Assembly: GCA_028286585.1 (NCBI GenBank) | Contig: JAQBRI010000007.1 | Span: 18,479-82,478, forward strand | Source of the DNA: Candidatus Kaiserbacteria bacterium | GTDB lineage: Bacteria; Patescibacteriota; Minisyncoccia; Phycocordibacterales; UBA2100 | Reading direction: 5' to 3' | Length of the DNA: 64,000 bases | Notes under the pieces: model-generated | What the model was told of the DNA's origin: nothing | Seen by the model: only the letters and a program-made list of their open reading frames with translations | Databases searched by the model: none | In this document: piece after piece, positions 1 to 64,000 of the stretch | Position numbering within the stretch: the stretch's first letter is position 1 | Layout of the letters: each line of letters starts with the position of its first letter | Translations under genes and position numbers: made by a program

Positions 1-141
1 ACTCCACGGGAATTGTATGCATAGCTATTTTGATATGTATCAAATGATTTGAGGGTGACTGCGATTACGCCAAGCACTCCAATGAGCGCAAGTGCTGCCA
101 TAAGTGCAACACCGCGAATATTGTTATGCTTTCCGTACATA
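1..141 (-). CDS. 5-prime fragment of a membrane protein gene running off the window edge (N-terminus MYGKHNNIRGVALMAALALIGVLGVIAVTLKSF...)
   Basis: Open frame on the minus strand from ATG at 139-141 to the window edge; hydrophobic helix; hand translation only. Confidence 0.2.
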
Positions 142-242
142 CCCACATGATGCGCCCTAAAGAATAGATATGCAATAAAGCGCTGGGGAAAACAATAATG
201 TTTTTATGGGTTTATCATGAGTGAATGTACTCATGAATCGAA

Positions 243-317
243 TGGTGCCCTTACCAGGAATCGAACCTGGATTACGAGCTCCGCAAGCTCGCGTTCTATC
301 CATTAAACTATAAGAGC
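243..317 (-). tRNA. tRNA-Arg (anticodon GCG), CCA encoded
   Basis: Reverse complement folds as a cloverleaf: acceptor GCTCTTA/TAAGGGC, T-arm CCAGGTTCGATTCCTGG, anticodon stem CGAGC/GCTCG with loop TTGCGGA, terminal ACCA. Confidence 0.75.
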
Positions 318-325
318 CTAGGAGA

Positions 326-595
326 CTATTTTGCTGTAGCCTTTGCAACCGCACGACTTGCACGTGATTTCATGCGTGCAGCTGTGTTCTTCTTGATAAT
401 ACCGCGTTTTGCAGCCTTATCAATTGCCTTGTATGTGTTCGAGAGAGAAGCTCCTGCTTCTGTCACCTTCTTAGCGAGCGCCGTAGTTGCGGTAAGCTTG
501 ATTGCTTCGCGCATGATCTTTTTAGTGCGTATATTAAAGACGCGCTTCCGACTCGAGACTCGGTTTGCCTTTTTTGCTGAAGATGTTTTTGCCAT
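326..595 (-). CDS. rpsT: 30S ribosomal protein S20
   Basis: 89 aa, very basic, MAKTSSAKKANRVSSRKR... typical S20 N-terminus and Ala/Lys-rich composition. Confidence 0.85.
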   Translation of the reverse strand: MAKTSSAKKANRVSSRKRVFNIRTKKIMREAIKLTATTALAKKVTEAGASLSNTYKAIDKAAKRGIIKKNTAARMKSRASRAVAKATAK

Positions 596-659
596 TGACA
601 GGATAATACCTCACACTTGCCTGTTATGCAAGGTTGGAAAATAAAGATATGATAAGCCC

Positions 660-1226
660 ATGATCGGTTATTTGGAAGGAACGCTTATCGCTATTCGTGA
701 TGACCATTGTGTACTATCGACCGGCCCCGTCGGATATTGCGTGTATACAAAAAAAGAAGTGCTTACACTTTCGACGCTTGGCATGCCACGGTCCTTTTGG
801 ATTTATACGGCCGTACGCGAAACAGCCTTCGATCTGTATGGATTTGAAAGCGAAGCTGAATTGGCTATTTTTGAGCTACTCCTCACCGTCTCTGGTATCG
901 GCCCAAAGTCGGCGTTATCAATATTAGACGTTGCAACAATGGAAACGCTACACAATGCAATCGGTCAAGAAAACGCAACCTACCTCACAACCATTTCTGG
1001 TATCGGCAAAAAAACTGCTGAAAAAATTATTCTCGAACTCAAAGGAAAAGTAACGATTGCGATTGATGCAATTCCCGTTGGTGATTCAGAGGCACTCGAG
1101 GCAATGCGATCCTTGGGATATTCAACTCAAGAAGCCCGAGAGGCGCTGCGAAACATACCGTCTACCATTTCTGGTACCAACGATCGACTGCGTGAAGCGC
1201 TTCGCCTCATGAGCAAGCGGATATAA
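660..1226 (+). CDS. ruvA: Holliday junction DNA helicase subunit RuvA
   Basis: MIGYLEGTL... N-terminus, tandem helix-hairpin-helix (SGIGPKSA, ISGIGKKTAEKI) and C-terminal domain III. Confidence 0.9.
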   Translation: MIGYLEGTLIAIRDDHCVLSTGPVGYCVYTKKEVLTLSTLGMPRSFWIYTAVRETAFDLYGFESEAELAIFELLLTVSGIGPKSALSILDVATMETLHNAIGQENATYLTTISGIGKKTAEKIILELKGKVTIAIDAIPVGDSEALEAMRSLGYSTQEAREALRNIPSTISGTNDRLREALRLMSKRI

Positions 1227-1244
1227 TATAAACCTGATCACTGT

Positions 1245-2531
1245 ATGAAACGATGGATTCAAAAAATAGTGCCCTTTCCCCTCTTGATAGTTGTGACTCG
1301 CGTATACCATTTTGTAATGGCAATGCTTGGAGCAGTGATGCTGGGATTCCCATCAAAAAAAATAATAGTGATTGGTGTCACGGGCACGAAAGGCAAATCT
1401 TCGACAGTAGAGATAATTAATGCAATTTTTGAAGAAGCAGGATACCGAACGGCGCTTACCAACTCAATACGATTCAAGGTTGCGGATTCCACTGAAGCAA
1501 ACACCACGCGCATGTCGATGCCGGGCAGAATGTTCATTCAGGACTTTCTTTCTCGTGCCGTGTATGCACAGTGTACTGTTGCGATTCTCGAGATGACATC
1601 CGAGGGAGCACGTCAGTACCGCCATCGTGGAATTGCGCTTGATGCACTTGTGTTTACCAATCTTGCGCCTGAACACATCGAATCTCACGGATCGTTTGAA
1701 CGCTACGCTGATGCTAAGTACGAACTTGGCCGCCAGCTGGAACGTTCTCACAAACGTCCGCGCACCATCGTTGCAAATGCCGACGACGCACAGAGCGGAA
1801 GATATCTTGCCCTTTCAGTAGAAAACAAAATTCCTTTTTCGCTTTCTGCACAGGAACCATTTCAGGCAAGCGAACGCGGCGGGTCGTTTACCCTTGATGG
1901 TGTCACCATGACTACCAAACTCCCTGGAGAGTTTTCACTCAAAAATGCGCTCGCAGCTGCCATGATTGCTCAAGCGTTTGGAATATCAACGGAAATTATT
2001 CAGCGAGCACTTGCAAAAATAACTACCATTCCCGGTCGAGGTGAGCGTATCGAAGAAGGTCAGGACTTTTCGGTTGTTGTAGATTATGCCCACACACCGG
2101 ATTCACTCAAGGCACTTTATGAAGCTTACAAAACTCCAGCAAGTACAGCCCAGCCATCAAGCAGTCGTAAACTTATCTGCGTTCTCGGCTCAACCGGCGG
2201 AGGACGCGATGTATGGAAGCGCCCGGTTATGGGCGGTATTGCAGACTCTTATTGCGACGAACTCATTCTTACCAACGAAGATCCATACGATGAAGACCCT
2301 CAAAAGATTGTTGCAATGCTTGCAAAAGGCATGACTCGTACACCGACAATCATAATGGATCGTCGTGAAGCAATCGCGCTCGCACTTTCCCATGCTAAGG
2401 CTGGAGACGCTGTTCTGATAAGTGGAAAAGGCACCGATCCATGCATCTGCGGCCCAAACGGCAGCAAAATCCCTTGGAGTGACTCGCTTGTCGCCCGTGA
2501 GGAACTACGCAAATTAGCTATAAAAACATGA
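1245..2531 (+). CDS. Mur ligase family protein, MurE-like (UDP-N-acetylmuramoyl-tripeptide synthetase family) with short hydrophobic N-terminus
   Basis: P-loop VIGVTGTKGKSST, TNLAPEHIESHGSFERYADAKYEL central motif, DYAHTPDSL C-terminal domain motif; N-terminal domain shorter than canonical MurE. Confidence 0.6.
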   Translation: MKRWIQKIVPFPLLIVVTRVYHFVMAMLGAVMLGFPSKKIIVIGVTGTKGKSSTVEIINAIFEEAGYRTALTNSIRFKVADSTEANTTRMSMPGRMFIQDFLSRAVYAQCTVAILEMTSEGARQYRHRGIALDALVFTNLAPEHIESHGSFERYADAKYELGRQLERSHKRPRTIVANADDAQSGRYLALSVENKIPFSLSAQEPFQASERGGSFTLDGVTMTTKLPGEFSLKNALAAAMIAQAFGISTEIIQRALAKITTIPGRGERIEEGQDFSVVVDYAHTPDSLKALYEAYKTPASTAQPSSSRKLICVLGSTGGGRDVWKRPVMGGIADSYCDELILTNEDPYDEDPQKIVAMLAKGMTRTPTIIMDRREAIALALSHAKAGDAVLISGKGTDPCICGPNGSKIPWSDSLVAREELRKLAIKT

Positions 2532-2544
2532 TACAGTTCTCGAT

Positions 2545-2868
2545 ATGGTAGTACGTATATTCATCGCTCTCGGATTGTTTTTTGTCGGGCTGTTTATTTT
2601 CTTATGGTTATTCGGCGGCGGGTTTCAAAAAATAAAAGCAGCAATTCCACACTATTATAATCCGGTACAGTACGCATTGAAGGGAGCATATTCAGGAGGC
2701 CTTTACTTTACCCTTCCTGGAACACCTTCCTTTTTTCCTACGCTCGCAAGCACCACAAACGCTTCTTCAAGTGACGGACAGGCTCCTGATACAGACGTGT
2801 ATATTCAAGGAAGTCATGATTACGACAATGTCCCTCTCGATTCCACAGGAGATGTGCAGCAAAATTAA
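2545..2868 (+). CDS. small membrane protein, unknown function
   Basis: 107-aa ORF with N-terminal TM helix (IFIALGLFFVGLFIFLWLF), fills an intergenic gap. Confidence 0.4.
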   Translation: MVVRIFIALGLFFVGLFIFLWLFGGGFQKIKAAIPHYYNPVQYALKGAYSGGLYFTLPGTPSFFPTLASTTNASSSDGQAPDTDVYIQGSHDYDNVPLDSTGDVQQN

Positions 2869-2871
2869 ATA

Positions 2872-3339
2872 CTATTTTGCGTATTGAAACAGAACGATGC
2901 CGCCAGCGATCGAGACGTTGAGCGACTCCTTTGCGCCGTGCATTGGAATGGAGACAATAGTGTCACATTGCTGCAAGAGACTCGCTGAAATTCCAAGCAC
3001 TTCGTTTCCAAGAATAAAAAGTGTTTTTTCTTTGGGGGTGAACAATCTATAATCAATTGCGTTTTTTGCTTGTTCGATTCCGACAATATGCCATCCTTCT
3101 TTTTTTAATTGCGTAATACGACTCGTTACATTTTTTGTATGTGTCCATTGAATGTTGTTTTCGGCACCGAGCGCAGTTTTTGCAATCTCTTTTTGCACCC
3201 GACCCAGGGTGTCAATCGGCAATGGAGTGTACCCGCTCAAATACACATGACTAATACCTGCCCCGTCCGACGTACGAAACAGTGAACCGACGTTGTGTGC
3301 ACTTCGAATATTGTGTAAGAGGAGCGCCGTACTTTGCAT
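2872..3339 (-). CDS. SpoU/TrmH-family RNA 2-prime-O-methyltransferase (TrmL-like size)
   Basis: 155 aa; motifs NIRSAHNVGSLFRTSDGAG, GNEVLGIS, ESLNVSIAGGIVLFQ typical of the SPOUT class. Confidence 0.75.
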   Translation of the reverse strand: MQSTALLLHNIRSAHNVGSLFRTSDGAGISHVYLSGYTPLPIDTLGRVQKEIAKTALGAENNIQWTHTKNVTSRITQLKKEGWHIVGIEQAKNAIDYRLFTPKEKTLFILGNEVLGISASLLQQCDTIVSIPMHGAKESLNVSIAGGIVLFQYAK

Positions 3340-3373
3340 GGCCTAACCATACACAATATGCTACGATTGCGCT

Positions 3374-3778
3374 ATGAGAGGCGATATTTGGCCGGATTTG
3401 ATTGTTTTTGCCCCGCTCGCGGTCGCATTATTGCGAGCTGCTGCGGGAATTGCTTTTATCTATATCGCATACACCATGAGTGAGCGTGACACAGCTTTTA
3501 CAAAAGTTGCTTTCCCACTGATCGGAAAACCAGACCGATCGCTCGTTTGGCTTTCTGCATTTATTACTGCGGTTGTCGGCTTTGCGCTGTTTGTCGGATT
3601 CCTCACACAAATAATGGCACTTCTTGGCTTGTGCATCGCGATCAAACATCTCTTTTTTGCAAATAGATATCCATACCTCTTCCCCCTTTCACGCAGCTCG
3701 TATGCACTCCTTATAATCATTACTATCGCACTCTTTATTTGCGGAACTGGCACTCTCGCATTTGATTTGATGTTCTAA
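3374..3778 (+). CDS. polytopic membrane protein, unknown function
   Basis: 134 aa, about 4 predicted TM helices. Confidence 0.4.
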   Translation: MRGDIWPDLIVFAPLAVALLRAAAGIAFIYIAYTMSERDTAFTKVAFPLIGKPDRSLVWLSAFITAVVGFALFVGFLTQIMALLGLCIAIKHLFFANRYPYLFPLSRSSYALLIIITIALFICGTGTLAFDLMF

Positions 3779-3822
3779 ATAATGGTATAGTCCTCGATGA
3801 GGGTAATTTTCTCTCATCATTT

Positions 3823-3895
3823 CCGCTCGTAGCTCAGTCGGTAGAGCACCTGCCTTTTAAGCAGAGGGTCGTTGGTTCGATTCCAACCGAGCGGA
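3823..3895 (+). tRNA. tRNA-Lys (anticodon TTT), no encoded CCA
   Basis: Acceptor CCGCTCG/CGAGCGG, GTAGCTCAGTCGGTAGAGC D-arm, anticodon loop CTTTTAA, T-arm GGTTCGATTCCAACC. Confidence 0.85.
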
Positions 3896-4020
3896 CAAAT
3901 AGCATCATCATGTACGCATGATGATATATCGCTCGAGAAATGTGCCGATGCACATTTCGAGTTGGAATCGAAGGGCGGAGCGATGTCGAGTCAGCAGACG
4001 AGACCGCGAGCCCAGGCCCG

Positions 4021-4048
4021 AGAAAATTTTTTCGTGGCGACGAAAAAA
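4021..4048. terminator. hairpin TTTTTTCGT-ggcg-ACGAAAAAA flanked by A/T runs; intrinsic terminator candidate for the minus-strand gene ending at 4116
   Basis: 9-bp stem, 4-nt loop, T-run on minus strand reading. Confidence 0.5.
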
Positions 4049-4058
4049 TTATTCAGGG

Positions 4059-4072
4059 CGATTCCAACCGAG
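4059..4072 (+). repeat. 14-bp direct repeat (CGATTCCAACCGAG) of the tRNA-Lys 3-prime end (3878-3891)
   Basis: Exact 14-mer match 181 bp downstream of the tRNA; att-site-like scar. Confidence 0.6.
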
Positions 4073-4115
4073 GCGAGTGTTCGTGACGATAAAATCAATC
4101 GTCCTCAAGTTGACC

Positions 4116-5831
4116 TTACTGCCCTATCTGCACCGTGACGTAATCAACCACCGGGTTTTGTTGATAGTCGAGACACGATATCGTATACGTTGTTGCACCA
4201 GTTAATGGCACGGTTGAACCGCCGCCAGCAAGTGTTGTTTGATGAAAACTGCCGTCAGGCGAACTTTCGGTACAGTTAGTAACAGCCTGTGTATTCCAAA
4301 ATATGGTAGTTCGCGATCCCAGAGAAACCTTTGGAGGCACTGCCCAAATATCAACCCGCGCAGGAATAAGAGGGGTTGTTGTTGCAATAGGGACGACCGT
4401 TGGTTTTGTAATAACTTTTGGCGTTGCTCGTATTGTAGTTTGGCTCGATACAGGAACATTTACTACCTGAATACTTCCAACGCTGTATCCAGCCCATTGA
4501 CACAAGCCGTCAAAAAAAGTTGTCGAGAATAACGTTCCAAGAAAATTATTTGCCCACGGACGCGTGCGACACCATCCTCCTACCATTGCACTCACGCCGT
4601 TACCAGAAGTATTTGCTCCATAAAATCCTGCAGTTTCAGAATTAGTACTTTGATCATAGCTGCGTGCAACCAGTGTTCCACTATTTCCGTTTTCATCGAT
4701 ATATCCGGTCGTATTTCCCTGATTAAAGCCGAGCTGCGGTAAAGCAGATCCGTTGGAACCGTTGGTGGATGATCCTACTATTATAAATGTGCCGGTAACA
4801 TCTGCAGTTGCACTGTTTATTAACACTACACAACTCGTACCATCGGGAGAAATTGTTTTACCGGGCGGACACATACAGCGTCCGGTGGTGGTTGCATATG
4901 ATTGCCCGTTGATTGAACAGTTATTAAGACTCGCACTCACGCAACTCAGACCATCTGTCGAAAGCGTGGTCGTTGCAGGACACAAACAGGAATTTGTAGC
5001 AGTAGAAAATACTTGTCCGTTAACAGTACAGGTAGTTGCTATTTGGCTAGCGCTACAACTGAGCCCATCTGAAGACAAGATCTGTCCAATAGGACATGAG
5101 CAAGAATTGGTGAGCGATGAAAATATTTGTCCTGTAATACTACAATTAGTAAGGTTAGCAGCGGTACAGCCCAAAAAAGTTGCGGTCTGTCCAGGAGGAC
5201 ACACGCAGCCACCAGAAATTGCTGAATAGGTTTGTCCTGGTAATGTACACGTTTGACTAATCGGCGGCACATAGGTAACGCACGGATTACCGTTTAATAG
5301 TGCTGGGTCACTGACGGTTGTCATCGTTGGACAATTACTGTTAAGTCCCGGATCACTTGCTCCTCCGGCGCCACCTCCCGCTCCACCACCATTCATCATT
5401 TGACCAACAATTTGTCCTGCTGCCTGGAGGAGCGAGCTCATGGCGTTCCCACCGATAGCACTCGTCCCCCCGCCCAAGCCTCCGTAACTTGTACCCTGAC
5501 ACTTAAGCGGTGCAATACATATACCACTTTGTGAAAATCCATTTGTGGTTTGAGTACACGGACAATTTAATCCTCCGATTTTTGGATCATCCTTTGTTGC
5601 GGGAGCGTTACATACTTTTGTATAACTTTTTGTTGCAAGACATTGAGCATCCGCGGCAGTATTCGCACCAAACATGTTTGCGATATTTGCCCCGGCAGCA
5701 CCAATTCCAATTCCTGCAGCACCGATACCAACAGCCTGGGCAGTCGAAACGGCTGCACTTGCTGCAAGCGGTGCACATGAAAAAAATACTATACTAATTG
5801 AAATGATGGTGCGGACGAAACGCTTGATCAT
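4116..5831 (-). CDS. secreted Cys-rich, Gly/Thr-rich repeat protein, unknown function
   Basis: Signal peptide (IISISIVFFSCAPLAASA); four about 36-aa repeats of C-x-I-x-G-Q-x-F-S-x-x-T-N-S-C-x-C-P-x-G-x-x-x-S-x-D-G-x-S-C; glycine-rich linker. Confidence 0.6.
   Translation of the reverse strand: MIKRFVRTIISISIVFFSCAPLAASAAVSTAQAVGIGAAGIGIGAAGANIANMFGANTAADAQCLATKSYTKVCNAPATKDDPKIGGLNCPCTQTTNGFSQSGICIAPLKCQGTSYGGLGGGTSAIGGNAMSSLLQAAGQIVGQMMNGGGAGGGAGGASDPGLNSNCPTMTTVSDPALLNGNPCVTYVPPISQTCTLPGQTYSAISGGCVCPPGQTATFLGCTAANLTNCSITGQIFSSLTNSCSCPIGQILSSDGLSCSASQIATTCTVNGQVFSTATNSCLCPATTTLSTDGLSCVSASLNNCSINGQSYATTTGRCMCPPGKTISPDGTSCVVLINSATADVTGTFIIVGSSTNGSNGSALPQLGFNQGNTTGYIDENGNSGTLVARSYDQSTNSETAGFYGANTSGNGVSAMVGGWCRTRPWANNFLGTLFSTTFFDGLCQWAGYSVGSIQVVNVPVSSQTTIRATPKVITKPTVVPIATTTPLIPARVDIWAVPPKVSLGSRTTIFWNTQAVTNCTESSPDGSFHQTTLAGGGSTVPLTGATTYTISCLDYQQNPVVDYVTVQIGQ
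4830..5250. repeat. tandem in-frame repeats (about 108 bp unit, 4 copies) inside the Cys-rich secreted protein gene
   Basis: Repeated peptide modules in the protein and mirrored repeats in the antisense ORF 4753..5229. Confidence 0.5.
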
Positions 5832-5849
5832 GAAAATATAATACCACGT

Positions 5850-6482
5850 TTATGAGAGCACAAATCGTTCGAGTGCATATTCAAGCTCCTCACCACGCCG
5901 GCGTGCTTTGTGCGGCAGCTCGGCAAGCTGTGCAACGATGGTGCGCGCACGTTTTTTTTCGGTTTCAGTGCCTGATTTTACGAGCATATCCTTGCCTGCC
6001 CAAAAGAGTACGCCATGAATTGCCTCTGGCGCATCTCCTGCGTAGAGCTGCTGTTGATATGATATCCACAATTGTTTCTTGTCACCTCGCTTGAGTGCAT
6101 TCGCGACAGCAAAAATAGTAGTCGCGGCGGCATTCTTTTTTGGAAGATCAAACACCTCGAGCGAGGCAAACTTTGCAAGCATTTTTTTGGTCGCAGCGTC
6201 GATTTTTTCTTCTATCCAATAAAATTGTTCTGTCGACTCACCAAGAATTTGGAGGCTATTCTCCATCATTTCACGCATATCATCTCTCGAAAGAATATAT
6301 TCAAATACTACAACACGCGGCGTTGCAAACATTCCCCCACCCATAAGCACCGAGGATATGTCATCTAATGTATGCGCGTCACTAATGCGGACAACCGATA
6401 CTCCTTTTGCAGTTTTGGCTAATGCATTATTAAGCGCCTGCCGTACTTTGACCCTGTCGGTTCCATAGAAAATGGTAAGCAT
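5850..6482 (-). CDS. possible DNA polymerase III delta subunit (HolA)-like protein, short form
   Basis: N-terminal IFYGTD...ISDAHTLDDISSVLMGGGMFATPRVVVF resembles the HolA N-domain pattern; weak. Confidence 0.3.
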   Translation of the reverse strand: MLTIFYGTDRVKVRQALNNALAKTAKGVSVVRISDAHTLDDISSVLMGGGMFATPRVVVFEYILSRDDMREMMENSLQILGESTEQFYWIEEKIDAATKKMLAKFASLEVFDLPKKNAAATTIFAVANALKRGDKKQLWISYQQQLYAGDAPEAIHGVLFWAGKDMLVKSGTETEKKRARTIVAQLAELPHKARRRGEELEYALERFVLS

Positions 6483-6515
6483 AACTCAGTATAGCAAGAT
6501 GGGCTTCGATTAACA

Positions 6516-7829
6516 TTACGTTTCGTTAGACAATACTTCTGTTTCAAGTTTAGAAAAATCATATTCTTTCGGAAAGTATTCTTTAAAAAGCTGCATTACA
6601 GGCTCTCCTTCGTATTCCTTACGCAAGTCCGCCATATGCATTGCGAGTATCATTTCTTGAGGTTCGCCGACACAGTCGAGTGGCTTAAATCCTTCTACCC
6701 CAAGGATACGCCTAAAAAGTGGTGCGAGGCGGGTATGCATATACAAATCCGCTCCAAAAATACGCACAACTTCATTTTTTCGCAAAAACGCCGAAAAGCA
6801 TGCAAACAAAAATATACACTTTGGACACTTATTACACCAATAGCCTGTGCGCGACAGCCGTTGTACAAAACGCGGGAGCCAAAAATAATTATTACAACTA
6901 GTAACGTAAGGAAGATATTCTGGATACTTTACAAATCTTCTGACAATCTCAAGTTCGCTGTACTCTCGCAACAACGAATTTGTCGAAATGCCAGGTGTTA
7001 TAAAGTGCTGGATATAATCATTAACCATTTTTTCTGCCTCCGTGGATTTACACCATTGATGATTCACTGGTAGTCCAAGATATGTCAGATTACCAAAATC
7101 AGCACTACGCTCACTGGAGATCTGTATCGAGTCATAACCAAGAAGTTCAGCAAGCAGTGTGGCAATAAATGTAAAAGTAGTGACCGAAGGATACGAGCCG
7201 GAGACGCCTAGCTGTGACTTGATTGCAACAAACAAGGGGTCATAGCGTCGATCAACTACGACAGTCTGTGCACCAATGATTGTGGCTATCCGATCATGTG
7301 CCGGTGATGGCCAAATTGATAGTAGATCGAAAGGTATGTTCTGTTGTTTAAGAATTTCAGCAGAAAGAATCGAGTCCTTACCTGCCCCGTTTAGTAGCAG
7401 CGCTCGTCTGGGACGCTCAAAGCGAGTCGCCTGTAGTGCATCAAATGATTCGTCGTACGGAAATGCAATCAGATTATGAAAGTCTATCTGCATGTCATAG
7501 AAAAATTCACTGAGTCCATGTAAATAAACTGAATTCCAAAAATCCGCCTGTGCACGGGAGAGCACAAATCCTTCGATTCTCATATTCCTTGCTGGAAAGG
7601 CGCACCAATAGTTAATACCTAATATCAGTAGAAGCGCCTGAAGTGTTGGCTCGAGGACTGTTTGTGGCACTTGCTCCCACAATTCTGGGGTGACATTGGG
7701 TAGTAAAAGCCTGTCAGTAAACGTCTTTGTAATTCCGAATTTAAATTTTATTCGATATGTAAAAGTAATTTCGGAACGAAGACGATTAACCTCGTACGCA
7801 CCAAATGTAAACGACGAGGCGAGCAGCAT
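6516..7829 (-). CDS. hypothetical protein with possible PP-loop-like motif (LLNGAGKDS) and C-terminal CNKCPKC cysteine cluster
   Basis: 437 aa; motif resemblance only, family not recognised. Confidence 0.35.
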   Translation of the reverse strand: MLLASSFTFGAYEVNRLRSEITFTYRIKFKFGITKTFTDRLLLPNVTPELWEQVPQTVLEPTLQALLLILGINYWCAFPARNMRIEGFVLSRAQADFWNSVYLHGLSEFFYDMQIDFHNLIAFPYDESFDALQATRFERPRRALLLNGAGKDSILSAEILKQQNIPFDLLSIWPSPAHDRIATIIGAQTVVVDRRYDPLFVAIKSQLGVSGSYPSVTTFTFIATLLAELLGYDSIQISSERSADFGNLTYLGLPVNHQWCKSTEAEKMVNDYIQHFITPGISTNSLLREYSELEIVRRFVKYPEYLPYVTSCNNYFWLPRFVQRLSRTGYWCNKCPKCIFLFACFSAFLRKNEVVRIFGADLYMHTRLAPLFRRILGVEGFKPLDCVGEPQEMILAMHMADLRKEYEGEPVMQLFKEYFPKEYDFSKLETEVLSNET

Positions 7830-7868
7830 TCATGCATAGTATCACGCATCATATGGCGTACCCTGCAC

Positions 7869-10292
7869 TTACATCTCGATATCTTTCATCTCTCCCCAGC
7901 TTGGGCCCACGGCTGCGTCCACAATCAAAGGAACGTCTGCCAACAGCTCTGGCGCAACAATATGTTCCATTATATGTTTAATCTCTTTCGTCACTTGTGG
8001 CGCGAGACTCTTTTCAATCTCATAGACCAATTCATCATGTACTTGAAGAACCAGTCGTATTGTTTCTTTTGGATATTTCTTTTGAATCATGAGAGATGTT
8101 TGTATCATCGCAAGCTTGATAATGTCGGCTTGTGTTCCTTGAATAGGAGCATTGATAGCCATACGCTCAGCTTGAGCGATAAGTGCAGGCTGATTGGTTT
8201 TGAATCCTGCAAAATATCGACGACGACCAAACAATGTTTCGGTGTAGCCGTTTTTTTGTGCATCAAATTTTGTCTTGTCGATATATTCTCGCAGTCTTGG
8301 AAATTGTTTGAAGTAAGCGTCCAAAAATTCCGATGCTTGCGTGCGCGACACATCACTTCCCAAACTTCCCCGTAGCGCGTTGACTCCCATGCCGTACAAG
8401 ATTCCAAAGTTGATAACTTTTGCCTTGCGTCGCATATCACTGGTTACATTTTGCGGCACAACTGCAAACACCTCACTCGCAACTGCCGTGTGTACATCCT
8501 GATTTTCCTGGAATGTCTTGATAAGTTTTTCGTCACCCGAAATGGCTGCAGCGATTCTCAGTTCAACCTGTGAATAGTCGAGCGAGACCAAGACCGCACC
8601 CTCTTCTGCCTTGAATGCCCCTCGAATCCGGCGGCCATAGTCAGTTTTAATTGGAATATTCTGCAAATTTGGTGCCTCGCTCGCCATGCGCCCTGTTGTG
8701 GTTCCAGCTTGTAAAAAATACGCATGAAGACGGCCGTCGGTTTCAACGAGTGCCGGGATTTTTTCTATGTAAGTTGAAAGTAATTTTGAAAGTTCACGGT
8801 ACGCGAGCACGTCATCAATAATAGGATGCTGTCCTGCCATCTTGAGAAGCTCTTCTTCTCGCGTAGTACGTGCACCACTTGCGGTCTTTTTTTGTTTTTC
8901 GAGCGTAAGACCAAGTTCGTCATACAAAACGACGCCGAGCTGTTTTGGTGAACTAATATTAAATTCATGTCCTGCATGTTTGTGAATGCGTTTTTCTATA
9001 TTTTTTAATTCCTTACTGTATTCCACGGACAAGGTCTTAAGATACGGCACATCAACACGAACCCCATCAGTATGCATGCGCTCGACGATAGCAACCAACG
9101 GCTTTTCAATTGTGTCATATACCTCCTGAAGTCGGCCGGTCTTTTTGATTTCTTCAAAAATATATTCGTAGGCTTCTTTGAATGTTTTTTTCTTGGTCGC
9201 CAACAACACATCCTCAAGCGACGGGTTGGAAATATCAGATCGCAACAGCCACAAGCCTACCGATGCTTCTTTGAGTAAATCCGGATCAACATCTTCCTTC
9301 ACAACTTCCTCATCTGTCGCAGCGCTATCAAACATGTCGCCAAATGAAGTTTGATTTTTGCTTGCCTCTTGTTTGGCCAGTGCCTGTAGACGTGTTTTAA
9401 AGGAATTGAATTCAAGTTCTTCGCATAATGCCATCGCCGTTTCAATATGATCCGAAACACGCCACTCTTCTGGCGGTAATGTAAACGTGATGGGTGTATC
9501 GTGACGAATCGTTGCAAGACTATATGACATGTAGGCACTTTCTTTGCCGTTTTTTAAAAGTTCTACCATACGCGCCTTTATTCCCGCTTTTATAAGCAAG
9601 TCTTCGTTCTTTTCAAGTGTCTTGTAGATATTGTCGATCGACCCAAAATTGACGATCATGTCGGTTGCTGTTTTTTCTCCAATTCCTTTGATACCGGGAA
9701 TATTATCCGACGGATCTCCTCGTAGCGCCTTGTAGTCAATAACATGCTCGGGCCCAAAACCATACCGCTCGATCACTCGATCTCGGTCGTAGGTAATTGT
9801 TTCTGAGATTCCTTTTCCAAATGTATACACCGATACACCGTCACGCACGAGCTGTAGCGTATCCATATCCCCTGTCGCAATCACAATATCAAGGTCATCC
9901 CGATCACGCAGCTGGTACACAATAGTACCTACACAGTCATCAGCTTCAAATCCGGGTGCTTCGTATACAGGAACACCAAAAGCTTTGAACACCTCGGGTG
10001 CTTTTTTCAATTGCGAAATCAGGGCATCGTCTATTTGTGCTCGCGTACCTTTGTAGTCTGCAAACTGCGTATTACGAAATGTTCCTCCCGGAAGGTCTCG
10101 ACAGGCAATAACGTAATCGGGTTTCAAATCCTTTCCGATACGCAACAGCATCGACGCTACGCCAAACAATGCCCCCGTTGGCTCACCGCTGGTGGTCGCA
10201 AGTCCTGGTATTGCATGGTATGAACGATGCAATATTGCATGAGAGTCCAGTATGACGACTCGTTTTTTGGAAGACAGCTTCATTGCCACCAT
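7869..10292 (-). CDS. polA: DNA polymerase I (5-prime-3-prime exonuclease plus polymerase domains; proofreading-exonuclease motifs not obvious)
   Basis: N-terminal FEN-like domain (ILDSHAILHRSYHA...GFEADD), polymerase motifs RRKAKVINFGILYGM, QVHDELVYE. Confidence 0.9.
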   Translation of the reverse strand: MVAMKLSSKKRVVILDSHAILHRSYHAIPGLATTSGEPTGALFGVASMLLRIGKDLKPDYVIACRDLPGGTFRNTQFADYKGTRAQIDDALISQLKKAPEVFKAFGVPVYEAPGFEADDCVGTIVYQLRDRDDLDIVIATGDMDTLQLVRDGVSVYTFGKGISETITYDRDRVIERYGFGPEHVIDYKALRGDPSDNIPGIKGIGEKTATDMIVNFGSIDNIYKTLEKNEDLLIKAGIKARMVELLKNGKESAYMSYSLATIRHDTPITFTLPPEEWRVSDHIETAMALCEELEFNSFKTRLQALAKQEASKNQTSFGDMFDSAATDEEVVKEDVDPDLLKEASVGLWLLRSDISNPSLEDVLLATKKKTFKEAYEYIFEEIKKTGRLQEVYDTIEKPLVAIVERMHTDGVRVDVPYLKTLSVEYSKELKNIEKRIHKHAGHEFNISSPKQLGVVLYDELGLTLEKQKKTASGARTTREEELLKMAGQHPIIDDVLAYRELSKLLSTYIEKIPALVETDGRLHAYFLQAGTTTGRMASEAPNLQNIPIKTDYGRRIRGAFKAEEGAVLVSLDYSQVELRIAAAISGDEKLIKTFQENQDVHTAVASEVFAVVPQNVTSDMRRKAKVINFGILYGMGVNALRGSLGSDVSRTQASEFLDAYFKQFPRLREYIDKTKFDAQKNGYTETLFGRRRYFAGFKTNQPALIAQAERMAINAPIQGTQADIIKLAMIQTSLMIQKKYPKETIRLVLQVHDELVYEIEKSLAPQVTKEIKHIMEHIVAPELLADVPLIVDAAVGPSWGEMKDIEM

Positions 10293-10330
10293 TGTACCGC
10301 GAGAGGAGGATTTGCGCAGTAAGCAAGCTT

Positions 10331-10747
10331 TTAGCCAAAAATCATTCTGTGATCTTCATCGACAAATGTAAACGTGAGACTCCTTGCAGAAGACGGCACT
10401 AATGCTTCCACTCGTTCGGGCCATTCGATGCAAATAAGATTTTTTGGGTCTTCGGCTATATCGCTCCATCCGAGCACTTCGAGTTCGTGGCTGTTTTTTA
10501 AACGATATGCATCTATATGAACAAGTGTGCTGTATGGGCCGGTAGATAGTGCGTATTTTTTCATAATGACAAAGGTCGGGCTCGTTACTACTTCTGTAAC
10601 TCCAAACTCATGGGCAACTATTTGAACAAGTGTCGTTTTGCCTGCACCCAAGTCACCGTGAAGTGCGAGAATGGTTGCATGCTGCTGCAGAGTGAGCGAT
10701 TGAGCTATTGTTTTTGCCTGCTCTTCAAATCCTTCTCTGTCTAACAT
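10331..10747 (-). CDS. tsaE: tRNA threonylcarbamoyladenosine biosynthesis protein TsaE
   Basis: 138 aa, ALHGDLGAGKTTLVQ P-loop typical of YjeE/TsaE. Confidence 0.8.
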   Translation of the reverse strand: MLDREGFEEQAKTIAQSLTLQQHATILALHGDLGAGKTTLVQIVAHEFGVTEVVTSPTFVIMKKYALSTGPYSTLVHIDAYRLKNSHELEVLGWSDIAEDPKNLICIEWPERVEALVPSSARSLTFTFVDEDHRMIFG

Positions 10748-10794
10748 ACGAGTTACTATATCAGAAAGTGTTTACCGAGTGCTACAATATCTGC

Positions 10795-12489
10795 ATGATG
10801 CAGTTTAATGAAACCAAGCAGGATGAACGTCTTCATGAGCTACGCGCAAAGGAGGAAGAAGAGTTGGCACAAATGCTTTCTCAAAAATATGGAATAGAAT
10901 TTATCGATCTTTCATCACACTCAATTGATACTGACGCGCTCCGTCTCATTCCCGAGGCGACCGCAAGAAACTGCGACATTGCGGCATTTAGCAAAGTTAA
11001 CAAAACAATTTTGCTTGCGATGCGTGCACCCGAGCGAACTGATGCACTCGAAGTAGCACACGGCCTCGAACGACTTGGTTACGCGGTGCGAAGATACATT
11101 GTTTCGACCGCGTCCCTAGAGCACGCATGGGAGCGCTACAAAGATATTTCGTATGCTGCAGAAACTGAAGCAGGCGTACTTACCCTTTCGGCAACAACTA
11201 TCACCGAGATGCTTGCCAAGCTTCAGACTATTGAAGACGTTCGCTCTGAAATAAAAATTCATATTACAGCAAAGGATAGCCATCGTATTTCTCGCATCCT
11301 CGAAATTATTATGGCGGGAGCGCTTGGGCTTGGTGCCTCTGACGTTCACCTTGAGCCTGAAGAAAAGGGAGTCAACATGCGATATCGACTGGACGGCGTT
11401 TTGCTTGCCGTTGCCTCATTTGATTTTGAAACGTACCGACTTATGTCGTCCCGACTCAAACTGTTGTCTGGCTTGAAATTGAATATAAAAAATGCCGCTC
11501 AAGACGGACGATTTTCGATTGTGGTCAAGGAAAAAGAAATCGAGATTCGCGCCAGTGTTTTGCCGGGCGCATATGCCGAAACGATTGTTATGCGTATTTT
11601 GGATCCTTCAACTATTGCACTTCCAATGGAAGCGCTTGGTTTTGATACGTACCTCATGGATATCTTCAATCGTGAAATTGAAAAACCAAACGGTATGATT
11701 CTCAATACTGGTCCGACCGGATCTGGTAAAACAACCACACTCTACGCATTCCTTAATCGTGTTCGATCATCCGAAGTCAAAATCATTACCATTGAAGATC
11801 CTATCGAATACCACCTTGACGGTGTAGTGCAGACGCAGGTATCACGAGACTATTCATTTGCAGCAGGTTTGCGAAGTACACTCCGACAAGACCCGGACAT
11901 TATTATGGTGGGTGAAATCCGAGATAACGAAGTTGCGGAAACTGCGGTGCAGGCGTCCCTCACCGGTCACCTCGTATTCTCGACCTTGCATACCAATGAC
12001 GCCGCGGGAACATTCCCCCGCCTTATGGGTATGGGTGTATCTCCCGATATTTTGGGAGCATCACTTACTGTTGCGATGGCACAGCGTTTGGTTCGTCGCT
12101 TGTGTCCTCATTGCCGCATACAAGTTGAAATAACCGGCGACGAAAAAAAGCTTGTTGATTTATTACTTACCAACATTCCACACCCAGAAGGAATTCCAGA
12201 GAATCGCGGAGTAATGTTCATGCCAAAAGGTTGCGAGAAGTGCCGCGGTCTTGGATACAAGGGCCGAATCTCTGTTGTCGAAGTTATTTTGATGGATCAT
12301 GCAATTGAAAGCACTATCCGCGAGAGTGCGAGTGAACGCACCATCTGGCTTGCAGCTCGTCCACAAAATATTCGCCGCATGTCACAAGATGGTGTTATCA
12401 AAATTTTGCAAGGCGTTACTTCACTCGAAGAACTTGGCCGCGTCGTTGATTTGCACGACGATTCCCTTGAAGCGTACATAAAGGGATAA
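10795..12489 (+). CDS. pilB: type IV pilus / type II secretion assembly ATPase (PilB/GspE family)
   Basis: Walker A NTGPTGSGKTTTLYAFL, Asp box, His box and tetracysteine CPHC...CEKC motif; start moved to the internal Met pair at 10795 to avoid overlap with tsaE. Confidence 0.85.
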   Translation: MMQFNETKQDERLHELRAKEEEELAQMLSQKYGIEFIDLSSHSIDTDALRLIPEATARNCDIAAFSKVNKTILLAMRAPERTDALEVAHGLERLGYAVRRYIVSTASLEHAWERYKDISYAAETEAGVLTLSATTITEMLAKLQTIEDVRSEIKIHITAKDSHRISRILEIIMAGALGLGASDVHLEPEEKGVNMRYRLDGVLLAVASFDFETYRLMSSRLKLLSGLKLNIKNAAQDGRFSIVVKEKEIEIRASVLPGAYAETIVMRILDPSTIALPMEALGFDTYLMDIFNREIEKPNGMILNTGPTGSGKTTTLYAFLNRVRSSEVKIITIEDPIEYHLDGVVQTQVSRDYSFAAGLRSTLRQDPDIIMVGEIRDNEVAETAVQASLTGHLVFSTLHTNDAAGTFPRLMGMGVSPDILGASLTVAMAQRLVRRLCPHCRIQVEITGDEKKLVDLLLTNIPHPEGIPENRGVMFMPKGCEKCRGLGYKGRISVVEVILMDHAIESTIRESASERTIWLAARPQNIRRMSQDGVIKILQGVTSLEELGRVVDLHDDSLEAYIKG

Positions 12490-12507
12490 AACCATGCATA
12501 GATTGAC

Positions 12508-12547
12508 AAAAAACATCTCCGTATTTTCAAAAATACGGAGATGTTTT
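12508..12547. terminator. perfect 17-bp palindrome AAAAACATCTCCGTATT-ttcaaa-AATACGGAGATGTTTTT, bidirectional intrinsic terminator after pilB
   Basis: Long GC-containing stem flanked by A-run and T-run. Confidence 0.7.
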
Positions 12548-12601
12548 TACACCACAGAAAAATCTTGCACAGAAGGAATGGGGTGATACTGTTTGTACTA
12601 G

Positions 12602-12740
12602 AAAAGCAGCAAGATTTTCAGACCGAGCTTTCTGTAAGAAAAGGTGCACCATGACTTAGGGATGGAGAAAGCCTTTATATAAATATAAAAACTGTCTCGT
12701 CCGTAGTGAAGTACGTCGGTCTGAAAATCTTGCTGCTTTT
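12602..12740. repeat. 24-bp perfect inverted repeat (AAAAGCAGCAAGATTTTCAGACCG) flanking a 91-bp spacer
   Basis: Arms at 12602-12625 and 12717-12740 are exact reverse complements; partial third arm copy at about 12558-12571. Confidence 0.7.
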
Positions 12741-12798
12741 AAACAAAAGAAGTGTCGATCGCTCGACAACTTGAGGGAGTATAGCATATCTATTTCAT

Positions 12799-13842
12799 TT
12801 GTCAATAGAGGATCATATGAACACAAATATACCAAACACGCAGCCAAAAAAAGAAACTGGGATGCGATCCCTCGATCAGGCACTGCGTCCTGAATCATGG
12901 ACCGAATATATTGGGCAGCCAACCATCAAAGAGAACCTGAGAATCCTTCTTTCTGCTGCAAAAGGCCGCGGTCATCAGCCCGAGCACGTTCTTTTGTATG
13001 GTCCACCAGGACTTGGCAAAACAACGCTCGCACATCTCATTACCAAAGAGATTGGTTCATCACTTCGTGCAACATCTGGGCCCGCGATCGAGCGCGTGGG
13101 AGATCTCGCCTCAATTCTTACCAACCTCTCCCCTGGTGACGTATTGTTTATTGACGAAATTCACCGCTTAAACCGAAACATCGAAGAAATTTTGTATCCT
13201 GCGCTCGAAGCAGGCGTACTCGATATTATTATCGGTAAAGGTCCAGCAGCCCGCACGGTACAGCTTGAACTTCCTCCGTTTACTCTCATCGCAGCAACAA
13301 CACGCATCTCGATGTTGAGTGCACCGCTGCGAAGTCGCTTTTCGGGCGGAACGTTCCGGCTTGCTTATTATTCCCACGAGGAAATCGCCGAAATTCTTCG
13401 CAGGTCTGCACGTATTTTGAATATCGAAGCCGATCAGGATGCATTTATGGAAATAGCTCGGCGCAGTCGAGCGACACCTCGTACTGCAAACTACTTGCTT
13501 AAGCGCGCAAGAGACTTTGCAGACGTAAACCAAGAACCGCTCTCGGTAAAGACGATTAAAAAGGCGCTTGCGCTGTTGGAAATAGATGAAATTGGTCTCA
13601 ATCAAACCGACCGCGACATTCTCTCGACAATAATCGACAAATTTCATGGCGGACCCGTCGGTCTAAAAAGTATTGCTGCAACACTCTCAGAAGAGGAGGC
13701 AACTATTGAGGAGGTGCATGAGCCATATCTTATGCAAATCGGCCTCATCGAACGCACTCCCCGCGGCCGTGTCGTCACTTCACAAGGTTATACCCACATT
13801 GGTTATGATGTCCCAGAAAGTGCTCAAGGAAAATTGGTGTAA
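12799..13842 (+). CDS. ruvB: Holliday junction DNA helicase RuvB
   Basis: AAA+ Walker A LLYGPPGLGKTTLAHLI, Walker B VLFIDEIHRL, C-terminal winged helix. Confidence 0.9.
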   Translation: MSIEDHMNTNIPNTQPKKETGMRSLDQALRPESWTEYIGQPTIKENLRILLSAAKGRGHQPEHVLLYGPPGLGKTTLAHLITKEIGSSLRATSGPAIERVGDLASILTNLSPGDVLFIDEIHRLNRNIEEILYPALEAGVLDIIIGKGPAARTVQLELPPFTLIAATTRISMLSAPLRSRFSGGTFRLAYYSHEEIAEILRRSARILNIEADQDAFMEIARRSRATPRTANYLLKRARDFADVNQEPLSVKTIKKALALLEIDEIGLNQTDRDILSTIIDKFHGGPVGLKSIAATLSEEEATIEEVHEPYLMQIGLIERTPRGRVVTSQGYTHIGYDVPESAQGKLV

Positions 13843-14703
13843 CTATCGTACAAACCGAACGTAGATTCCTGTCGGTAATGTTCGCTCACCGCTTGATTCA
13901 GCAATGTGCAATTCGCCGTATTCCCCACTTACTTCACCAAAAACACCTTCGACGAGTTGTTTAAAAGCAGTTGCAGAATAGCCGGCAGCGTAGCCATTGA
14001 GTAGAAAAAAAGAACCTGGCTTGTCACTCAAGAGTTGTTTTGTTGTTTCAACAAGCTTAATTAAATCTTCTTCTATTTTCCATACTTCTCCTTTGAGTCC
14101 GCGACCAAACGCAGGCGGATCAAGAATAATTCCTTCATACTTTGCATCTCGGCGTACATCACGAGCCACAAATTTCATGGCATCATCTGGAATATAGCGT
14201 ATTCCCTCCTCAGGCACGTTTGAAAGATCTGCATTTTTGTGCGCCCAATCAAGTGACTGTTTGGAGGCGTCGACATGAGTCACCTTCGCACCAGCAAGCG
14301 CCGCAACAATACTCGCCGCACCGGTATACCCAAAAAGGTTGAGTACCTTTGGTGATTCAAGTTTCTCAACTTGGTTCTTAATCCATTCCCAGTTTGCAGC
14401 TTGTTCAGGAAAAATCCCGACGTGTTTAAAATTAGTCTTACTCAGCTCCATCGACATAGCATTCCACTTAATAGTCCATTCGTTTGGCGCACTTTTTATC
14501 ATGTGCCACAAACCCTTTCCATCGGTATGCGAGTAGCGAGCTGATGCCTCTTTCCATGAATCAGTTATTGGCTTCCAAAGTGCCTGTGTTTCCGGACGAT
14601 CAAGGATGATATCCCCAAATCGTTCAAGCTTTGCTCCATTACCCGAATCAATGAGCTCGTAGTCTGCCCACTTTTTTGTGATGAGTTCTTTTTGTAGCAA
14701 CAT
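13843..14703 (-). CDS. class I SAM-dependent RNA methyltransferase (RlmI-like catalytic domain without PUA)
   Basis: YELIDSGNGAKLERFG start and VLNLFGYTGAAS motif resembling the PF10672 RlmI family. Confidence 0.55.
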   Translation of the reverse strand: MLLQKELITKKWADYELIDSGNGAKLERFGDIILDRPETQALWKPITDSWKEASARYSHTDGKGLWHMIKSAPNEWTIKWNAMSMELSKTNFKHVGIFPEQAANWEWIKNQVEKLESPKVLNLFGYTGAASIVAALAGAKVTHVDASKQSLDWAHKNADLSNVPEEGIRYIPDDAMKFVARDVRRDAKYEGIILDPPAFGRGLKGEVWKIEEDLIKLVETTKQLLSDKPGSFFLLNGYAAGYSATAFKQLVEGVFGEVSGEYGELHIAESSGERTLPTGIYVRFVR

Positions 14704-14704
14704 A

Positions 14705-15463
14705 TTATGAAAGTGCCTGCGGGTGTTGTCGGGACCATTCGTACAACACGACGGCAGTTGAGACGGCTGCGTTTAGTGACTCGGTGCGTGCATGCATTGG
14801 GATTTTAAGTTTTACATCGCAATGCTCAAGTGTTTTCTGATGAATCCCCTCGCCTTCGTTTCCAACCACAAATACAGCAGGTGCATTAAATTTCTCATCA
14901 TGCAGATTGGTTGCACCTTTCATCGCGAGACCATAGATCCAAAAACCTTTTTCCTTGAGAGCTCGTACTGCATTGTTTACATTTCCAATAGAAACAATCG
15001 GTACACGAAACGCCATTCCCGCAGATGTCTTCACTACCGCGCCGGTAACTTGCACCTGGTTGCGCTCGGGCATGAGTATTCCGGATATTCCAAACCCAGC
15101 TGCACTACGGATAATCGCACCCACGTTGTGTGGATCCTGAAGTTCGTCCATCAAAACCAATGCGGTATGAGGTGTAACCTCAACCTTCTTTAAAAAATCT
15201 TCAAATGAGATAACAAGCTTTGATGTATCAATTACTCCAATGACTCCTTGATGATTGGCGTCTTTTGCAACACCTGCCTGGCCGCTGAGCGGACCAACAT
15301 TAATGTTCAGTTCTTTGAGTCGGGCGGTTATTTGTGGGGGCAACGCACCTGGAGCAAGAAAAACCTTTTGGATAATATGGGGTACCGTTTCAATGGCCTC
15401 GGTGAGGGCATGCTTTCCATAGATATAGACTTTTTCTCGTGTCATAGTGCCTGGTCCCTGCAT
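14705..15463 (-). CDS. rlmB: 23S rRNA (guanosine-2-prime-O)-methyltransferase RlmB (SpoU family with N-terminal substrate-binding domain)
   Basis: KVYIYGKHALTEAI N-domain, SPOUT motifs LVLMDELQDPHNVGAIIRSAAGFG, GNEGEGI, ESLNAAVSTAVVLYE. Confidence 0.8.
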   Translation of the reverse strand: MQGPGTMTREKVYIYGKHALTEAIETVPHIIQKVFLAPGALPPQITARLKELNINVGPLSGQAGVAKDANHQGVIGVIDTSKLVISFEDFLKKVEVTPHTALVLMDELQDPHNVGAIIRSAAGFGISGILMPERNQVQVTGAVVKTSAGMAFRVPIVSIGNVNNAVRALKEKGFWIYGLAMKGATNLHDEKFNAPAVFVVGNEGEGIHQKTLEHCDVKLKIPMHARTESLNAAVSTAVVLYEWSRQHPQALS

Positions 15464-15469
15464 CTTGCA

Positions 15470-15727
15470 CTATTGTGGAGTAGATGTCGATGTACTCGTT
15501 GATTCTATTATTTGTTGAACAGGTTGGGAGGGAAAATTTGGCTCAGCTAGTGTTGCCGGTGCCACGCCTGCAGAGAGTGATTCTGCCTGAATGCCTGCCG
15601 GTGTAATGGGAATAGAAATTGCCGAGGTTGGAGATCCGGGAGTCACTCCAACTGATATTGCCCACGCACCAACGTTGACACCAAGAACGACAGCGCAGAT
15701 GCGGACGAGAAATTCGTGTCTAAACAT
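15470..15727 (-). CDS. small predicted secreted protein (low-confidence ORF)
   Basis: Signal-peptide-like N-terminus from internal Met (MFRHEFLVRICAVVLGVNVGAWA), Ser/Thr-rich tail. Confidence 0.2.
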   Translation of the reverse strand: MFRHEFLVRICAVVLGVNVGAWAISVGVTPGSPTSAISIPITPAGIQAESLSAGVAPATLAEPNFPSQPVQQIIESTSTSTSTPQ

Positions 15728-15758
15728 GTTTGTATTGTACAGGAAAAAAGAGGCGCAT

Positions 15759-15857
15759 TCACGGTATAAGTTTGCAGAGCACACTGTATTTTTCTACTGA
15801 AAAATCAGTTCCCTCTCAGGCCGTCGCCTTCCGAGAGTCTCTGCAAACTTATACCGT
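15759..15857. promoter_or_regulatory. 20-bp perfect inverted repeat (CACGGTATAAGTTTGCAGAG) with 59-nt loop containing nested hairpins, upstream of yebC
   Basis: Arms 15759-15778 and 15838-15857 exactly complementary. Confidence 0.5.
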
Positions 15858-15915
15858 GAGTGCTGAGAAGGTCAGGGGGAATGCGGCGACTATTGAAATC
15901 TTATATACTATTCAT

Positions 15916-16449
15916 ATGTCGGGACATAACAAATGGGCGCAAATTAAGCACAAAAAGGCAATAACCGATTCACGGCGCGGCAAACTCTGGACAACTATTT
16001 CGCGGCGCATTACGGTAGAAAGCAAAAAATCAGGCGGAGATACAACGTCTCCAGCTCTTCGTACTTGGATCGATAAGGGGCGCGAAGCCAATATGCCAAA
16101 AGAAACCATCGAACGAGCAATCACTAAAGGTGTATCGAGCGATGCTGCTGCAACAGAATCCATAACATACGAAGCATATGGCCCAGGTGGTGTTGCCATT
16201 ATCATCAATACACTTACCGACAGTCGTAATCGCACAGCACAAGAAATTAAACACCTTCTCTCACTTCATGGTGTTGCTCTTGCCGCTGTCGGTTCGGCAC
16301 TGTGGGCATTTGAAAAAACTGGTGAGGGTTACGTGCCGCTAACCATGGTCAAGGTTGAAACACCCGAAGATGAAGACGCCCTCATGAAACTACTCGACGC
16401 ATTGGACGATAATGATGATGTCGAAGAGGTGTATACCAACGCCGAATAA
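15916..16449 (+). CDS. yebC: YebC/PmpR family DNA-binding transcriptional regulator
   Basis: MSGHNKWAQIKHKKAITDSRRGKLWT canonical N-terminus; start set at that Met rather than the upstream ORF start. Confidence 0.85.
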   Translation: MSGHNKWAQIKHKKAITDSRRGKLWTTISRRITVESKKSGGDTTSPALRTWIDKGREANMPKETIERAITKGVSSDAAATESITYEAYGPGGVAIIINTLTDSRNRTAQEIKHLLSLHGVALAAVGSALWAFEKTGEGYVPLTMVKVETPEDEDALMKLLDALDDNDDVEEVYTNAE

Positions 16450-17043
16450 TCACCTCGTTACAATATGCGTACGCCGCAGCTCCTTTCTTAAAAGGAGATG
16501 CTCTGGACATGCTCGTGCAACTAAATTCCAAAAATTCTTTGAATGATTCAGTTCTTTGAGGTGGCAAAGTTCATGAATAACAATGTAATCGATGAGTTTT
16601 TCGGGAAGCAGCGCTATTTTGTAATTAAAATTAAGATTGCCACTGCGCGAGCAGCTCCCCCACCGAGTCTTTTGATCTCGTATGCTCACTTTCTTATATG
16701 AATATCCATATTGCGCGGCAAAGTAACCAAGTCGGTCTTTAATGATGCGAGCTGTCTTCTCTTTTAAAACAGGAATATCTTTTTTTGGAACTTTTATAAT
16801 GTTTCTTTGTGAGGCTTGCTGCTGTCTCTTATAAATCCAGGCACCATGTTTGCGTACATATGCGTCAACATAATTTTTCGATAGGAGTACTGGCGCAGTA
16901 ACTCGTACCACACCATCAATATCCACCATTATTCGAAGTGAGCGGGAACGACGGCTTCGGACAAGCGTATATTCCGAACTCTGTAATTGATTTGTATCGT
17001 GTAACACAGGCCCATAGTACCCCAAATGGTATGATGCGAACAT
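16450..17043 (-). CDS. DUF45/YgjP-like metal-dependent hydrolase (HEXXH, M48-like)
   Basis: IVIHELCHLKELNHSKNFW motif; start uncertain (could extend to 17127). Confidence 0.55.
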   Translation of the reverse strand: MFASYHLGYYGPVLHDTNQLQSSEYTLVRSRRSRSLRIMVDIDGVVRVTAPVLLSKNYVDAYVRKHGAWIYKRQQQASQRNIIKVPKKDIPVLKEKTARIIKDRLGYFAAQYGYSYKKVSIRDQKTRWGSCSRSGNLNFNYKIALLPEKLIDYIVIHELCHLKELNHSKNFWNLVARACPEHLLLRKELRRTHIVTR

Positions 17044-17527
17044 GAAAGTGCTGGCAATTGACCCTGGATATGGACGCTGCGGCATTGCCGTAGTCGAAAA
17101 AAATGGCGGCGATAGAGAACGTGTCATCTATTCCAACTGTATCGAAACATCCTCAAAGGATGCTTTCCCCGAAAGGCTAGCAGCAATAGTTACGGAATGC
17201 CTCCATATATTTGAAGAGTACGGCCCAGACACATTTGCTATCGAAAAGCTTTTTTTTACTAATAACCAAAAAACAGCGATGCAAGTTGCCGAGGTACGTG
17301 GAGCACTCATCGCGCTTGCCGCTACGCGCGACATACCAGTTTCGGAATATACGCCAATGCAGGTAAAAAGTGCAACAGCGGGATGGGGAGGAGCTGACAA
17401 ACAGCAAATCATTCAAACGGTTCGCATGCTTGTGCATATTGAAAAAGAAATTAAGCATGACGACGAATATGATGCCATTGCAATTGGCATCACTCACCTT
17501 GCACACAGTCGCGGGATAAAACGTTAG
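17042..17527 (+). CDS. ruvC: crossover junction endodeoxyribonuclease RuvC
   Basis: MKVLAIDPGYGRCGIAVVE N-terminus, RNase H-like fold motifs. Confidence 0.85.
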   Translation: MKVLAIDPGYGRCGIAVVEKNGGDRERVIYSNCIETSSKDAFPERLAAIVTECLHIFEEYGPDTFAIEKLFFTNNQKTAMQVAEVRGALIALAATRDIPVSEYTPMQVKSATAGWGGADKQQIIQTVRMLVHIEKEIKHDDEYDAIAIGITHLAHSRGIKR

Positions 17528-17562
17528 GGAAATAATATATTAAGCGATAGAATAGATAGACT

Positions 17563-20019
17563 ATGCCACGAAGAATTCGTCGAATGCGACAAAGCCCACA
17601 TGCGGGAGTTCGCAGATTTATTTTTATTGCTGAGTTGACCATTTTAGCTGTTATCGCTGCTGGTTTTTTTATTCTTGGCGGTATTATTTTATGGGCATCC
17701 GTAATTCCAATCCCCTCAATCAATAATTTTGGGTCGCGAGCAGTTTCTCAATCCACAAAAATCTACGATCGTACCGGTACGATCGTCCTCTACGATGTGA
17801 ACGGTTCCGTACGCCGAACTTCGGTGCCTCTTGCTTCGATTAACCCCTGGATTAGACAGGCTTCGATTTCGATTGAAGACCGAACCTTTTATGAAAACGT
17901 AGGATTCAAGCCCCTTTCGATTCTTCGGGCAATTTTGGTAAACATTACCTCGGGCGGATATACACAGGGTGCCTCAACAATTACACAGCAGGTTGTTAAA
18001 AACGCGCTGCTTACCCAAAGTAAAACGATTACACGTAAAATCGAAGAAATTATTCTTTCGGTACGTCTTACACGCGTGTACACGAAAGATGAAATTCTTA
18101 ATACGTATTTGAATGAATCTCCCTACGGCGGCACCATCTATGGCGTAGAGGAGGCAGCACAGTATTTTTTTGGCGTTTCAGCAAAAGATGTAGACCTCGC
18201 ACAAGCAGCCTACCTTGCAGCGTTGCCGCAAGCTCCGACCTATTATTCTCCTAACGGTAACCACCGCGATGCACTCGACGCACGTAAAAACTTGGTACTC
18301 GAAAAGATGAAAGAGCAGGGATATATTACGGATGCACAATATCAACAAGCTACAAAGGAAACGGTTACATTCAAAAGTGCCGGCGCAAGTGGAATAAAGG
18401 CTCCTCACTTTGTTTTTTATATTCAGGAATATCTCGAAAGTAAGTATGGTGTTGACGCCGTCATGAGCGGTGGACTCCGCGTCACAACAACGCTTGATTA
18501 TGATCTGCAACAAAAAGTCGAATCTGTGGTACAGAAGTATTCGCCGGGCATGCAAAAAGATTTCAACGCTTCGAATACTGGAACAGTAGTCGTAGACCCA
18601 AAGACCGGTCAGATCCTTGCGATGATGGGTTCAAAAGATTATTTTAATAATTCGATCGATGGACAGGTTAATACAACACTCGCCGAAAGACAGCCTGGTT
18701 CAAGTTTCAAGCCATTTGTGTATGCTACTGCATTCGAAAAAGGATACACACCTGAGACGGTGGTCTTTGATGTACAGACGCAGTTTTCTACATCCTGTTC
18801 CCCATCGGACATCACAAACGATACACCACCATGCTATTCACCAGGTAACTACGACGGATCATATAAAGGTCCAATGACTCTGCGAAATGCTCTCGCTCAA
18901 TCGGAAAATATTCCTGCTGTTAAAACACTCTATCTCACGGGAATTAGTGATTCCATTGCGACAGCTAAGTCTCTTGGCATTACCTCGCTTGGAGATCCAG
19001 GTCAGTACGGTCTTACCCTCGTACTGGGCGGCGGCGAAGTAAGTCTTCTCGAAATGACGGGAGCATACGGAGTATTTGCAAATGACGGAGTGCGGAATCC
19101 TTCAACCGGAATTCTCGAAGTGCAGGATAACGCAGGAAATATACTTGAATCCTATCAATCAGTACCAACGCGGGTGATCGATTCGCAAATTACCCGTGAA
19201 ATATCAGATGTTTTGTCGGATAATGTAGCTCGAATTCCTGAATTTGGTGTAGACAGCCCACTTAATTTCAAAGACGCAGATGTTGCAGATAAAACTGGAA
19301 CCACCAATGATTCGCGCGATGCATGGATTATTGGGTATACGGACTCTGCAGTAGTTGGAACATGGGCAGGAAACAACAACAACACTCCAATGGTAAAAAA
19401 GATTGCGGCATTTATTGTGGCACCGATGTGGCACGATATTATGGAAGCGGTTATTCAAAAATATCCTTCGGTAGCTTTTCCAAAACCAGCGCCCGAAGCA
19501 GATCCGGCAAGTCTTCCACCAGCCTTGGTTGGTAACTGGAATCCAAATCCTTCGCAAGGAGTTCACGATATTCTTTTCTGGGTCCAAAAAAGTAACCCGC
19601 GCGGTCCTGCACCAACAAATCCTTGGGCCGATGGTCAGGCGGCGTATTGGGATTATGGAGTCCAAGCCTGGCTTGCTGCAAACGGAGGAGTTGGTGTTTC
19701 GCCACAATTTAATATCCCGGGAGGAACGGGTGACGGAAGTTCTATCATCTCTCCATCGTCCGAGGCCTTTCAAATTACATCGCCGACATCAGGTGCAGTT
19801 ATTTCATCACAGTATCCACTTACCATTCTTGCGAGCGGAGGTGCGGGAACTGTGACTCGAGTTACTTATTCGATCAACGGTGCCACTGTTGGATCGGCCG
19901 ACAAACCACCATATGCCGTTATCGTAAATCTTCTCAAGAAAGGACCTGCGACGCTCACAGCAGCAATTCAAACAGCTACAGGTCTACAGACTCAGACCGT
20001 TAACTTTTCTGTTCAATAG
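17563..20019 (+). CDS. class A penicillin-binding protein (transglycosylase plus transpeptidase) with C-terminal extension
   Basis: N-terminal TM anchor; GT51 motifs IEDRTFYEN..., transpeptidase SSFKPF, SEN, KTGT motifs. Confidence 0.85.
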   Translation: MPRRIRRMRQSPHAGVRRFIFIAELTILAVIAAGFFILGGIILWASVIPIPSINNFGSRAVSQSTKIYDRTGTIVLYDVNGSVRRTSVPLASINPWIRQASISIEDRTFYENVGFKPLSILRAILVNITSGGYTQGASTITQQVVKNALLTQSKTITRKIEEIILSVRLTRVYTKDEILNTYLNESPYGGTIYGVEEAAQYFFGVSAKDVDLAQAAYLAALPQAPTYYSPNGNHRDALDARKNLVLEKMKEQGYITDAQYQQATKETVTFKSAGASGIKAPHFVFYIQEYLESKYGVDAVMSGGLRVTTTLDYDLQQKVESVVQKYSPGMQKDFNASNTGTVVVDPKTGQILAMMGSKDYFNNSIDGQVNTTLAERQPGSSFKPFVYATAFEKGYTPETVVFDVQTQFSTSCSPSDITNDTPPCYSPGNYDGSYKGPMTLRNALAQSENIPAVKTLYLTGISDSIATAKSLGITSLGDPGQYGLTLVLGGGEVSLLEMTGAYGVFANDGVRNPSTGILEVQDNAGNILESYQSVPTRVIDSQITREISDVLSDNVARIPEFGVDSPLNFKDADVADKTGTTNDSRDAWIIGYTDSAVVGTWAGNNNNTPMVKKIAAFIVAPMWHDIMEAVIQKYPSVAFPKPAPEADPASLPPALVGNWNPNPSQGVHDILFWVQKSNPRGPAPTNPWADGQAAYWDYGVQAWLAANGGVGVSPQFNIPGGTGDGSSIISPSSEAFQITSPTSGAVISSQYPLTILASGGAGTVTRVTYSINGATVGSADKPPYAVIVNLLKKGPATLTAAIQTATGLQTQTVNFSVQ

Positions 20020-20027
20020 GTCAAATT

Positions 20028-21134
20028 TTAGCGATTGAGAGGCATCACAAGATAACGAAAGGATGCATCAGAAACCCCTTTAATAACAACGGGTCTTCCT
20101 ACTCCTGCAAACGTTAAGATAATGGAATCAGACGCAATAGATGACAGACAATCTGCTAGGTATGTAATGTGAAATTTAATATCAATGTCTTCTCCTGTAA
20201 TCGCTGCGTCAATCGAGTCTGACATTTCACCTATTTCGTTACTTTGTGCGGTAATGGTGAATATTTTTCGGTTTGGATAGACATGAAAGCCTACGTATTG
20301 TTCTACTCCTGAAAATATTCGGGCTTTTCTGAGTGCATCAGTAAAATCACCCTTTAAAACAACAACTTCAGTATTGGTGTCCTTTGGAATAATTTCCTTA
20401 TATTGTGGAAAATGACCGTCTACTACCCGTGTCGAATAATAAAGGCCTGGTCCCTGGAAAACAATGTAGGAATCTTCGACAACCTTCCATTCAATAGAAT
20501 CCTCTTGAATATGTTCGAGTACATGCAATAACTCGAGTGTATATTTGAGCGGAATTAAAATTTCGGTATTTTCGGCAACGGCCGTTTGTTTGATGGTTTT
20601 TTCAGCCAAACGAAATGAGTCTGTTGCGACACAGATAAAGTCCGTATCGTTCGATAACATACAAATACTTCCTAATTCAGGGCGAATCATCGAGGGAGAT
20701 GCCGAGTATACAACTGATCGTATTCCAGAAAGGAGTGTATTCTTTTCAATTGTATTAGTGTTTGTGACCACTGTGTCTGATTGTAAAAGCGGAAATTCCG
20801 CGTGCGAAATTGCTTTTATAACACTGTGTGATTTTTGTGATTTGATTACAAAATTTTCATCTTCAACGGTGCAGGTAATTGATTCACCCTGAATCGAGCG
20901 AAGTGTTTGGGAAAGGATATGAGCGGGTATTGCGATAATGCCTTCTGTAGTTACCTGTGCTGGGATTACCGACTTGATGGTCGATTCGAGATTTGTTGCC
21001 TGAATGCTAACTGTATTGTTTTTGCTTTCAAATACGATACATGAAAGTACTGGGAGTGATTCTTTCTTTCCGACGATCTTCTCACACATCAGTACTGCAT
21101 TAAGTAATTGTTTGGTTGTTGTTGAGAAGTTCAT
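20028..21134 (-). CDS. dnaN: DNA polymerase III beta sliding clamp
   Basis: MNFSTTTKQLLNAVLMCEKIV start, three-domain length about 368 aa, directly downstream of dnaA. Confidence 0.85.
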   Translation of the reverse strand: MNFSTTTKQLLNAVLMCEKIVGKKESLPVLSCIVFESKNNTVSIQATNLESTIKSVIPAQVTTEGIIAIPAHILSQTLRSIQGESITCTVEDENFVIKSQKSHSVIKAISHAEFPLLQSDTVVTNTNTIEKNTLLSGIRSVVYSASPSMIRPELGSICMLSNDTDFICVATDSFRLAEKTIKQTAVAENTEILIPLKYTLELLHVLEHIQEDSIEWKVVEDSYIVFQGPGLYYSTRVVDGHFPQYKEIIPKDTNTEVVVLKGDFTDALRKARIFSGVEQYVGFHVYPNRKIFTITAQSNEIGEMSDSIDAAITGEDIDIKFHITYLADCLSSIASDSIILTFAGVGRPVVIKGVSDASFRYLVMPLNR

Positions 21135-21370
21135 ATAATTTAATTTATTTTTAAAAAAGAGTATTACTACTATATGTGGGGATATGGTGATAAGTACATA
21201 ATTCACTTCCCTGCTTGGATGGTTTGAGAAGTTCAGTTGGGGATAGCGGTGTGTATAAGCACATACTAAGTCGATTTTTTAATAAGTGAAAAAATATTTC
21301 TCTTGATTACCTAAGTTATAAACATGGAATTCAGTAGTCATACTCATCTTATACATACGCTATCCACAGG
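21135..21370. promoter_or_regulatory. dnaA-dnaN intergenic region with DnaA-box-like 9-mers (candidate oriC segment)
   Basis: CTATCCACA at about 21358, TGTGTATAA (reverse complement of TTATACACA) at about 21266, TGTGGGGATA at about 21185, AT-rich stretch near 21135-21165. Confidence 0.5.
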
Positions 21371-22732
21371 TTATACATGCACTAATGCACGGACATGCTC
21401 AAGCTCTTGTTCCAGAACATTACTTATTAAAGATTCCTTTTTAATTTTCTCACACGAATGAATAACCGTCGTGTGGTCTCGCCCACCAAGCTTTTCACCA
21501 ATAGTAGGAAACGAAATATTAAACTCCTCACGCAGGATATACATAATTATTTGGCGTGGGCGTACAACTTCCTTCTTTCGGGTTTTTTCGTAGATGCTTT
21601 TCTCTGCAATATTATAATATTGCGCGATTCGACGAACCACTTCCTCTACAGACACACCCTTTTGCTGCTTCATGGTGTGTTTAATGAGGGTTCTCACATC
21701 AGAAATTGTTATTGGCTTACCCTTAAGCTGCGATTTGCACTCAATCATATTAAGCACACCCTCGATTTCTCGAATATTTCCACGCACGGAGTCAGCGATA
21801 AAATCTACCACATCCTTTGGAATAGAAAAACCATGTGCCTCGAGCTTTGCACAAATAATACTTCGACGGGATTCTATGTCCGGCTCGGTAATCTCAGCGA
21901 TCATTCCCCCAACAAATCGACCCTTAAGCCGTTCTTCAAATCCCGGCATGAGCATTGGGTGTTTATCGGAAGAAAAAATAATCTGTTTGTTGTTGTCTCG
22001 AAGTGCGTTAAACAAGTGAAAAAGTTCTTCTTGGGTTTTTTCGGTGCTAGCAATAAATTGAATATCATCCATGATCAAAACATCATATTGACGGTATTGA
22101 TTCTTAAAGTTGTTGGCCGTACCACTTCGGACTGAGTTGATGTAATCAATAGCAAACTTTTCCGAGGTTATATAAATGACTTTTTTGTTTGAATGCGTCT
22201 TCTTAAACTGATTTCCTATCGATTGAGTAAGATGTGTCTTTCCGTATCCAGTAGATCCATATATAAACAATGGATTATAAAGTGCCCCAGGATGTTCCAA
22301 GACGGCCTTTGAGGCAGCAAACGCAAGCTGATTAAAGGCTCCGACAACAAAGGTGTCAAAGGTATATCGAGGGTTGAGGTTGTCACGCTTATCTATATAA
22401 AGCTTTTGAAGATCAAGCGAGGTGTTCCCTACTGGCTGCTGCTGTTTTTTTGCATCAAGATGCGGCTGCACGCGATGCACTGAATATTCTATGGCTCGAA
22501 TCGAGTTATCAAGATTGCGGAGCGCTGAAAGAATTACTTTATGGTGCTTTTCCATCAGCCACTCCTTTACTATCTTTGATGGAACGGCGAGCTGCACGGT
22601 CCCGTCCTCGTGGTTAAGTATCGATATATTTCGGAACCATGTTTTGAAACTAGCCTGTGAAGTTTCAAGCTCGATGTGTACAAGTGCGTTTTGCCAGAGT
22701 TCATTATTAGTTATCATACGCAGGTGATGCAA
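21371..22732 (-). CDS. dnaA: chromosomal replication initiator DnaA
   Basis: AAA+ Walker A LFIYGSTGYGKTHL, box VII, C-terminal DnaA-box binding HTH. Confidence 0.9.
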   Translation of the reverse strand: MHHLRMITNNELWQNALVHIELETSQASFKTWFRNISILNHEDGTVQLAVPSKIVKEWLMEKHHKVILSALRNLDNSIRAIEYSVHRVQPHLDAKKQQQPVGNTSLDLQKLYIDKRDNLNPRYTFDTFVVGAFNQLAFAASKAVLEHPGALYNPLFIYGSTGYGKTHLTQSIGNQFKKTHSNKKVIYITSEKFAIDYINSVRSGTANNFKNQYRQYDVLIMDDIQFIASTEKTQEELFHLFNALRDNNKQIIFSSDKHPMLMPGFEERLKGRFVGGMIAEITEPDIESRRSIICAKLEAHGFSIPKDVVDFIADSVRGNIREIEGVLNMIECKSQLKGKPITISDVRTLIKHTMKQQKGVSVEEVVRRIAQYYNIAEKSIYEKTRKKEVVRPRQIIMYILREEFNISFPTIGEKLGGRDHTTVIHSCEKIKKESLISNVLEQELEHVRALVHV

Positions 22733-22854
22733 TTATACGCACTTTAGAATATAAAACCAACCTTTCGGATCGTAATCAAATCTGTGCATATCGTGTGGAT
22801 AGCTACCAGCCTGCCCTGCTTGATATATTTGATTTTTGAGATATAGTGCTTGGT
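22733..22854. promoter_or_regulatory. dnaA promoter/upstream region with DnaA box TGTGGATAG
   Basis: TGTGGATAG (reverse complement CTATCCACA) at about 22786-22794. Confidence 0.45.
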
Positions 22855-22995
22855 ATGAAGCGAACCTATCAACCAAAGAAACAAAAGCGAGCGAAGGCTC
22901 ACGGTTTTATAGCTCGATCTGCAACTGTTGGAGGTCGCGCAATGATCGCCCGACGTCGTGCAAAGGGCCGATCAAAACTCTCGGCGTCTGTATAA
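22855..22995 (+). CDS. rpmH: 50S ribosomal protein L34
   Basis: Hand translation [46 protein letters not shown]; not in the ORF track because under 60 aa. Confidence 0.85.
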
Positions 22996-23324
22996 TGACT
23001 CAGAAGTCACGCATGACACGTGCCGATATCGAGCGAGTACTCAAAAGCAAGACTCGCCGCGTGCGTACAGCGTTATTTTCTGCGATATTTTGCCCATCCG
23101 TTGATGGCGCCCCTACGCAATACGCGACTGTTGTATCAAAGAAAATAGCTCGTCATGCAGTTGACCGCAATCGTATTAAACGCCGAATGCGGGCAGCATT
23201 ACAACACGTTTCTCCCCCAGTCCACTCCTATTTTATTGTTCTATATCCCCTAAAGACAGTGGCTACGGTACCGCATGATGTACTAATGAACGAAGTCCAG
23301 TCATTTTTACAGACTCTCTCGTGA
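22994..23324 (+). CDS. rnpA: ribonuclease P protein component
   Basis: [29 protein letters not shown]...; overlaps rpmH stop (ATGA); classic rpmH-rnpA-yidC-jag order. Confidence 0.8.
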
Positions 23325-23341
23325 TATAGTATAAAATATAT

Positions 23342-24070
23342 ATGATTGCATCCATTTTTCACCTAGTAATATACGCGCCGCTCTATAATGCGCTCGTATA
23401 CCTCGTTTCCCTCGTTCCAAACCATGATATAGGAATTGCTATAGTAATTCTTACTATTATTGTGCGAATCATTCTGTTTCCTCTTTCGCGTAAAGCAATC
23501 GAGACACAAATTGCAATGAAGCGTATCACGCCAGAAGTTGCAAAACTTCGTGAATTGCACAAAGAAGACAAGACGGCAGAAACTAAGGCTATTCTCGAGC
23601 TCTATCGAGAAAATAATGTGCACCCATTTGCTAGTTTTGGCATCGTATTATTGCAGCTCCCAATACTTCTTGGACTCTATTTTGTGTTTGCACGTGCGGG
23701 ATTTCCCGTCATAAATACTGATTTTCTCTATTCGTTTGTAGCAGTTCCAAAAATGGTAAACATGGAGTTTTTAGGAATTTGGAATATGGCAAATAGTCAC
23801 AATATCTTCCTCGCGGTCACTGCAGGATTAACCCAGTTTGCATATACCCGACTCTCGATGGGTCCACGCGGCGTAAAGACAGCAACAGAAGCATCGCTTT
23901 CTGACGAAATGGCAAAAAGCTTTGATCTTCAGGCCCGTTTTGTCCTTCCTCTTATCATTGCTGTTGCAGGATATACACTAGTGTCCGCCGCGGCCTTGTA
24001 TTACACAGCAAGCAATATCTGTATGATCATACAGGAACTTCTTTCTGGGCGTCGCTTTACCAATGACTAG
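23342..24070 (+). CDS. yidC: membrane protein insertase YidC (short, monoderm-type)
   Basis: YidC/Oxa1 core helices (ILTIIVRIILFPL, PEVAKLRELHKED...), 242 aa. Confidence 0.8.
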   Translation: MIASIFHLVIYAPLYNALVYLVSLVPNHDIGIAIVILTIIVRIILFPLSRKAIETQIAMKRITPEVAKLRELHKEDKTAETKAILELYRENNVHPFASFGIVLLQLPILLGLYFVFARAGFPVINTDFLYSFVAVPKMVNMEFLGIWNMANSHNIFLAVTAGLTQFAYTRLSMGPRGVKTATEASLSDEMAKSFDLQARFVLPLIIAVAGYTLVSAAALYYTASNICMIIQELLSGRRFTND

Positions 24071-24090
24071 CGGACAGGTATAGTGAGTCG

Positions 24091-24567
24091 ATGAATGGAG
24101 ATGTAAAAGCAATTATTCTCAATATTTTCTCTAATATTGGCCACGAGGAACTTCCTGTTGAGGAAACTACCGTTGCAGGACAGCATATATTTTCTATACA
24201 AATCCCCGAAGCTGATCTTGCTTTGTTTGCAAACAATCCAGATGTCATTAATGCGCTCGACCACCTCGTCAAAAAGATAGTTGAAAAAAATACTGTTGCA
24301 TCCCCTACCGCACCAGGCAATGAAGACAGATTTTCATTTCTCGTCGATATTGGAGGCAAACGAATTGCACAGATAAAGGATTTAGAGTCACGCGCAATGA
24401 TGATGGCTGATCGCGCACGCTCGTTTCAATATGACGTCGAATTGGCACCCATGAGCGCCTATGAGCGTCTTATTGTGCATACAACACTACAAGATTCACC
24501 TAAGGTACGAACCGAGTCTCAGGGAGAAGGTTTTAACCGCCGTGTAGTTATCAAATACGTCGCTTAA
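24091..24567 (+). CDS. jag: Jag/KhpB RNA-binding protein (KH plus R3H)
   Basis: C-terminal R3H motif ERLIVHTTLQDSPKVRTESQGEGFNRRVVI; synteny after yidC. Confidence 0.75.
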   Translation: MNGDVKAIILNIFSNIGHEELPVEETTVAGQHIFSIQIPEADLALFANNPDVINALDHLVKKIVEKNTVASPTAPGNEDRFSFLVDIGGKRIAQIKDLESRAMMMADRARSFQYDVELAPMSAYERLIVHTTLQDSPKVRTESQGEGFNRRVVIKYVA

Positions 24568-24586
24568 CAACACTGTTTGGATGTTA

Positions 24587-25045
24587 TTAAGGGCCAACAG
24601 TCGCGGTTTTAACTGTATTCAGTGTCTTCAAAATATCAAGGTTTAGAAGATTGGGATTGATCTGAAAAAGTATCAAATACACGCCAAATAGAATCAAAAG
24701 ACCTATTATTGAATCCGCGAACATTTTTTTTGCTACATCTTTCTTGCTCCACATGTCGGCACTTCCCATATACAGGTACCCTGCCCAGGTGATTCGGCAT
24801 ACTGCCGCAAAGGCACCGGCCGAAAGTATGATCCGAAACATTGCATTCAAATATTGTGTGAGTCCTTGCGCATCTATAGCACTATTTATGGCCGGAGAAT
24901 TTTTATAATCTGCCAGCGGTACAAATTTACTAGGTGTTTCTGAAGTTGAAGGTGTTGCTTGCGCGTGTGCAGTGTAATTCACCCCGGTAAAACTTACCAA
25001 AAGCACAACGAGGCAGATTTTGATTGATGTATATATAAGTTTCAT
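24587..25045 (-). CDS. VirB2/TrbC-like pilin candidate (signal peptide plus two hydrophobic helices)
   Basis: Signal peptide ending AHAQA, then two hydrophobic segments separated by a short Lys-rich loop; last gene of the T4SS-like block. Confidence 0.35.
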   Translation of the reverse strand: MKLIYTSIKICLVVLLVSFTGVNYTAHAQATPSTSETPSKFVPLADYKNSPAINSAIDAQGLTQYLNAMFRIILSAGAFAAVCRITWAGYLYMGSADMWSKKDVAKKMFADSIIGLLILFGVYLILFQINPNLLNLDILKTLNTVKTATVGP

Positions 25046-25049
25046 ATCT

Positions 25050-26297
25050 CTATTGTGTCACACGTAATGCCCATAATGATTGATCGGTTCTGTTTCTAAA
25101 TACAATAAAATTGCCGGTTGGATCCATTTGCGGATTTTCCACATCAAAGGCAATACCATCCCCTACCGGATCGTAGATTCGTGTTGTGGTCGCCGAATCA
25201 ACACGCCACCACTCATCACTGGTATGAACAAGGCCTTGGTACCAGTCTGTTATATATGTTTTGTCTGTGATGCTTTTTGGTACGGCGCAGTAAGCGACGG
25301 GCTCGATACTAGACATCCATACACACTTATCCGCAATGGTGGATAGTGGAACCAAAAGACCTGTGCTGCTGGTTGCGAAGACAAGGTTTACGAGTCCACT
25401 TGCCGAACTACTATACAAAAACTCCTTTCCAGAAGTACGAGGAAGTATCATAAGTCCTGAAATCGCCCGCATATAGGGGTTTAATACTCCTGTCGATGTT
25501 ACCTGGTAGCTGTATCCCGGGATATTGTCAGCCGGACTCTGGGTAAGAAAGATTCTGCCGTCAGTAAGTATACTTGGCACCCAGCTCTTGAGAGGAAGCG
25601 ATGTAATAAGAACTGGCTTTGCATCATTCCAGCCCTGTGAATACAAGCTTGCTCCACCTGTTGGGTTTGCAGCGGTGTATATATATGTTTTTGTCTTTGC
25701 ATTTAATGCAAACTGAAGTGCATTTGGTGCGGTATATGCCCCACTGAGCGATAGATGTGCACTTGTTGTGGCGTTAGATGCAGTCGGAGCCACCGTATGG
25801 ATTGTACCGAGGAATGTTGTGATGTTTCCATTTGTATCAAGAGAGCGCTCAACCACGCTTCCATCTTGTGCGACATATGCTTCGTATATTTCAGGAAATA
25901 ATGTATCCGTAACACGCACGGTTGTTTGGGATGCTAGGTCAGCAGCGAAAATATTTCCATTGGCTCTGGGAATATATTCAAGCGTTGAAGAAGAAAAGCC
26001 ATATCCTGCGATAGGCTGTGCATCCACATGCCATATTCTTGGAATAGTTTTTGCAGATGGTGCAATACCGATTGGAGTCGAGGTCCCCTGATTTGCAGCA
26101 CTTCCCCCGGTGCTTGGTGTGCCAAAAGAATTATATTGCGTATTGGTAGTGCTGTTTCCGCGAAGTTGGTCGATTTTTTGAATCGATGTCTCTTTTGTTT
26201 TGAGATAGACATACCACCCAGTCATTCCGCCGAGAATCGTGACGATAAGTGCTAATACTATGAGTCTGAGAGGTTTTATAAAGGAAGAAGTTTCCAT
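25050..26297 (-). CDS. N-terminally TM-anchored extracellular protein, unknown function
   Basis: TM anchor LRLIVLALIVTILGG, Ser/Thr/Gly-rich extracellular part; in T4SS-like operon. Confidence 0.5.
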   Translation of the reverse strand: METSSFIKPLRLIVLALIVTILGGMTGWYVYLKTKETSIQKIDQLRGNSTTNTQYNSFGTPSTGGSAANQGTSTPIGIAPSAKTIPRIWHVDAQPIAGYGFSSSTLEYIPRANGNIFAADLASQTTVRVTDTLFPEIYEAYVAQDGSVVERSLDTNGNITTFLGTIHTVAPTASNATTSAHLSLSGAYTAPNALQFALNAKTKTYIYTAANPTGGASLYSQGWNDAKPVLITSLPLKSWVPSILTDGRIFLTQSPADNIPGYSYQVTSTGVLNPYMRAISGLMILPRTSGKEFLYSSSASGLVNLVFATSSTGLLVPLSTIADKCVWMSSIEPVAYCAVPKSITDKTYITDWYQGLVHTSDEWWRVDSATTTRIYDPVGDGIAFDVENPQMDPTGNFIVFRNRTDQSLWALRVTQ

Positions 26298-26300
26298 AGG

Positions 26301-27443
26301 TTATTTTGGAGTTGCATGAAATGGATCTGCAGCAGTTTGTGTTGGCGTATTTATTGTCGTTGTTTTGTTAAATACCACACTCCACAACTGTTCTGCATCC
26401 ATCAAAAAATCCTGGGAGTGCGTAACGGAAAGCGATATGTTTGCAGCTCCATTTGAATTTGCAGCGTTAATGGTCAGTTTACTTGGATTGCTCGTATCAA
26501 GTGGTACCGGTATGCCATTAATATCCCAACTATATATCAACCTGGGATCATTTGGATTTGATACTGCCGCAAAGTAAGGCACGGCACGGAATGTTGATTC
26601 AATGTCATTAATGGGAGTGTTTGCGAGAAGTGCGCTGGAATACATTGTTCCATATCGAGGATTATTTACGTACAGTTCTACAAGCGGATCATTAACAGGA
26701 ACATTTATATGTGCTGCACCAGAAATTGTGTTGTCTGAAGAGTGAACAACCACATCAACAGAATACGAAGAAGTTAATATGGGAGCTCCTACGGTAAGAA
26801 TATTTTTTCCAAGTCCCGATAATGAGCCCTTTACTATACCGTTCACGCTCCACGTAAAAATTAGTTTGTCATTTGCTATTCGAGCTCCTCGACTGTCGAC
26901 AAGGTATGGAATTGTTTGCACTTTAAAACCCGAACCGTGCGACGGAAGCGCGCGCCCCTTATAAAAGGGCGGAATATATGAGTTACTGTCGAGCAACAAA
27001 TCTACAACTGTAGGAGTTATAACAACTTGCGCACTTTTATTGCCGCTCGTAGTGTCGGCTGTTGCTCGAACTGTAAGAGATGATCCAGCATTTTGTGCCT
27101 GCGTCGTAAATTGCGTATCACCAATCGAACTCTCGATTTGCTTTCCATTTACCGTCCACGTGATTAAGCTTTGCGAAATGTCGGTGGATGCACTAGTTAC
27201 AGTTGCTGTAATAGTGTCACGCGGGCCAGGATTGTGAGGCGTGAATGTAATATACATGTCGGAGCCGCTGCCTCCCCCGCCAAGACTTTGTGCATGAGTA
27301 CGTGTTGCAGCACAAAACATAATAAGTAAAAAGAGACTGCTATATACAGATATGTGTGTACGAAGCGACACCATACTATTCTCCATGTAGTGAACTACTG
27401 TTAAGGCTGCTTGCAACCGGAGCAGTGTCTTCGCCTGGCGCAT
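26301..27443 (-). CDS. secreted protein with signal peptide, unknown function
   Basis: Signal peptide LFLLIMFCAATRTHAQS; beta-rich, Thr/Ser-rich. Confidence 0.5.
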   Translation of the reverse strand: MRQAKTLLRLQAALTVVHYMENSMVSLRTHISVYSSLFLLIMFCAATRTHAQSLGGGGSGSDMYITFTPHNPGPRDTITATVTSASTDISQSLITWTVNGKQIESSIGDTQFTTQAQNAGSSLTVRATADTTSGNKSAQVVITPTVVDLLLDSNSYIPPFYKGRALPSHGSGFKVQTIPYLVDSRGARIANDKLIFTWSVNGIVKGSLSGLGKNILTVGAPILTSSYSVDVVVHSSDNTISGAAHINVPVNDPLVELYVNNPRYGTMYSSALLANTPINDIESTFRAVPYFAAVSNPNDPRLIYSWDINGIPVPLDTSNPSKLTINAANSNGAANISLSVTHSQDFLMDAEQLWSVVFNKTTTINTPTQTAADPFHATPK

Positions 27444-29310
27444 AGGGAGCGTGTGCTGTCGTTGCGTTATTTGTCGCCGTATTTACACGGTCGCTCTCTT
27501 GTGAGACTGCAAGATCTTGTTTTGCTTTCTTGATAGCCAAAATTTGCGAAGGGTCCGAGGTAATGATTTGGTCTTCGGTATAACTTGCAATAACTTTGAG
27601 TGCGACATGTTTGAGTCCAGCAAAGAAGATCCCCTCCCCTACATCACTTTCGAGCAAAAGATATTTTTCCTCATCAGAAAGCTTGAACGTTTGCTGCACA
27701 AGATCAACGGATGTTGGTGACTGGCGAAGCAGTAATTGAATGGATGAGTTAGTGATCATCGGCACGCCATAAGGTGAATTGAGAAAGTCGGACACGTCCT
27801 GCGTTATAGTGGACACACCGAGGTAATATTTACGACCGCGTTTAATAATGCCAAACAAAAACGAAGCAGTGTCTTCACTGCGCATCATCCACCAGGCCTC
27901 ATCGATAATAAGAAGTCGTTTACGCAATTCTTTGCGCACTGTATTCCAAATATGGTGCGTAATGATGTACATGGCAACAGGCTTGAGGTCGTCTTCCATG
28001 TCCCGCACGCTAAATACGACAAGACGCTTGTTCATGTCAACGTTTGTTGGCCTGTTCATAAAGCCAGACCAGGTACCTTTTGTATATTTTGAGAGTCGTG
28101 CGACGAGCGAGTCACTCCCTTCCATGCCCGAAAGCACCAATTCAAAGTCCGAAAGTAGCGGTGGTTCAACCTGTGCAAAATTTGCATCGGCCGTAATGTC
28201 CTTCAGGGCATACGTTTCAGTAATAGCTCGATCAATTACAGCATCTTCTTCTGGAGTGAGTCCGCCAAGCATGATGCGGAACAATCCGACGAGCGTAATG
28301 ATGTTGTTGCGAAGAATATCAGAAGGATTTTCGTCTTCTCGCGGAATTGGAAGATCAAATGGATTGATGTGGTGTTCTGACGAAAGAGAGATATTAAAAT
28401 ATCGGCCGCCGACTGTTTCTGCAAGGTATTCGTATTCCCGCTCAGGGTCGATCACAATAACCTCGGTATCAAACATGAGACTTCGCAAAATCTCTAATTT
28501 TGTTGTGTAGGATTTACCAGCACCCGATTTTGCAAATGTTACCGAGTTATAATTTTCGAGCGAAAAACGATCAAACAGAATGAGTGATGAGTTATGGCGG
28601 TTGATTCCGTACAAAATACCGCGATCCGAAGTAAGGTCAAATGAAATAAATGGAAAAATAGAAGAAAGTGGCGCGGAATTCAGCTTTGTGTGGACTGCGA
28701 GCTCGTCAGTTCCAATTGGTAGCACCGAACGAAATCCCTGTTCCTGCTGAAAGAGCGCCGGTCGAATATAGACAAGTCTCGATTCGAGAATTCCGCGTAC
28801 CTCAGTCTCGATTTTATCCAATTCTTCGTGGGTTTTTCCATACACAGTGAGATAAATTCCCACATCAAACATACGTTCCTGCGCTTGCTGCAAGGAATCA
28901 CGAAGCTGCTCGAGGTCACTATAGCCGGTATCAAGCATTGGGTCCCGCACCATTCCCTTTTCTTCGCGAGTAGCAATTTGTGACTGGACTTCGGCAACCT
29001 TTTTTTGAAACTTGCGAAGCATTTCATTGGTATCGAGCGGATGGATAAAGATAGAAATATCCAACACCTTGTCCATGTTGATAATCGGTGCAAACCAGCC
29101 AGTTGTAAGAAATCGAGGATATGAAATAACAAAAAATGTGCGCGCGATTTTTTCTCCAAGATCAAGTTCGCGTGAATCAACGCGGAGTGCGTGCGGTGCA
29201 ATAACATCCTGCAAATTTAATACTCCCGAGCGATAGATTTCATCAGGCAAGACCGGAAGAACCGACGGTGCCGGTTCTTTTGTTCCAGTTAAAAAATCAA
29301 AAAGTGCCAT
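27376..29310 (-). CDS. VirB4/TrbE/CagE-family T4SS ATPase, C-terminal ATPase portion
   Basis: Walker A FAKSGAGKSYTTK, Walker B LLIIDEAWWMM, conserved VirB4 C-terminal motifs. Confidence 0.8.
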   Translation of the reverse strand: MALFDFLTGTKEPAPSVLPVLPDEIYRSGVLNLQDVIAPHALRVDSRELDLGEKIARTFFVISYPRFLTTGWFAPIINMDKVLDISIFIHPLDTNEMLRKFQKKVAEVQSQIATREEKGMVRDPMLDTGYSDLEQLRDSLQQAQERMFDVGIYLTVYGKTHEELDKIETEVRGILESRLVYIRPALFQQEQGFRSVLPIGTDELAVHTKLNSAPLSSIFPFISFDLTSDRGILYGINRHNSSLILFDRFSLENYNSVTFAKSGAGKSYTTKLEILRSLMFDTEVIVIDPEREYEYLAETVGGRYFNISLSSEHHINPFDLPIPREDENPSDILRNNIITLVGLFRIMLGGLTPEEDAVIDRAITETYALKDITADANFAQVEPPLLSDFELVLSGMEGSDSLVARLSKYTKGTWSGFMNRPTNVDMNKRLVVFSVRDMEDDLKPVAMYIITHHIWNTVRKELRKRLLIIDEAWWMMRSEDTASFLFGIIKRGRKYYLGVSTITQDVSDFLNSPYGVPMITNSSIQLLLRQSPTSVDLVQQTFKLSDEEKYLLLESDVGEGIFFAGLKHVALKVIASYTEDQIITSDPSQILAIKKAKQDLAVSQESDRVNTATNNATTAHAPYAPGEDTAPVASSLNSSSLHGE

Positions 29311-29315
29311 AAGTA

Positions 29316-29969
29316 TTATTGTGAATCAAGCGGCATTGGTTTGCCTTCTTCGCCCGGATTAAATAGTTTGTATAACAATTCAATCGCCTCCTCGGTACCT
29401 AATTGTACAGTACGTACTCCCGTTCGAGTAAGTCCCTGCTGAACAATTGAGACACGCTGTTCAAGCTGCGACACTTGTTCTTCAAATGTTCGGCTTACTT
29501 CTGTTGCAGTCTGTTTTTTTCCAAAAGATAAGAATGATTTACCGCCTGAACCAATAGGCGCTGTCGGTGAATATGGAATGACTACAAAAAAGTTCTTTGT
29601 CATAATGCTTGCTGCTTCGGTAAAGCTTTTGATGAATTCAATGTATTCTCGGATTTGAGTGCGCATCAGGTCGTCGATTTGGTTTTTGTAGGCTACTTCG
29701 AGCGTTGCGATGTAGGGACGAATATCAAGCATACGAGACTCGATGAATATTTGTACCGAAAAATCAAGAGAGTTAAGAAAGTTTTGAAATTGAACAATGA
29801 AAGCCGTCTGCTCATCCTCGGATTTGAGTGCAAAGTTAATGGAAGACGCTAGCAGGATTGCACGCAGTGACGAGTCTTTGAGTACGACGACTCCATCACG
29901 TACCTCATTAATGGGCACAAAGTCTTGTGTTGAGGCGGATTTAACTTTTGTATTCATTGTTGAAGGCAT
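29316..29969 (-). CDS. VirB4-family N-terminal domain encoded as a separate ORF
   Basis: VPINEVRDGVVVLKDSSLRAILLASSINF... resembles the VirB4/TrbE N-terminal domain; separated from the ATPase ORF by 5 nt and a frame change. Confidence 0.5.
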   Translation of the reverse strand: MPSTMNTKVKSASTQDFVPINEVRDGVVVLKDSSLRAILLASSINFALKSEDEQTAFIVQFQNFLNSLDFSVQIFIESRMLDIRPYIATLEVAYKNQIDDLMRTQIREYIEFIKSFTEAASIMTKNFFVVIPYSPTAPIGSGGKSFLSFGKKQTATEVSRTFEEQVSQLEQRVSIVQQGLTRTGVRTVQLGTEEAIELLYKLFNPGEEGKPMPLDSQ

Positions 29970-29978
29970 AGGTAAAGA

Positions 29979-30494
29979 TTATTCGGCAACTTTTCGTGAA
30001 CCAGGCCCGATAGCATCGCGTGCAGTTCGAATCGCAAACACTCCCCCGCCCTGCACCCGATCATCATCGCTTGCAGCGCCCGAGGCAATACGTTCCTTGA
30101 TATCAAGCGACCATGCAAGATCGTGAATCTTACTTTCGGTAAGTTTGGGAACGTAGAGTGTCGGATCGTTCGAAAGCGTTCGCTCAAGCTCGTTTGGAGA
30201 TATTGGTTTTGTCGGGCGCGTATTACTCCACAAATACAGGCGTGGATGAATAAAATAGTAAAATACGCTTTCGAGCCAAACAATAAATGATCTGCCGTTT
30301 ACTTGAGCAAAAGCAAGTGCAGCCGCAAGTCCAACCATCCCTATTGCAAGCGGTATAGCCAAAAAAACAGGAAAGATACGATACAAAATATATGAAAGTC
30401 CGAGTCCTCCAGCCATCCATATAAATTGCCGAAATGTAAATGGACCAAAAATTTTGTCTTCCACTTCAATAAACTGTGGCACTTGAAACTGCAT
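29979..30494 (-). CDS. PrgI/VirB3-like small T4SS membrane protein
   Basis: EVEDKIFGPFTFRQFIWMAGGLG followed by two TM helices, position immediately upstream of VirB4. Confidence 0.5.
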   Translation of the reverse strand: MQFQVPQFIEVEDKIFGPFTFRQFIWMAGGLGLSYILYRIFPVFLAIPLAIGMVGLAAALAFAQVNGRSFIVWLESVFYYFIHPRLYLWSNTRPTKPISPNELERTLSNDPTLYVPKLTESKIHDLAWSLDIKERIASGAASDDDRVQGGGVFAIRTARDAIGPGSRKVAE

Positions 30495-30574
30495 GTCTAT
30501 AGTATAGCAGGCAGAAACAGTTACACATGTAAATGCATGTGTATTTTTTATATAACTGCAAATTATATAAGTAT

Positions 30575-31174
30575 TTAGACCGGCTGTTCGCGATACGGGT
30601 CTCCTACAACATCTTTTCGTTCGTGACTCGCAGTATTCGTGTAGTTGGGATGTGCATCACTTCGTACGGCTTGCGTTACCGGTGCTTCTGGAATCGGCGC
30701 AAGCGGTGCAGGTTTTACAAATGGCACAACAACTGGCTGTGGAGCGGTGGTTTGTATTGACAGCATGTCAGATGGAGCGTTTTTAGGGTTATCTGATGAG
30801 AGTGAGGACTCGAGTTCGGTGCGAATTGGCTCAAAAACAATGCGAGAAATGTCCGCGGCCAATAAAACTGCAGCCTCATGATCCATTTTGACCTCGCGTT
30901 CAATGTTTGCTGCGAGGTTTTCTGGCTTATCAAGCCCTAAAAGGGTCATCATTACCTCGTTTTCCAAAAGTTCCCACTGATCGAGATGCAGTTTGTGCGT
31001 CTTTGAAAGATCCCGTAGATGAGCCTCAATATCCGCCGATGTTATAGCATCTTGCACGACTTGGGGTAATGCAGCTATTCGGGCATCAAGTTCTTGTTGT
31101 AATGTGTCTTGTTCCATATGTTTAAGTTCCATCTTCCTTTGGAGGAGTATATCTTCGTCCAGAAGCTTGAGCAC
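30575..31174 (-). CDS. acidic cytoplasmic protein, unknown function (T4SS-like operon)
   Basis: Glu/Asp/Leu-rich helical N-half, Pro-rich C-terminus; no TM. Confidence 0.4.
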   Translation of the reverse strand: MLKLLDEDILLQRKMELKHMEQDTLQQELDARIAALPQVVQDAITSADIEAHLRDLSKTHKLHLDQWELLENEVMMTLLGLDKPENLAANIEREVKMDHEAAVLLAADISRIVFEPIRTELESSLSSDNPKNAPSDMLSIQTTAPQPVVVPFVKPAPLAPIPEAPVTQAVRSDAHPNYTNTASHERKDVVGDPYREQPV

Positions 31175-33671
31175 GTTCCTTCAATTTTTCTTCGTCTGTG
31201 CGTTGCTTCGAGAATTTACGAGTTGCGGACTTGATCATATCTTTTGTTTCAGTGTGATGAGTTCTCATTCTTTCACGCATTCTTTCCGTTATAGATCCTG
31301 TTGCAAGACCTGGATCATCCGGATTATTTGAAATCTTATCAACCTCCTCATTAATCAGATGATCACTTACCCTACTCTGCAAAGATTCCGCCTCCTTGAT
31401 TGCGTCGGTACGTACCGTCTCTCCCTTTTTGTCGTGTTCAGCAAGCTTCTTTCCAGAGTCATTGTATCTCGCCTTGAGTGAATCCATAGGTGCGCCAATA
31501 GTTGTATCCAGTTTTTGATGGAATGAGATAAGTGATTTTGTGGCAGACTCGATTTTTGCATCTTGCTGTTTAATCTGCTGTTGACGGGTGGCCTTAGCAG
31601 CTTCCATACGCATTGATGCAATCGATGCGGCCGCCTCATCTTTGTTGGCTTGAGCAAGGTTATAATCTTGCTCAGCACTTTTGCGCTCCGTATCGATCGC
31701 ATTGAGCGCAGTAGCTTTTTCGTTTGTAGCAATAACGACAGCATTCTTAAGATTATCAAACTGAGCACCCTCACCGGTTGAATCAGCAGCTGCTTTGCGC
31801 ATATTTTCAATATCCTGTGAAGCCCTTGTTCGCTCTGCCGCAATTGCGTCACGCTCCCTATCATGGTCAGCGGCCTTTGTATCCGCATACTCTTTCTTTT
31901 CGTCGTTGCTCATTTTTGCAACCTTAGAACGTTCATCTATATCCTTACCAGTACGTTGAACTTTGCCATAAAATCCATCTTTCTTGTCTTTACTAGTTTG
32001 CCCAGCCCCCTCACGTCCAAGTAGTTTCGCACCACTTTGGCCGAGTTTTGTATCCATAAAGTTATAACTTCTTTTAGATTTTGTATCTGCAGCTGCCTTG
32101 AGTTTCTCAAGTTCCGCAAGACGTTCGTTTTTTTGTTTGAATGCTGCAGAATTTTGATCAAGATTTGCCATTTGAAAGCGGAGACTTTTCTGTTCATTTT
32201 CATGAGCAACTTTTTCTTTGAGCGCGTTTCTACCCGCATAGTTTTGCAAACCTCTTGCAGCTAATCCGGATCCTCCGGCAAGACCAAATGCACCTGCAAC
32301 TCCAAGAGCCTTTCCTGCAAAGTCACCAATACCACTCATGGCACCACCACCGTTTGTTGCGAGAATGCGAGACATTTTAAAAGAAACTAAAAGAAGTCCT
32401 GTTACTAATAGGTATGTAAACAAGACTGTCCAAGGTTGTACGCCTGCAGCGGCGTCCGGCGGAGCTGCGGCTGGATTAATTAAGTTTCCCAGACTAAGCG
32501 TGTTTTGAGAGACACCCGACAAAAGTTTGAGCGATATAGCAAGCATTAACATCAAAATTGGTCCAAAAATAGCATTATTAATCAATGTTTTCCACCACAT
32601 GTCCCATCCAAAATGACTGTTTGAAAGTGCTGGGTGCAAATAGGTGGCAAAAGCAATTGCCGAAGTTAGCATTACCAGAATTAACATGAGAAATCGCAAA
32701 AAAAGCAGGTAGCAGCCATAAAAAAGGACCACTGCAATACCGAATAATAATATTCCCGCAAAAAGTCCATAAATAAATCTAAAACCAAGATCAGCTGCCC
32801 CCCCAGGGTTTGAAGTTGAGCTTGCAGCTTTATTGATAACCCCTGCTGAATCAGTCCATATACTCGTGATACCGAGGGGTTTTAAAAATGATGCAGCGAT
32901 ATCTTTTTGATCACTCGAAACTCCTGCATCATAAAATTTAACTGCGGTTAAATTTGATGCATCAATAATAAGCTTTGCAAACAGCAGACTAAAATTAATC
33001 AATACAGCAATAACAATGACTCGTGCGATCATCTTCTTGTCACCAAATTCTTTTAGTCCCAAAATAATGCTTATCGCTATAAATGCGAACAGGCCAATGA
33101 TAACAATGTTTGAAAGATCACGGAAAACAGTCCAAATGGTAGGTATTAATCCTTTTAATCCGAACAAATCCATACCTTTTCCAAAGTCTGTAACTGCTAA
33201 ACTTAGTAACGCATCAAAAAATGTCCCGGCCAGCCGCAGACAGAGGGCCCCAAGCATTATAAAAAGTGAAGAAATGAAAGTTATTGTAGGGCTCAAGACA
33301 CACTCATTAAAATCAAAATCGACACCAGTTACCCCAACGCTACAGGTAGAAGGAGAGGCAGGGGTTTTGGTCGTATTACCGGCCGTATCGGTGCGCGTCT
33401 TAGTAAGACTATTGTCTTCAGAAAGGAGATTTTGACTTTGGTCAAACCACAAAACACTAGCGTTTGTGGTGCCACAACCAAACTGCGCATTTTGTGGAGC
33501 CTGTGCAAAAAAAGCAGTGCTACCGGCACTGCCTCTTGCGATAACTGTGCCGGCCTCACAACTGTCAGAAACGTTTAAAGCGTGGAGTGTGAATGGAGAA
33601 AATAGAGAAAAAATTACAACAAGAGCAAGAAAAACAAACTGGTATTTTATTTGGAATAAAATAGTACTCAT
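31122..33671 (-). CDS. VirB6/TrbL-like polytopic membrane protein with long Lys/Glu-rich coiled-coil C-terminal extension
   Basis: Signal/TM N-terminus, about 6-7 TM helices in residues about 170-450, then about 380 aa charged coiled coil (KEKVAHENEQKSLRF...). Confidence 0.45.
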   Translation of the reverse strand: MSTILFQIKYQFVFLALVVIFSLFSPFTLHALNVSDSCEAGTVIARGSAGSTAFFAQAPQNAQFGCGTTNASVLWFDQSQNLLSEDNSLTKTRTDTAGNTTKTPASPSTCSVGVTGVDFDFNECVLSPTITFISSLFIMLGALCLRLAGTFFDALLSLAVTDFGKGMDLFGLKGLIPTIWTVFRDLSNIVIIGLFAFIAISIILGLKEFGDKKMIARVIVIAVLINFSLLFAKLIIDASNLTAVKFYDAGVSSDQKDIAASFLKPLGITSIWTDSAGVINKAASSTSNPGGAADLGFRFIYGLFAGILLFGIAVVLFYGCYLLFLRFLMLILVMLTSAIAFATYLHPALSNSHFGWDMWWKTLINNAIFGPILMLMLAISLKLLSGVSQNTLSLGNLINPAAAPPDAAAGVQPWTVLFTYLLVTGLLLVSFKMSRILATNGGGAMSGIGDFAGKALGVAGAFGLAGGSGLAARGLQNYAGRNALKEKVAHENEQKSLRFQMANLDQNSAAFKQKNERLAELEKLKAAADTKSKRSYNFMDTKLGQSGAKLLGREGAGQTSKDKKDGFYGKVQRTGKDIDERSKVAKMSNDEKKEYADTKAADHDRERDAIAAERTRASQDIENMRKAAADSTGEGAQFDNLKNAVVIATNEKATALNAIDTERKSAEQDYNLAQANKDEAAASIASMRMEAAKATRQQQIKQQDAKIESATKSLISFHQKLDTTIGAPMDSLKARYNDSGKKLAEHDKKGETVRTDAIKEAESLQSRVSDHLINEEVDKISNNPDDPGLATGSITERMRERMRTHHTETKDMIKSATRKFSKQRTDEEKLKERAQASGRRYTPPKEDGT

Positions 33672-33672
33672 A

Positions 33673-35322
33673 TTATTTCCACGCGTTTTGCCACATGGTT
33701 ATTGTTGCAGGGTTGTTGACGTTGCACCAGCCTGAATTTGGGTCATTTGGGTTTGCAGGATTTGGCGCCCCGTCGCCCCATGTCTGCTGAAGTGTTCCAG
33801 GATTTCCGGGTGTGCCAAGGAATACCGCCAGTTGATTTACAATTCCCTGTTTGGTTGGAGTGAGTGCGTCGATATCTGTCTGATTATGAAAGGCGTTTTG
33901 GGCAACGAGCTGGTTAAATTGTGCTATTGCCTGCGCTTGTGCAGTATTTGACGAAGTGTTTGCAACGCTCGCGATGAGTCTGTCGATATTTGTAAGAGCA
34001 GACTGCGATTTGGACAATCCTGTCGTTACTGCTGTTGCGTATGGTTGTATTTGTGCCGCAATGACAGCTTGAGATGCTGTAGTTGTTGTTGCAATATGCA
34101 GTGTTGTTCCTCCTGATGTGGTGCAAGTCGCACCTGCTGCCGTGTAATTTGGTGCGCCAGAGCAGGCAGCAGCAATAATGCCGGTCCAGCAAGCATTTTC
34201 GGTACCGCGTACCTGTCCTATCGCCTGAGTCAACAGATCGGCGATTCCAGCGAGTACGTTATAATATGCGGCTTCTACCTGACGGGCAGTGCTTAGAGTT
34301 TGAAGTGCGATATTTGTAACGGTACTAATTACACCTTGCGTCGCGTTTTTAGAAACTTGGTCAAAGTATGATGGTTGGCCGCCACTGTTCGAACCAAGTG
34401 CCGAGAGCCCGCCACTGTTTTGAAGTATTTGATTACCCATACCGGTAAAGAGTGCGCTGACCATCTGTCCAATATCGTTGGCGCTTTCGGTTTGTCTGAA
34501 CCCCGATGTAAGTGCCTGTTGTGCTATTGCATTTACAACAGAAGCTGGAGTAACTGTGCGTGTTATTCCGTCAGCGCCAACTTCAGTTTGTGGATAGGTG
34601 CCTTGTCCCCAACTGAGCTGAGTCATCATATTGTTGTATGCATTATTTGTATCCTCCTGCAGGTGTTCTTGTGCTATTTCATATGCACCAAGCGGATAAC
34701 AGGCCGGGTTACTTGTGAATGTTCCAAGAGCATCAAACAATGGAGTTGTTGCTGTCACGGGGTTTGGACACCGAAGATCAGCATATGGATTATCCGTTTG
34801 AGCAATCCACGATTGCGCAAGTGACCGGGTAACAGCGCTGCTGAATGCTGGCGCCATAGTGGACTGAGCAGTTTGAAGAGATTTGACAGCGGTAGTGTTC
34901 TGAACAGTGACCCCTTCTTGTTGGTAGTTTTGTGAAAACATCGGGGTCCCGTCACGACCTGTAAGATAACTACGTGAAGTTTGGTTTGTTGTGTCTGCAA
35001 TCGCCTTTTCTCGAAGTCTATCAACGAGAGGTCGGAGCTGACACGCTACATAGACCAAATAACCTGTGTTTAGGGTCACTGCTGCGTCACTTACCGGCAC
35101 ATATACAGATGAACGTGCAGAAAAAGCACCTACACTTTGTCCATATGCCGCAGTTTGATTACAGCTCAGGATACCATCATTGGAAACTGTTGGCGGAGGA
35201 GCGGATGTTGCCGCAGCATCACTCGTTGCTATCTGCTGGCTTTCTGTTGTTACTTGAGCCAATACGATAACTGGAAGCAGCGCCGCGACGATAATGGTTG
35301 AAATGTAGGTTGAGTAGTTCAT
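33673..35322 (-). CDS. secreted Thr/Ala/Gln-rich protein, unknown function
   Basis: Signal/TM anchor from Met at 35322 (MNYSTYISTIIVAALLPVIVLAQ). Confidence 0.5.
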   Translation of the reverse strand: MNYSTYISTIIVAALLPVIVLAQVTTESQQIATSDAAATSAPPPTVSNDGILSCNQTAAYGQSVGAFSARSSVYVPVSDAAVTLNTGYLVYVACQLRPLVDRLREKAIADTTNQTSRSYLTGRDGTPMFSQNYQQEGVTVQNTTAVKSLQTAQSTMAPAFSSAVTRSLAQSWIAQTDNPYADLRCPNPVTATTPLFDALGTFTSNPACYPLGAYEIAQEHLQEDTNNAYNNMMTQLSWGQGTYPQTEVGADGITRTVTPASVVNAIAQQALTSGFRQTESANDIGQMVSALFTGMGNQILQNSGGLSALGSNSGGQPSYFDQVSKNATQGVISTVTNIALQTLSTARQVEAAYYNVLAGIADLLTQAIGQVRGTENACWTGIIAAACSGAPNYTAAGATCTTSGGTTLHIATTTTASQAVIAAQIQPYATAVTTGLSKSQSALTNIDRLIASVANTSSNTAQAQAIAQFNQLVAQNAFHNQTDIDALTPTKQGIVNQLAVFLGTPGNPGTLQQTWGDGAPNPANPNDPNSGWCNVNNPATITMWQNAWK

Positions 35323-35323
35323 T

Positions 35324-36097
35324 TTATTTTTTGGCCGAAGCGTTCTTTCTCGCAATGTACTGTCCAATCGCATCAAAAGAAGAAACTACATCGTTTTGAG
35401 CTTGTGTATACACTTGCAGTGCTGCTGCAGAACCTATCGGATCTTGTGCTTGAGCAATCATCAAATTAAGTGTAGCCGCAAATTCTCGCATGGCATTTAC
35501 GATACCCACATGTTCCGAAGTTGCATCGGTCGGTACTGTAATTGTTATTGTGTTGGATGCCGCAAGAGAATAGTTGGCCGATGCATCTTTGAGTTGTTGT
35601 AAATACGTAGGATCTTGGGTTTGTGTATACAAAGAAAATAGTCCGACTTCGGATTGCGTATTTGCAAGAAGCGGCTTAAGAGCTGCTTGAAGCGCCGAAC
35701 GATACACAAGCATGCGCGCATACGAAGTGTCCGTGTCTGTTTTTATATTACTGTACTGCGCGATTTGATATGTGACAGTCGGTTTGAGGCTGCTTCCTAA
35801 GTTCGCAGCAACCGATTGAGCTGTCGAAGTTGAATATGAGCCTGACTGAATCAAGGCCGAATATGATGCGATAAGCTGATTCATCACCTGTACTCCTACT
35901 GGAGTGGTGCTCGCCTGATTAAATGCAGCGTTTTGGGCATTTATTGTAGTGCCGTTTGTTTGATTTCCTGCGTTTACAATGACGCTACTTACCGGGATGC
36001 GGAAAACACTCCAGACGAGAACGGCGACTAATACGATAACAGCTCCTATCGCTGTTGTGCGTATGGAAAATCCTTGATTTTTTGTAGCAGTATCCAC
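35324..36097 (-). CDS. N-terminally anchored extracellular protein, unknown function
   Basis: TM anchor TAIGAVIVLVAVLVWSVF; Ala/Ser/Gln-rich. Confidence 0.5.
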   Translation of the reverse strand: MDTATKNQGFSIRTTAIGAVIVLVAVLVWSVFRIPVSSVIVNAGNQTNGTTINAQNAAFNQASTTPVGVQVMNQLIASYSALIQSGSYSTSTAQSVAANLGSSLKPTVTYQIAQYSNIKTDTDTSYARMLVYRSALQAALKPLLANTQSEVGLFSLYTQTQDPTYLQQLKDASANYSLAASNTITITVPTDATSEHVGIVNAMREFAATLNLMIAQAQDPIGSAAALQVYTQAQNDVVSSFDAIGQYIARKNASAKK

Positions 36098-36171
36098 GCT
36101 AATAGTATAGCACCAGAAAAAAGAATTTTGATACAGTAATTCGCACGTTTTAGTCTTTTTTGTAGAGCTAT

Positions 36172-37086
36172 TTACAATCCCCCGCTGCCGCCCGAGAAAG
36201 TAAACACACTTCCAGGATCAGTTTGTGAAAACGACACTTCATTTAATGAAAATACGAGCGCAATGCCTACAAACGCATGGGTAAATGTATCGGTTGTTGC
36301 GTTATATGTTTTTAGTGCGGCAATATAATCAGCGTCTCTTTGAGACTGCGCCTGTGCCGTTTTTATAAGAGATGTGCCGACAGTCTTGTAGCTTTGTGCA
36401 AGTGCAGATCCGGAAGGTTTAATCGTCTTTGGAGCTGTATCTACCGAGGCGATGTTATTGCCAAGTTCAATCATATCTCTACCGATTTTTTCGACAGCAG
36501 CTTCCTTGGCGGAGTCTTGTCTGTCATTAACTGCACCCGTAATAATCTGTACTACTGATTGATGTGTCGCCTCATATCCTTGTATCATTGATCCAATTTC
36601 GTTCCCATATTGATATAAGGCATCCTGTGTCCCCGATCGTGATGGTGCACTCGAGGTACTCACTAGACCAGATGGAATGTAGCTCCATACATTTATGTCG
36701 CCTACCGAAGAACTGGTAGTCTGTGTTTTTGGCTTTGTTCCTGCCGGCAATGATATTGATTGCAGTAGAGCGTCAAGATTGTCGGTCGTTACTGCTGTGT
36801 AACTTCCCTGAAGTGCGCTACCAGTATTGTTTCCAGTCGAGTTGGTGGTGTAAGGAAGCGTTTGAGTTGCGTATGCTTGTGAAGGCGTAGTTTGAGGTGT
36901 TGGAACCGGATTTGTGGCTGCCGAAATCTGGCCATTAGTACTTGGTGAATTTGGATTCCATGCCTGTTCACTGACATACGCGGGATACGAAGCACGATTT
37001 TGCACGAGGATTGCTCCAAGTATGAGTAGGGCACCAGCTATTATGGATCCTACAATTAATGGATGTTCACGCATTCGTTCGATCAT
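36172..37086 (-). CDS. N-terminally anchored extracellular protein, unknown function (first gene of the block)
   Basis: TM anchor LIVGSIIAGALLILGAILV. Confidence 0.5.
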   Translation of the reverse strand: MIERMREHPLIVGSIIAGALLILGAILVQNRASYPAYVSEQAWNPNSPSTNGQISAATNPVPTPQTTPSQAYATQTLPYTTNSTGNNTGSALQGSYTAVTTDNLDALLQSISLPAGTKPKTQTTSSSVGDINVWSYIPSGLVSTSSAPSRSGTQDALYQYGNEIGSMIQGYEATHQSVVQIITGAVNDRQDSAKEAAVEKIGRDMIELGNNIASVDTAPKTIKPSGSALAQSYKTVGTSLIKTAQAQSQRDADYIAALKTYNATTDTFTHAFVGIALVFSLNEVSFSQTDPGSVFTFSGGSGGL

Positions 37087-37183
37087 GTCATAAATAGTAG
37101 CATGGCTTTGAAGTGAGCAGTCCTATTCCATTTCTATTAGTGAGTGTATGTCGCCGTATGCATCCAAAAAGGCGCTATACTGT

Positions 37184-37507
37184 ATGTATATGAAGAACTT
37201 TTTACCGGCCACCATTCTTGTGGCGAGTTTCTTTTTGCCCCTCGTATCTTTTGCGTCACCATTTGGAGGATCAATTGGTACGATCGTACCTTGTTATAAC
37301 CAGGCGATTTATGCAAGCGTGGGTCCTCCAGTTGGCGGGCAGTTTATATGGACACCAGCGACACAGACCTATCAATTTGGCCCTCCGCGCCATTCCGGAC
37401 AGTGGCTCCTTGGTCTTTATGGTGTTCCCTATTATTGTATTGTTTCAATCGAACCGATTGTTGTGTGGCCGGGACTTAATATCACCATGATGGGTTCCTC
37501 TCAGTAA
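37184..37507 (+). CDS. small secreted protein, unknown function
   Basis: Signal peptide from internal Met (MYMKNFLPATILVASFFLPLVSFA); divergent from the T4SS-like block. Confidence 0.35.
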   Translation: MYMKNFLPATILVASFFLPLVSFASPFGGSIGTIVPCYNQAIYASVGPPVGGQFIWTPATQTYQFGPPRHSGQWLLGLYGVPYYCIVSIEPIVVWPGLNITMMGSSQ

Positions 37508-37536
37508 AAGGGTCGCTCATGCGTATTTTTGAAAGT

Positions 37537-38337
37537 TTATGCTGAGTAAGAATTTGTCATCACCTCTTTCGTAATCTCGATCCATTTATTTATAGGGAGA
37601 GTTTCGGCCCGGGATTTTGCGTCGATACCGCATTTTTCAAATACTTTTAATATTATTTCCTTCCCGTATTTTTCACCAAGATTATTCAAGAGCTGTTTTC
37701 TTTTTGAGGCAAAGCCCGCATGTAATACTTCAAAAAATAATTCTTCTGATATATCCTTGAACAAGTCTTGTGAAATATTTTCAATAGTTAAAATTGCCGA
37801 GTCCACTTGTGGTGCGGGAAAAAAGTTGCCTGCTGCAACTTTGGAAATAATTTTTGGCGTCCCATATGCCTTGACCGAAAGTGATAACAAACTTTCTTTT
37901 GCGGAAACTATTCTTTGTGCGACTTCTTTTTGTATGAGTATCGAAATGGTTCTCGGCTGCGCTGGTGTGCTCAAAAACCGCCGGATGATTTCACCAGTAA
38001 TATAATAAGGAATATTTGCACCAAGCGTGTATGTTCCCGAGTGTAGGTCCAGTGACTCAGGCGTTACTTCGCGAATATCTTGCATCACGATTTTTAATTT
38101 TCCTGTTTTTATTTCTTCTTCAAATACCGATTCTAAAATCGGCAACAATTCCGCATCTTTTTCTATCGCAATAATATTCGCACCTGTTTTCAAAAGTTCA
38201 CGAGTCAACATTCCCTTTCCAGGTCCAATTTCCAAAATAGTTTCGCCCGGGTTTGCATGCAGTGACTGGGCCAAAAGATGTGCATAATAAGCATTTTTGA
38301 GAAAATGCTGGCCAAGTTTTGCTCCGCTTCGTTTCAT
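37537..38337 (-). CDS. rsmA: 16S rRNA (adenine1518/1519-N6)-dimethyltransferase
   Basis: KLGQHFLKN start, LEIGPGKGMLT SAM motif, NIPYYIT motif. Confidence 0.9.
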   Translation of the reverse strand: MKRSGAKLGQHFLKNAYYAHLLAQSLHANPGETILEIGPGKGMLTRELLKTGANIIAIEKDAELLPILESVFEEEIKTGKLKIVMQDIREVTPESLDLHSGTYTLGANIPYYITGEIIRRFLSTPAQPRTISILIQKEVAQRIVSAKESLLSLSVKAYGTPKIISKVAAGNFFPAPQVDSAILTIENISQDLFKDISEELFFEVLHAGFASKRKQLLNNLGEKYGKEIILKVFEKCGIDAKSRAETLPINKWIEITKEVMTNSYSA

Positions 38338-38360
38338 TCCCCTAACCCTATCACACTCGC

Positions 38361-40247
38361 TTAATCGAGGTAAATGTCATCGAGCAAACCGCGCTTGGGA
38401 GGAGCAGCTACTAGTCGATTATCAATGTCGTTTATAAATTCACTACGCAGCGCAAATTCCCGTGAACCATACTTCATTCGTTGTTTTGCATGAGTGAGAT
38501 GAAGTGTTTTGCGTGCGCGAGTGATAGCAACATAAAAGAGTCTGCGTTCTTCTTCTGGGTCCCGTGTCCCTTCTCGCATTGATGGAAACAATCCTTGTTC
38601 GAGGCCTGTCACAAAGACCACATCAAATTCAAGACCCTTTGAAGCGTGAATTGTCATAAGTGCCACTTCTGCTCTTTTTTCAGTAAGAGCATCCTGATCA
38701 CTTTCGAGAGCAGCATCTTCCATGAGCCGCTCGATACCCTCGGGCGGAGCAAAGTCATCGTACCGAACCGCAAGGTTTACCAGTTCACGAACGTTTTCAA
38801 GTCGCTCCTTACCCTCTTCTGTTTGGCCAAGCGAAGATTCCACTCCGCTTGTTTCAAGTGCAAATCGTACTGCTTCTGATGCGGGTAGTGTTACACATGC
38901 CTGGTGAATATGTTTGAGAATATTTCGGAGTGTATCAATCTTGACCTTTGCTGCACCGGTCAGTGACGCTTCCCCATTTTCAAATACTTTATCAATTGTT
39001 ACTTTTCCAATTCCGCGCGGTACTGCCGATGCTGCGCGTGCAAAATCTGCACGACTCTCGATATTCATTGCTGCGCGAATAAAAGATAATACATCTTTGA
39101 CCTCTTTGCGCTCATAAAACTTGGTTCCCAAAACTCGATATGGCACACCAAATCCAAGACACGCCTCTTCGAGTACGCGCGACTGAAAGTTTTCGCGGTA
39201 CAGAATTGCAATTTCGTCAGCACGAACACCTTCTTTGATCTTTTTTTGTATCGTCTGAGCTATATACCACGCCTCATCAACCTCATTTCCGCCAGCATAA
39301 ATATGAATAGGATCTCCTGTTTGATTCTCGGTAAAGAGGTTTTTTGCGTGCCGCTTGGTATTGCGAGCAATCACGCCATTTGCTGCCGCAATAATAGTTC
39401 GCGTCGAGCGATAATTTTGTTCCAGTAATATTACATTCGCCCCCGGAAAAGCATGTTCGAAATTAAGAAGATGTTCCATTTCTGCACCGCGCCAGCTATA
39501 AATAGATTGGTCGGTATCGCCCACAACACAGACATTTTTTCGCTCGCCTGCAAGCAGTCGAACAATTTCATATTGCGTACGATTGGTATCCTGATATTCA
39601 TCAACCGTAATGTACTGCCAGCGATTTTGTAAAAGAGAACGAACACGCTCGCTTTCTCTGAGCAAAAGTAATGCCCGAACAATAAGGTCATCAAAATCCA
39701 GCGCCCCTTCTCGTCTTAGTTCGGCATCATAGATTTCCCATACGGCGGCAATTGCACGTTCGCGTGGCATGGTTGCTCGTTCGGCATAATCACGCATGTT
39801 TGACGCCTCACCCTTTTCTTTTGAAATTGCCGAGAGCATCGAGCGCGGAGTCCATTGTCCAAGATCGAGTCGATCAAGGGCCCGTTTTATTGATTTGGCG
39901 CTGTCATCACGATCCCATAAGACAAACGCTCGCGGCAGGCTCGCTTCTTGGTGAAACTCTCGGAGTATCCGCACGCAGAGCGAGTGAAAAGTACATACCA
40001 AGGGCGTGCCGTGCAAATTTGGCGGCAAGAGTGCCAGAACTCGTTCCCGCATCTCGCCTGCCGCTTTATTGGTAAAGGTAACGGCAAGGATACTGCTCGG
40101 ACGGACCCCTTTTTCTATCATATAAGCGATTCGGTGGGTAATAGTTTTTGTTTTACCTGCTCCGGCTCCAGCCACAATAAGGAGTGGGCCTTCGATCAGT
40201 AAGACTGCTTCTTTTTGTTTGTCGTTGAGTGAGTTTGGAAGTGCCAT
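38361..40247 (-). CDS. ATP-dependent DNA helicase, UvrD/PcrA family
   Basis: SF1 motifs AGAGAGKTKTITHR, TFHSLC, VDEYQDTN, VGDTDQSIYSWRGA. Confidence 0.85.
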   Translation of the reverse strand: MALPNSLNDKQKEAVLLIEGPLLIVAGAGAGKTKTITHRIAYMIEKGVRPSSILAVTFTNKAAGEMRERVLALLPPNLHGTPLVCTFHSLCVRILREFHQEASLPRAFVLWDRDDSAKSIKRALDRLDLGQWTPRSMLSAISKEKGEASNMRDYAERATMPRERAIAAVWEIYDAELRREGALDFDDLIVRALLLLRESERVRSLLQNRWQYITVDEYQDTNRTQYEIVRLLAGERKNVCVVGDTDQSIYSWRGAEMEHLLNFEHAFPGANVILLEQNYRSTRTIIAAANGVIARNTKRHAKNLFTENQTGDPIHIYAGGNEVDEAWYIAQTIQKKIKEGVRADEIAILYRENFQSRVLEEACLGFGVPYRVLGTKFYERKEVKDVLSFIRAAMNIESRADFARAASAVPRGIGKVTIDKVFENGEASLTGAAKVKIDTLRNILKHIHQACVTLPASEAVRFALETSGVESSLGQTEEGKERLENVRELVNLAVRYDDFAPPEGIERLMEDAALESDQDALTEKRAEVALMTIHASKGLEFDVVFVTGLEQGLFPSMREGTRDPEEERRLFYVAITRARKTLHLTHAKQRMKYGSREFALRSEFINDIDNRLVAAPPKRGLLDDIYLD

Positions 40248-40334
40248 CGGGGTACTATAACACCCGAATTCATCCGCATACCAGTGAACAGCTCAAATAA
40301 CTTGACAAAATGCTATTCCCCATGTCTAATATAT

Positions 40335-40525
40335 AGAGCATTGACTCCGGTACCCTCAAAAGGTATCGTTATCACATCGATGGGCGATTATATGACCGAT
40401 TTCTAGGTTCGTTACCCTGTGTCGAAGCACGGATAACTACAAATGCCAGATGTCCTGATGCTCATCGTTACTTAGCTTACTTTCTACCTACCAACTAAAT
40501 GAAAGGGTTTTAAACCCCCTTTTAT
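40335..40525 (+). ncRNA. candidate small RNA / long structured 5-prime region bounded by sigma70-like promoter and weak intrinsic terminator
   Basis: TTGACA at 40302-40307 and TAATAT at about 40327-40332; GGGTT/AACCC hairpin plus TTTT at 40503-40524; no credible ORF. Confidence 0.3.
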
Positions 40526-40554
40526 GTTGCGGTTCAGGCATTCTGGGTATCGTT

Positions 40555-40580
40555 TATATGTCTTTTCGGACGGACATATA
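40555..40580. promoter_or_regulatory. palindrome TATATGTC-N10-GACATATA upstream of the LysM-M23 peptidase gene
   Basis: 8-9 bp arms exactly complementary; same half-site as the palindrome at 56624-56648. Confidence 0.45.
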
Positions 40581-40639
40581 AGCAAAAACGGCTTATCGCA
40601 AACAAATCACAGGATCCCTACCCGACCCGTTCGAGTAAG

Positions 40640-41788
40640 GTGACATATATGCGCAGGGTTCGTACCATTATTTCACTCATTTCGCTTCTGGCGACTGTGG
40701 GGTCTGTTATGCCTGGTGCAGCTCATGCGGATGTTTTGCAGGCAATATTTAATTTTGCCACTGCGGCACAAGCCACTCAGGTAGAGGCGGCGAGTATCTC
40801 GGCTACGCCATTCAATAGTATTAATACAAACAAAATCGTTCTCAAGCCATCACTCAATATTGATCCTTCCCCATCTCTCGGCGACACTTCAACTATCATC
40901 GCAGATGCCGCTCTCGTTCCTTCTTCTGGTCCTGGCGGAGAGGTTTCATCGGATCAGCCATCATCATCAGCGATTAGTCTCTATGTTGTTCGCAATGGAG
41001 ATACACTTTCCTCGGTTGCAAAACTGTTTGGAGTGTCTGTAAATACGATTCGCTGGGCCAACAATTTGTCTCGCACCAGTTCAATTAAGCCTGGCCAATC
41101 TCTGGTCATTTTGCCGGTTAGTGGCGTTCAATACGTAACCAAAAAAGGAGATACGCTTGCATCAATTGCAAAAAAGTTTGGCGGCGATGCTGCTGACATA
41201 GCGAGCTTTAACAGTATCGACGTAGGTACGCTTACTCCAGGCACGACACTCATGATCCCTAATGGCGAGAGCGATTCTGGTCAAAGCGCTTTGCCTGCAA
41301 CTGGTATTAGTATAGGCACAAATGCAATTACAAAAATCATTCAAACAGGTATCAGTAAATCTTCGTCATCACGATATCGCATTTCAACAAGTAAGACTGA
41401 GCCAGCTCATAATCTTGGTCACGAAGGATCTGCAGCGGAGGTTGCCTACTATACATCCCCTCTCGTACATTATGTTAAAACGCAGGATATTCATGGATAC
41501 AATGGTGTTGATATGGGTGCGCCAGCAGGAACTTCAGTCATGGCCGCTGCGGCAGGCACAGTAATCGTAGCGCGCGATAGTGGATATAACGGCGGCTACG
41601 GAAATTATATTGTTATCTCACACGACAATGGATCTCAAACGCTGTATGCCCACTTGTCTCGAGTTTCAGTATCACAAGGCGCCTCAGTTGAGCAGGGCCA
41701 GGTTATTGGTACCGTCGGACAAACGGGTTGGGCAACCGGACCACATCTCCATTTCGAAATTCGTAACAGTATCATGAACCCGTTTTAG
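40640..41788 (+). CDS. secreted LysM-domain M23 (LytM-type) peptidoglycan endopeptidase
   Basis: Signal peptide, two LysM repeats (YVVRNGDTLSSVAK..., YVTKKGDTLASIAK...), M23 motifs HNGVDMGAP, GPHLHFEIR. Confidence 0.85.
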   Translation: MTYMRRVRTIISLISLLATVGSVMPGAAHADVLQAIFNFATAAQATQVEAASISATPFNSINTNKIVLKPSLNIDPSPSLGDTSTIIADAALVPSSGPGGEVSSDQPSSSAISLYVVRNGDTLSSVAKLFGVSVNTIRWANNLSRTSSIKPGQSLVILPVSGVQYVTKKGDTLASIAKKFGGDAADIASFNSIDVGTLTPGTTLMIPNGESDSGQSALPATGISIGTNAITKIIQTGISKSSSSRYRISTSKTEPAHNLGHEGSAAEVAYYTSPLVHYVKTQDIHGYNGVDMGAPAGTSVMAAAAGTVIVARDSGYNGGYGNYIVISHDNGSQTLYAHLSRVSVSQGASVEQGQVIGTVGQTGWATGPHLHFEIRNSIMNPF

Positions 41789-41882
41789 GATTCTTGTTAA
41801 TTATGTTGCAGCTTATTGTTCAGGGTATTCAGACGTTCTTCACTTTTTTGAAGATTCGCTAAATAAAAAATCCTTAGCCAAT

Positions 41883-43415
41883 TTATATTTCTCGGGCTCT
41901 GTACTGAAGGGCTTCGAGCATGTGCGACGGTTCTATTGTGTTACTTTCTGCCAAATCTGCAATAGTACGTGCAAGTTTTATCGTACGATGATATCCTCGC
42001 GCCGAAAGCTTGAGTCGCTTTGCGGCGTCTACCAGTGTTTTTTGAGCATCGTCTGATAACTGTGCAAGTGAGTCGATCTCTCGAGGACCCATGTCGGCAT
42101 TGGTCATTGATTTTTTACTTTCTCCAAATCGCGCGTACTGAAGATCACGGGCACGTACTATACGTCCCCGCGCTTTTGGTGTCTCGGTATCATCTTGTGC
42201 AGAACGAATCCCCAGCGATTCGGGAGCCATTTCACCGACGTGTACCCACATATCAATACGATCTGCCACCGGTCCGGCAATTTTGCGGCGATAACGATCG
42301 AGTGCCACTGGAGTGCAGCGACAATCGCGTGTTCCATACTTGCCGCAAGGACAAGGATTTAATGCCGCTATGAGCATAAAGTTTGCCGGAAATACTACGG
42401 TACCGCGTGCACGAGAAACCGAAACTCGAGCATCTTCCATTGGTTCGCGAAGTGCATTGATTACGTCGCGATGAAATTCTGGAAATTCATCCATAAATAA
42501 TACTCCGCGGTGAGCAAGTGTAACCTCCCCTGGGCGCGGATTGATAGTGCCTCCGATGAGTGAAGCGTAAGACGCCGTATGATGTGGACTCCGAAACGGT
42601 GGCAATAATACTGCATGACTTTGGAGTATTCCTGCAAGCGAATGAATGGTCGTAACCTCGACCACCTCGTCTTCGTTTAGAGGTGGTAATAATGATGCTG
42701 CCGTACGAGCGAGCATCGTCTTTCCGGTACCAGGAGGTCCGTATAGCGCAATATTGTGGCGGCCTGCTGCTGCAATTTCAAGCGCGCGCTTTGCGCTTTC
42801 TTGCCCTCGAATATCCGAAAGTGTAATGGCAGTAACAACTTGTTTGGGGGTATCCTTAGTCTCATTTACATATACGTTAATTTGGCGTGTTTCTTCCCCA
42901 CTTAAGTGGGCGACCAAATCTTGAAGTGATGCAACGGGATAAATGGAGATGCCTGTAATCAGAGATGCTTCGCGGGCATTATCAATTGGTATAAAAATTT
43001 CAGTAAAGCCATTCATGCGAGCCCGTTGTGCAATAGATAGTACTCCGCGAATTGCACGTATTGTGCCGTCGAGTGCTAGTTCGCCGACAAATAATTTATG
43101 CTCAGGATCAAATCGTATATCTTCTGCGGCAAGCAGGTATGCGAGCGCCACCGGAACATCAAAAGCGGCACCTTCTTTGCGCAGCTCAGCGGGCGCAAGA
43201 GAAATAACTAATTTTTTGTTTGTTGCCTTTGGAGATGTAAAGCCTGTATTTTTTATTGCAGAAGCAACTCGATCACGAGCCTCCTCAACCGCCTTATCGG
43301 GTAATCCAACAATCGAAAACGCGTGTAATCCACGCGCTAAATCAGCCTCAACCGACACAATATGTGCAATCGGAAGCGACGGTTGTGCCCCAAACACCCG
43401 CGCAAAATTCATCAC
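41883..43415 (-). CDS. YifB/ComM family Mg-chelatase-like AAA+ ATPase
   Basis: N-terminal Lon-like domain, Walker A LYGPPGTGKTMLA, C-terminal ChlI-like region. Confidence 0.8.
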   Translation of the reverse strand: MMNFARVFGAQPSLPIAHIVSVEADLARGLHAFSIVGLPDKAVEEARDRVASAIKNTGFTSPKATNKKLVISLAPAELRKEGAAFDVPVALAYLLAAEDIRFDPEHKLFVGELALDGTIRAIRGVLSIAQRARMNGFTEIFIPIDNAREASLITGISIYPVASLQDLVAHLSGEETRQINVYVNETKDTPKQVVTAITLSDIRGQESAKRALEIAAAGRHNIALYGPPGTGKTMLARTAASLLPPLNEDEVVEVTTIHSLAGILQSHAVLLPPFRSPHHTASYASLIGGTINPRPGEVTLAHRGVLFMDEFPEFHRDVINALREPMEDARVSVSRARGTVVFPANFMLIAALNPCPCGKYGTRDCRCTPVALDRYRRKIAGPVADRIDMWVHVGEMAPESLGIRSAQDDTETPKARGRIVRARDLQYARFGESKKSMTNADMGPREIDSLAQLSDDAQKTLVDAAKRLKLSARGYHRTIKLARTIADLAESNTIEPSHMLEALQYRAREI

Positions 43416-43469
43416 TATAGTCTAGCTTGATTTCTTTGGAACCGGAAAAGTGGTCTGTGGACAAGTCTC

Positions 43470-43838
43470 TTATGCGTGTGCAATACAGGTGCGTGCTGCT
43501 GGGTTTGCTCGCAATCGTTCAATAGGGATTTCCTCGTTACCCTCTTCGCATATGCCATATGTACCCTCGTCAATTTTTTCAAGCGCGTCAACGATGTCTC
43601 GCTGTCGCTGTTCTAACTCTTCGACTACTGCTACGTTTACGGCCAGTTCTTCGATATTGTCTGCAACATCATTTGGATCTGATTCTTCACCTTGTTCTGG
43701 AATTGATGCACCAGTCCATTCCCCTGCTGCGTCTTTTTTTCCGCGTTCGGTCAATTCTTGTTCAAGTGAATACCCTTCGCTCTCTAGCATGTCTCGCAAT
43801 TCTTGAATCTCGGTTTCATTGAGATGTTCCATATGCAA
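43470..43838 (-). CDS. DksA/TraR-family zinc-finger protein
   Basis: Acidic coiled coil followed by EGTYGICEEGNEEIPIERLRANPAARTC. Confidence 0.6.
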   Translation of the reverse strand: MHMEHLNETEIQELRDMLESEGYSLEQELTERGKKDAAGEWTGASIPEQGEESDPNDVADNIEELAVNVAVVEELEQRQRDIVDALEKIDEGTYGICEEGNEEIPIERLRANPAARTCIAHA

Positions 43839-43891
43839 ATCATACCGTACAAAAAGTCGTATGCAAGGAAATGGGTTCGACGCGGATTGTA

Positions 43892-45022
43892 TTACAGTTC
43901 TCGCTGCGCCTGAAGACGATTTATTATTTCCGGAAACGTATACGGATTTTCCGCAATTACCAGCATCGTTGGCGATGGGAATGAATAGTACAGTACGGGA
44001 TTTCCCGTATCATCTTCAATCACTCGAACATCATAATTGTGCATGACTACATCTTGAAAGGTTCGATCGACGGGTATTCCGTCGGCGCTCAGTTTTGTAG
44101 CACTTACACCCATAAAAATAGGTGAAAAATCCTGATCGATATGACTTTCCCATGCAAGCATACCCGCAACTGCGTTGTCATACGACACGACAGGAATAAC
44201 AATAACCGGTGCACGATGATCCGTCATGTGATATCCAAAGAAAAAAGATGAATCAAGACTGCGGAGCAAGCCGTCGGGCGGCTGAACACCGAGTGCCGTA
44301 AAAAACTCGCTTAGGGTGGCTGGGGTCGCATTTGATTGCCCAGCTGTGGTGCTGGCAGAAAGAGGGATAATTCTGGTTATAGAACCTTGTGCGTCAGAAG
44401 AATCGGTACGTGCTTGTGCAAGCGCGTATTTAAGTGCTCCTGACTGCTGCGAACTTGTTATCTGTACGACAATCGATCGTTCTGAAAATACTATATTTCC
44501 TTCGGACACTTGCGGTGGAAGTGCTCTGTTTTGTACCACATAGGCTACGCCAAAAAGCGCCCCCATACTTAAAATAATAAGCAGAAGACTTATAAATATA
44601 ATCGTAAATCGGTGTCGGTTGCGTGTCGATTCGACGGGAGTCAGTACTTCAGGGGCAACCCTTCGCTTGTCTTGTTCGATTGCAACGGCACGCACGAGTG
44701 ATATTTTTTGACGACGCACAACGTTTTGCATATCGTCTTTGAGCGTATGGAGCGCGGTAACAGAACTCGGCTCCTCTTGAGGAACTGGTTCAGCTGGAGC
44801 GGCCGGGATGGTTTCAGTCTGTGTTTCCGATATCGATTTTGGCACCTGTATGTCCAAAGACAATCGATCGGTGTTTTGTACCGGTAATGGTACCGATTTT
44901 AGAATACCGGATATGTCGGTTTGAATTCCGGTGTCGAGTTGTTTGATGGGAATATCGTTTCCCGCTGTTTTATCCTCGGCGCCCGTTTCCGCCTCTGTGG
45001 TTATTTTCTCGTCGTTCTCCAT
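43892..45022 (-). CDS. bitopic membrane protein, unknown function
   Basis: Acidic N-terminal part, single TM (FTIIFISLLLIILSMGALFGVAYVV), extracytoplasmic domain; 5-prime end overlaps the pnp 3-prime end. Confidence 0.4.
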   Translation of the reverse strand: MENDEKITTEAETGAEDKTAGNDIPIKQLDTGIQTDISGILKSVPLPVQNTDRLSLDIQVPKSISETQTETIPAAPAEPVPQEEPSSVTALHTLKDDMQNVVRRQKISLVRAVAIEQDKRRVAPEVLTPVESTRNRHRFTIIFISLLLIILSMGALFGVAYVVQNRALPPQVSEGNIVFSERSIVVQITSSQQSGALKYALAQARTDSSDAQGSITRIIPLSASTTAGQSNATPATLSEFFTALGVQPPDGLLRSLDSSFFFGYHMTDHRAPVIVIPVVSYDNAVAGMLAWESHIDQDFSPIFMGVSATKLSADGIPVDRTFQDVVMHNYDVRVIEDDTGNPVLYYSFPSPTMLVIAENPYTFPEIINRLQAQREL

Positions 45023-47156
45023 ACTGTTCTTGGCTCAAGTCAGGTGTCAGGCCTTTGCGAGATGCAAATTCTGGATCAGCCGCTTTGATAGACAAATTAT
45101 ACCGTCCTTTTTCATCAATCTCCTTAATTACTACCGGGACAACCTCATCAAGTGAAAGTGCGTCAGTGACACGAGCAATTCTAAATGGTGCGATTTCAGA
45201 GACGTGTACAAGACCTTCTGCGTTTGGACCAATTTTTACAAAGGCTCCAAAGTCCAAAAATCGTGTTACCACTCCCTCGCATCGGTCACCTGCCATATAT
45301 TCTCGCGTAAGATCTGAGATTTCTTTGAGCGCTGCCTCGGCTGCGCCGTTTTTGCCAGTGATAAAGATAGTACCGTCATCCTCGATGGTAATGTCATCTG
45401 CTTTTGTTCGGTCACGAATACCATTGATCATCTTTCCGCCAGGACCGATGACAAGACCGATTTGATCTACCTTTACATGTGTTGTAAGAATTTTTGGAGC
45501 GCGCGCAGAAATGTCTGCACGAGGCGCTGCAATTTCTTTTGTGATTACATCGAGAATCTGGAGTCGAGCCTTTTTTGCTTGCGCAAATGCTTCGGCAAGT
45601 ACCTTGAGAGGTACGCCTTCTACTTTTACATCCATTTGTACTCCCGTAACTCCGTCTTTGGTACCCGCTACCTTGAAGTCCATGTCTCCATGATGATCCT
45701 CGGGACCTTGGATATCGGTGAGCACTTTATATACCTGCTTTTTCGCATCACTCATCATTCCCATTGCAATACCTGCAACCGGACTTTTGATAGGAACACC
45801 TGCATCCATGAGAGCGATTGTTCCTGCACACACTGATGCCATTGAAGTAGAGCCATTACTTGCGAGTGATTCTGCAACGATACGAATAGTGTATGGGAAT
45901 ACTGCTTTTTCTGGCAATACTGCACGCAACGCCTTTTCGGCAAGCGCACCATGACCAATCATTCGGCGATTTGTTCCACCAATGCGGCCTGTTTCACCAA
46001 CTGAAAACGGTGGGAAGTTGTAATGAAGCATAAAATCCTTCTTCGCTTCTTGGTATTCAATTGTGTCTACAAGCTGAGCATCTCCCGGACCACCAAGTGT
46101 GAGAGCGGCAAGTACATGCGTTGCACCACGATAAAAGATTCCCGTTCCGTGAATGATTGGTGAGACACCGCCAGCCTGAGCAAAGAGTGGACGAATCTGA
46201 TCCATTGCACGTCCGTCAACACGCTTACCATCGTTGATAGCGAGTTCGTGTACGTATGCATCAAGTCGTTCTTCACAATATGAATCTAGTCTACCTGGAG
46301 TAATGTCCGGAAGCATATCACCCGCTGCTTTGAGCCAGGTTGATTTGATGGTACCAAGCTCTTCCTTTCCAAGAAGTCCTTTGTATTCAGTGAGCATTGG
46401 TCCGACAATTTCTGCAAAAGCACTCTCCATTTCAGGAGTTGTAACTGGTGCTGCAAATTCCTTTTTAGGAACGCCGCGTTCAGAAATAATCATGTGCTGC
46501 CACAATTGAATCTTTTCGATTTCGTCACTTGCATACTGCAAGCCTTTTGTAAGAGTTTCTTCTGATACTTCGGTAGCACCAACTTCGATCATGTTGATGA
46601 GACCGTCCTTACCACAGGCAAGAAGATCCATTTTTACATCCTTTGCATCACGATCGGCATATGACGGATTGACAATAAACTCCCCTGCTCCATTTTGTCC
46701 GATTCGAACTGCTGAGACCGGTCCATTCCATGGAATGTGTGAAGTACCCAAGGCAAGTGATGCAGCGGACACTGCAAGTACGTCTGGATCAGATTCATCA
46801 ATAGAGAGAACTGACACGATCACCTGCACATCTCGCTTGAGTCCCTTTGGAAAGAGCGGGCGGATAGTACGGTCGACGATTCGTCCCGAAAGAACAGCTT
46901 CGTCAGATGGTCGTCCTTCACGTCGCATAAATCGAGAACCCAAGATTGCTCCTGCTGCATAAAACTTTTCCTCGTATTCAACTGACAATGGGAAATAGTC
47001 GAGATTGGATTCCTTTGATCCCATCACGACAGTTGCCAAAACAGCACTATTGCCATAGCGCATCAATACCGAGCCATGCGCCTGATCAGCCCAATCGTTA
47101 AATTCTGCTGATAATGTTTTTCCACCGATCTCGATGGAATATACTTTCTTATCCAT
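44970..47156 (-). CDS. pnp: polyribonucleotide nucleotidyltransferase (PNPase)
   Basis: Two RNase PH domains, KH and S1 domains; 728 aa. Confidence 0.9.
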   Translation of the reverse strand: MDKKVYSIEIGGKTLSAEFNDWADQAHGSVLMRYGNSAVLATVVMGSKESNLDYFPLSVEYEEKFYAAGAILGSRFMRREGRPSDEAVLSGRIVDRTIRPLFPKGLKRDVQVIVSVLSIDESDPDVLAVSAASLALGTSHIPWNGPVSAVRIGQNGAGEFIVNPSYADRDAKDVKMDLLACGKDGLINMIEVGATEVSEETLTKGLQYASDEIEKIQLWQHMIISERGVPKKEFAAPVTTPEMESAFAEIVGPMLTEYKGLLGKEELGTIKSTWLKAAGDMLPDITPGRLDSYCEERLDAYVHELAINDGKRVDGRAMDQIRPLFAQAGGVSPIIHGTGIFYRGATHVLAALTLGGPGDAQLVDTIEYQEAKKDFMLHYNFPPFSVGETGRIGGTNRRMIGHGALAEKALRAVLPEKAVFPYTIRIVAESLASNGSTSMASVCAGTIALMDAGVPIKSPVAGIAMGMMSDAKKQVYKVLTDIQGPEDHHGDMDFKVAGTKDGVTGVQMDVKVEGVPLKVLAEAFAQAKKARLQILDVITKEIAAPRADISARAPKILTTHVKVDQIGLVIGPGGKMINGIRDRTKADDITIEDDGTIFITGKNGAAEAALKEISDLTREYMAGDRCEGVVTRFLDFGAFVKIGPNAEGLVHVSEIAPFRIARVTDALSLDEVVPVVIKEIDEKGRYNLSIKAADPEFASRKGLTPDLSQEQYGERRENNHRGGNGRRG

Positions 47157-47260
47157 GATTATAATTTGGCCCCCAGATTTTAGGTCTCAAAAGACGAACA
47201 TACGTATATTGAGAGCTACCTATCCAAGGGCACGTTATGACTAATGCACTCACCATACCA

Positions 47261-47298
47261 CAAAAAGACGAGGGTGGCACGTTTTACCGTGCCACCCT
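47261..47298 (-). terminator. intrinsic terminator after the LpxC-like gene (AGGGTGGCACG-loop-CGTGCCACCCT then CGTCTTTTTG on minus strand)
   Basis: 11-bp GC-rich stem plus T-run. Confidence 0.65.
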
Positions 47299-47305
47299 TC
47301 AATAT

Positions 47306-48172
47306 TCACATTATTTGCTGAAGCAACTCAACATCAGTCTTATGGTTGCCTCGTATGCTGCTTATGCTGCCGTCGAGAAACGTGCCAGGCAAAAGCCATA
47401 TCCCTATTCCTCCCAAGAAGTCCAATAGGCGATGTCTGGCAAGCTCTTCCAACACTTTGCCCGGATTTTTCTCACTTTGTGCCCATAGCACTCCATTATA
47501 ATGGGGCCAATGCAGTCCGCGGAGAATCGGTCGAAGCCAGTTTGGCTGACCCAGAGGACGCGATCGCATTATGTCGATCAATATCCTCTGGCTCAAAACA
47601 TCACTCCAGACATGAGTTCCCCATTGAGAATATTCAAGCTCAATAGTAAATCCGCAGATATCACCCGGCTGCGTACAAATTGAAACAATCCGTTTCTTTG
47701 TAGGATCAGGCGAAAAGTCTCCGTATTGTGTAAATGATTGCACAGCACCTTTCCATCGCTGTGATGCGGGAGAAAGATAGCCGTCTGGGATCAACTGATC
47801 GGCAATTGCTTCCCAGAACATTTTCGTGCATCCATCATAAGGAAGCCAGTGCGTGTTTGAATATATCCGTACTGAATCAAGCCCAATGAACCGCAAAGGA
47901 AAAAGATGCTCCACGACATGCATCTCATGTATGCCGCTCTTAAGAAAGAGGTGATGATGCCCGTACCGCAACAAATCGACGGTAATAGCGATGTCTTTCC
48001 CGTCAATATTCCAAAACCATCCCGGCTTGTCTGTAGGCTCTAGTATGATTTGCGCTTGACGCCCGAACACATCACGCCCGCGCATGGTTACAGAGTTTCT
48101 GAGACGATATTTCTGCACGACGGCCCCCCTACCTATAAGAGATAAAGATCGCAACTGTGAAGATCTAATCAC
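47306..48172 (-). CDS. LpxC-family (UDP-3-O-acyl-GlcNAc deacetylase-like) protein
   Basis: HEMHVVEHLFPLRFIGLDSVRIYSNTHWLPYDGCTKMFWEAI aligns with the LpxC core (VEHL..L.G.D...I......P..DG....F); C-terminal LARHRLLDFLGGI...GNHKTDVELLQQI matches the RHK.LD.iGDL...GHaln..LL motif. Confidence 0.6.
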   Translation of the reverse strand: MIRSSQLRSLSLIGRGAVVQKYRLRNSVTMRGRDVFGRQAQIILEPTDKPGWFWNIDGKDIAITVDLLRYGHHHLFLKSGIHEMHVVEHLFPLRFIGLDSVRIYSNTHWLPYDGCTKMFWEAIADQLIPDGYLSPASQRWKGAVQSFTQYGDFSPDPTKKRIVSICTQPGDICGFTIELEYSQWGTHVWSDVLSQRILIDIMRSRPLGQPNWLRPILRGLHWPHYNGVLWAQSEKNPGKVLEELARHRLLDFLGGIGIWLLPGTFLDGSISSIRGNHKTDVELLQQIM

Positions 48173-48208
48173 GTTACTTGCCTTTTAACAAGGAGAATAA
48201 GAACGTGA

Positions 48209-48808
48209 TTATTCGCTCATTGGTTCGAACGATGCATCTGAAACGTCATCGGTATTTGTGTTACCTTGCTGTCGCTTGGATCCGCCTTTTCGTTGTGGGC
48301 GATAGTTAATTAGGTAACGTCGAGGATCGAGGTCGAGATCAAGAAAATGATCCGCAACTTCCTTAAGTTTGCCTGATGTTGAGCGGCCAAATGATACTAC
48401 TTCTACCTGACATCCTGCATGGATTTTTAGATAGTCGACAAGCGGCACAAAGTCGCCGTCACCGGTAAAGAGAATAATTGTGTCTAACTTTTCGGATGCC
48501 GTGATTGCGTCAACCGCAAGTCCGACGTCCCAGTCGGCTTTTTTTGCTCCTCCATAAAAGACCTGAAGGTCTTTTGTTTTGGACTCGATGCCCATATTGG
48601 TAAGAGCGTCGAGAAACGCTGTTTCCTCGCCACTTTCTGTGGTTACAAGGTATGCGCGGGCACGAATAAGTCTGCGATCGGAAACCGAATCAGTGAGAAC
48701 GTTTCCAAAGTGGACACGTGCGTGATAGAGGTTCTTTGCGCTGTGATAAAGGTTCTGTGTGTCGATAAAAACTCCGACACGCTGATCCTGGTGTTTGATA
48801 ATACTCAT
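48209..48808 (-). CDS. NYN-domain (LabA-like) protein
   Basis: VGVFIDTQNLYHSAK and GDGDFVPLVDYLK motifs typical of the LabA/NYN PIN-like fold. Confidence 0.65.
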   Translation of the reverse strand: MSIIKHQDQRVGVFIDTQNLYHSAKNLYHARVHFGNVLTDSVSDRRLIRARAYLVTTESGEETAFLDALTNMGIESKTKDLQVFYGGAKKADWDVGLAVDAITASEKLDTIILFTGDGDFVPLVDYLKIHAGCQVEVVSFGRSTSGKLKEVADHFLDLDLDPRRYLINYRPQRKGGSKRQQGNTNTDDVSDASFEPMSE

Positions 48809-49053
48809 ATATAAATGATTACTAACTTATAAAAATGTAAACGTCGAACAATGTATTAAAATTACTCAATATATTATAGCATTTAAAAAATTGAGCATAA
48901 TTCTAGGCGGCCAATAAAAATAACTTGAGCCAGTACCTAAAGTACACTTCTGTTTTTCTAAACGGATTACCGTTTGTAAAACATGGGCGTACTACTGTAT
49001 GGTGAAAGATATTTTTTGAAGGGCAACAACGAAGTGTGCCAATTTTGTAAGTG

Positions 49054-49320
49054 CTATCGCTTTAAACCGAGCTTCTTAACTATAGAAGCATGAGACTTCT
49101 TATTAGTCGCCTCCAAGTATTTCAAATGCTTGCGTCGAGTAGCAACAAGTCCCAAAAGTCCTCTTCGAGAATGAATATCTTTAGTATTTTTCGTCAAATG
49201 AGCCGAAACTTCTTCAATACGCCGACTTAAAAGAGCAATCTGGACTTCGGATGAGCCAGTATCACTCTCGTGGAGACGTACCTTTGTTATTTCGTTCTGC
49301 TTCTTGCGCTTCGTTAACAT
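49054..49320 (-). CDS. rpsO: 30S ribosomal protein S15
   Basis: 88 aa, GSSEVQIALLSRRIEEVSAHLTKNTKDIHSRRGLL canonical S15. Confidence 0.9.
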   Translation of the reverse strand: MLTKRKKQNEITKVRLHESDTGSSEVQIALLSRRIEEVSAHLTKNTKDIHSRRGLLGLVATRRKHLKYLEATNKKSHASIVKKLGLKR

Positions 49321-49381
49321 GCCCGAATGATAGCACGCAGACGGTAAATATGCAAGTACTGAGGGTTTTTGGCCCTAAAGC

Positions 49382-49954
49382 TTACTTTTTGGTTGCTGTA
49401 GTTGTAGCAGGCTTCTTTGTTGCTGGAGTTGTTGAGGTTGCCTGAGCTGCTGCTTGTGCTGCCTGAGCTTCTGCGACTGTCTGTACAGCTACCAATTTGA
49501 CGTCAAATTGAATAGTTGAGTTAGCGGGAATGATTACCGTACCAGAAGCATCCTTGATGTCTTGTGCCCCATATCCAAGCGCTGGTGGAATAGCGATTAC
49601 TCGTTCTCCTCCGACTTTCATACCGTTTACACCAATCTGAAATCCAGGAATCAAGCCCTGTGCTCCGAGTTGGAAGATAAGTGGCTGGTTTCCGTGTGCT
49701 GCTGAGCTATCAAATACTGTGCCGTCTGGAAGTTTACCGGTGTAGAGAACAGAAACAACCAAATCAGGCTTTGCTTCTGCGCCTGTTCCGACTACTACAT
49801 CCTGTGCCTGTACCTGACTTGTAGTTGCAGTTTGTGCAGTTGTAGTTGCAGTTTCTGCCGTAGTAGTTGTTCGAGACATACTAACCGCGTATACGATGCC
49901 AACAATAATAAGAATTCCAATAATAGCAATAACAATTGTTCGTGTGTTTATCAT
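49382..49954 (-). CDS. membrane-anchored FKBP-type peptidyl-prolyl cis-trans isomerase
   Basis: N-terminal TM, Thr/Ala linker, FKBP domain GAQGLIPGFQIGVNGMKVGGERVIAIPPALGYG. Confidence 0.8.
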   Translation of the reverse strand: MINTRTIVIAIIGILIIVGIVYAVSMSRTTTTAETATTTAQTATTSQVQAQDVVVGTGAEAKPDLVVSVLYTGKLPDGTVFDSSAAHGNQPLIFQLGAQGLIPGFQIGVNGMKVGGERVIAIPPALGYGAQDIKDASGTVIIPANSTIQFDVKLVAVQTVAEAQAAQAAAQATSTTPATKKPATTTATKK

Positions 49955-50029
49955 ATACCTAAAAGCATACTCGTCTCCTCGATATATGCAAGCTTTTTTG
50001 AGTGTGGATAATCAATACAATGATACGAT

Positions 50030-50941
50030 GTGTGTATGGCGGATTTGAAAGCAATGAAACAGCAGTTTTTGGAATACATAGAGATCGAAAAAGGCCGCAG
50101 TGTAAAGACGGTCGAGAATTACGACCGCTACCTCACGCGCTTTTTAGACCATACCAAGGTAAAGACCGCCGAAAACGTGACGGAATCAATGGTTCGCGAA
50201 TTTCGTTTGTGGCTTAATCGCCAACCGGGCGTGTCTGGCGACATGAAACGCAAGACCCAAAACTACTACATGATTGCGCTCCGCGCTTTTCTCAAATACA
50301 TGCGTCGCAATAATGTTAAGTCACTCGATCCAGAGCGAATCGAGCTTGCAAAGGTTGGAGCACGAGACTTGGACTTGATTACCGCAGCAGAGCTTGATCG
50401 TCTACTTAATGGTCCCAATGGAACCACGACACAATCATTGCGCGATAAGGCAATACTCGAGCTATTTTTTTCAACTGGGCTTCGCGTGTCTGAACTTTGT
50501 TCTCTTAGTCGTGATCTCGACCTTTCGCGTGACGAGTTTTCGGTGCGCGGCAAGGGCGACAAGGTGCGCGTAGTCTTTCTCTCCTCCTCTGCAAAAGATG
50601 CCATACGAGCATACGAAAAAAAACGCACCGACCTCAGTGACGCCCTTTTTGTGAATGTCAGTAAAATAAATGCGACCAACAAGAACGATAGACTCACCTC
50701 CCGCAGTATTGAGCGCATTGTAAAAGGCTATGCCGTCAAGGCTGGTATCACCCGTAAGGTCACTCCCCACGTGATTCGCCACTCATTTGCCACAGACCTG
50801 CTCGAAAATGGCGCCGATTTGCGTAGCGTGCAGGCACTCCTTGGTCACGCCAATATTGCCACAACGCAGGTCTATACCCATGTGACCGACAAACACCTTC
50901 GCGAAGTCCACCAAAAATTCCACGGCAAACGCCGCGCTTAA
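50030..50941 (+). CDS. tyrosine site-specific recombinase, XerC/XerD type
   Basis: N-terminal core-binding domain, catalytic R...HxxR...Y (HVIRHSFATDLLENGADLRSVQALLGHANIATTQVYTHV). Confidence 0.85.
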   Translation: MCMADLKAMKQQFLEYIEIEKGRSVKTVENYDRYLTRFLDHTKVKTAENVTESMVREFRLWLNRQPGVSGDMKRKTQNYYMIALRAFLKYMRRNNVKSLDPERIELAKVGARDLDLITAAELDRLLNGPNGTTTQSLRDKAILELFFSTGLRVSELCSLSRDLDLSRDEFSVRGKGDKVRVVFLSSSAKDAIRAYEKKRTDLSDALFVNVSKINATNKNDRLTSRSIERIVKGYAVKAGITRKVTPHVIRHSFATDLLENGADLRSVQALLGHANIATTQVYTHVTDKHLREVHQKFHGKRRA

Positions 50942-51001
50942 ACAAAACTGCGCCATATATATTGGCGCAGTGAAAACTAACAATATCTAATTTTTTTGAT
51001 T

Positions 51002-51499
51002 CTATTCATCTTCTCCAATTTTCCATATTTTGGAATCGAAGTCGAAAAAATCCACTACATCTGTAATTTCGAGGTGACCCCTGATCTCGCCTCCGTCAGG
51101 AAAATGCTCGCCAGTGAGAAGAAATACAACGTAACAAGGGTCTTCGTTATACTCTTGGATATACATTTTCCAATTTGAAAGCAGGTCATCAAACCCGGCT
51201 TCCAAATACATGTCATGAAATTTGCTATCCGCTTCCTTCATATGCTCGAGAAACATTTGATATTGGTCGACTGTTAGAAGTGTCAGGTTCTTCCAGCCCA
51301 TCGATTGATAATCATTTAGTTGCAATATCACCTGTTTCCGTTTCAACAGCCCCCAACTCTTTTTTTCTGTAGTCAGTATGAATTGGAAATCGATACCTGT
51401 ATCGTCTTGAACTATGGCCTCAAGGTCAATCACGGTTTCGTCTTTTAATTTTATTCCCTCGGGAAGTTTGAATAAATGAGTTACTTCACGTTTAGACAT
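51002..51499 (-). CDS. acidic cytoplasmic protein, unknown function
   Basis: 165 aa, no TM, no recognisable motif. Confidence 0.4.
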   Translation of the reverse strand: MSKREVTHLFKLPEGIKLKDETVIDLEAIVQDDTGIDFQFILTTEKKSWGLLKRKQVILQLNDYQSMGWKNLTLLTVDQYQMFLEHMKEADSKFHDMYLEAGFDDLLSNWKMYIQEYNEDPCYVVFLLTGEHFPDGGEIRGHLEITDVVDFFDFDSKIWKIGEDE

Positions 51500-51564
51500 T
51501 TTTCTCTCCTTTAGTTAAAGAGGTGCTGCATATAAATAGACTATGTGCAGTGCATAAAAGAATG

Positions 51565-51918
51565 TCACTCGGACGCTCTCTTTGCTACATCCTTAGGATG
51601 CATCCGAAATGCATAGCGCGTCGCAAATCGAAGATCGCTAAGTAAGCAGTTAATCTCAGGGTGTCTATCATATGGATAAGTTTTAACGATGTTACGTACA
51701 AGAGTATCGAGATTATAGTCTTGCGGCAGCTGATCAATAAGCCAACCTTCGGATGTTGTGATCAAAGAATCATCATCTAATGTAACTGTGGCAACCAGGT
51801 TTCCTAACTCGCCCTCACTATCGATATATTCAACTAATTCAGCAAAGATTTCTGGAGTTACTTCTGCCCCAGACAAGATAACACCCATTGCCGCCGCTAC
51901 ATTCAGGTCGATTTTCAT
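51565..51918 (-). CDS. small protein, unknown function
   Basis: 117 aa ORF, no recognisable motif. Confidence 0.4.
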   Translation of the reverse strand: MKIDLNVAAAMGVILSGAEVTPEIFAELVEYIDSEGELGNLVATVTLDDDSLITTSEGWLIDQLPQDYNLDTLVRNIVKTYPYDRHPEINCLLSDLRFATRYAFRMHPKDVAKRASE

Positions 51919-51965
51919 GGCTCGCTCCTTTATTTACTACGGTAATTATACCCCAAAATATAGTA

Positions 51966-52053
51966 TTGTCAATAATATTAATGACAAAAATACGGGCATA
52001 TTTGTCTTTATTTATGGTTTGTTATACAATATTGTCATAAATAAATATGACAA
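51966..52053. promoter_or_regulatory. two TTGTCA-N10-TGACAA palindromes (51966-51987 and 52032-52053); the second overlaps the ATG of the TrmB-like gene
   Basis: Exact 6-bp half-sites in inverted orientation with identical 10-bp spacing, both AT-rich spacers. Confidence 0.55.
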
Positions 52054-52802
52054 ACCACATTGACCAGTCTTTGCTTCTCCGTCTCTCTGAAGTGGGCCTG
52101 AACGACAATGATTCAAAAGTATATATATACCTTTTACAGCTTGGCCAAATAATTGGAGGTTCGAAAATTGCCTTGCAATTGGGCATGCATCGACAATATA
52201 TCCATACTTCATTACAGAAACTCATAAAACTTGAATTAGTCGAAGAAATACCTTCTGGTGCTCGGAATAAGTATCGCGCGCTACCACCAGCCCATTTGGA
52301 GCGTCTTGCAAAGTCACATTTACATAATATTCAACGCGTAGTTCGTGAATTAAATGCAATTTCAGCAATAGGAGCAGAACAGGACTTCGAAATATACCGT
52401 GGCATCAATCAAGTTGTAGAATTTGAGGAAGAATTAGTGCATTCCCTGCCACCAAATACTGAACAATATATTATCGGAGGAGGATCTAAGGCCTTTATCA
52501 CTTTTTTTGGAGATAGGTTTGAAGAAATTACCGGCGATGCTGCTACCAAGGGTTTAAAAACAATGTACGTGGGTGCTCCTGATGAATTACCTTGGCTTGA
52601 AAGGGCGCAAAAAGCAAATAAACTTTTTGAATATAAAATTATAGAAACCATGCCTACTACAATTGTTCAGATGGTTATTCGACTCGACAGCGTAACCTTT
52701 TGTAGCTACGCAACCCCGCCGCTTGTGTATGTTGTGAAATCGAAAGCAGTATACGAGGACTATAGAAAGTTTTTCGATATGCTTTGGAATATGGCGATGT
52801 AG
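52047..52802 (+). CDS. TrmB-family winged-helix transcriptional regulator (paralog 1)
   Basis: N-terminal wHTH LSEVGLNDNDSKVYIYLLQLGQIIGGSKIALQLGMHRQYIHTSLQKLIKLELV; about 250 aa with C-terminal sensor-like domain. Confidence 0.6.
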   Translation: MTNHIDQSLLLRLSEVGLNDNDSKVYIYLLQLGQIIGGSKIALQLGMHRQYIHTSLQKLIKLELVEEIPSGARNKYRALPPAHLERLAKSHLHNIQRVVRELNAISAIGAEQDFEIYRGINQVVEFEEELVHSLPPNTEQYIIGGGSKAFITFFGDRFEEITGDAATKGLKTMYVGAPDELPWLERAQKANKLFEYKIIETMPTTIVQMVIRLDSVTFCSYATPPLVYVVKSKAVYEDYRKFFDMLWNMAM

Positions 52803-53570
52803 CTATTTCGCGGTTGATTGTACGTAATTAAATATTTGTTTCATCGCATAAGCGATTGTTTCGTCTTCGATAATGAGTGCCACTGGATTTTCTTGCGAGT
52901 AAGAAAGAATACTCACTTTGTGATCATAGATGCAGATTTCTGTATTGAAATTATATTCAGCCGGAATAAACGAGGCAACTCTCCCCTTCTTTGCATCATC
53001 TTTGGTTGCCTCTATCGCCTTTTGTGTTGCTGGCACGATATATTCGGCTTTGATACTGCGCTTGTTGCGCTGATCAATAAAATAATCCATCCATGTTTGT
53101 GTCATCGACGTCACTGCCCCCTCAAGACCAGTAAGAGCGTAGATCATTTTTTCGTTGTTGTGTTCGAGCATGTCTTCGTACGCCTGCTCGACTCCGCTTA
53201 TGCCTTCAAAAAATTGCACTTTGGGCAGTACTTTGCCTTTGTTGCGCATAAGAAGTAGTTGAGGAATGACGCCCTCGAGGTCTTTTTTGCTCGACAAGAG
53301 TTCATCGCGCTTGCGCTCGACGTACCCAGGTAACATCTCGGGTGCAATAGATTGGTAGCGGGTAGCACTTTCGTTTTTATTTACGGAAGAAACAAGACCT
53401 TTTCCCGAAAGTTCCTTGAGTAAGCCATAGGTGGTGGTGCGATTGAGCTTTGCTATTTTTGATACATTTGTGGCCAGCATTGGTCCGTTTTGAAGCAATA
53501 CCAAAAGTACTGCTACCTCTTTGTCTGCCAAACCGATATTTATCAGGGCTCTTTTGATTGCTGGAGGCAT
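52803..53570 (-). CDS. TrmB-family winged-helix transcriptional regulator (paralog 2)
   Basis: INIGLADKEVAVLLVLLQNGPMLATNVSKIAKLNRTTTYGLLKELSGKGLV. Confidence 0.6.
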   Translation of the reverse strand: MPPAIKRALINIGLADKEVAVLLVLLQNGPMLATNVSKIAKLNRTTTYGLLKELSGKGLVSSVNKNESATRYQSIAPEMLPGYVERKRDELLSSKKDLEGVIPQLLLMRNKGKVLPKVQFFEGISGVEQAYEDMLEHNNEKMIYALTGLEGAVTSMTQTWMDYFIDQRNKRSIKAEYIVPATQKAIEATKDDAKKGRVASFIPAEYNFNTEICIYDHKVSILSYSQENPVALIIEDETIAYAMKQIFNYVQSTAK

Positions 53571-53714
53571 GTGTGTAACAGTATATTGTTGTCTAAAATT
53601 GTCAACATTTCATTATATTTTGATTGAAATTTAGTTTAAATTAAGGTTAAATATTGTCAGAACAACCGAACAGACGTTCGGAACATTGGACTGCCCTAAG
53701 GAGGGGCTTAGATT

Positions 53715-54146
53715 ATGAACGATCAAGTAATCGCTCCCGAAACGTACGACTCGTTTCGGAATACGACGAAGATGGCGACAGTTGTCTATTCTTCTGGCAC
53801 GAAGCCCGGGTCGCCCATAGTGGCGCTACATCAGCATGTTATTGATGCTGTCGTAGATGTATTTGAATTTCCAAAGGATAAAGAATACCCACATGATTGT
53901 GGGGCGGTTGACTTAAAGGGGCATATCTTCTATTGGCAAATCCTCAAACGCTCAGAAGACCCTGAAAATTCAAACGGTCGGCACTGGTGCCTGTATAGTA
54001 GCACTGACCTGTTTCGCTATCGCAAAAAGGTAGGGATTGGGCAAAATCCTACCCCAGAAGCCGAAGCAATGTTCGAAACACATGTGCTGGTGATCTGGAC
54101 TCCTGGCACCTTCGACCCTTCTTACATGATTCACCCGCAGCCATAG
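53715..54146 (+). CDS. hypothetical protein
   Basis: 143 aa ORF between regulator paralogs. Confidence 0.35.
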   Translation: MNDQVIAPETYDSFRNTTKMATVVYSSGTKPGSPIVALHQHVIDAVVDVFEFPKDKEYPHDCGAVDLKGHIFYWQILKRSEDPENSNGRHWCLYSSTDLFRYRKKVGIGQNPTPEAEAMFETHVLVIWTPGTFDPSYMIHPQP

Positions 54147-54158
54147 CTGCGGGTTTTC

Positions 54159-54935
54159 TTATTTCGCGACGTTCCACAGTACTTCGAACAGTGCACGTTG
54201 ACTTACAACTGCTGCTTCGTTTCGCACACGCACAGTTACGACCTCGGGCTCATAAAAGTTAAAACTGACACTGTTGGGGCGAATTGCGATGTTTACGATA
54301 TTTCCAATACCCGGAATAAGCCTTGATTCATTGGTTATTACGCTCTCTTCCCTATTGTGTCGCACATCTTCCCCGCTTCCGATGTATCGGAGTGTTATTT
54401 CCTTTTGTTTACGCAGATCTTCCCATTGGTGTATCCGATCGCCCATTAGCATAACAAAGTTCATGCCGGCACCTCCTACAATGTCTAAAAACTCCCCTAC
54501 CCGTGCTTCTTGTAGCAGCTTAAATTCATCAGCAATTACAGCATATTCTCCTCGTATAACCTCCACAATTCCTGCAGGAGAACGGTCATAGAGTTTCATA
54601 AGATGTGTAACTCCGTCTATAGCGTCCATACGTGCCTTTTCTGCTTCTTGCAAAAGTTTGTCGGGGCTTGTCGCGTGGTATTTGACCTTTCTCCCCTCCC
54701 CGACCACTTGTACAAGTCGCCTTTCTTGCATCTCGTGGAGCGCGTCGTACACGTATTGTCTGTGGAGCTTGGTGCGCATCACGATCACCTTTGGATTGAG
54801 TGGAATCCCCGCTTCAAGCATGACAACATATACCGCTGCTGCCTTTGCAGAAAGCCCTGCTTTAAGCGCAGAACGCAAATAAAAGTTCTCACCCGATTCT
54901 TTTTTATTAGTCATAATTATATGACTATCATACAA
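54159..54935 (-). CDS. TrmB-family winged-helix transcriptional regulator (paralog 3)
   Basis: LKAGLSAKAAAVYVVMLEAGIPLNPKVIVMRTKLHRQYVYDALHEMQERRLV. Confidence 0.6.
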   Translation of the reverse strand: MYDSHIIMTNKKESGENFYLRSALKAGLSAKAAAVYVVMLEAGIPLNPKVIVMRTKLHRQYVYDALHEMQERRLVQVVGEGRKVKYHATSPDKLLQEAEKARMDAIDGVTHLMKLYDRSPAGIVEVIRGEYAVIADEFKLLQEARVGEFLDIVGGAGMNFVMLMGDRIHQWEDLRKQKEITLRYIGSGEDVRHNREESVITNESRLIPGIGNIVNIAIRPNSVSFNFYEPEVVTVRVRNEAAVVSQRALFEVLWNVAK

Positions 54936-54999
54936 AATATAGCCATATATGCAAGTATATTAGTCGTATAAAGATTGAAATAAAAACTATGACTATGTA

Positions 55000-55028
55000 T
55001 TGACATGCGCTTCTTTTAGAGATATAAT
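55000..55028 (+). promoter_or_regulatory. consensus sigma70-type promoter TTGACA-17-TATAAT for the gene starting at 55076
   Basis: Exact hexamers with 17-bp spacer. Confidence 0.6.
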
Positions 55029-55075
55029 ATGTGCAGATTGGTCATTGAGACTTGTCATAGACAGAGGGGTTACTA

Positions 55076-55789
55076 ATGAGCGAATTCAACAAAGACTGGT
55101 TCATCATTTACTCAAAAAAGAGAAATGTTGTACCTCTCAAAACGATCGAAGAGGCCAGAGCCGCCCACCAAGATGCGCCACGCGGTTCAGAGCAAGAGTT
55201 GCTCGCGCTGTCTAAATGGGCCGGACTCTCTTTCCAGGCAGCAAAAAAGGCTAAAAATGCAAAAGAGGCCGAGGAGGCCTGCAAAGCTGCACCTGATAAA
55301 ACTCAGGCTTATTGCCTTGCGCGGGATAAGTGGGATGAATTTTCGATTGTTGACGCAAGGAAGGCAAAAACCCCTATGCAGCTGAGGCGAGTAATCATAC
55401 AAGCTCGGCACGGCTCAAAGGCTATTGATATTGCCTTGAGTCGATGGGAGGAGTTGGCGCTTTTAATGGCCCAAAAGGCATCAGACATTGAAAAATGCGT
55501 GGCTGCTATAGAAGCCTCACCGTCCACTACTTGGTACTCTTCAAAGGCGAGCTCCCTGGCAATAAGCAAGCGGAATGCCTTTTTGCAAATAGAGCTCGAC
55601 AAGGCTATGACATATGAAGAAGTTTCCCGGGTCTTCATCATGTGCAGCGACATGAACTTAAAAGGAACTGATATTTATAAACATGCTGGAATGCGTGTGA
55701 ACCAGTTTTACAATAAGCTTCATCGTCGTAAACAAATTGATGTCGAAAGTGAAGATGTACACTGCTCAAATGGATCAGTATATTACTAA
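55076..55789 (+). CDS. hypothetical helical protein
   Basis: 237 aa, Lys/Ala/Glu-rich, no recognisable motif. Confidence 0.4.
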   Translation: MSEFNKDWFIIYSKKRNVVPLKTIEEARAAHQDAPRGSEQELLALSKWAGLSFQAAKKAKNAKEAEEACKAAPDKTQAYCLARDKWDEFSIVDARKAKTPMQLRRVIIQARHGSKAIDIALSRWEELALLMAQKASDIEKCVAAIEASPSTTWYSSKASSLAISKRNAFLQIELDKAMTYEEVSRVFIMCSDMNLKGTDIYKHAGMRVNQFYNKLHRRKQIDVESEDVHCSNGSVYY

Positions 55790-55920
55790 AAATGACAGCG
55801 GATCGAGAGATCCGCTGTTTTCTCTATATCTTTCACGTGTAACAGGAATTGAGGTGTTATTCGTTGCTAAGTAACTAAATACATACACCTTTTAGGTTAA
55901 ATTATCTAAAATTATATAAA

Positions 55921-55994
55921 GTGTGCCACGTGTAACCTAAAAAGTGTAAGTATTTGGGATACTATCTTACTTTTATCGGTTACACGTGGCACAT
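55921..55994. repeat. 16-bp inverted pair TGTGCCACGTGTAACC ... GGTTACACGTGGCACA (GTTACACGTGGCAC motif) between convergent genes
   Basis: Exact reverse-complement copies about 42 bp apart with partially complementary spacer. Confidence 0.65.
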
Positions 55995-56085
55995 GTTGCC
56001 AAAGGCTTGCTTATGGTCCGAGATAGCGCGCTGGATATCTAACTTGGATCTGCTTTCTGCAAATTCCAACCTAAACCTACCTTTT

Positions 56086-56523
56086 TTAACGCGAGGGTCG
56101 ATCTTTGAAGATTCGTCGCACAAGAAGTGCCGTTGGAAGTAGTGCAAGGAATTCAAAGATTATCCACGGACTTGCAAAGAACGGTAGAAAGTCAGGATTG
56201 AAGGTTTCGAAGGGAAGTGTCATGCATCCATAGGAGAATGAAAATGGAATGAGGGAGAACCAGTAAAAGCACGCTCGCATAAAGAAGTCATCGTCTTCTG
56301 ACTTTGATTTTATCTCCGTCTCATACATCAGCGAAGCTAGGAAAAACCCTCCGCCCCACAGCGAACAAAAGCCAACTGCGAGCGGAACAGTACCGTCATG
56401 CCGTGGCCATGCTCCGGCTCCGGCGATGCTGCCAATGTACACAAAGATAAGAGAAATAGTAACTGAAAGAATGACGAATATTGCTCTGCTCATTTGCATG
56501 ACATAATCTCCTGTTTTGAACAA
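56086..56523 (-). CDS. small polytopic membrane protein, unknown function
   Basis: About 4 TM helices. Confidence 0.4.
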   Translation of the reverse strand: MFKTGDYVMQMSRAIFVILSVTISLIFVYIGSIAGAGAWPRHDGTVPLAVGFCSLWGGGFFLASLMYETEIKSKSEDDDFFMRACFYWFSLIPFSFSYGCMTLPFETFNPDFLPFFASPWIIFEFLALLPTALLVRRIFKDRPSR

Positions 56524-56623
56524 CCCGAGTCATTTTACGCGTATTCTACTGTCGTGCGAGTAAAGGAAAAGCCGATTTTTACTCCCCAAAATACTCAATA
56601 AAATAAAGATATACACAGTATTT

Positions 56624-56655
56624 TATATGTCCAAAAAGTGGACATATAGTATAAT
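56624..56655. promoter_or_regulatory. palindrome TATATGTCCA-N5-TGGACATATA overlapping a TATAAT -10 element upstream of TrmB-like paralog 4
   Basis: 10-bp perfect arms; TATAAT at 56650-56655; ATG at 56662. Confidence 0.55.
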
Positions 56656-56661
56656 GCAACA

Positions 56662-57435
56662 ATGTGGACTGAGTCGCAGCGATTGTTTTTAAATCTGAGT
56701 AAAAAGGAGCTTGCGGTGCTTAAAATTTTGCATAAAAAGGGTCCGATTAATACCACTGAACTCGCCTTTGAATCTAAGATTCCACGCGTCACAACGATAC
56801 GTATTGCGCGCAAATTATGGCGCAGGGGATTCATTGCTCGGCAGACTTTGAGGCGCGAAATAAAGTGGTCCGAAGTCGATCGTGAGACCATTCAAAAGCG
56901 TCTTATGACCCAGGTTGAAACATCAACCGTAACCCTCGGCGGCAAAGAAATTGAACTCTCGGAAGTTGCCAGTGTGACAACGTATTATGGGGCGGATGCC
57001 ATGCTCGAGAGTAACAAAAAGCTGCTTGTGGCGCATGCGGGCGAAAAGTTTTGCAGCATTGAACCAAATGGCATGTGGAAACATATGGCAAAAGTGTCCC
57101 CAAAGGAGTGGCAAGAACTCAATAATATCTATAAAAATAAGGGTGTAATGGTAGATATGGTGCTCGAAGAGGGGTTTGAAAAGGCGATAGGGATAGTAGA
57201 CAAAGAACTAAAATCAAGCTTTTTTAGTCTCGCGTCAGAGGTGCGTGTAATTCCCGAGGGAATTGTAAGTTCTTCGACCGAAGTACTTATATTTCGAGAT
57301 CAGGCGCTCTTTATGGATTGGGAGCAGTACATAGCAATAGAAATAAAGAATCCAAGCACCGTAAAGCTGATAAAAGGCATGTTCAAGGCTTTGCAGGCGC
57401 AAGGCACGGTATTTGGCTACAAGAAAGGGTTTTGA
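56662..57435 (+). CDS. TrmB-family winged-helix transcriptional regulator (paralog 4)
   Basis: LSKKELAVLKILHKKGPINTTELAFESKIPRVTTIRIARKLWRRGFIARQ. Confidence 0.5.
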   Translation: MWTESQRLFLNLSKKELAVLKILHKKGPINTTELAFESKIPRVTTIRIARKLWRRGFIARQTLRREIKWSEVDRETIQKRLMTQVETSTVTLGGKEIELSEVASVTTYYGADAMLESNKKLLVAHAGEKFCSIEPNGMWKHMAKVSPKEWQELNNIYKNKGVMVDMVLEEGFEKAIGIVDKELKSSFFSLASEVRVIPEGIVSSSTEVLIFRDQALFMDWEQYIAIEIKNPSTVKLIKGMFKALQAQGTVFGYKKGF

Positions 57436-57437
57436 GT

Positions 57438-57451
57438 GTTACACGTGGCAC
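57438..57451 (+). promoter_or_regulatory. third exact copy of GTTACACGTGGCAC, between TrmB-like paralog 4 and xth
   Basis: Identical 14-mer to 55979-55992; degenerate copies at about 55836, 57742, 58190 and 58364. Confidence 0.5.
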
Positions 57452-57470
57452 CTGGTGCTATACTTGGCAC

Positions 57471-58271
57471 ATGAGAATAATGTCATGGAACGTGAATGGT
57501 ATTAGAGCGGTACACAAGAAGGGCTTATTTGAGCCATTTATTGCCAAGTACCAGCCAGATGTTCTGTGTCTACAGGAAACCAAGGCACAGGAGCACGAAT
57601 CTCCTGTCGATTTGCCCGATTATCATGAGTTTTGGAATAGTGCTGAGAAGAAAGGGTATAGCGGTACAGCGATATTTAGTAAAGAAAAGCCCTTGTCCGT
57701 TATATTAGGCATTCCAGCCGTTATTATCGAAAAACATGGTGTTACACGTGACACATACGGAGACCCTGGCACCGAGGGCAGGGTTATAGCGGCTGAATAT
57801 AAGGATTTTTACGTGGTTACGGTATATACCCCCAACTCCAAGGATGACCTAACCCGCATTCCGTTGCGTCATAAGCAGTGGGACCCTGCCTTTTTGGCAT
57901 ACTGTGTGGAACTTGAAAAAACCAAGCCAGTCATATTTTGTGGGGACCTTAACGTTGCACATACCCCCGACGACTTGGCGAACCCTAAGCCAAATATGGG
58001 CAAAAAGGGTTTCACCAATGAGGAGCGAGAGGGAATTGATAACGCTCTGGGCTATGGCTTTGTTGATACCTTTAGGCATTTTATCCCTTCTGGTAATGGT
58101 TATTACACCTGGTGGAGTAATTTTGCCAATTCACGTGCCAGAAATATTGGGTGGAGAATCGATTATGTTTTTGTAAGCAAATCCCTTGTTCCACGTGTAA
58201 CTAGCGCCGCTATTCACCCCGAAGTAATGGGCTCGGATCATTGTCCTGTATCAATCGACATTTCTGACTGA
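57471..58271 (+). CDS. xth: exodeoxyribonuclease III (AP endonuclease, Xth family)
   Basis: MRIMSWNVNGIRA..., CLQETK, catalytic D...N...H motifs (DHCPVSIDI C-terminus); start set at the internal Met. Confidence 0.85.
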   Translation: MRIMSWNVNGIRAVHKKGLFEPFIAKYQPDVLCLQETKAQEHESPVDLPDYHEFWNSAEKKGYSGTAIFSKEKPLSVILGIPAVIIEKHGVTRDTYGDPGTEGRVIAAEYKDFYVVTVYTPNSKDDLTRIPLRHKQWDPAFLAYCVELEKTKPVIFCGDLNVAHTPDDLANPKPNMGKKGFTNEEREGIDNALGYGFVDTFRHFIPSGNGYYTWWSNFANSRARNIGWRIDYVFVSKSLVPRVTSAAIHPEVMGSDHCPVSIDISD

Positions 58272-58369
58272 TACCACAGAACCTCTATTTATAAGGACAA
58301 ATTAAGTGTCCATTAACGACCAATTAGTTATCCACAGTATTGTCCATTAAGTCCTTTACACGTATTACT

Positions 58370-58436
58370 ATGTCCGTTACACTGTCTTTTAGTTGCTCAT
58401 TCAGGAAACGTTAGTTCAAACTAACGGGACATAGTT
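58370..58436. repeat. nested inverted repeats (CTATGTCCGTTA...TAACGGGACATAG enclosing CGTTAGTT-caa-ACTAACG) in a 455-bp noncoding stretch
   Basis: 12-bp outer and 7-8-bp inner complementary arms. Confidence 0.5.
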
Positions 58437-58726
58437 TTACATGTACCTTACACAAAACATATATAGCACTTAGTGCTCAGGATATCCTCGACGATATCCA
58501 TTGAAATACAAGGTACTTGTGCTAAACACCCGAGATCTTTAATAATGATCTAACGGAATCCTATTTAAAGCCGCTTCACTGCGGCGACTGCTGAAAAAGA
58601 AAACACAGAAGTCGCCCCGTGAGGCGGTTTTTTTATACTATCTAAAATACACATGTAGTAAAAATTGCCTCTTAGCATAACTACGGTATAATCAGCTCAC
58701 TTCGATCCGTGTTCGAAGTGACATCT

Positions 58727-58797
58727 GCGGGCATGGTTTAGTGGTAAAATGGCGCCTTGCCAAGGCGTAGACGGGAGTTCGATTCTCCCTGCCCGCA
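58727..58797 (+). tRNA. tRNA-Gly (anticodon GCC), no encoded CCA
   Basis: GCGGGCA acceptor, anticodon loop TTGCCAA, T-arm GGGAGTTCGATTCTCCC. Confidence 0.8.
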
Positions 58798-58859
58798 CAC
58801 AAAGTTTGTTTTTAGGTTTCGCCAGGATTCTCCCCAGAATCTCGGCCCACTTCATTATG

Positions 58860-58931
58860 TGCTCCCGCCAGGATTCGAACCTGGAATAGCAGTTCCGAAG
58901 ACTGCTGTGATATCCATTTCACCACGAGAGC
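58860..58931 (-). tRNA. tRNA-Arg (anticodon TCG), no encoded CCA
   Basis: Reverse complement: acceptor GCTCTCG/CGGGAGC, D-stem GTGA/TCAC, anticodon stem GCAGT/ACTGC with loop CTTCGGA, T-arm CCAGGTTCGAATCCTGG. Confidence 0.7.
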
Positions 58932-59010
58932 AATGCAATAAACAGAAACCAAACCTACGCATTAACGAAATCAATATAGCACACACTCTCGACTCGCGAT
59001 ACCCGGACTT

Positions 59011-60501
59011 ATGACATACAATACAGGAATGCACGCCACAGGACTAAGTGTCCCATCTGAGATACGAACTATTTGTGAGACATTGAAAAACGCAGGATAT
59101 GAAAGTTATATCGTTGGCGGTTGCGTGCGTGATTTATACATTAATCGCGCACCTAAGGATTGGGACATTACCACCAATGCGAAACCCGAAGCTATCCAAG
59201 CGCTGTTCGAAGAAACGTTTTATGAAAATGATTACGGTACTGTTGGAGTAGTTACACAGTCCGAAAGTCCTGCACTTAAAATTGTTGAGATTACACCTTA
59301 TCGTACCGAATCGACCTATTCCAACGCGCGGCACCCGGACGCTGTTGAATTTAGTGATTCTCTCGCCGACGACTTGAAGCGGCGCGATTTTACGATTAAT
59401 GCAATCGCGTATGACCCGTTAACTGACTCAGTGGTTGATTTGCATAACGGTATGGATGATCTCCACAATAAACGGATCGTGACCGTAGGGGATCCATATA
59501 ATCGCTTCCAGGAGGATGCATTGCGCATGCTACGCGCTATTCGTATTGCAGTGGAGTTGGATTTTGTTATCGATGCGGAAACTATGGCAGCAATTGCAAA
59601 ACACAGTGAGCTGCTCTCAAAAATTTCTCAAGAGCGTATACGGGATGAACTAACGCGTGTTTTGATGAGTCCGCGTCCAATGCAGGGGATATTTATGGCG
59701 CAGAAGCTGGGTGTACTCAAGTACATCATTCCTGAACTCGAAGAGGCGATTGGAATAGATCAAAATCAGGCGCACTCGTTTGATGTATTTGAACATCTCG
59801 TAAGATCGATGCAGCACGCTGCTGACAAGAACTGGCCGTTTGAAATACGTATCGCGGCACTCTTGCATGATATTGGAAAGCCGGCGACACGGGTATGGTC
59901 GAGTGATAAGAAAGATTGGACCTTTTATAATCATGAGGTGGTGGGAGCACGCATGGCCCGCAAAATTTTAAACAATCTCCGTTTCCCAAAAGCGACTATA
60001 GAGACAGTTACTACTCTCATTCGATGGCATATGTTTTTCTCTGATCCGGATTCAGTCACATTGAGTGCCGTGCGTCGCATCATTTCAAATGTAGGTAGGG
60101 AAAATATTTCATCACTTATAGATTTACGCATCTGCGATCGTATTGGAACTGGACGGCCAAAAGAGCAACCTTTTCGACTGCGAAAGTATATGTCTATGAT
60201 TGATGAGGCGCTCCGAGATCCTATTACTGTAGGAATGCTCGCAATAGATGGTAAAGGGTTAATGGAAATAATAGGGGAGGGTCCTGGGCCAAGATTGGGA
60301 TGGATGCTGCACGCCCTGCTTGAAGAGGTACTCAACGACCCAGCGCTCAACACAAAAGAATATATGGAGAAGCGGGCACTCGAACTTAAGGAGCTTCCAG
60401 AAGAAACACTGAGAACGCTTGGAGAACAAGGAAAGGACAAGAAAGAAATGGAAGATGCCGCCGAAGTATTGAAACTCCGCGAAAAGCACCACGTGAGTTA
60501 A
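59011..60501 (+). CDS. cca: CCA-adding tRNA nucleotidyltransferase with HD domain
   Basis: Pol-beta NT motif GGCVRDL...DWDITT, HD domain LLHDIGK, 496 aa. Confidence 0.8.
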   Translation: MTYNTGMHATGLSVPSEIRTICETLKNAGYESYIVGGCVRDLYINRAPKDWDITTNAKPEAIQALFEETFYENDYGTVGVVTQSESPALKIVEITPYRTESTYSNARHPDAVEFSDSLADDLKRRDFTINAIAYDPLTDSVVDLHNGMDDLHNKRIVTVGDPYNRFQEDALRMLRAIRIAVELDFVIDAETMAAIAKHSELLSKISQERIRDELTRVLMSPRPMQGIFMAQKLGVLKYIIPELEEAIGIDQNQAHSFDVFEHLVRSMQHAADKNWPFEIRIAALLHDIGKPATRVWSSDKKDWTFYNHEVVGARMARKILNNLRFPKATIETVTTLIRWHMFFSDPDSVTLSAVRRIISNVGRENISSLIDLRICDRIGTGRPKEQPFRLRKYMSMIDEALRDPITVGMLAIDGKGLMEIIGEGPGPRLGWMLHALLEEVLNDPALNTKEYMEKRALELKELPEETLRTLGEQGKDKKEMEDAAEVLKLREKHHVS

Positions 60502-60764
60502 TGGGCGTCTGCGCCTATCGTTATTGATTTCACTACGTCGAACATCGAAATTATGTTTGTTTGTTTGATAACAAACACCTGCTGTCCTATATAGGTTTTT
60601 ACAAAGACAGTGAATGGTCGTCTGTGAATAAATTATTGAAACTGTGTATAACTCTGTGGATATGTTGATAACAGACAAGGGCTTCAAGTTTGATATATGT
60701 CCAATATTTAAGGTATTTATGCGGTTTTGTCCAATCAGGCATGTTTGTATGAGATACTGTCCCT

Positions 60765-61145
60765 ATGGAGGGGTCCAAGGCTCAAAATAAGGAAACAGGG
60801 GATATTGGAGAAAAGGTCGCGTGTATATTTTTGCGACGTAAGGGTTTTAATGTCATAGCCACCAAAGTGCGGGCGGCGTGGTGCGAAATAGATATTATTG
60901 CTGAAAAGGAGGGAGTGGTACATTTTGTTGAAGTAAAAAGCGTAACGCATCAAAACATCGCCGGAAGCTACCGTCCGGAAGAGTTGGTACATCATGCCAA
61001 GCTCGATAAGATATCCCGCTTCGCAGAATTTTATATGAATAAGGAAAATGATACACGCGACTATCAAATAGATGTTGTGGGTGTGTTTTTGGATGTCCGG
61101 ACGAGAAAAGCACAGTGTCGGATTACCGAGAATGTATCTTTATAA
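60765..61145 (+). CDS. YraN/UPF0102 family endonuclease-like protein
   Basis: GDIGEKVACIFLRRKGFNVIA...EIDIIAEKEGVVHFVEVKS PD-(D/E)xK core. Confidence 0.7.
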   Translation: MEGSKAQNKETGDIGEKVACIFLRRKGFNVIATKVRAAWCEIDIIAEKEGVVHFVEVKSVTHQNIAGSYRPEELVHHAKLDKISRFAEFYMNKENDTRDYQIDVVGVFLDVRTRKAQCRITENVSL

Positions 61146-61180
61146 AAAACGAAGGCCCGATATCAGTCGGGCCTTTTTAA
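61146..61180. terminator. intrinsic terminator GGCCCGA-tatcag-TCGGGCC-TTTTT between convergent yraN and asd
   Basis: 7-bp GC stem plus T-run, A-run on the other side (bidirectional). Confidence 0.7.
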
Positions 61181-61203
61181 AATGATCACAAGAGCAGTAG
61201 GGA

Positions 61204-62199
61204 TTAAAAAAGCAGTTCTGCAATTTGCACAGCATTGAGCGCCGCGCCCTTAAGAATATTGTCGCCCGAAACAAACATTTCGAGAGTGTAGAGATCTCGC
61301 TGCCGGATCCTGCCTACGAACACCTCGTCTTTGCCAGTCGCAAGAAGAGGAAGCGGATATAATCCCTTATCTGGTTCGTCATAAACTATAACTCCGGGTG
61401 ATCGAACAAGTGTATCGCACATTTTTTTGAAAATGTGATCATGGATCTTGTTTTGGAACTCGACAACAATGTTCATGCTGTGTCCGTTCATGATCGGCAC
61501 CCGGACACATGTTGCGTATACGGGGATCTTCCGCCCAAGAATTTTTTGAGTTTCATAGAGCATTTTCAGCTCTTCGGAAGAATGTTCATTATCCACGAAC
61601 GAGCCGATCGCAGGGATCACATTTCCAAAAATCGGATGCGGATAGATTTCCCGTTCAAACAAGCTTCCCTGCAAGATGGCACGCTGCTGCGCTTCGAGCT
61701 CGCGTATGCCATCGGTGCCCGAACCAGATACCGCCTGCAGTGTAGTTACATATACTTTTGCGATTGGATTGATTCGATGCAGAGGCGCAAGCGCCATCAA
61801 CATGATAATCGTACTGCAATTAGGGCTTGCAATAAGGCCACAGTGCCCTTTAAGTGCCTTCGGGTTGACCTCGGGGATGATGAGCGGCACGTCCGGGTCC
61901 ATACGAAAATCCGAACCATTGTCGATAACAATGCATCCTCGACGCACTGCTTCCTTGGCAAATTCTTTCGATGCACCAGCTTCGCCTTCGGTGCCGGCGA
62001 AAAATGCAAACTTAGCACCGTCGAATCCCTCTGGTCGGGCGACCTCGACAGCATATATTTCGTCATCGATAACCATGCGTCTCTCGGTTCTGGCGAGGAT
62101 GGTTATTTCTTCGATAGCGAAGCGAGGCCTTTTACGCAATATTTCGACCATCTCCGTACCAACCATACCGGCACCAACTACGACAATTCGCGTTCCCAT
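61204..62199 (-). CDS. asd: aspartate-semialdehyde dehydrogenase
   Basis: IVVVGAGMVGTEM Rossmann motif, active-site IASPNCST, 331 aa. Confidence 0.85.
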   Translation of the reverse strand: MGTRIVVVGAGMVGTEMVEILRKRPRFAIEEITILARTERRMVIDDEIYAVEVARPEGFDGAKFAFFAGTEGEAGASKEFAKEAVRRGCIVIDNGSDFRMDPDVPLIIPEVNPKALKGHCGLIASPNCSTIIMLMALAPLHRINPIAKVYVTTLQAVSGSGTDGIRELEAQQRAILQGSLFEREIYPHPIFGNVIPAIGSFVDNEHSSEELKMLYETQKILGRKIPVYATCVRVPIMNGHSMNIVVEFQNKIHDHIFKKMCDTLVRSPGVIVYDEPDKGLYPLPLLATGKDEVFVGRIRQRDLYTLEMFVSGDNILKGAALNAVQIAELLF

Positions 62200-62325
62200 T
62201 GTGCTCCCCCATTCTCAATGATCCAGGATTCAACCTATCATTAGTACTCGCCATAAGCAATGAATGCATATTCCCAGCAAATATGATAGTATATTTTGGA
62301 TACATTTGTGCGATATGTATTACGA

Positions 62326-62399
62326 CGGGGTGTCGTATACCGGTAGTACGCATGCTTTGGGAGCATGTAGACTGGGTTCAATTCCCAGCACCCCGACCA
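62326..62399 (+). tRNA. tRNA-Pro (anticodon TGG), CCA encoded
   Basis: C1-G72 acceptor CGGGGTG/CACCCCG, anticodon stem CATGC/GCATG loop TTTGGGA, T-arm CTGGGTTCAATTCCCAG, ACCA end. Confidence 0.8.
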
Positions 62400-62463
62400 G
62401 AAGAGAAGAATAAAACGTGGAGGTTGTAGAACGAAATGTAGTAGGGTAGAATGCACAAACAAC

Positions 62464-62534
62464 GCGGGATTAGTTTACTGGTAAAACATCAGTTTTCCAA
62501 ACTGAGGTAAAGGGTTCGATTCCCTTATCCCGCA
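62464..62534 (+). tRNA. tRNA-Gly (anticodon TCC), no encoded CCA
   Basis: Acceptor GCGGGAT/ATCCCGC, anticodon stem TCAGT/ACTGA loop TTTCCAA, T-arm AGGGTTCGATTCCCT. Confidence 0.8.
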
Positions 62535-62540
62535 CAGGCT

Positions 62541-62582
62541 CTCAATACAAAAGCCACTCTAGAGGAGTGGCTTTTGTATTTT
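62541..62582. terminator. bidirectional intrinsic terminator AAAAGCCACTC-tagag-GAGTGGCTTTT
   Basis: 11-bp stem with A-run and T-run; serves the tRNA operon (+) and hup (-). Confidence 0.7.
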
Positions 62583-62593
62583 GCACAAAATCT

Positions 62594-62872
62594 TTATGAT
62601 TTGAGTGCGTCTTTCAAAGTCTTAGATGCTCGGAAACGAGGTGCGCGACTTGCCTTCACCTGCATTTTCTCTCCAGTACGAGGATTTCGTACCATGCGAG
62701 CTGGACGGTCACGAGCCTCGAAGATTCCAAGGCCTGCAACTGACACTTCTTCGCCACTCTTGAGTGTTGAAGTGATCGTACTGATCACACACTCCATTGC
62801 TCGCTCAGCATCAGCTTTTGTACTGCCGATTGTAGCTGCAATCTTTTCTACCAAATCTGCTTTATTTGCCAT
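62594..62872 (-). CDS. hup: DNA-binding protein HU
   Basis: 92 aa, MANKADLVEKIA...RNPRTGEKMQV canonical HU arm. Confidence 0.9.
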   Translation of the reverse strand: MANKADLVEKIAATIGSTKADAERAMECVISTITSTLKSGEEVSVAGLGIFEARDRPARMVRNPRTGEKMQVKASRAPRFRASKTLKDALKS

Positions 62873-63107
62873 ACGTATATTAGTTAGCTAATAACAACGC
62901 GACTCTGTTCGCTCGACCGAACTTACGTCCATTTTGAGCCTTATTTTCCGTACTGTCAACAGGGGTGTTAACAACTCTCAATCAGCGCTCAAAACTCTTT
63001 TTTCGGCATAGAATTTATAAAGCACGCATATTTGCTTGCTAGCAAATTGTTCCTCTCGCGCCGCCGCGCTGCGAGAGGCTTTCTAAAACCTACGCCTCAA
63101 CGAGTTT

Positions 63108-64000
63108 TTATTTGGCGTACTCAATCACACGAGTCTCTCGTATCACAGACACCTTAATTTCGCCTGGGTACTGCATTTCACTCTGAATTGAATCAGCTAT
63201 AGTTCTTGCGATATTTCGTGCCTCGAGGTCAGTTACAGCCTCTGGTTTGACGATTACGCGTACTTCACGGCCAGCAGCGATGGCATAGCTCTTTTCTACA
63301 CCTGGGACGCGATTTGCTAGTCCTTCTAGGTCTTCGAGACGCTTGATATAGTTTTCGACTGAATCACGACGTGCTCCTGGACGTGCTCCTGAAACAGCAT
63401 CAGCAACCTGCACGATCATACTTTCTGGAGTTTCGTATGGATATTCCTCGTGATGGGCCTGCATTGCCTTTACCACTTCTTCACTGATGCCAAATTTTTG
63501 CAAGATACGACGTCCAATTTCGACGTGTGTACCAGGTACTTCGTGGTCGACTGCCTTACCGATGTCATGGAACAAGGCTCCCGCACGAGCAACGGCGACG
63601 TTTGCGCCGAGTTCTTCTGCAAGCATTCCAGCCAAGTGCGCGACTTCGACGGAGTGATCAAGTACGTTTTGTCCATAACTGGTACGGAAATACAAACGTC
63701 CCAAAATCATGACGAGTTTAGGATCCAAGTCAGGTACCCGGGCAGCATACGCTGCTTCGGCACCCTTCTTTTTGATTATGTTATTGATTTCTGCTTCCGC
63801 CTTTACGACCGATTCTTCAATTTTTGCAGGCTGAATACGGCCATCAAGAATAAGATTCTCGAGTGCAATACGAGCTATTTGTCGACGAATTGGATCATAT
63901 GACGAGAGCGTGATGGTGCCTGGCGTGTCATCAACTATGACATCCACCCCTGTTGCACGTTCAAATGTTCTAATATTTCGGCCTTCTTTACCGATGATCT
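63108..64000 (-). CDS. rny: ribonuclease Y, C-terminal KH plus HD portion (gene continues beyond window end)
   Basis: KH motif IIGKEGRNIRTFERATGVDVIVDDTPG continues upstream of the listed Met; HD domain FHDIGKAVDHE. Confidence 0.8.
   Translation of the reverse strand, partial: IIGKEGRNIRTFERATGVDVIVDDTPGTITLSSYDPIRRQIARIALENLILDGRIQPAKIEESVVKAEAEINNIIKKKGAEAAYAARVPDLDPKLVMILGRLYFRTSYGQNVLDHSVEVAHLAGMLAEELGANVAVARAGALFHDIGKAVDHEVPGTHVEIGRRILQKFGISEEVVKAMQAHHEEYPYETPESMIVQVADAVSGARPGARRDSVENYIKRLEDLEGLANRVPGVEKSYAIAAGREVRVIVKPEAVTDLEARNIARTIADSIQSEMQYPGEIKVSVIRETRVIEYAK

Follow-up and report, generated by a model that had tools for sequence, protein, structure and literature searches.

A type IV secretion operon of 11 genes, located next to the replication origin in a Candidatus Kaiserbacteria genome, is confirmed and very probably represents the Patescibacteria-type chromosomal type IV secretion system (T4SS) in its Paceibacteria form: MPF_FATA-derived, fixed at the origin, vertically inherited and serving an episymbiotic lifestyle rather than conjugation. 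The ORF list of the window (the whole 64-kb stretch of DNA analysed) places 11 tightly packed minus-strand genes at nt 24587–37086, numbered here g1 to g11 by rising coordinate, with g11 the first gene of the operon and g1 the last. The block is regarded as an operon because most intergenic gaps are only 1–9 nt, the exceptions being 74 nt (g11/g10) and 80 nt (g7/g6). An earlier, sequence-only reading of the same DNA gave ORF positions that are borne out and correctly counted 11 genes, but its 12 ORFs are reduced to 11 minus-strand ORFs on recount. The core parts are VirB4 in two pieces, PrgI/VirB3, a VirB6-like protein of extended length and a single VirB2-type pilin; they make up a monoderm (MPF_FATA-like) gene set, and the identities given in the earlier reading stand. 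The core genes are taken to be co-transcribed with six conserved accessory genes, which specify five envelope proteins and the cytoplasmic protein g7.

One flank of the block carries dnaN-dnaA followed by rpmH-rnpA-yidC-jag, and the other carries ksgA-pcrA. The nearness to yidC/jag and dnaA had been recognised, but the proposed distance of about 1.5 kb is replaced by measured values of 20 bp (end of jag), 0.5 kb (yidC) and 1.9 kb (dnaA). The order uvrD-ksgA-block-jag-yidC-rnpA-dnaA-dnaN recurs in 80 other species-level genomes of Paceibacteria (named Kaiser-, Nomura-, Campbell-, Taylor-, Adler-, Wolfe- and Zambryskiibacteria), gene order being judged where the fetched contig reaches; this recurrence indicates that the block is vertically inherited and is not an integrated conjugative element. 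The synteny check suggested earlier has thus been run, and the jag-block-ksgA context is identical in the 80 species. Profile HMMs recovered every block gene in 54–78 of the 80 loci, and all 11 genes are conserved class-wide. Median identities in the same loci were 77% for VirB4, 62% for g5, 53% for DnaA, 50% for UvrD, 47% for KsgA and 38% for DnaN; that VirB4 is more conserved than DnaA points to strong purifying selection.

An integrated conjugative element, or a remnant that could still move DNA, is a very improbable and largely refuted explanation. The VirB4 does fall among the conjugative-transposon ATPases of the CD1110 family, and monoderm conjugation systems are the ancestors of the gene set (PMC12102498), but the jag/ksgA context is shared by all 80 species and sequence divergence follows that of the housekeeping genes. 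A scan of all non-overlapping window ORFs of at least 150 aa found no VirD4 coupling protein, relaxase or flanking integrase, in line with the absences first reported; the sole tyrosine recombinase gene, of XerD type, lies 13 kb from the block. No direct repeats beyond chance flank the block, and its GC content (0.42–0.47) equals that of its flanks. The view of this region as core chromosome rather than plasmid or mobile element is therefore upheld by the origin-gene flanks, the conserved order and the matching GC. In 79 of the 80 loci, queries with TrsK and the relaxase of plasmid pGO1 found neither within 10 kb of virB4; the remaining locus gave a marginal match (E = 5.6e-4). A coupling protein or relaxase could sit elsewhere in the genome, beyond the 64-kb window; VirD4-like genes are distant from virB4 in most Patescibacteria genomes (PMC12102498).

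The ATPase gene g4 (nt 27376–29310, minus strand, 644 aa) specifies a VirB4 of the monoderm CD1110/TrsE type, as had been proposed from its Walker A motif (GAGKSYTTK) and is supported by Pfam (PF19044, E = 5.7e-24), NCBIfam and PDB profile matches. The CD1110-family VirB4 model NF045971 is matched over positions 180–733 of 752 (E = 1.4e-111) with 374 bits, which passes the curated cutoff of 325 bits, and PDB 4AG5 is matched with E = 1.3e-40, TrwK residues 300–735 corresponding to g4 residues 127–551. The Walker A (SGAGKSYTTK) and Walker B (LLIIDEAWW) motifs are intact. There are at least 8,000 homologues, and the best 120 listed are 86–98% identical. Its upstream neighbour g5 (nt 29316–29969, minus strand, 217 aa) is TrsD-like, and corresponds to the N-terminal part of a canonical VirB4 carried as its own polypeptide. 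It matches the N-termini of the full-length VirB4 models NF045975 (E = 4.7e-12) and TIGR00929 (positions 3–181, E = 4.5e-7), as well as the TrsD model NF041427 (E = 1.1e-6) and positions 2–112 of the same full-length NF045971 (E = 1.1e-6) that g4 covers from position 180 onwards.

VirB4-related sequence occupies two neighbouring ORFs that differ in frame, which might signal a decaying locus, with a frameshifted VirB4 and a non-functional system. The conservation data refute this reading, and its probability is negligible: in 78 of 78 related loci the pair stays separate, occurring in every one of the three relative frames and with spacers of about 1–98 nt, both genes are highly conserved at the median identities given above, the Walker motifs are intact, and the functional pGO1 system has the same TrsD/TrsE arrangement. 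A frameshift in VirB4 was accordingly rejected. The sequence-only reading was right that two ORFs are involved, but on these comparisons what it called a split VirB4 is a conserved pair of genes, comparable to TrsD/TrsE of pGO1. Directly upstream lies g6 (nt 29979–30494, minus strand), the small PrgI/VirB3-like membrane protein expected at this position, which matches PF12666 (E = 1e-10; 42.4 bits against a cutoff of 27) and is found in 76 of the 80 loci, invariably directly upstream of g5-g4.

Two further core proteins, g8 and g1, are assigned through their orthologues, their own copies falling below family thresholds. The 849-aa g8 (nt 31122–33671, minus strand) is a probable extended VirB6/TrbL-like polytopic membrane protein with about seven hydrophobic segments (residues 12–30, 130–148, 188–206, 218–236, 307–325, 363–381 and 411–429) and a hydrophilic, charged C-terminal tail of about 400 aa. 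The window copy has no Pfam match, and 12 of 60 orthologues match TrbL/VirB6 PF04610 (best E = 6.5e-7), in agreement with the original call. The VirB2-type pilin candidate g1 (nt 24587–25045, minus strand, 152 aa) has a signal peptide and two hydrophobic helices. It scores below threshold itself (PF18895, E = 1.7e-3; TrbC, E = 3.3e-3), while PF18895 is matched by 49 of 53 orthologues (best E = 9.5e-11) and TrbC by nine, so the candidate pilin identified earlier is retained. No paralogue of g1 occurs elsewhere in the window, of which it is the only copy.

The six remaining proteins had been described as anchored or exported and as lacking recognisable domains. An N-terminal hydrophobic segment is present in five, but not in g7, listed as a 199-aa ORF. 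Protein g2 (nt 25050–26297, minus strand, 415 aa; 68 of 80 loci) is membrane-anchored (TM 12–30) with a predicted TolB-like beta-propeller ectodomain, with matches of its orthologue profile, along the blades of the propeller, to TolB in the PDB (12 distinct sequences; E = 1.6e-4 to 4.4e-3). Protein g3 (nt 26301–27374, minus strand, 357 aa; 77–78 of 80 loci) appears to be a Sec-exported protein of Ig-like beta-sandwich repeats; it has a signal-like N-terminus (MVSLRTHISVYSSLFLLIMFCAATRTHAQ), its orthologue profile matches the Ig domains of phage T4 Hoc (PDB 3shs, E = 9.4e-5) and then weaker Ig domains, and its true start is probably the ATG at nt 27374, directly after the VirB4 stop. Profile HMMs find the cytoplasmic g7 (nt 30575–31132, minus strand) in 69 of 80 loci; its helical N-terminal domain and its C-terminal DPYRE motif are both conserved, and it has no TM segment and no Pfam or NCBIfam match. 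Its true length is probably about 180–185 aa, starting at Met15 or Met20 of the listed ORF. Directly upstream of the VirB6 gene, g9 (nt 33673–35322, minus strand, 549 aa) specifies a secreted, Cys-containing, elongated alpha-helical member of a large Pfam-less family, which gave only non-specific helical fold matches and may be a pilus-tip, adhesin or translocator component.

The idea that the first two genes of the operon specify VirB8 analogues is not sustained. Protein g10 (nt 35324–36097, minus strand, 257 aa), 100% identical to JWO50_410 of a Ca. Kaiserbacteria MAG, is bitopic with a C-terminal domain predicted to be a four-helix bundle; its AlphaFold2 model (mb96273f8f7d5) has pLDDT >90 over residues 110–257, a stretch that is helical throughout. 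The best PDB structural matches are four-helix-bundle sensor domains (E = 0.05 or worse), and neither VirB8 nor VirB5 is among the top 50. Protein g11 (nt 36172–37086, minus strand, 304 aa; 54 of 80 related loci by profile HMM) is also bitopic, with TM 10–28 and an extracytoplasmic C-terminal helical domain, and matches no Pfam or NCBIfam family. Profile comparison (hhalign) aligns about 140 C-terminal residues of g10 and g11 with 97.7% probability (E = 1.8e-12), by which the two are paralogues. Both are classed as four-helix-bundle proteins, a VirB8-like assignment (NTF2 fold) was rejected for both, and no VirB8-like or VirB1-like protein was identified inside the block.

Divergent from the operon start is orfX (nt 37190–37507, plus strand), which specifies a small (~105 aa) conserved secreted protein with a signal-like N-terminus, three Cys residues and no Pfam family. 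Identity is 50–69% in 17 close loci and lower in five more, where the gene always lies between g11 and ksgA; by this position it may be tied to the secretion system. Just upstream of the block are also pcrA/uvrD (nt 38361–40247) and comM/yifB (nt 41883–43415). A LysM-LysM-M23 peptidoglycan endopeptidase (nt 40640–41788, plus strand; PF01551, E = 4.6e-33; LysM, E = 2.6e-25) lies 3.5 kb upstream, and its gene is upstream of uvrD in the six loci whose flank extends that far. LysM/M23-containing VirB1-like proteins go with virB4 in Paceibacteria (PMC12102498), and this enzyme is possibly a VirB1-type wall-remodelling helper, or perhaps ordinary housekeeping.

Among known systems, the Patescibacteria-clade T4SS, including the Southlakia epibionticum cluster SEML1_0005-0019, shares with the block a monoderm VirB4 with a TrsD-like protein beside it, PrgI/VirB3, VirB6 and a pilin of VirB2 type, and both are chromosomal with relaxase and coupling protein absent nearby. 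An exported Ig-like protein lies near VirB4 in Southlakia too (SEML1_0005). The block differs in having one pilin gene where Southlakia has a six-gene array, and in lacking both a lysozyme or peptidase within the operon and an NTF2/VirB8-like protein (SEML1_0012 in Southlakia), and its accessory set (the TolB-like propeller, g9, the g10/g11 paralogues and g7) is absent from the descriptions in PMC12102498 and PMC10633639. The core order TrsC (VirB3-like), TrsD, TrsE (VirB4) of the MPF_FATA prototype, Staphylococcus aureus pGO1/pSK41 Trs, is identical. TrsD and TrsE of pGO1 have 227 and 672 aa against 217 and 644 aa for g5 and g4; TrsE and g4 are collinear over residues 35–573 (BLASTP, E = 2e-34), whereas direct similarity of g5 to TrsD is weak (BLASTP, E = 1.3; hhalign, E = 0.015). 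Like the block, pGO1 has a TrbL-family protein and a small one resembling VirB2/CagC, but it is a mobile plasmid that also carries a relaxase, a topoisomerase, an SSB, the coupling protein TrsK and the CHAP hydrolase TrsG, none of which the block contains. Clostridioides difficile CTn2, source of the CD1110 VirB4 family whose cutoff g4 exceeds, and Enterococcus pCF10 Prg/Pcf resemble the block in having a PrgI family protein and no outer-membrane core complex; unlike it, they are mobile, with relaxase, coupling protein, VirB1-type hydrolase, VirB8-like proteins and surface adhesins, and no pilin.

The origin-proximal, relaxase-free system of these ultra-small Patescibacteria was already described in papers of 2023–2025 (PMC12102498; PMC10633639; review PMC12857230), so the novelty implied by the sequence-only reading, in architecture, origin proximity and conclusion, does not hold. 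Quinonero-Coronel et al. (2025) surveyed it across 2,407 Patescibacteria assemblies, found it relaxase-poor, and placed the Paceibacteria T4SS close to dnaA/dnaN/rnpA/ksgA (PMC12102498). That study and Wang et al. (2023; PMC10633639) agree with a monoderm-type, non-conjugative system for host interaction, the interpretation also favoured here and proposed in the sequence-only reading. The locus is a good example of a described system and not a discovery; the small additions are the class-wide conservation of its 11 genes, the conservation of VirB4 above that of DnaA, the evidence that g10/g11 are not VirB8-like, and the Pfam-less family of g9.

In such a machine, PrgI and VirB6 in the single membrane would be the docking site of VirB4/TrsD hexamers, which would pull pilin from that membrane and polymerise a pilus or channel across the wall. 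From predicted location and fold class, the propeller (g2) and Ig (g3) proteins may scaffold the wall-spanning part, with the fast-evolving g9–g11 at the host-facing end. An effector-export role, in which proteins would be injected or released into the host cell through a coupling protein from another locus or, as in Bordetella Ptl, by a Sec-dependent route that needs none, is rather unlikely. Ptl and Brucella VirB work without a VirD4-type protein (PMC12857230), but are diderm MPF_T systems with a full VirB1-11 set and known protein cargo. A dedicated DNA-uptake machine, which would import DNA from the host or the environment as a source of nucleotides and would not depend on ComEC, is a tentative possibility. 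VirB2, VirB3, VirB4 and VirB6 without coupling protein, VirB11 or relaxase form the set retained in ComB-type importers (see reference 57 in PMC11665869). Helicobacter pylori ComB and archaeal Ced are T4SS-derived importers lacking coupling protein and relaxase, and ComB keeps a VirB2-like subunit; however, ComB is diderm, has VirB7-10 and passes DNA to ComEC, and Ced has unrelated CedA proteins and shares only the ATPase core, to which the weak partial match of VirB4 to CedB (E = 1e-8, P-loop region only) is limited. The pcrA and comM neighbours would suit DNA uptake but are ordinary housekeeping genes, with ksgA between them and the operon, and nothing in the block was recognised as a DNA-binding or nuclease component. 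In favour of uptake, nucleotide synthesis is lacking in Patescibacteria, and in the saccharibacterial counterpart, Southlakia, comEC is dispensable whereas epibiotic growth requires the T4SS (PMC10633639; PMC12857230). The Paceibacteria machine would provide host-cell contact and macromolecule exchange independent of a coupling protein, and by a small margin we favour the uptake of material from the host (DNA, nucleotides or other macromolecules) over the export of effectors.

The T4SS gene block consists of eleven minus-strand genes (g11 to g1) at nt 24587-37086, most of them separated by spacers of only 1-9 nt, a tight packing that gives the block the layout of a single operon. The first gene transcribed is g11 (nt 36172-37086, 304 aa) and the last is g1 (nt 24587-25045, 152 aa). 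A sequence-only reading of the region had claimed twelve ORFs, one more than the count reached here; the other minus-strand ORFs listed are nested alternative frames. Two gaps are larger, one of 74 nt (g11/g10) and one of 80 nt (g7/g6), and inside the latter lies a perfect hairpin with a 9-bp stem (TACACATGT-AAAT-GCATGTGTA, nt 30522-30543). A scan for promoters and terminators was uninformative, as the counts were no higher than the shuffled expectation. The proteins encoded by g10 (nt 35324-36097, 257 aa) and g9 (nt 33673-35322, 549 aa) have counterparts of 100% identity, JWO50_410 and JWO50_409 respectively, on a 115-kb contig of a Candidatus Kaiserbacteria MAG.

The product of g4 (nt 27376-29310, 644 aa) matches Pfam PF19044 (E 5.7e-24) and carries intact Walker A (SGAGKSYTTK) and Walker B (LLIIDEAWW) motifs, so that by homology it is a VirB4-family ATPase with the nucleotide-binding motifs expected of a T4SS. 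Its best models are NCBIfam NF045971, which describes CD1110-family VirB4 from a conjugative transposon of Clostridioides (E 1.4e-111, 374 bits, exceeding the curated cutoff of 325), and Mycoplasma ICE VirB4 (E 2.9e-73), compared with E 4e-32 for VirB4_CagE and E 4.3e-6 for PRK13853. Among proteins of known structure it matches VirB4 of the monoderm Thermoanaerobacter (PDB 4AG5) with an E of 1.3e-40 and diderm TrwK with an E of 3e-8. This ranking places g4 closest to VirB4s of the Firmicutes/Actinobacteria/Tenericutes type, as is characteristic of class MPF_FATA, and not to those of the diderm classes. At least 8,000 VirB4 homologues were found; the top 120 among the matches listed are 86-98% identical, the named homologues among those listed come from Kaiserbacteria, Paceibacterota or Patescibacteria, and all 80 genome matches (80/80) are to Patescibacteria. 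Together with the MAG counterparts of g9 and g10, the named homologues assign the window to a member of class Paceibacteria within the Patescibacteria (CPR).

VirB4 is divided between two genes. NF045971 is covered by g4 at positions 180-733, and the alignment of TrwK with g4 starts at TrwK residue 300, while g5 (nt 29316-29969, 217 aa) aligns solely to the N-terminal portions of four full-length VirB4 models (among them TIGR00929, positions 3-181; NF045971, 2-112; NF045975, 98-233). Together, the two predicted proteins reconstitute a canonical VirB4. A match of g5 to the TrsD model NF041427 (E 1.1e-6, 28.6 bits) is far under the whole-protein cutoff of 200, a direct comparison with TrsD of pGO1, the Staphylococcus aureus plasmid whose Trs system is the MPF_FATA prototype, was not significant (BLASTP, E 1.3; hhalign, E 0.015), and searches of PDB sequences with g5, as a single sequence and as a profile, returned no match. 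Alignment of g5 and g4 profiles (hhalign) also gave no match, but the comparison was misconceived, since g5 is the counterpart of the VirB4 portion missing from g4; the question was decided by the NCBIfam mapping. A split of this kind could reflect a frameshift or a decaying pseudogene. This was rejected, as g5 and g4 each form an ORF of their own in every related locus with both genes (78/78), their relative frames are spread over the three possibilities (36, 21 and 21 loci) with spacers of about 1 to 98 nt, and both are highly conserved. The split is an ancient and fixed one. Plasmid pGO1 is functional and has the identical gene order TrsC-TrsD-TrsE, with proteins of similar sizes, and its TrsE is collinear with g4 (E 2e-34); the block thus appears to carry a separate TrsD-type protein directly upstream of VirB4, as in the pGO1 subclass of MPF_FATA. 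In Patescibacteria, TrsD is reported to accompany VirB4 more often than any other T4SS component does (Quinonero-Coronel et al. 2025; PMC12102498).

Other core components could be assigned from family models, in several cases by way of orthologues in matching loci from 80 other Paceibacteria species genomes. The product of g6 (nt 29979-30494, 171 aa) matches PF12666 over the cutoff (E 1e-10), which identifies it by homology as a PrgI/VirB3 protein, and its position next to VirB4, typical of MPF_FATA systems with a PrgI/TrsC-type VirB3 homologue, is kept in 76/80 loci. A topology scan of g8 (nt 31122-33671, 849 aa) gave a signal-like segment, six more hydrophobic helices and a charged tail of roughly 400 residues. 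The window protein itself matches no family, and 12 of 60 g8 orthologues match TrbL/VirB6 (PF04610, best E 6.5e-7); because of the polytopic topology, the long tail and the orthologue matches, g8 is best described as a putative extended VirB6. Similarly, g1 alone is sub-threshold for the T4SS pilin family PF18895 (E 1.7e-3), which is matched by 49/53 of its orthologues (best E 9.5e-11), and its profile showed no significant hhalign match to TrsB/CagC of pGO1. It is the sole pilin in the window and a VirB2-like pilin candidate. A VirB6 homologue and VirB2-like pilins near virB4 are among the features of the Patescibacteria-clade T4SS (PMC12102498). No block protein matched a Pfam or NCBIfam model for the VirB7/9/10 outer-membrane core complex, as expected of MPF_FATA. 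The VirB4, PrgI/VirB3, VirB6/TrbL-like and VirB2-like calls of the sequence-only reading are thus borne out by the matches to NF045971 and PF12666 and, among orthologues, to PF04610 and PF18895.

The block is flanked on one side by dnaN, dnaA, rpmH, rnpA, yidC and jag, and on the other by ksgA, pcrA/uvrD, a LysM-M23 endopeptidase gene and comM/yifB. The rpmH gene (L34) lies at nt 22855-22995 (+), between dnaA and rnpA, and the start of the 162-aa ORF listed as rnpA is too far upstream. The order uvrD-ksgA-[g11..g1]-jag-yidC-rnpA-dnaA-dnaN is repeated in the 80 other species-representative genomes wherever the fetched contig reaches, with g1 and g2 swapped in the more distant loci, and profile HMMs recovered all eleven genes, each in 54-78 of the 80 loci. 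An integrated conjugative element was considered and rejected. No relaxase (MOB) family or VirD4/TcpA-type coupling protein was found among ORFs of 150 aa or more in the 64-kb window, and the pGO1 relaxases had no match in the window or within 10 kb of virB4 in the 80 loci; a query with the pGO1 coupling protein TrsK gave one marginal match (E 5.6e-4) in 1/80 loci. There is no bordering integrase, the XerD-type recombinase being 13 kb away, att-like direct repeats at the block borders are short chance matches only, the GC content of the block is that of its flanks, and the setting is identical across 80 species. Given the conserved order and setting and the lack of mobility genes, the block is part of the core genome and is vertically inherited, which agrees with the earlier proposal of core chromosome beside the origin genes, with coupling protein and relaxase missing from block and flanks. 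A chromosomal location near dnaA, dnaN, rnpA and ksgA with a relaxase-free vicinity is also the published Paceibacteria pattern (PMC12102498).

The remainder of the window carries housekeeping genes (ruvAB, polA, pilB, PBP1, PNPase and a XerD-type recombinase). Between polA and ruvB, at a distance of 12 kb from the T4SS, lies the gene for a PilB-type type IV pilus assembly ATPase (nt 10708-12489, +; TIGR02538, E 4e-136), and no further pilus genes were recognised adjoining it. A MurL-like UDP-MurNAc-L-Ala-L-Glu epimerase (nt 6516-7829, -; NF041275, E 3.9e-69, under the cutoff) and a Mur ligase (nt 1245-2531, +) hint at a MurD2/MurL route to D-Glu in peptidoglycan synthesis. Four paralogous TrmB/MarR-type winged-helix regulators (nt 52047-52802, 52803-53570, 54159-54935 and 56662-57435) are clustered in nt 52047-57435, interleaved with function-unassigned ORFs. 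In a 288-aa ORF (nt 47306-48172, -), the match to the LpxC deacetylase model is confined to about the final 50 model positions (E 1.1e-8). Such a match is odd for an LPS-less monoderm; the ORF may encode a deacetylase that has diverged, or the partial match may be due to chance. ORFs of 571 aa (nt 4116-5831, -), 376 aa (nt 43892-45022, -) and 237 aa (nt 55076-55789, +) had no Pfam match, and the first two likewise had none in an NCBIfam scan.

Fold-level evidence on the accessory proteins comes from profile matches for g2 and g3 and from structure models for g9 and g10. The orthologue profile of g2 (nt 25050-26297, 415 aa), which is membrane-anchored, matches the beta-propeller of 12 distinct PDB TolB sequences (E 1.6e-4 to 4.4e-3), and g3 (nt 26301-27374, 357 aa) is Sec-exported with Ig-like repeats, its top match being the Hoc protein of phage T4 (E 9.4e-5). 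The g7 protein (nt 30575 to about 31132, about 180-185 aa) lacks a hydrophobic segment; it contains a conserved helical domain, with a DPYRE motif at the C-terminus. Paralogues g10 and g11 (hhalign probability 97.7%, E 1.8e-12) have the bitopic topology required of the VirB8/PrgL/TraM family, and VirB8 analogues had been suggested among the accessory proteins. On fold, this identity fails: in the g10 model, predicted from an alignment of 16 sequences, the C-terminal domain is confidently placed (pLDDT above 90) and is an all-helical four-helix bundle in place of the NTF2-like alpha+beta fold of VirB8, PrgL and TraM, and its nearest PDB neighbours are chemoreceptor-type sensor bundles with non-significant E-values. 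The g9 model, likewise a confident one (110 sequences; pLDDT 84, pTM 0.70), is elongated and helical, with helices of up to 68 residues, and Foldseek found no relative in the PDB. A VirB5-like role for this secreted protein is plausible from its gene position beside VirB6. Its family is large (clustered at 50% identity, 3,548 representatives have an E no worse than 1e-3 and 2,246 an E no worse than 1e-10), and the members listed have no Pfam domains on record, save PF00041 in two longer ones. An N-terminal motif of g9 (GGVYVPVNDAAVTLNTGYLVYKECVLR in consensus) is very strongly conserved, yet AlphaFold pLDDT is below 50 at residues 18-79. Between the operon start and ksgA, and transcribed divergently from g11, orfX (nt 37190-37507, +) encodes a small secreted protein (about 105 aa) with a signal peptide and 3 Cys; it matches no Pfam family and is conserved in 22 loci, with 50-69% identity in 17 close relatives and detectable similarity in 5 more.

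Much of this has a counterpart in the literature. A Patescibacteria-specific VirB4 clade nested in MPF_FATA has been described, with TrsD, PrgI/VirB3, VirB6 and VirB2-like pilins near virB4 as in the present block; relaxases are nearly absent, the Paceibacteria system lies near dnaA, dnaN, rnpA, ksgA and rpmH, and a non-conjugative, possibly import, function was proposed (PMC12102498). The description and interpretation in the sequence-only reading match that study almost point for point. The block is therefore real, correctly interpreted and already known, and does not represent a new kind of system, although it provides a clean Paceibacteria reference example. More recent functional or structural studies of the Patescibacterial T4SS were sought in the literature, and none turned up beyond the papers cited.

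Southlakia cannot grow on its host without the homologous cluster, and comEC is not essential for this growth (Wang et al. 2023, PMC10633639; PMC12857230). Reviews, PMC12857230 among them, describe the role of the Patescibacterial T4SS as 'completely unknown' and propose that it delivers effectors or imports DNA or other macromolecules. Conjugation by the block is unlikely, as no coupling protein or relaxase was found among the window's ORFs of 150 aa or more. Its composition fits a DNA-uptake T4SS of the ComB type, in that VirB2, VirB3, VirB4 and VirB6 are kept and coupling protein and relaxase are not; VirB7-10 of ComB-type systems are absent from the block, as expected for a monoderm. On balance, we lean slightly towards import over effector export. 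The component set and inheritance are those observed here, and the mechanism is drawn from established T4SS knowledge: VirB4 with its TrsD-like N-terminal subunit would rest on VirB3 and VirB6 in the membrane and would power both the extraction of VirB2-type pilin and its polymerisation. The propeller and Ig proteins, once exported, would scaffold a route through the wall, and g9-g11, which are more divergent, would be turned towards the host.

Across the 80 loci, compared with nt 21371-29310 of the window, median identities to the window proteins were 77% for VirB4 and 62% for g5, followed by DnaA (53%), UvrD (50%), KsgA (47%), YidC (40%) and DnaN (38%). Judged by this measure, constraint on the VirB4 ATPase exceeds that on DnaA, the initiator of replication. 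A more speculative proposal, which we regard as rather improbable, is that g2, g3, the cytoplasmic g7, g9, g10/g11 and orfX form a lineage-specific envelope-spanning and host-contact module that replaces VirB8, VirB5 and VirB1, making the former conjugation motor a pilus conduit that needs no coupling protein and through which macromolecules of the host are imported. If true, such an import role would explain why VirB4 is conserved above DnaA.

Additions of the present analysis to the published surveys are the complete inventory of 11 conserved Paceibacteria genes, the proof of a fixed VirB4 split, the ranking of VirB4 above DnaA in conservation, and fold-level notes on accessory proteins that those surveys left unannotated, including the negative ones that g10/g11 are not VirB8-like and that g9 is without a specific fold match. 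Few machines have been shown to be indispensable to the epibiotic lifestyle of these ultra-small bacteria, and the Patescibacterial T4SS is one of them; what it carries is acknowledged to be an open question (PMC11665869, PMC12857230). The list of 11 co-inherited genes, the very strong constraint on VirB4/TrsD and the fold-level descriptions of the accessory proteins may guide experiments.

Follow-up and report, generated by a model that had tools for sequence, protein, structure and literature searches.

The 6.5-kb interval between the recombinase gene xer and the exonuclease III gene xth is rather likely to be a chromosomal hypervariable locus between two core genes, made up of four divergent regulator–orphan modules with autoregulated repressors. 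It lies in a 64-kb stretch of DNA (the window) from a genome of Candidatus Kaiserbacteria (Patescibacteria/CPR). In the proposed mechanism each regulator would bind its own palindrome as a dimer, the bound regulator would shut down its own gene together with its neighbour's strong promoter, and the orphans would stay silent until a signal or a changed regulator level releases them. That the adjacent regulator represses the cargo is our inference from the geometry of the modules and the conservation of the palindromes; the arrangement may thus represent autoregulated repressors gating fast-turnover genes.

The segment runs from Xer through two acidic orphans (o165 and o117, pI 4.57 and 4.47), four TrmB-type proteins (T1–T4) with three more orphans, and Xth to a spacer and a tRNA-Gly/tRNA-Arg pair (Table 1). 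Regulators and orphans are paired back to back and divergently, as (o165, o117) with T1, T2 with o143, T3 with o237, and m135 with T4. All genes listed in the original prediction were found in place: the Xer-type tyrosine recombinase (which gave full-length matches to XerD, XerC and XerA), the two acidic orphans, the four paralogues of about 250 aa (all above the Pfam TrmB gathering cutoff of 25.6 bits), and the tRNA pair with its 455-bp structured spacer. It had also counted four interleaved ORFs as unknown; this holds for three (53715–54146, 55076–55789 and 56086–56493), whereas the fourth (57471–58271) is exonuclease III, a housekeeping gene.

Table 1. Positions of the features in the window (strand "." where none applies).
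Feature	Position	Strand	Basis
Xer-type tyrosine recombinase; left anchor, outside the variable locus	50030–50941	+	Phage_integrase and SAM-like N-domain
Hairpin terminator between convergent Xer and o165	50947–50971	.	Terminator scan, sequence
Module 1 cargo, co-oriented: o165 (51002–51499), o117 (51565–51918)	51002–51918	−	Acidic orphans
Module 1 control region	51945–52053	.	Promoter scan, repeats, sequence
T1, TrmB/TrmBL2-like regulator	52047–52802	+	Pfam TrmB 40.1 bits
T2, TrmBL2-like regulator, stable resident near Xer	52803–53570	−	Pfam TrmB 43.6 bits
T2 operator-like palindrome, TGTTG-N11-CAACA	53587–53607	.	At T2 promoter
Module 2 cargo: o143 (ORF 53715–54146) and terminator (54133–54154)	53715–54154	+	Shine-Dalgarno AGGAGG, terminator scan
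T3, TrmB-like regulator, likely start 54914	54159–54935	−	Pfam TrmB 27.0 bits
Module 3 control region	54908–55028	.	Promoter scan, conservation in relative L084
Module 3 cargo: o237 (ORF 55076–55789) and terminator (55794–55819)	55076–55819	+	Terminator scan
Array of 16-bp palindrome TGTnnCACGTGnnACA, 7 sites (55829, 55922, 55979, 57438, 57457, 57741, 58187)	55829–58201	.	
Module 4 cargo: m135, small hydrophobic orphan, likely start 56493	56086–56523	−	ORF call
T4 palindrome, ATATGTCCA-N5-TGGACATAT (palindrome 56625–56647)	56625–56655	.	Inverted repeat, sequence
T4, TrmB/MarR-like regulator	56662–57435	+	Pfam MarR 34.4, TrmB 27.8 bits
Exonuclease III (Xth); core gene, right anchor	57471–58271	+	Pfam Exo_endo_phos 126.4 bits
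Candidate small RNA gene	58326–58640	+	Promoter scan, folding, conservation
tRNA-Gly(GCC), own promoter 58665–58692 (promoter scan)	58727–58798	+	ARAGORN, Rfam
tRNA-Arg(TCG)	58859–58931	−	ARAGORN, Rfam

Xer (303 aa; Pfam Phage_integrase 149.9 bits, plus a SAM-like N-domain) aligned end to end with the XerD, XerC and XerA models, scored above the XerA cutoff, and has the catalytic residues R-K-HxxR-H-Y legible in its sequence. It shares length, domain layout, catalytic residues and housekeeping synteny with chromosomal XerC/XerD and archaeal XerA, but it scores below both the XerC and the XerD equivalog cutoffs and is the single Xer copy within the window. The genes xer and xth are co-oriented neighbours in many Paceibacteria, the S15-Xer-Xth order is conserved throughout the class, and the order S15-Xer-Xth-CCA was repeated in 31 related genomes. 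Identity of Xth was 60–75% across 80 related genomes, and that of Xer to its orthologue in L084 was 96.7%. A dif site, the target of Xer in chromosome-dimer resolution, was searched for near Xer and not found; none is expected there, as the window places dnaA and oriC some 28 kb away. Xer is a core gene and not an island integrase; judged from sequence and synteny, it is predicted to be the housekeeping chromosome-dimer resolvase. The right end (Xth, the promoter-to-terminator small-RNA unit, tRNA-Gly and tRNA-Arg) is likewise conserved backbone and not an island boundary; the tRNA pair also occurs in relatives and belongs to the conserved core features.

T1–T4 are the sole members of the TrmB-type family in the window. 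T1 and T3 shared 25% identity over the full length, and similarity between the other pairs was confined to the winged helix-turn-helix (HTH). Profile searches connected all four: a profile from T2 orthologues alone aligned T1 from end to end (E 1e-8), and the C-terminal similarity of T4 to the family was weak (domain E 0.2). T1–T4 are distant paralogues that did not arise by recent duplication. Orthologues were found for T1 in L019 (53% identity), for T2 in syntenic position in L082, L084, L087, L088 and L089 (66–80%), for T3 at the same position in L084 (86%), and for T4 next to Xth in L072 (50%) and L019. At 80 loci, TrmB-like genes were about threefold denser within 1.5 kb of Xth.

Structure prediction, a check proposed with the original prediction for the C-terminal (sensor) domains, covered T2 among the four regulators. 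In the AF2 model (pLDDT 90.6) a winged HTH is followed by a long helix and then by an alpha/beta domain that resembles NucT and PLD3 in structure searches, so that the regulator type, as modelled, is a winged HTH with a long putative dimerisation helix and a PLD-fold C-terminal domain; no HxK was present among the conserved columns of this domain. The best PDB match, over the full length (5BPD, E 2e-13), was TrmBL2 (TK0471/PF0496), which serves the archaeal Thermococcales as chromatin protein and global repressor (PDB 5BPD, 5BPI, 5BQT; PMC3031468, PMC4877046). Both are about 255–260 aa long and begin with a TrmB-type winged HTH; a long helix and, at the C-terminus, a PLD-like alpha/beta domain come next, and neither protein has the sugar-binding subdomain. 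Sequence identity, however, was 15–18%, differing domain orientations limited the Foldseek TM-score of the T2 model to about 0.4, the host is bacterial (CPR), and at least four divergent copies occur here, each with a specific palindrome at its own promoter. These palindromes point to putative site-specific regulators, unlike the sequence-unspecific, filament-forming chromatin protein. The sugar-sensing regulators TrmB/TrmBL1 (PDB 3QPH; PF01978 and PF11495) share the N-terminal PF01978 domain, which was above its gathering score in T1–T4, but T1–T4 are about 80 aa shorter, gave no Pfam match to the C-terminal sugar-binding domain, and scored 17–26 bits with the NCBIfam TrmB/TrmBL1 equivalogs, against cutoffs of 600–650. 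The database name 'sugar-specific regulator TrmB' is therefore unjustified.

Each regulator-specific palindrome lies over the promoter or the start codon of its own regulator; in some modules it also overlaps the −35 of the opposite promoter. A near-consensus promoter drives the orphan in the T1, T2 and T3 modules; in those of T1 and T3 it is a perfect sigma-70 consensus. The cargo promoter of module 1 (TTGACA-16-TATAAT, minus strand, 51972–51945) matched 12 of 12 positions in the promoter scan, and the T1 promoter lies at 52002–52030; of two copies of the palindrome TTGTCA-N10-TGACAA, that at 51966–51987 overlaps the cargo −35 and that at 52032–52053 the T1 start codon. A related GTCAAT...ATGACAAA site is found upstream of the T1 orthologue in L019. 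The T2 palindrome was unchanged in six orthologous upstream regions, despite saturation of the 4-fold sites between those genomes. The module 3 palindrome, TAGTCATA-ATTA-TATGACTA (54908–54927), lies across the start codon of T3, another half-site (CTATGACTATG) is at 54987–54997, and the cargo promoter (TTGACA-17-TATAAT, 55000–55028) again matched 12 of 12 positions; L084 retains the palindrome and the consensus promoter, and the ORFs downstream differ. The T4 palindrome abuts a −10 element (TATAAT, 56650–56655), and ATGTCCA...TGGACAT also occurs upstream of the T4 orthologue in L072.

A further palindrome forms the array listed in Table 1. With up to 3 mismatches, GTTACACGTGGCACA had 9 matches in the window versus 1.36 expected, 7 of them within 55829–58201; the recurring palindromes are real and lie above chance, and those of the regulators are kept in orthologous promoters elsewhere. 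The array includes a 72-bp inverted-repeat element (55922–55993) and a site covering the Xth promoter (57438–57452), and all its sites are kept in L084, including two inside Xth. The array palindrome was absent at Xth in L082 and L087–L089, and the motif of the CACGTG palindromes was not found at the own promoters of T1, T2, T3 or T4.

L084 is the closest relative, with core proteins about 96% identical. It shares Xer, T2 and T3 with their promoters, the 72-bp element, and Xth with the spacer; between these blocks the DNA could not be aligned. It lacks o165, o117, T1, o143, o237, m135 and T4, has no protein homologue of any orphan, and carries unrelated short ORFs in place of o237. The 4-fold sites are saturated between the window and L084 (33–54% identity), so the retained non-coding blocks are under selection, and the dissimilarity of the orphans fits replacement and unconstrained divergence alike. 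The regulators with their promoters and operator-like DNA are passed on vertically and maintained by selection; the orphans have been replaced or have diverged past recognition, even where core proteins are 96% identical. Among the 31 related genomes the Xer–Xth gap ranged from 4 bp to 6.8 kb. Chromosomal plasticity zones similarly have fixed flanks (here xer and xth), a content that varies among relatives and a slightly atypical composition; in contrast to them, the locus has no mobility genes and no repeats, and its single-gene slots are tied to a conserved, vertically inherited regulator and promoter.

Two other origins of the segment were weighed against a hypervariable chromosomal locus. 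If a mobile element or genomic island had integrated at tRNA-Gly/tRNA-Arg by means of the neighbouring tyrosine recombinase, and its mobility genes had since been lost, this would account for the differences in gene content between close relatives, for the atypical codon usage of the orphans and for the slightly lower GC at 51–53 kb; such elements do occur in the lineage, as L084 has a true integrase/excisionase/AAA_25 element beside tRNA-Pro. Such an origin is nevertheless quite unlikely. In the 31 genomes Xer keeps its synteny with S15 and Xth, in 12 of them at most 265 bp separate it from Xth, and the conserved Xth, RNA unit and both tRNAs separate the variable part from the supposed attachment site. 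The tRNA-derived direct repeats in the segment are all 11 nt or shorter, which disposes of the att-like repeats sought at the tRNA ends. Searches of phage and plasmid collections gave no DNA match to the 6.5 kb, PHROG gave no function beyond Xer's own integrase match, PHROG and PADLOC otherwise returned only generic HTH matches, and the regulator family was absent from IMG/VR viral contigs. The variable pieces, moreover, alternate with vertically inherited blocks and do not form a single insert. The Xer synteny and the lack of att repeats and of similarity to mobile elements, phages or plasmids largely refute a mobile-element remnant, half of what had been suggested in the original prediction. 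Its other half, a variable regulatory island, survives since the segment as a whole is not syntenic; only the recombinase is chromosomal by synteny, and no dif was found nearby. A local expansion of paralogues by recent tandem duplication would fit four family members in 6.5 kb and none in the remaining 57 kb of the window, but with pairwise identities of just 17–25%, a different palindrome for each regulator, and T1–T4 nearer to orthologues elsewhere (53%, 80%, 86%, 50%) than to each other, it is very improbable; the orthologue identities refute it.

Two further alternatives concern the orphans. They might be non-functional, the DNA between the regulators decaying or drifting and the ORFs accidental or pseudogenic, with only the regulators, Xth and the RNA of consequence. 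The only match of o165 among 1.84 billion representatives, and of o143 and o237 among 5.8 billion proteins, was the protein itself; single-sequence AF2 gave no confident fold for o165 (pLDDT 33.6); codon-usage z-scores were −2.7 to −3.7; and the DNA could not be aligned with L084. Against this, failure of AF2 on a single sequence says nothing, the gaps are filled by five non-overlapping ORFs of 117–237 codons, Shine-Dalgarno sequences were present for the four orphans examined (o165, o117, o143 and o237), and terminators follow o165, o143 and o237 in the terminator scan. The o117/o165 and o237 promoters are at full consensus, the latter kept in L084, and every relative examined refills the same slots with ORFs of 150–195 codons. 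With their Shine-Dalgarno sequences and terminators the orphans look like putative real genes, and their lack of function is improbable. The slot beside T2 holds unrelated ORFs in six genomes, those of the five relatives being mutually unrelated; an ORF located upstream of Xth in L011 shares 40% identity with the C-terminal half of o143. As to function, the cargo could consist of conflict genes (toxin/immunity, anti-phage/anti-defence or host-interaction effectors) under a dedicated repressor, which is compatible with the module anatomy of the hypervariable locus. The analogy is with Aca repressor/anti-CRISPR operons, a likeness in working only: a conserved HTH repressor, here a predicted autorepressor, at a strong promoter that would require tight repression, and small, unrelated, partly acidic proteins (pI about 4.5) varying among relatives. 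The locus differs in being chromosomal and outside a phage or mobile element, in its repressor family, and in divergent transcription instead of an operon. Moreover, o165 and o117 had no Pfam, NCBIfam, PHROG or PADLOC match, the cargo as a whole had none in PADLOC, Pfam or PHROG (m135 gave sub-threshold Pfam matches), and the segment showed neither CRISPR-Cas nor restriction genes; we give such a function a small chance.

In composition the segment deviates mildly, with a GC content of 0.38–0.40 at 51–53 kb versus about 0.45 elsewhere. In codon usage the orphans deviate no more than the core gene Xth (z-score −2.8), an observation that counts against the reading as a hypervariable locus.

The spacer (58272–58726) had a minimum free energy of −78.3 kcal/mol versus −46.2 ± 4.4 kcal/mol for shuffled sequences (z = −7.25), and its layout from promoter to terminator probably represents an unannotated small RNA; no Rfam family matched. 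A DnaA-box-like TTATCCACA (58328–58336) is followed by promoter elements from the scan (−35 TTTACA, 58355–58360; −10 TACACT, 58378–58383), by hairpins over about 245 nt and by a terminal hairpin with U-run (~58567–58640). The unit was 86.6% identical to L084 over 350 nt, compared with 33–54% at 4-fold sites; all stems were retained and the terminal hairpin was 100% identical. In 23 genomes and at least 120 metagenome contigs, the interval from Xth to CCA contains the same promoter element. The BoxA (NusB/NusE site) of rRNA leaders has the consensus GYTCTTTAANA (PMC5725501), and some 40 nt into the Xth-linked RNA the heptamer found most often was GTTCTTT (83 of 120 sequences; GCTCTTT in 23 more), following a 5' hairpin in one subgroup. 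In the window GATCTTTAATA (~58534–58544) fits 10 of the 11 consensus positions, but it lies inside a predicted hairpin, no rRNA follows the RNA, and the predicted transcript ends about 250 nt downstream. The orientation of tRNA-Gly is inverted in L084.

The segment derives from a metagenome-assembled genome of the Patescibacteria (CPR); T2, the second of its four TrmB-type regulators (T1–T4), is 100% identical to an NCBI entry named Candidatus Kaiserbacteria, and the database entries of the orphan genes bear JWO50 locus tags. The original prediction described the gene content accurately, except that one of its "four unknown ORFs" is exonuclease III (Xth). Overall, the data indicate a vertically anchored array on the chromosome, made of cassettes in which TrmBL2-like regulators are paired with orphan genes, followed by a conserved candidate small-RNA gene. 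It combines known kinds of components, i.e. TrmB-family regulators and chromosomal variable regions.

Genes of the segment and comparison with L084, the contig of the closest relative found (window positions).
Feature	Position	Strand	Remark
Xer, tyrosine recombinase	50030-50941	+	
o165, orphan	51002-51499	-	module 1, (o165, o117) divergent from T1
o117, orphan	51565-51918	-	module 1
T1, regulator	52047-52802	+	module 1
T2, regulator	52803-53570	-	module 2, divergent from o143
o143, orphan	53715-54146	+	module 2
T3, regulator	54159-54914/54935	-	module 3, divergent from o237; alternative starts
o237, orphan	55076-55789	+	module 3
m135, orphan	56086-56493/56523	-	module 4, divergent from T4; alternative starts
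T4, regulator	56662-57435	+	module 4
Xth, exonuclease III	57471-58271	+	
Spacer, 455 bp			after Xth
tRNA-Gly		+	after the spacer
tRNA-Arg		-	after the spacer
Conserved in L084	49060-50945		S15, FKBP, Xer
Conserved in L084	52830-53665		T2 and upstream DNA
Conserved in L084	54156-55030		T3 and upstream DNA
Conserved in L084	55922-55993		72-bp inverted-repeat element
Conserved in L084	57436-58632		Xth and most of the spacer
Conserved in L084			tRNAs, CCA, YraN
Unalignable with L084	50946-52829		o165, o117, T1
Unalignable with L084	53666-54155		o143
Unalignable with L084	55031-55921		o237
Unalignable with L084	55994-57435		m135, T4

T1–T4 are 251–258 residues long and belong to the TrmB family by their DNA-binding domain. 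All four score above the Pfam cutoff of 25.6 bits for this domain (PF01978; 40.1, 43.6, 27.0 and 27.8 bits for T1 to T4, respectively), and no other protein of this kind is encoded in the 64 kb. The sugar-sensing regulators TrmB and TrmBL1 differ from them in being about 340 residues long and in carrying the effector domain PF11495. This C-terminal sugar-binding domain was found in none of the regulators at E ≤ 0.01, and the scores against the NCBIfam TrmB and TrmBL1 equivalogs were 16.8 and 26.4 bits, far under the cutoffs of 600 and 650. A sugar-sensing identity was rejected on these grounds, and the database label "sugar-specific regulator TrmB" is misleading for these proteins.

For T2, AF2 modelling with 33 sequences (pLDDT 90.6) gave a winged HTH (residues 1–75), a 34-residue helix (77–110) and an alpha/beta domain (117–253). 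The eight top matches of the model in the PDB were TrmBL2 chains, with full-length alignments of 255–270 columns (E 2e-13 to 2e-11); taken by itself, the C-domain is similar to NucT, PLD3 and F13, which have the PLD fold. Judged by the model, T2 is of the TrmBL2-type architecture, in which about 260 residues form a winged HTH, one long coiled-coil helix and one PLD-like C-domain. A nuclease or phospholipase of the PLD superfamily needs the HxK(x)4D (HKD) motif, and the alignment of 33 sequences has no His-x-Lys in columns that are invariant or nearly so, which argues against this activity. TrmBL2 is an abundant chromatin protein and coats DNA at low sequence specificity, whereas T1–T4 have conserved palindromes of their own. 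The conservation of these palindromes at each regulator's own promoter argues for site-specific binding and not for TrmBL2-like coating; by all sequence signs, members of this archaeal-type family would act as site-specific autoregulators in these bacteria.

The four regulators are ancient paralogues with pairwise identities of 17–25%, each closer to orthologues in other genomes than to the other three. A profile made solely from T2 orthologues aligned with T1 over the full length, and was significant for T3 and T4 in the HTH, colinear but weak in the C-domain. In 80 related Patescibacteria loci, retrieved with Xth as an unbiased anchor, genes of the TrmB-like family are about three times as dense within 1.5 kb of Xth as at greater distances, and such genes therefore habitually reside in the xer-xth-CCA neighbourhood. 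Our literature search found no paper linking TrmB with CPR or Patescibacteria.

Word-indexed searches of 5.8 billion proteins with o237 and o143 retrieved only the queries themselves, and o165 likewise found only itself when 1.84 billion representatives were scanned exhaustively with HMMER. No match that would point to a function of the orphans was found in Pfam, NCBIfam, PHROGs or PADLOC, and a single-sequence AF2 model of o165 was unusable (pLDDT 33.6). Shine-Dalgarno sequences are present at o165, o117, o143 and o237, and terminators follow o165, o143 and o237.

L084, a JGI contig, was reached via its 79%-identical T2 orthologue. Protein identities between the window and L084 are 96% for PNPase, 98.5% for NYN, 96.7% for Xer, 90% for CCA and 88% for Xth. 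The nucleotide comparison gives a mosaic of conserved blocks and unalignable intervals, and none of the orphans has a protein homologue in L084. Among 31 genomes with both genes, the gap between Xer and Xth ranges from 4 bp to 6.8 kb; it is at most 265 bp in 12 of them, and nine gaps hold a single small ORF. The 6.5-kb gap of the window is comparable to the largest. The prediction of a variable regulatory island is borne out by this mosaic, by the orphans without homologue in L084 and by the range of gap sizes. Four-fold degenerate sites are 33–54% identical between the window and L084, i.e. saturated; the dissimilarity of the orphans could thus reflect either gene replacement or unconstrained divergence, and the saturation likewise implies that the retained non-coding blocks are under selection.

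The order S15-Xer-T2 was found again in L082, L087, L088 and L089; in these, a divergent ORF of 154–195 residues comes after T2, then Xth, and then one or two further TrmB-like genes before CCA. The ORFs in this slot next to T2 are mutually unrelated across all six genomes, the sole link being a 73-residue stretch common to o143 and an ORF of L011. The latter ORF (461–1120, upstream of Xth) has an N-terminal part similar to the slot ORF of L088 (9404–9868), which contains an RNA-polymerase alpha-CTD-like domain, and a C-terminal part related to o143. The sequences hint that slot genes may be assembled from shuffled pieces.

Every T gene is divergent from its orphan gene or genes, and each of the four intergenic regions carries a different palindrome. 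The T1 palindrome, TTGTCA-N10-TGACAA, is present in two copies, one overlapping a perfect TTGACA-16-TATAAT promoter of o117/o165 and the other the T1 start codon. That of T2, TGTTG-N11-CAACA, does not vary among six orthologous promoters. The T3 palindrome, TAGTCATA-ATTA-TATGACTA, covers the start codon of T3, and a further half-site adjoins a perfect TTGACA-17-TATAAT promoter of o237; palindrome and promoter are both kept in L084, where the ORFs downstream differ. The T4 palindrome, ATATGTCCA-N5-TGGACATAT, abuts a -10 element and is kept upstream of a 50%-identical orthologue in L072. From this anatomy and its conservation we infer binding and repression: each regulator would be a dimeric autorepressor, which would also gate the strong promoter of the neighbouring orphan. 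The starts of T2, T4 and Xth (53570, 56662 and 57471) lie 6–10 nt downstream of a -10-like hexamer and lack a Shine-Dalgarno sequence, which suggests leaderless mRNAs, in contrast to the orphans with their clear Shine-Dalgarno sequences.

Another palindrome of 16 bp, TGTnnCACGTGnnACA, occurs at seven sites in 55829–58201, whereas 1.36 would be expected in the entire window; the Xth promoter is covered by one site, and Xth itself contains two. All sites are kept in L084 and are absent from more distant relatives. A role of GTTACACGTG as class-wide operator was rejected, because it falls within the CCA coding region in other loci and the array is limited to the window/L084 clade. Between the convergent genes o237 and m135 lies the 72-bp element, in which a 42-nt core is flanked by TGTGCCACGTGTAAC and an inverted copy of it. 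Its conservation in L084 is 85%, with unalignable flanks; the element could serve as a pair of operators or encode a small hairpin RNA.

The segment had also been proposed to be the remnant of an integrated element, with Xer as its recombinase and the tRNAs as its end. The XerD, XerC and XerA models align with Xer end to end; the protein has a tyrosine-recombinase catalytic domain and a SAM-like N-domain in about 300 residues, and no arm-binding domain. The canonical catalytic residues R-K-HxxR-H/W-Y are present in its translation (GLRVSE, GKGDKVR, HVIRHS, LGHA, VYTH). The recurrent gene order in related loci is PNPase-NYN-S15-Xer(+)-Xth(+)-CCA-YraN; here Xer keeps its place between S15 and Xth, while the 6.5 kb between Xer and Xth varies. 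By its domains, residues and housekeeping position, Xer is a chromosomal Xer recombinase. The S15-Xer-Xth synteny in 31 genomes, together with the end-to-end alignments, rules it out as an island integrase. A tRNA-targeting integrative element or genomic island is contradicted by the lack of bounding repeats and by the fact that the syntenic Xer is the sole recombinase: the search for attachment repeats from four tRNAs gave no match of more than 11 nt in the segment (E ≥ 0.76 for this longest exact match). The 6.5 kb matched nothing in phage and plasmid DNA collections, the other nine genes of the segment have no PHROG function, and the regulator family is absent from IMG/VR viral contigs. Among the PADLOC defence models only the generic winged HTH of Csa3/CasR matched T2 and T4 (E 1e-5 to 1e-2), and the orphans matched none. 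The remnant reading was thus abandoned in favour of a vertically anchored chromosomal array. If none of the readings given here holds, the locus is an ordinary variable chromosomal region.

A dif site adjoining xer and an IMEX-type insertion, in which an element exploits Xer, were likewise rejected. Xer and Xth are only 4–27 bp apart in many relatives, which leaves no space for dif, and a scan with the simple pattern [AT]TAA-N6-TTA[AT] gave three matches in the window, none of them close to xer. The best match, ATAAAATTTAA-CTGCGG-TTAAATTTGAT at 32931–32958, has arms complementary at 10 of 11 positions; it sits within an 849-residue ORF (31122–33671) and is probably a chance match. dnaA and DnaA-box clusters are found at 21–23 kb; with dnaA and the probable oriC in the same window the terminus should be distant, and dif is not expected near xer. 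The dnaA gene (21371–22732, - strand) is followed by a 392-residue ORF (20028–21206, - strand), and nowhere in the window do DnaA-box-like 9-mers cluster more densely than at 21.0–21.5 and 22.5–23.0 kb, where the GC content falls to 0.38–0.39. The dnaA region (20028–23000) is probably oriC, about 28 kb from xer. Directly beside tRNA-Pro, L084 has an integrase gene, an HTH_17 excisionase-like gene and an AAA_25 gene (730–3396); in this sister genome, the set makes up a true integrative element of the tRNA-targeting type.

Within the spacer, the interval 58326–58640 reads as a candidate small-RNA gene. A promoter-like site (TTTACA-17-TACACT), preceded by a perfect DnaA-box sequence (TTATCCACA), is followed by about 245 nt of hairpins that close with a long hairpin and a U-run. 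The predicted fold has an energy of -78.3 kcal/mol (z = -7.25 versus shuffles). Identity with L084 is 86.6% over 350 nt, which exceeds that of adjacent coding DNA and is far above the saturated neutral level; all stems are retained and the 65-nt terminal hairpin is identical. In the window clade covariation is minimal (one compensatory pair, two sequences). In relatives at the same locus, compensatory pairs number 10 of 44 in one subgroup and 9 of 19 in a 15-member subgroup, in which the stems vary around the invariant loop ACCAU..UUACGCCCCUGCUCCUUUU; this covariation supports an RNA structure in relatives at the Xth-CCA locus. With its promoter, terminator, stability and conservation, and with clear covariation in relatives, the spacer has the properties expected of a gene for a putative structured small RNA.

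In 23 of the fetched genomes the promoter element GTTATCCACA-N-TGTCCTTTACA, in one orientation or the other, separates Xth from CCA, and it occurs as well in at least 120 metagenome contigs. Of the latter, Xth adjoins in 92 and CCA in 87; no contig with the element and enough flank lacked both genes. The commonest heptamer downstream of the element is GTTCTTT (83 of 120 sequences; background 0.117 per kb), which agrees with positions 1–7 of the consensus for BoxA, GYTCTTTAANA (PMC5725501). An rRNA gene, sought for comparison of its leader with the BoxA-like motif, was found in none of the loci examined. One subfamily of the Xth-linked RNA (L104, L106, L108, L117, L118, L124, L129, L133, L137, L144, L145, L152, L165, L176, L183, L197 and L088 6885–6983) shares a C-rich loop of about 30 nt, ACCAU..UUACGCCCCUGCUCCUUUU, which hardly varies and is closed by co-varying stems; this loop resembles an anti-Shine-Dalgarno sequence. 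A covariance model of the conserved-loop 3' domain detected L088, L066, L038 and L053 and missed the window, so that the RNA of the window and L084 would be a divergent member by position and promoter. An nhmmer search for the body of the window RNA found nothing beyond L084. Rfam covariance models gave no match in the spacer region (E ≤ 1), in the whole window (gathering score) or in 13 related loci. An identity as tmRNA, RNase P, SRP, 6S or 5S RNA was rejected, as there was no Rfam or ARAGORN match and no signature motif on inspection. The spacer is not oriC either: it has one perfect DnaA box (58328) and no cluster, and dnaA with its box-dense flanks lies about 35 kb to the left. A conserved small ORF within the RNA was rejected too, as its only candidate ATG is lost in L084.

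CPR bacteria (Patescibacteria) have tiny genomes with few recognisable regulators; to our knowledge, almost nothing is known of their gene control and their non-coding RNAs are largely uncharted. A linked interpretation, which we put forward tentatively and consider rather unlikely as a whole, is that a regulated orphan-gene nursery at xer-xth stands beside an undescribed, stable Xth-CCA RNA family that spans the class Paceibacteria. Vertically inherited TrmBL2-like repressors would keep promoters of consensus strength shut, and lineage-unique genes would continually be born or swapped behind them, a possible mechanism for the safe testing of new genes in a genome of less than 1 Mb. The RNA, with its putative DnaA-box-bearing promoter, BoxA-like GUUCUUU motif and, in many members, an invariant C-rich, anti-Shine-Dalgarno-like loop (ACGCCCCUGCUCCUUUU), could be a regulator, either translation-targeting or Nus-linked, with its synthesis coupled to the initiator of replication. 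The locus supplies four candidate cognate operators, amenable to testing, for an unstudied CPR regulator family. The conserved repressor/promoter cassettes and their relative-less genes make it a concrete site to study how orphan genes originate in reduced genomes and how they are kept harmless. If its transcription is confirmed, the spacer RNA would add a widespread, unannotated, class-wide RNA to the CPR.

Further differences were noted in the surroundings of the segment. A 288-residue ORF (47306–48172, - strand), the last 50 residues of which match the LpxC C-terminus (35 bits), has atypical codon usage (z = -2.8) and is wholly missing in L084, where about 30 bp separate PNPase from NYN. 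L084 also lacks the gene for aspartate-semialdehyde dehydrogenase, which in the window (61204–62199, - strand) is located between YraN and tRNA-Pro, and has the integrase set described above instead. tRNA-Gly(GCC) and its promoter are inverted between the window (58659–58814) and L084 (5874–6028, 88% identity), the CCA gene of most other relatives has the opposite orientation to that of the window, and small inversions are frequent around this tRNA cluster. The CCA-YraN intergenic region (60502–60764) contains four DnaA-box-like 9-mers within about 50 bp (60623–60671), with one mismatch each and in one orientation, and two TGTCCAAT boxes at 60696 and 60726.
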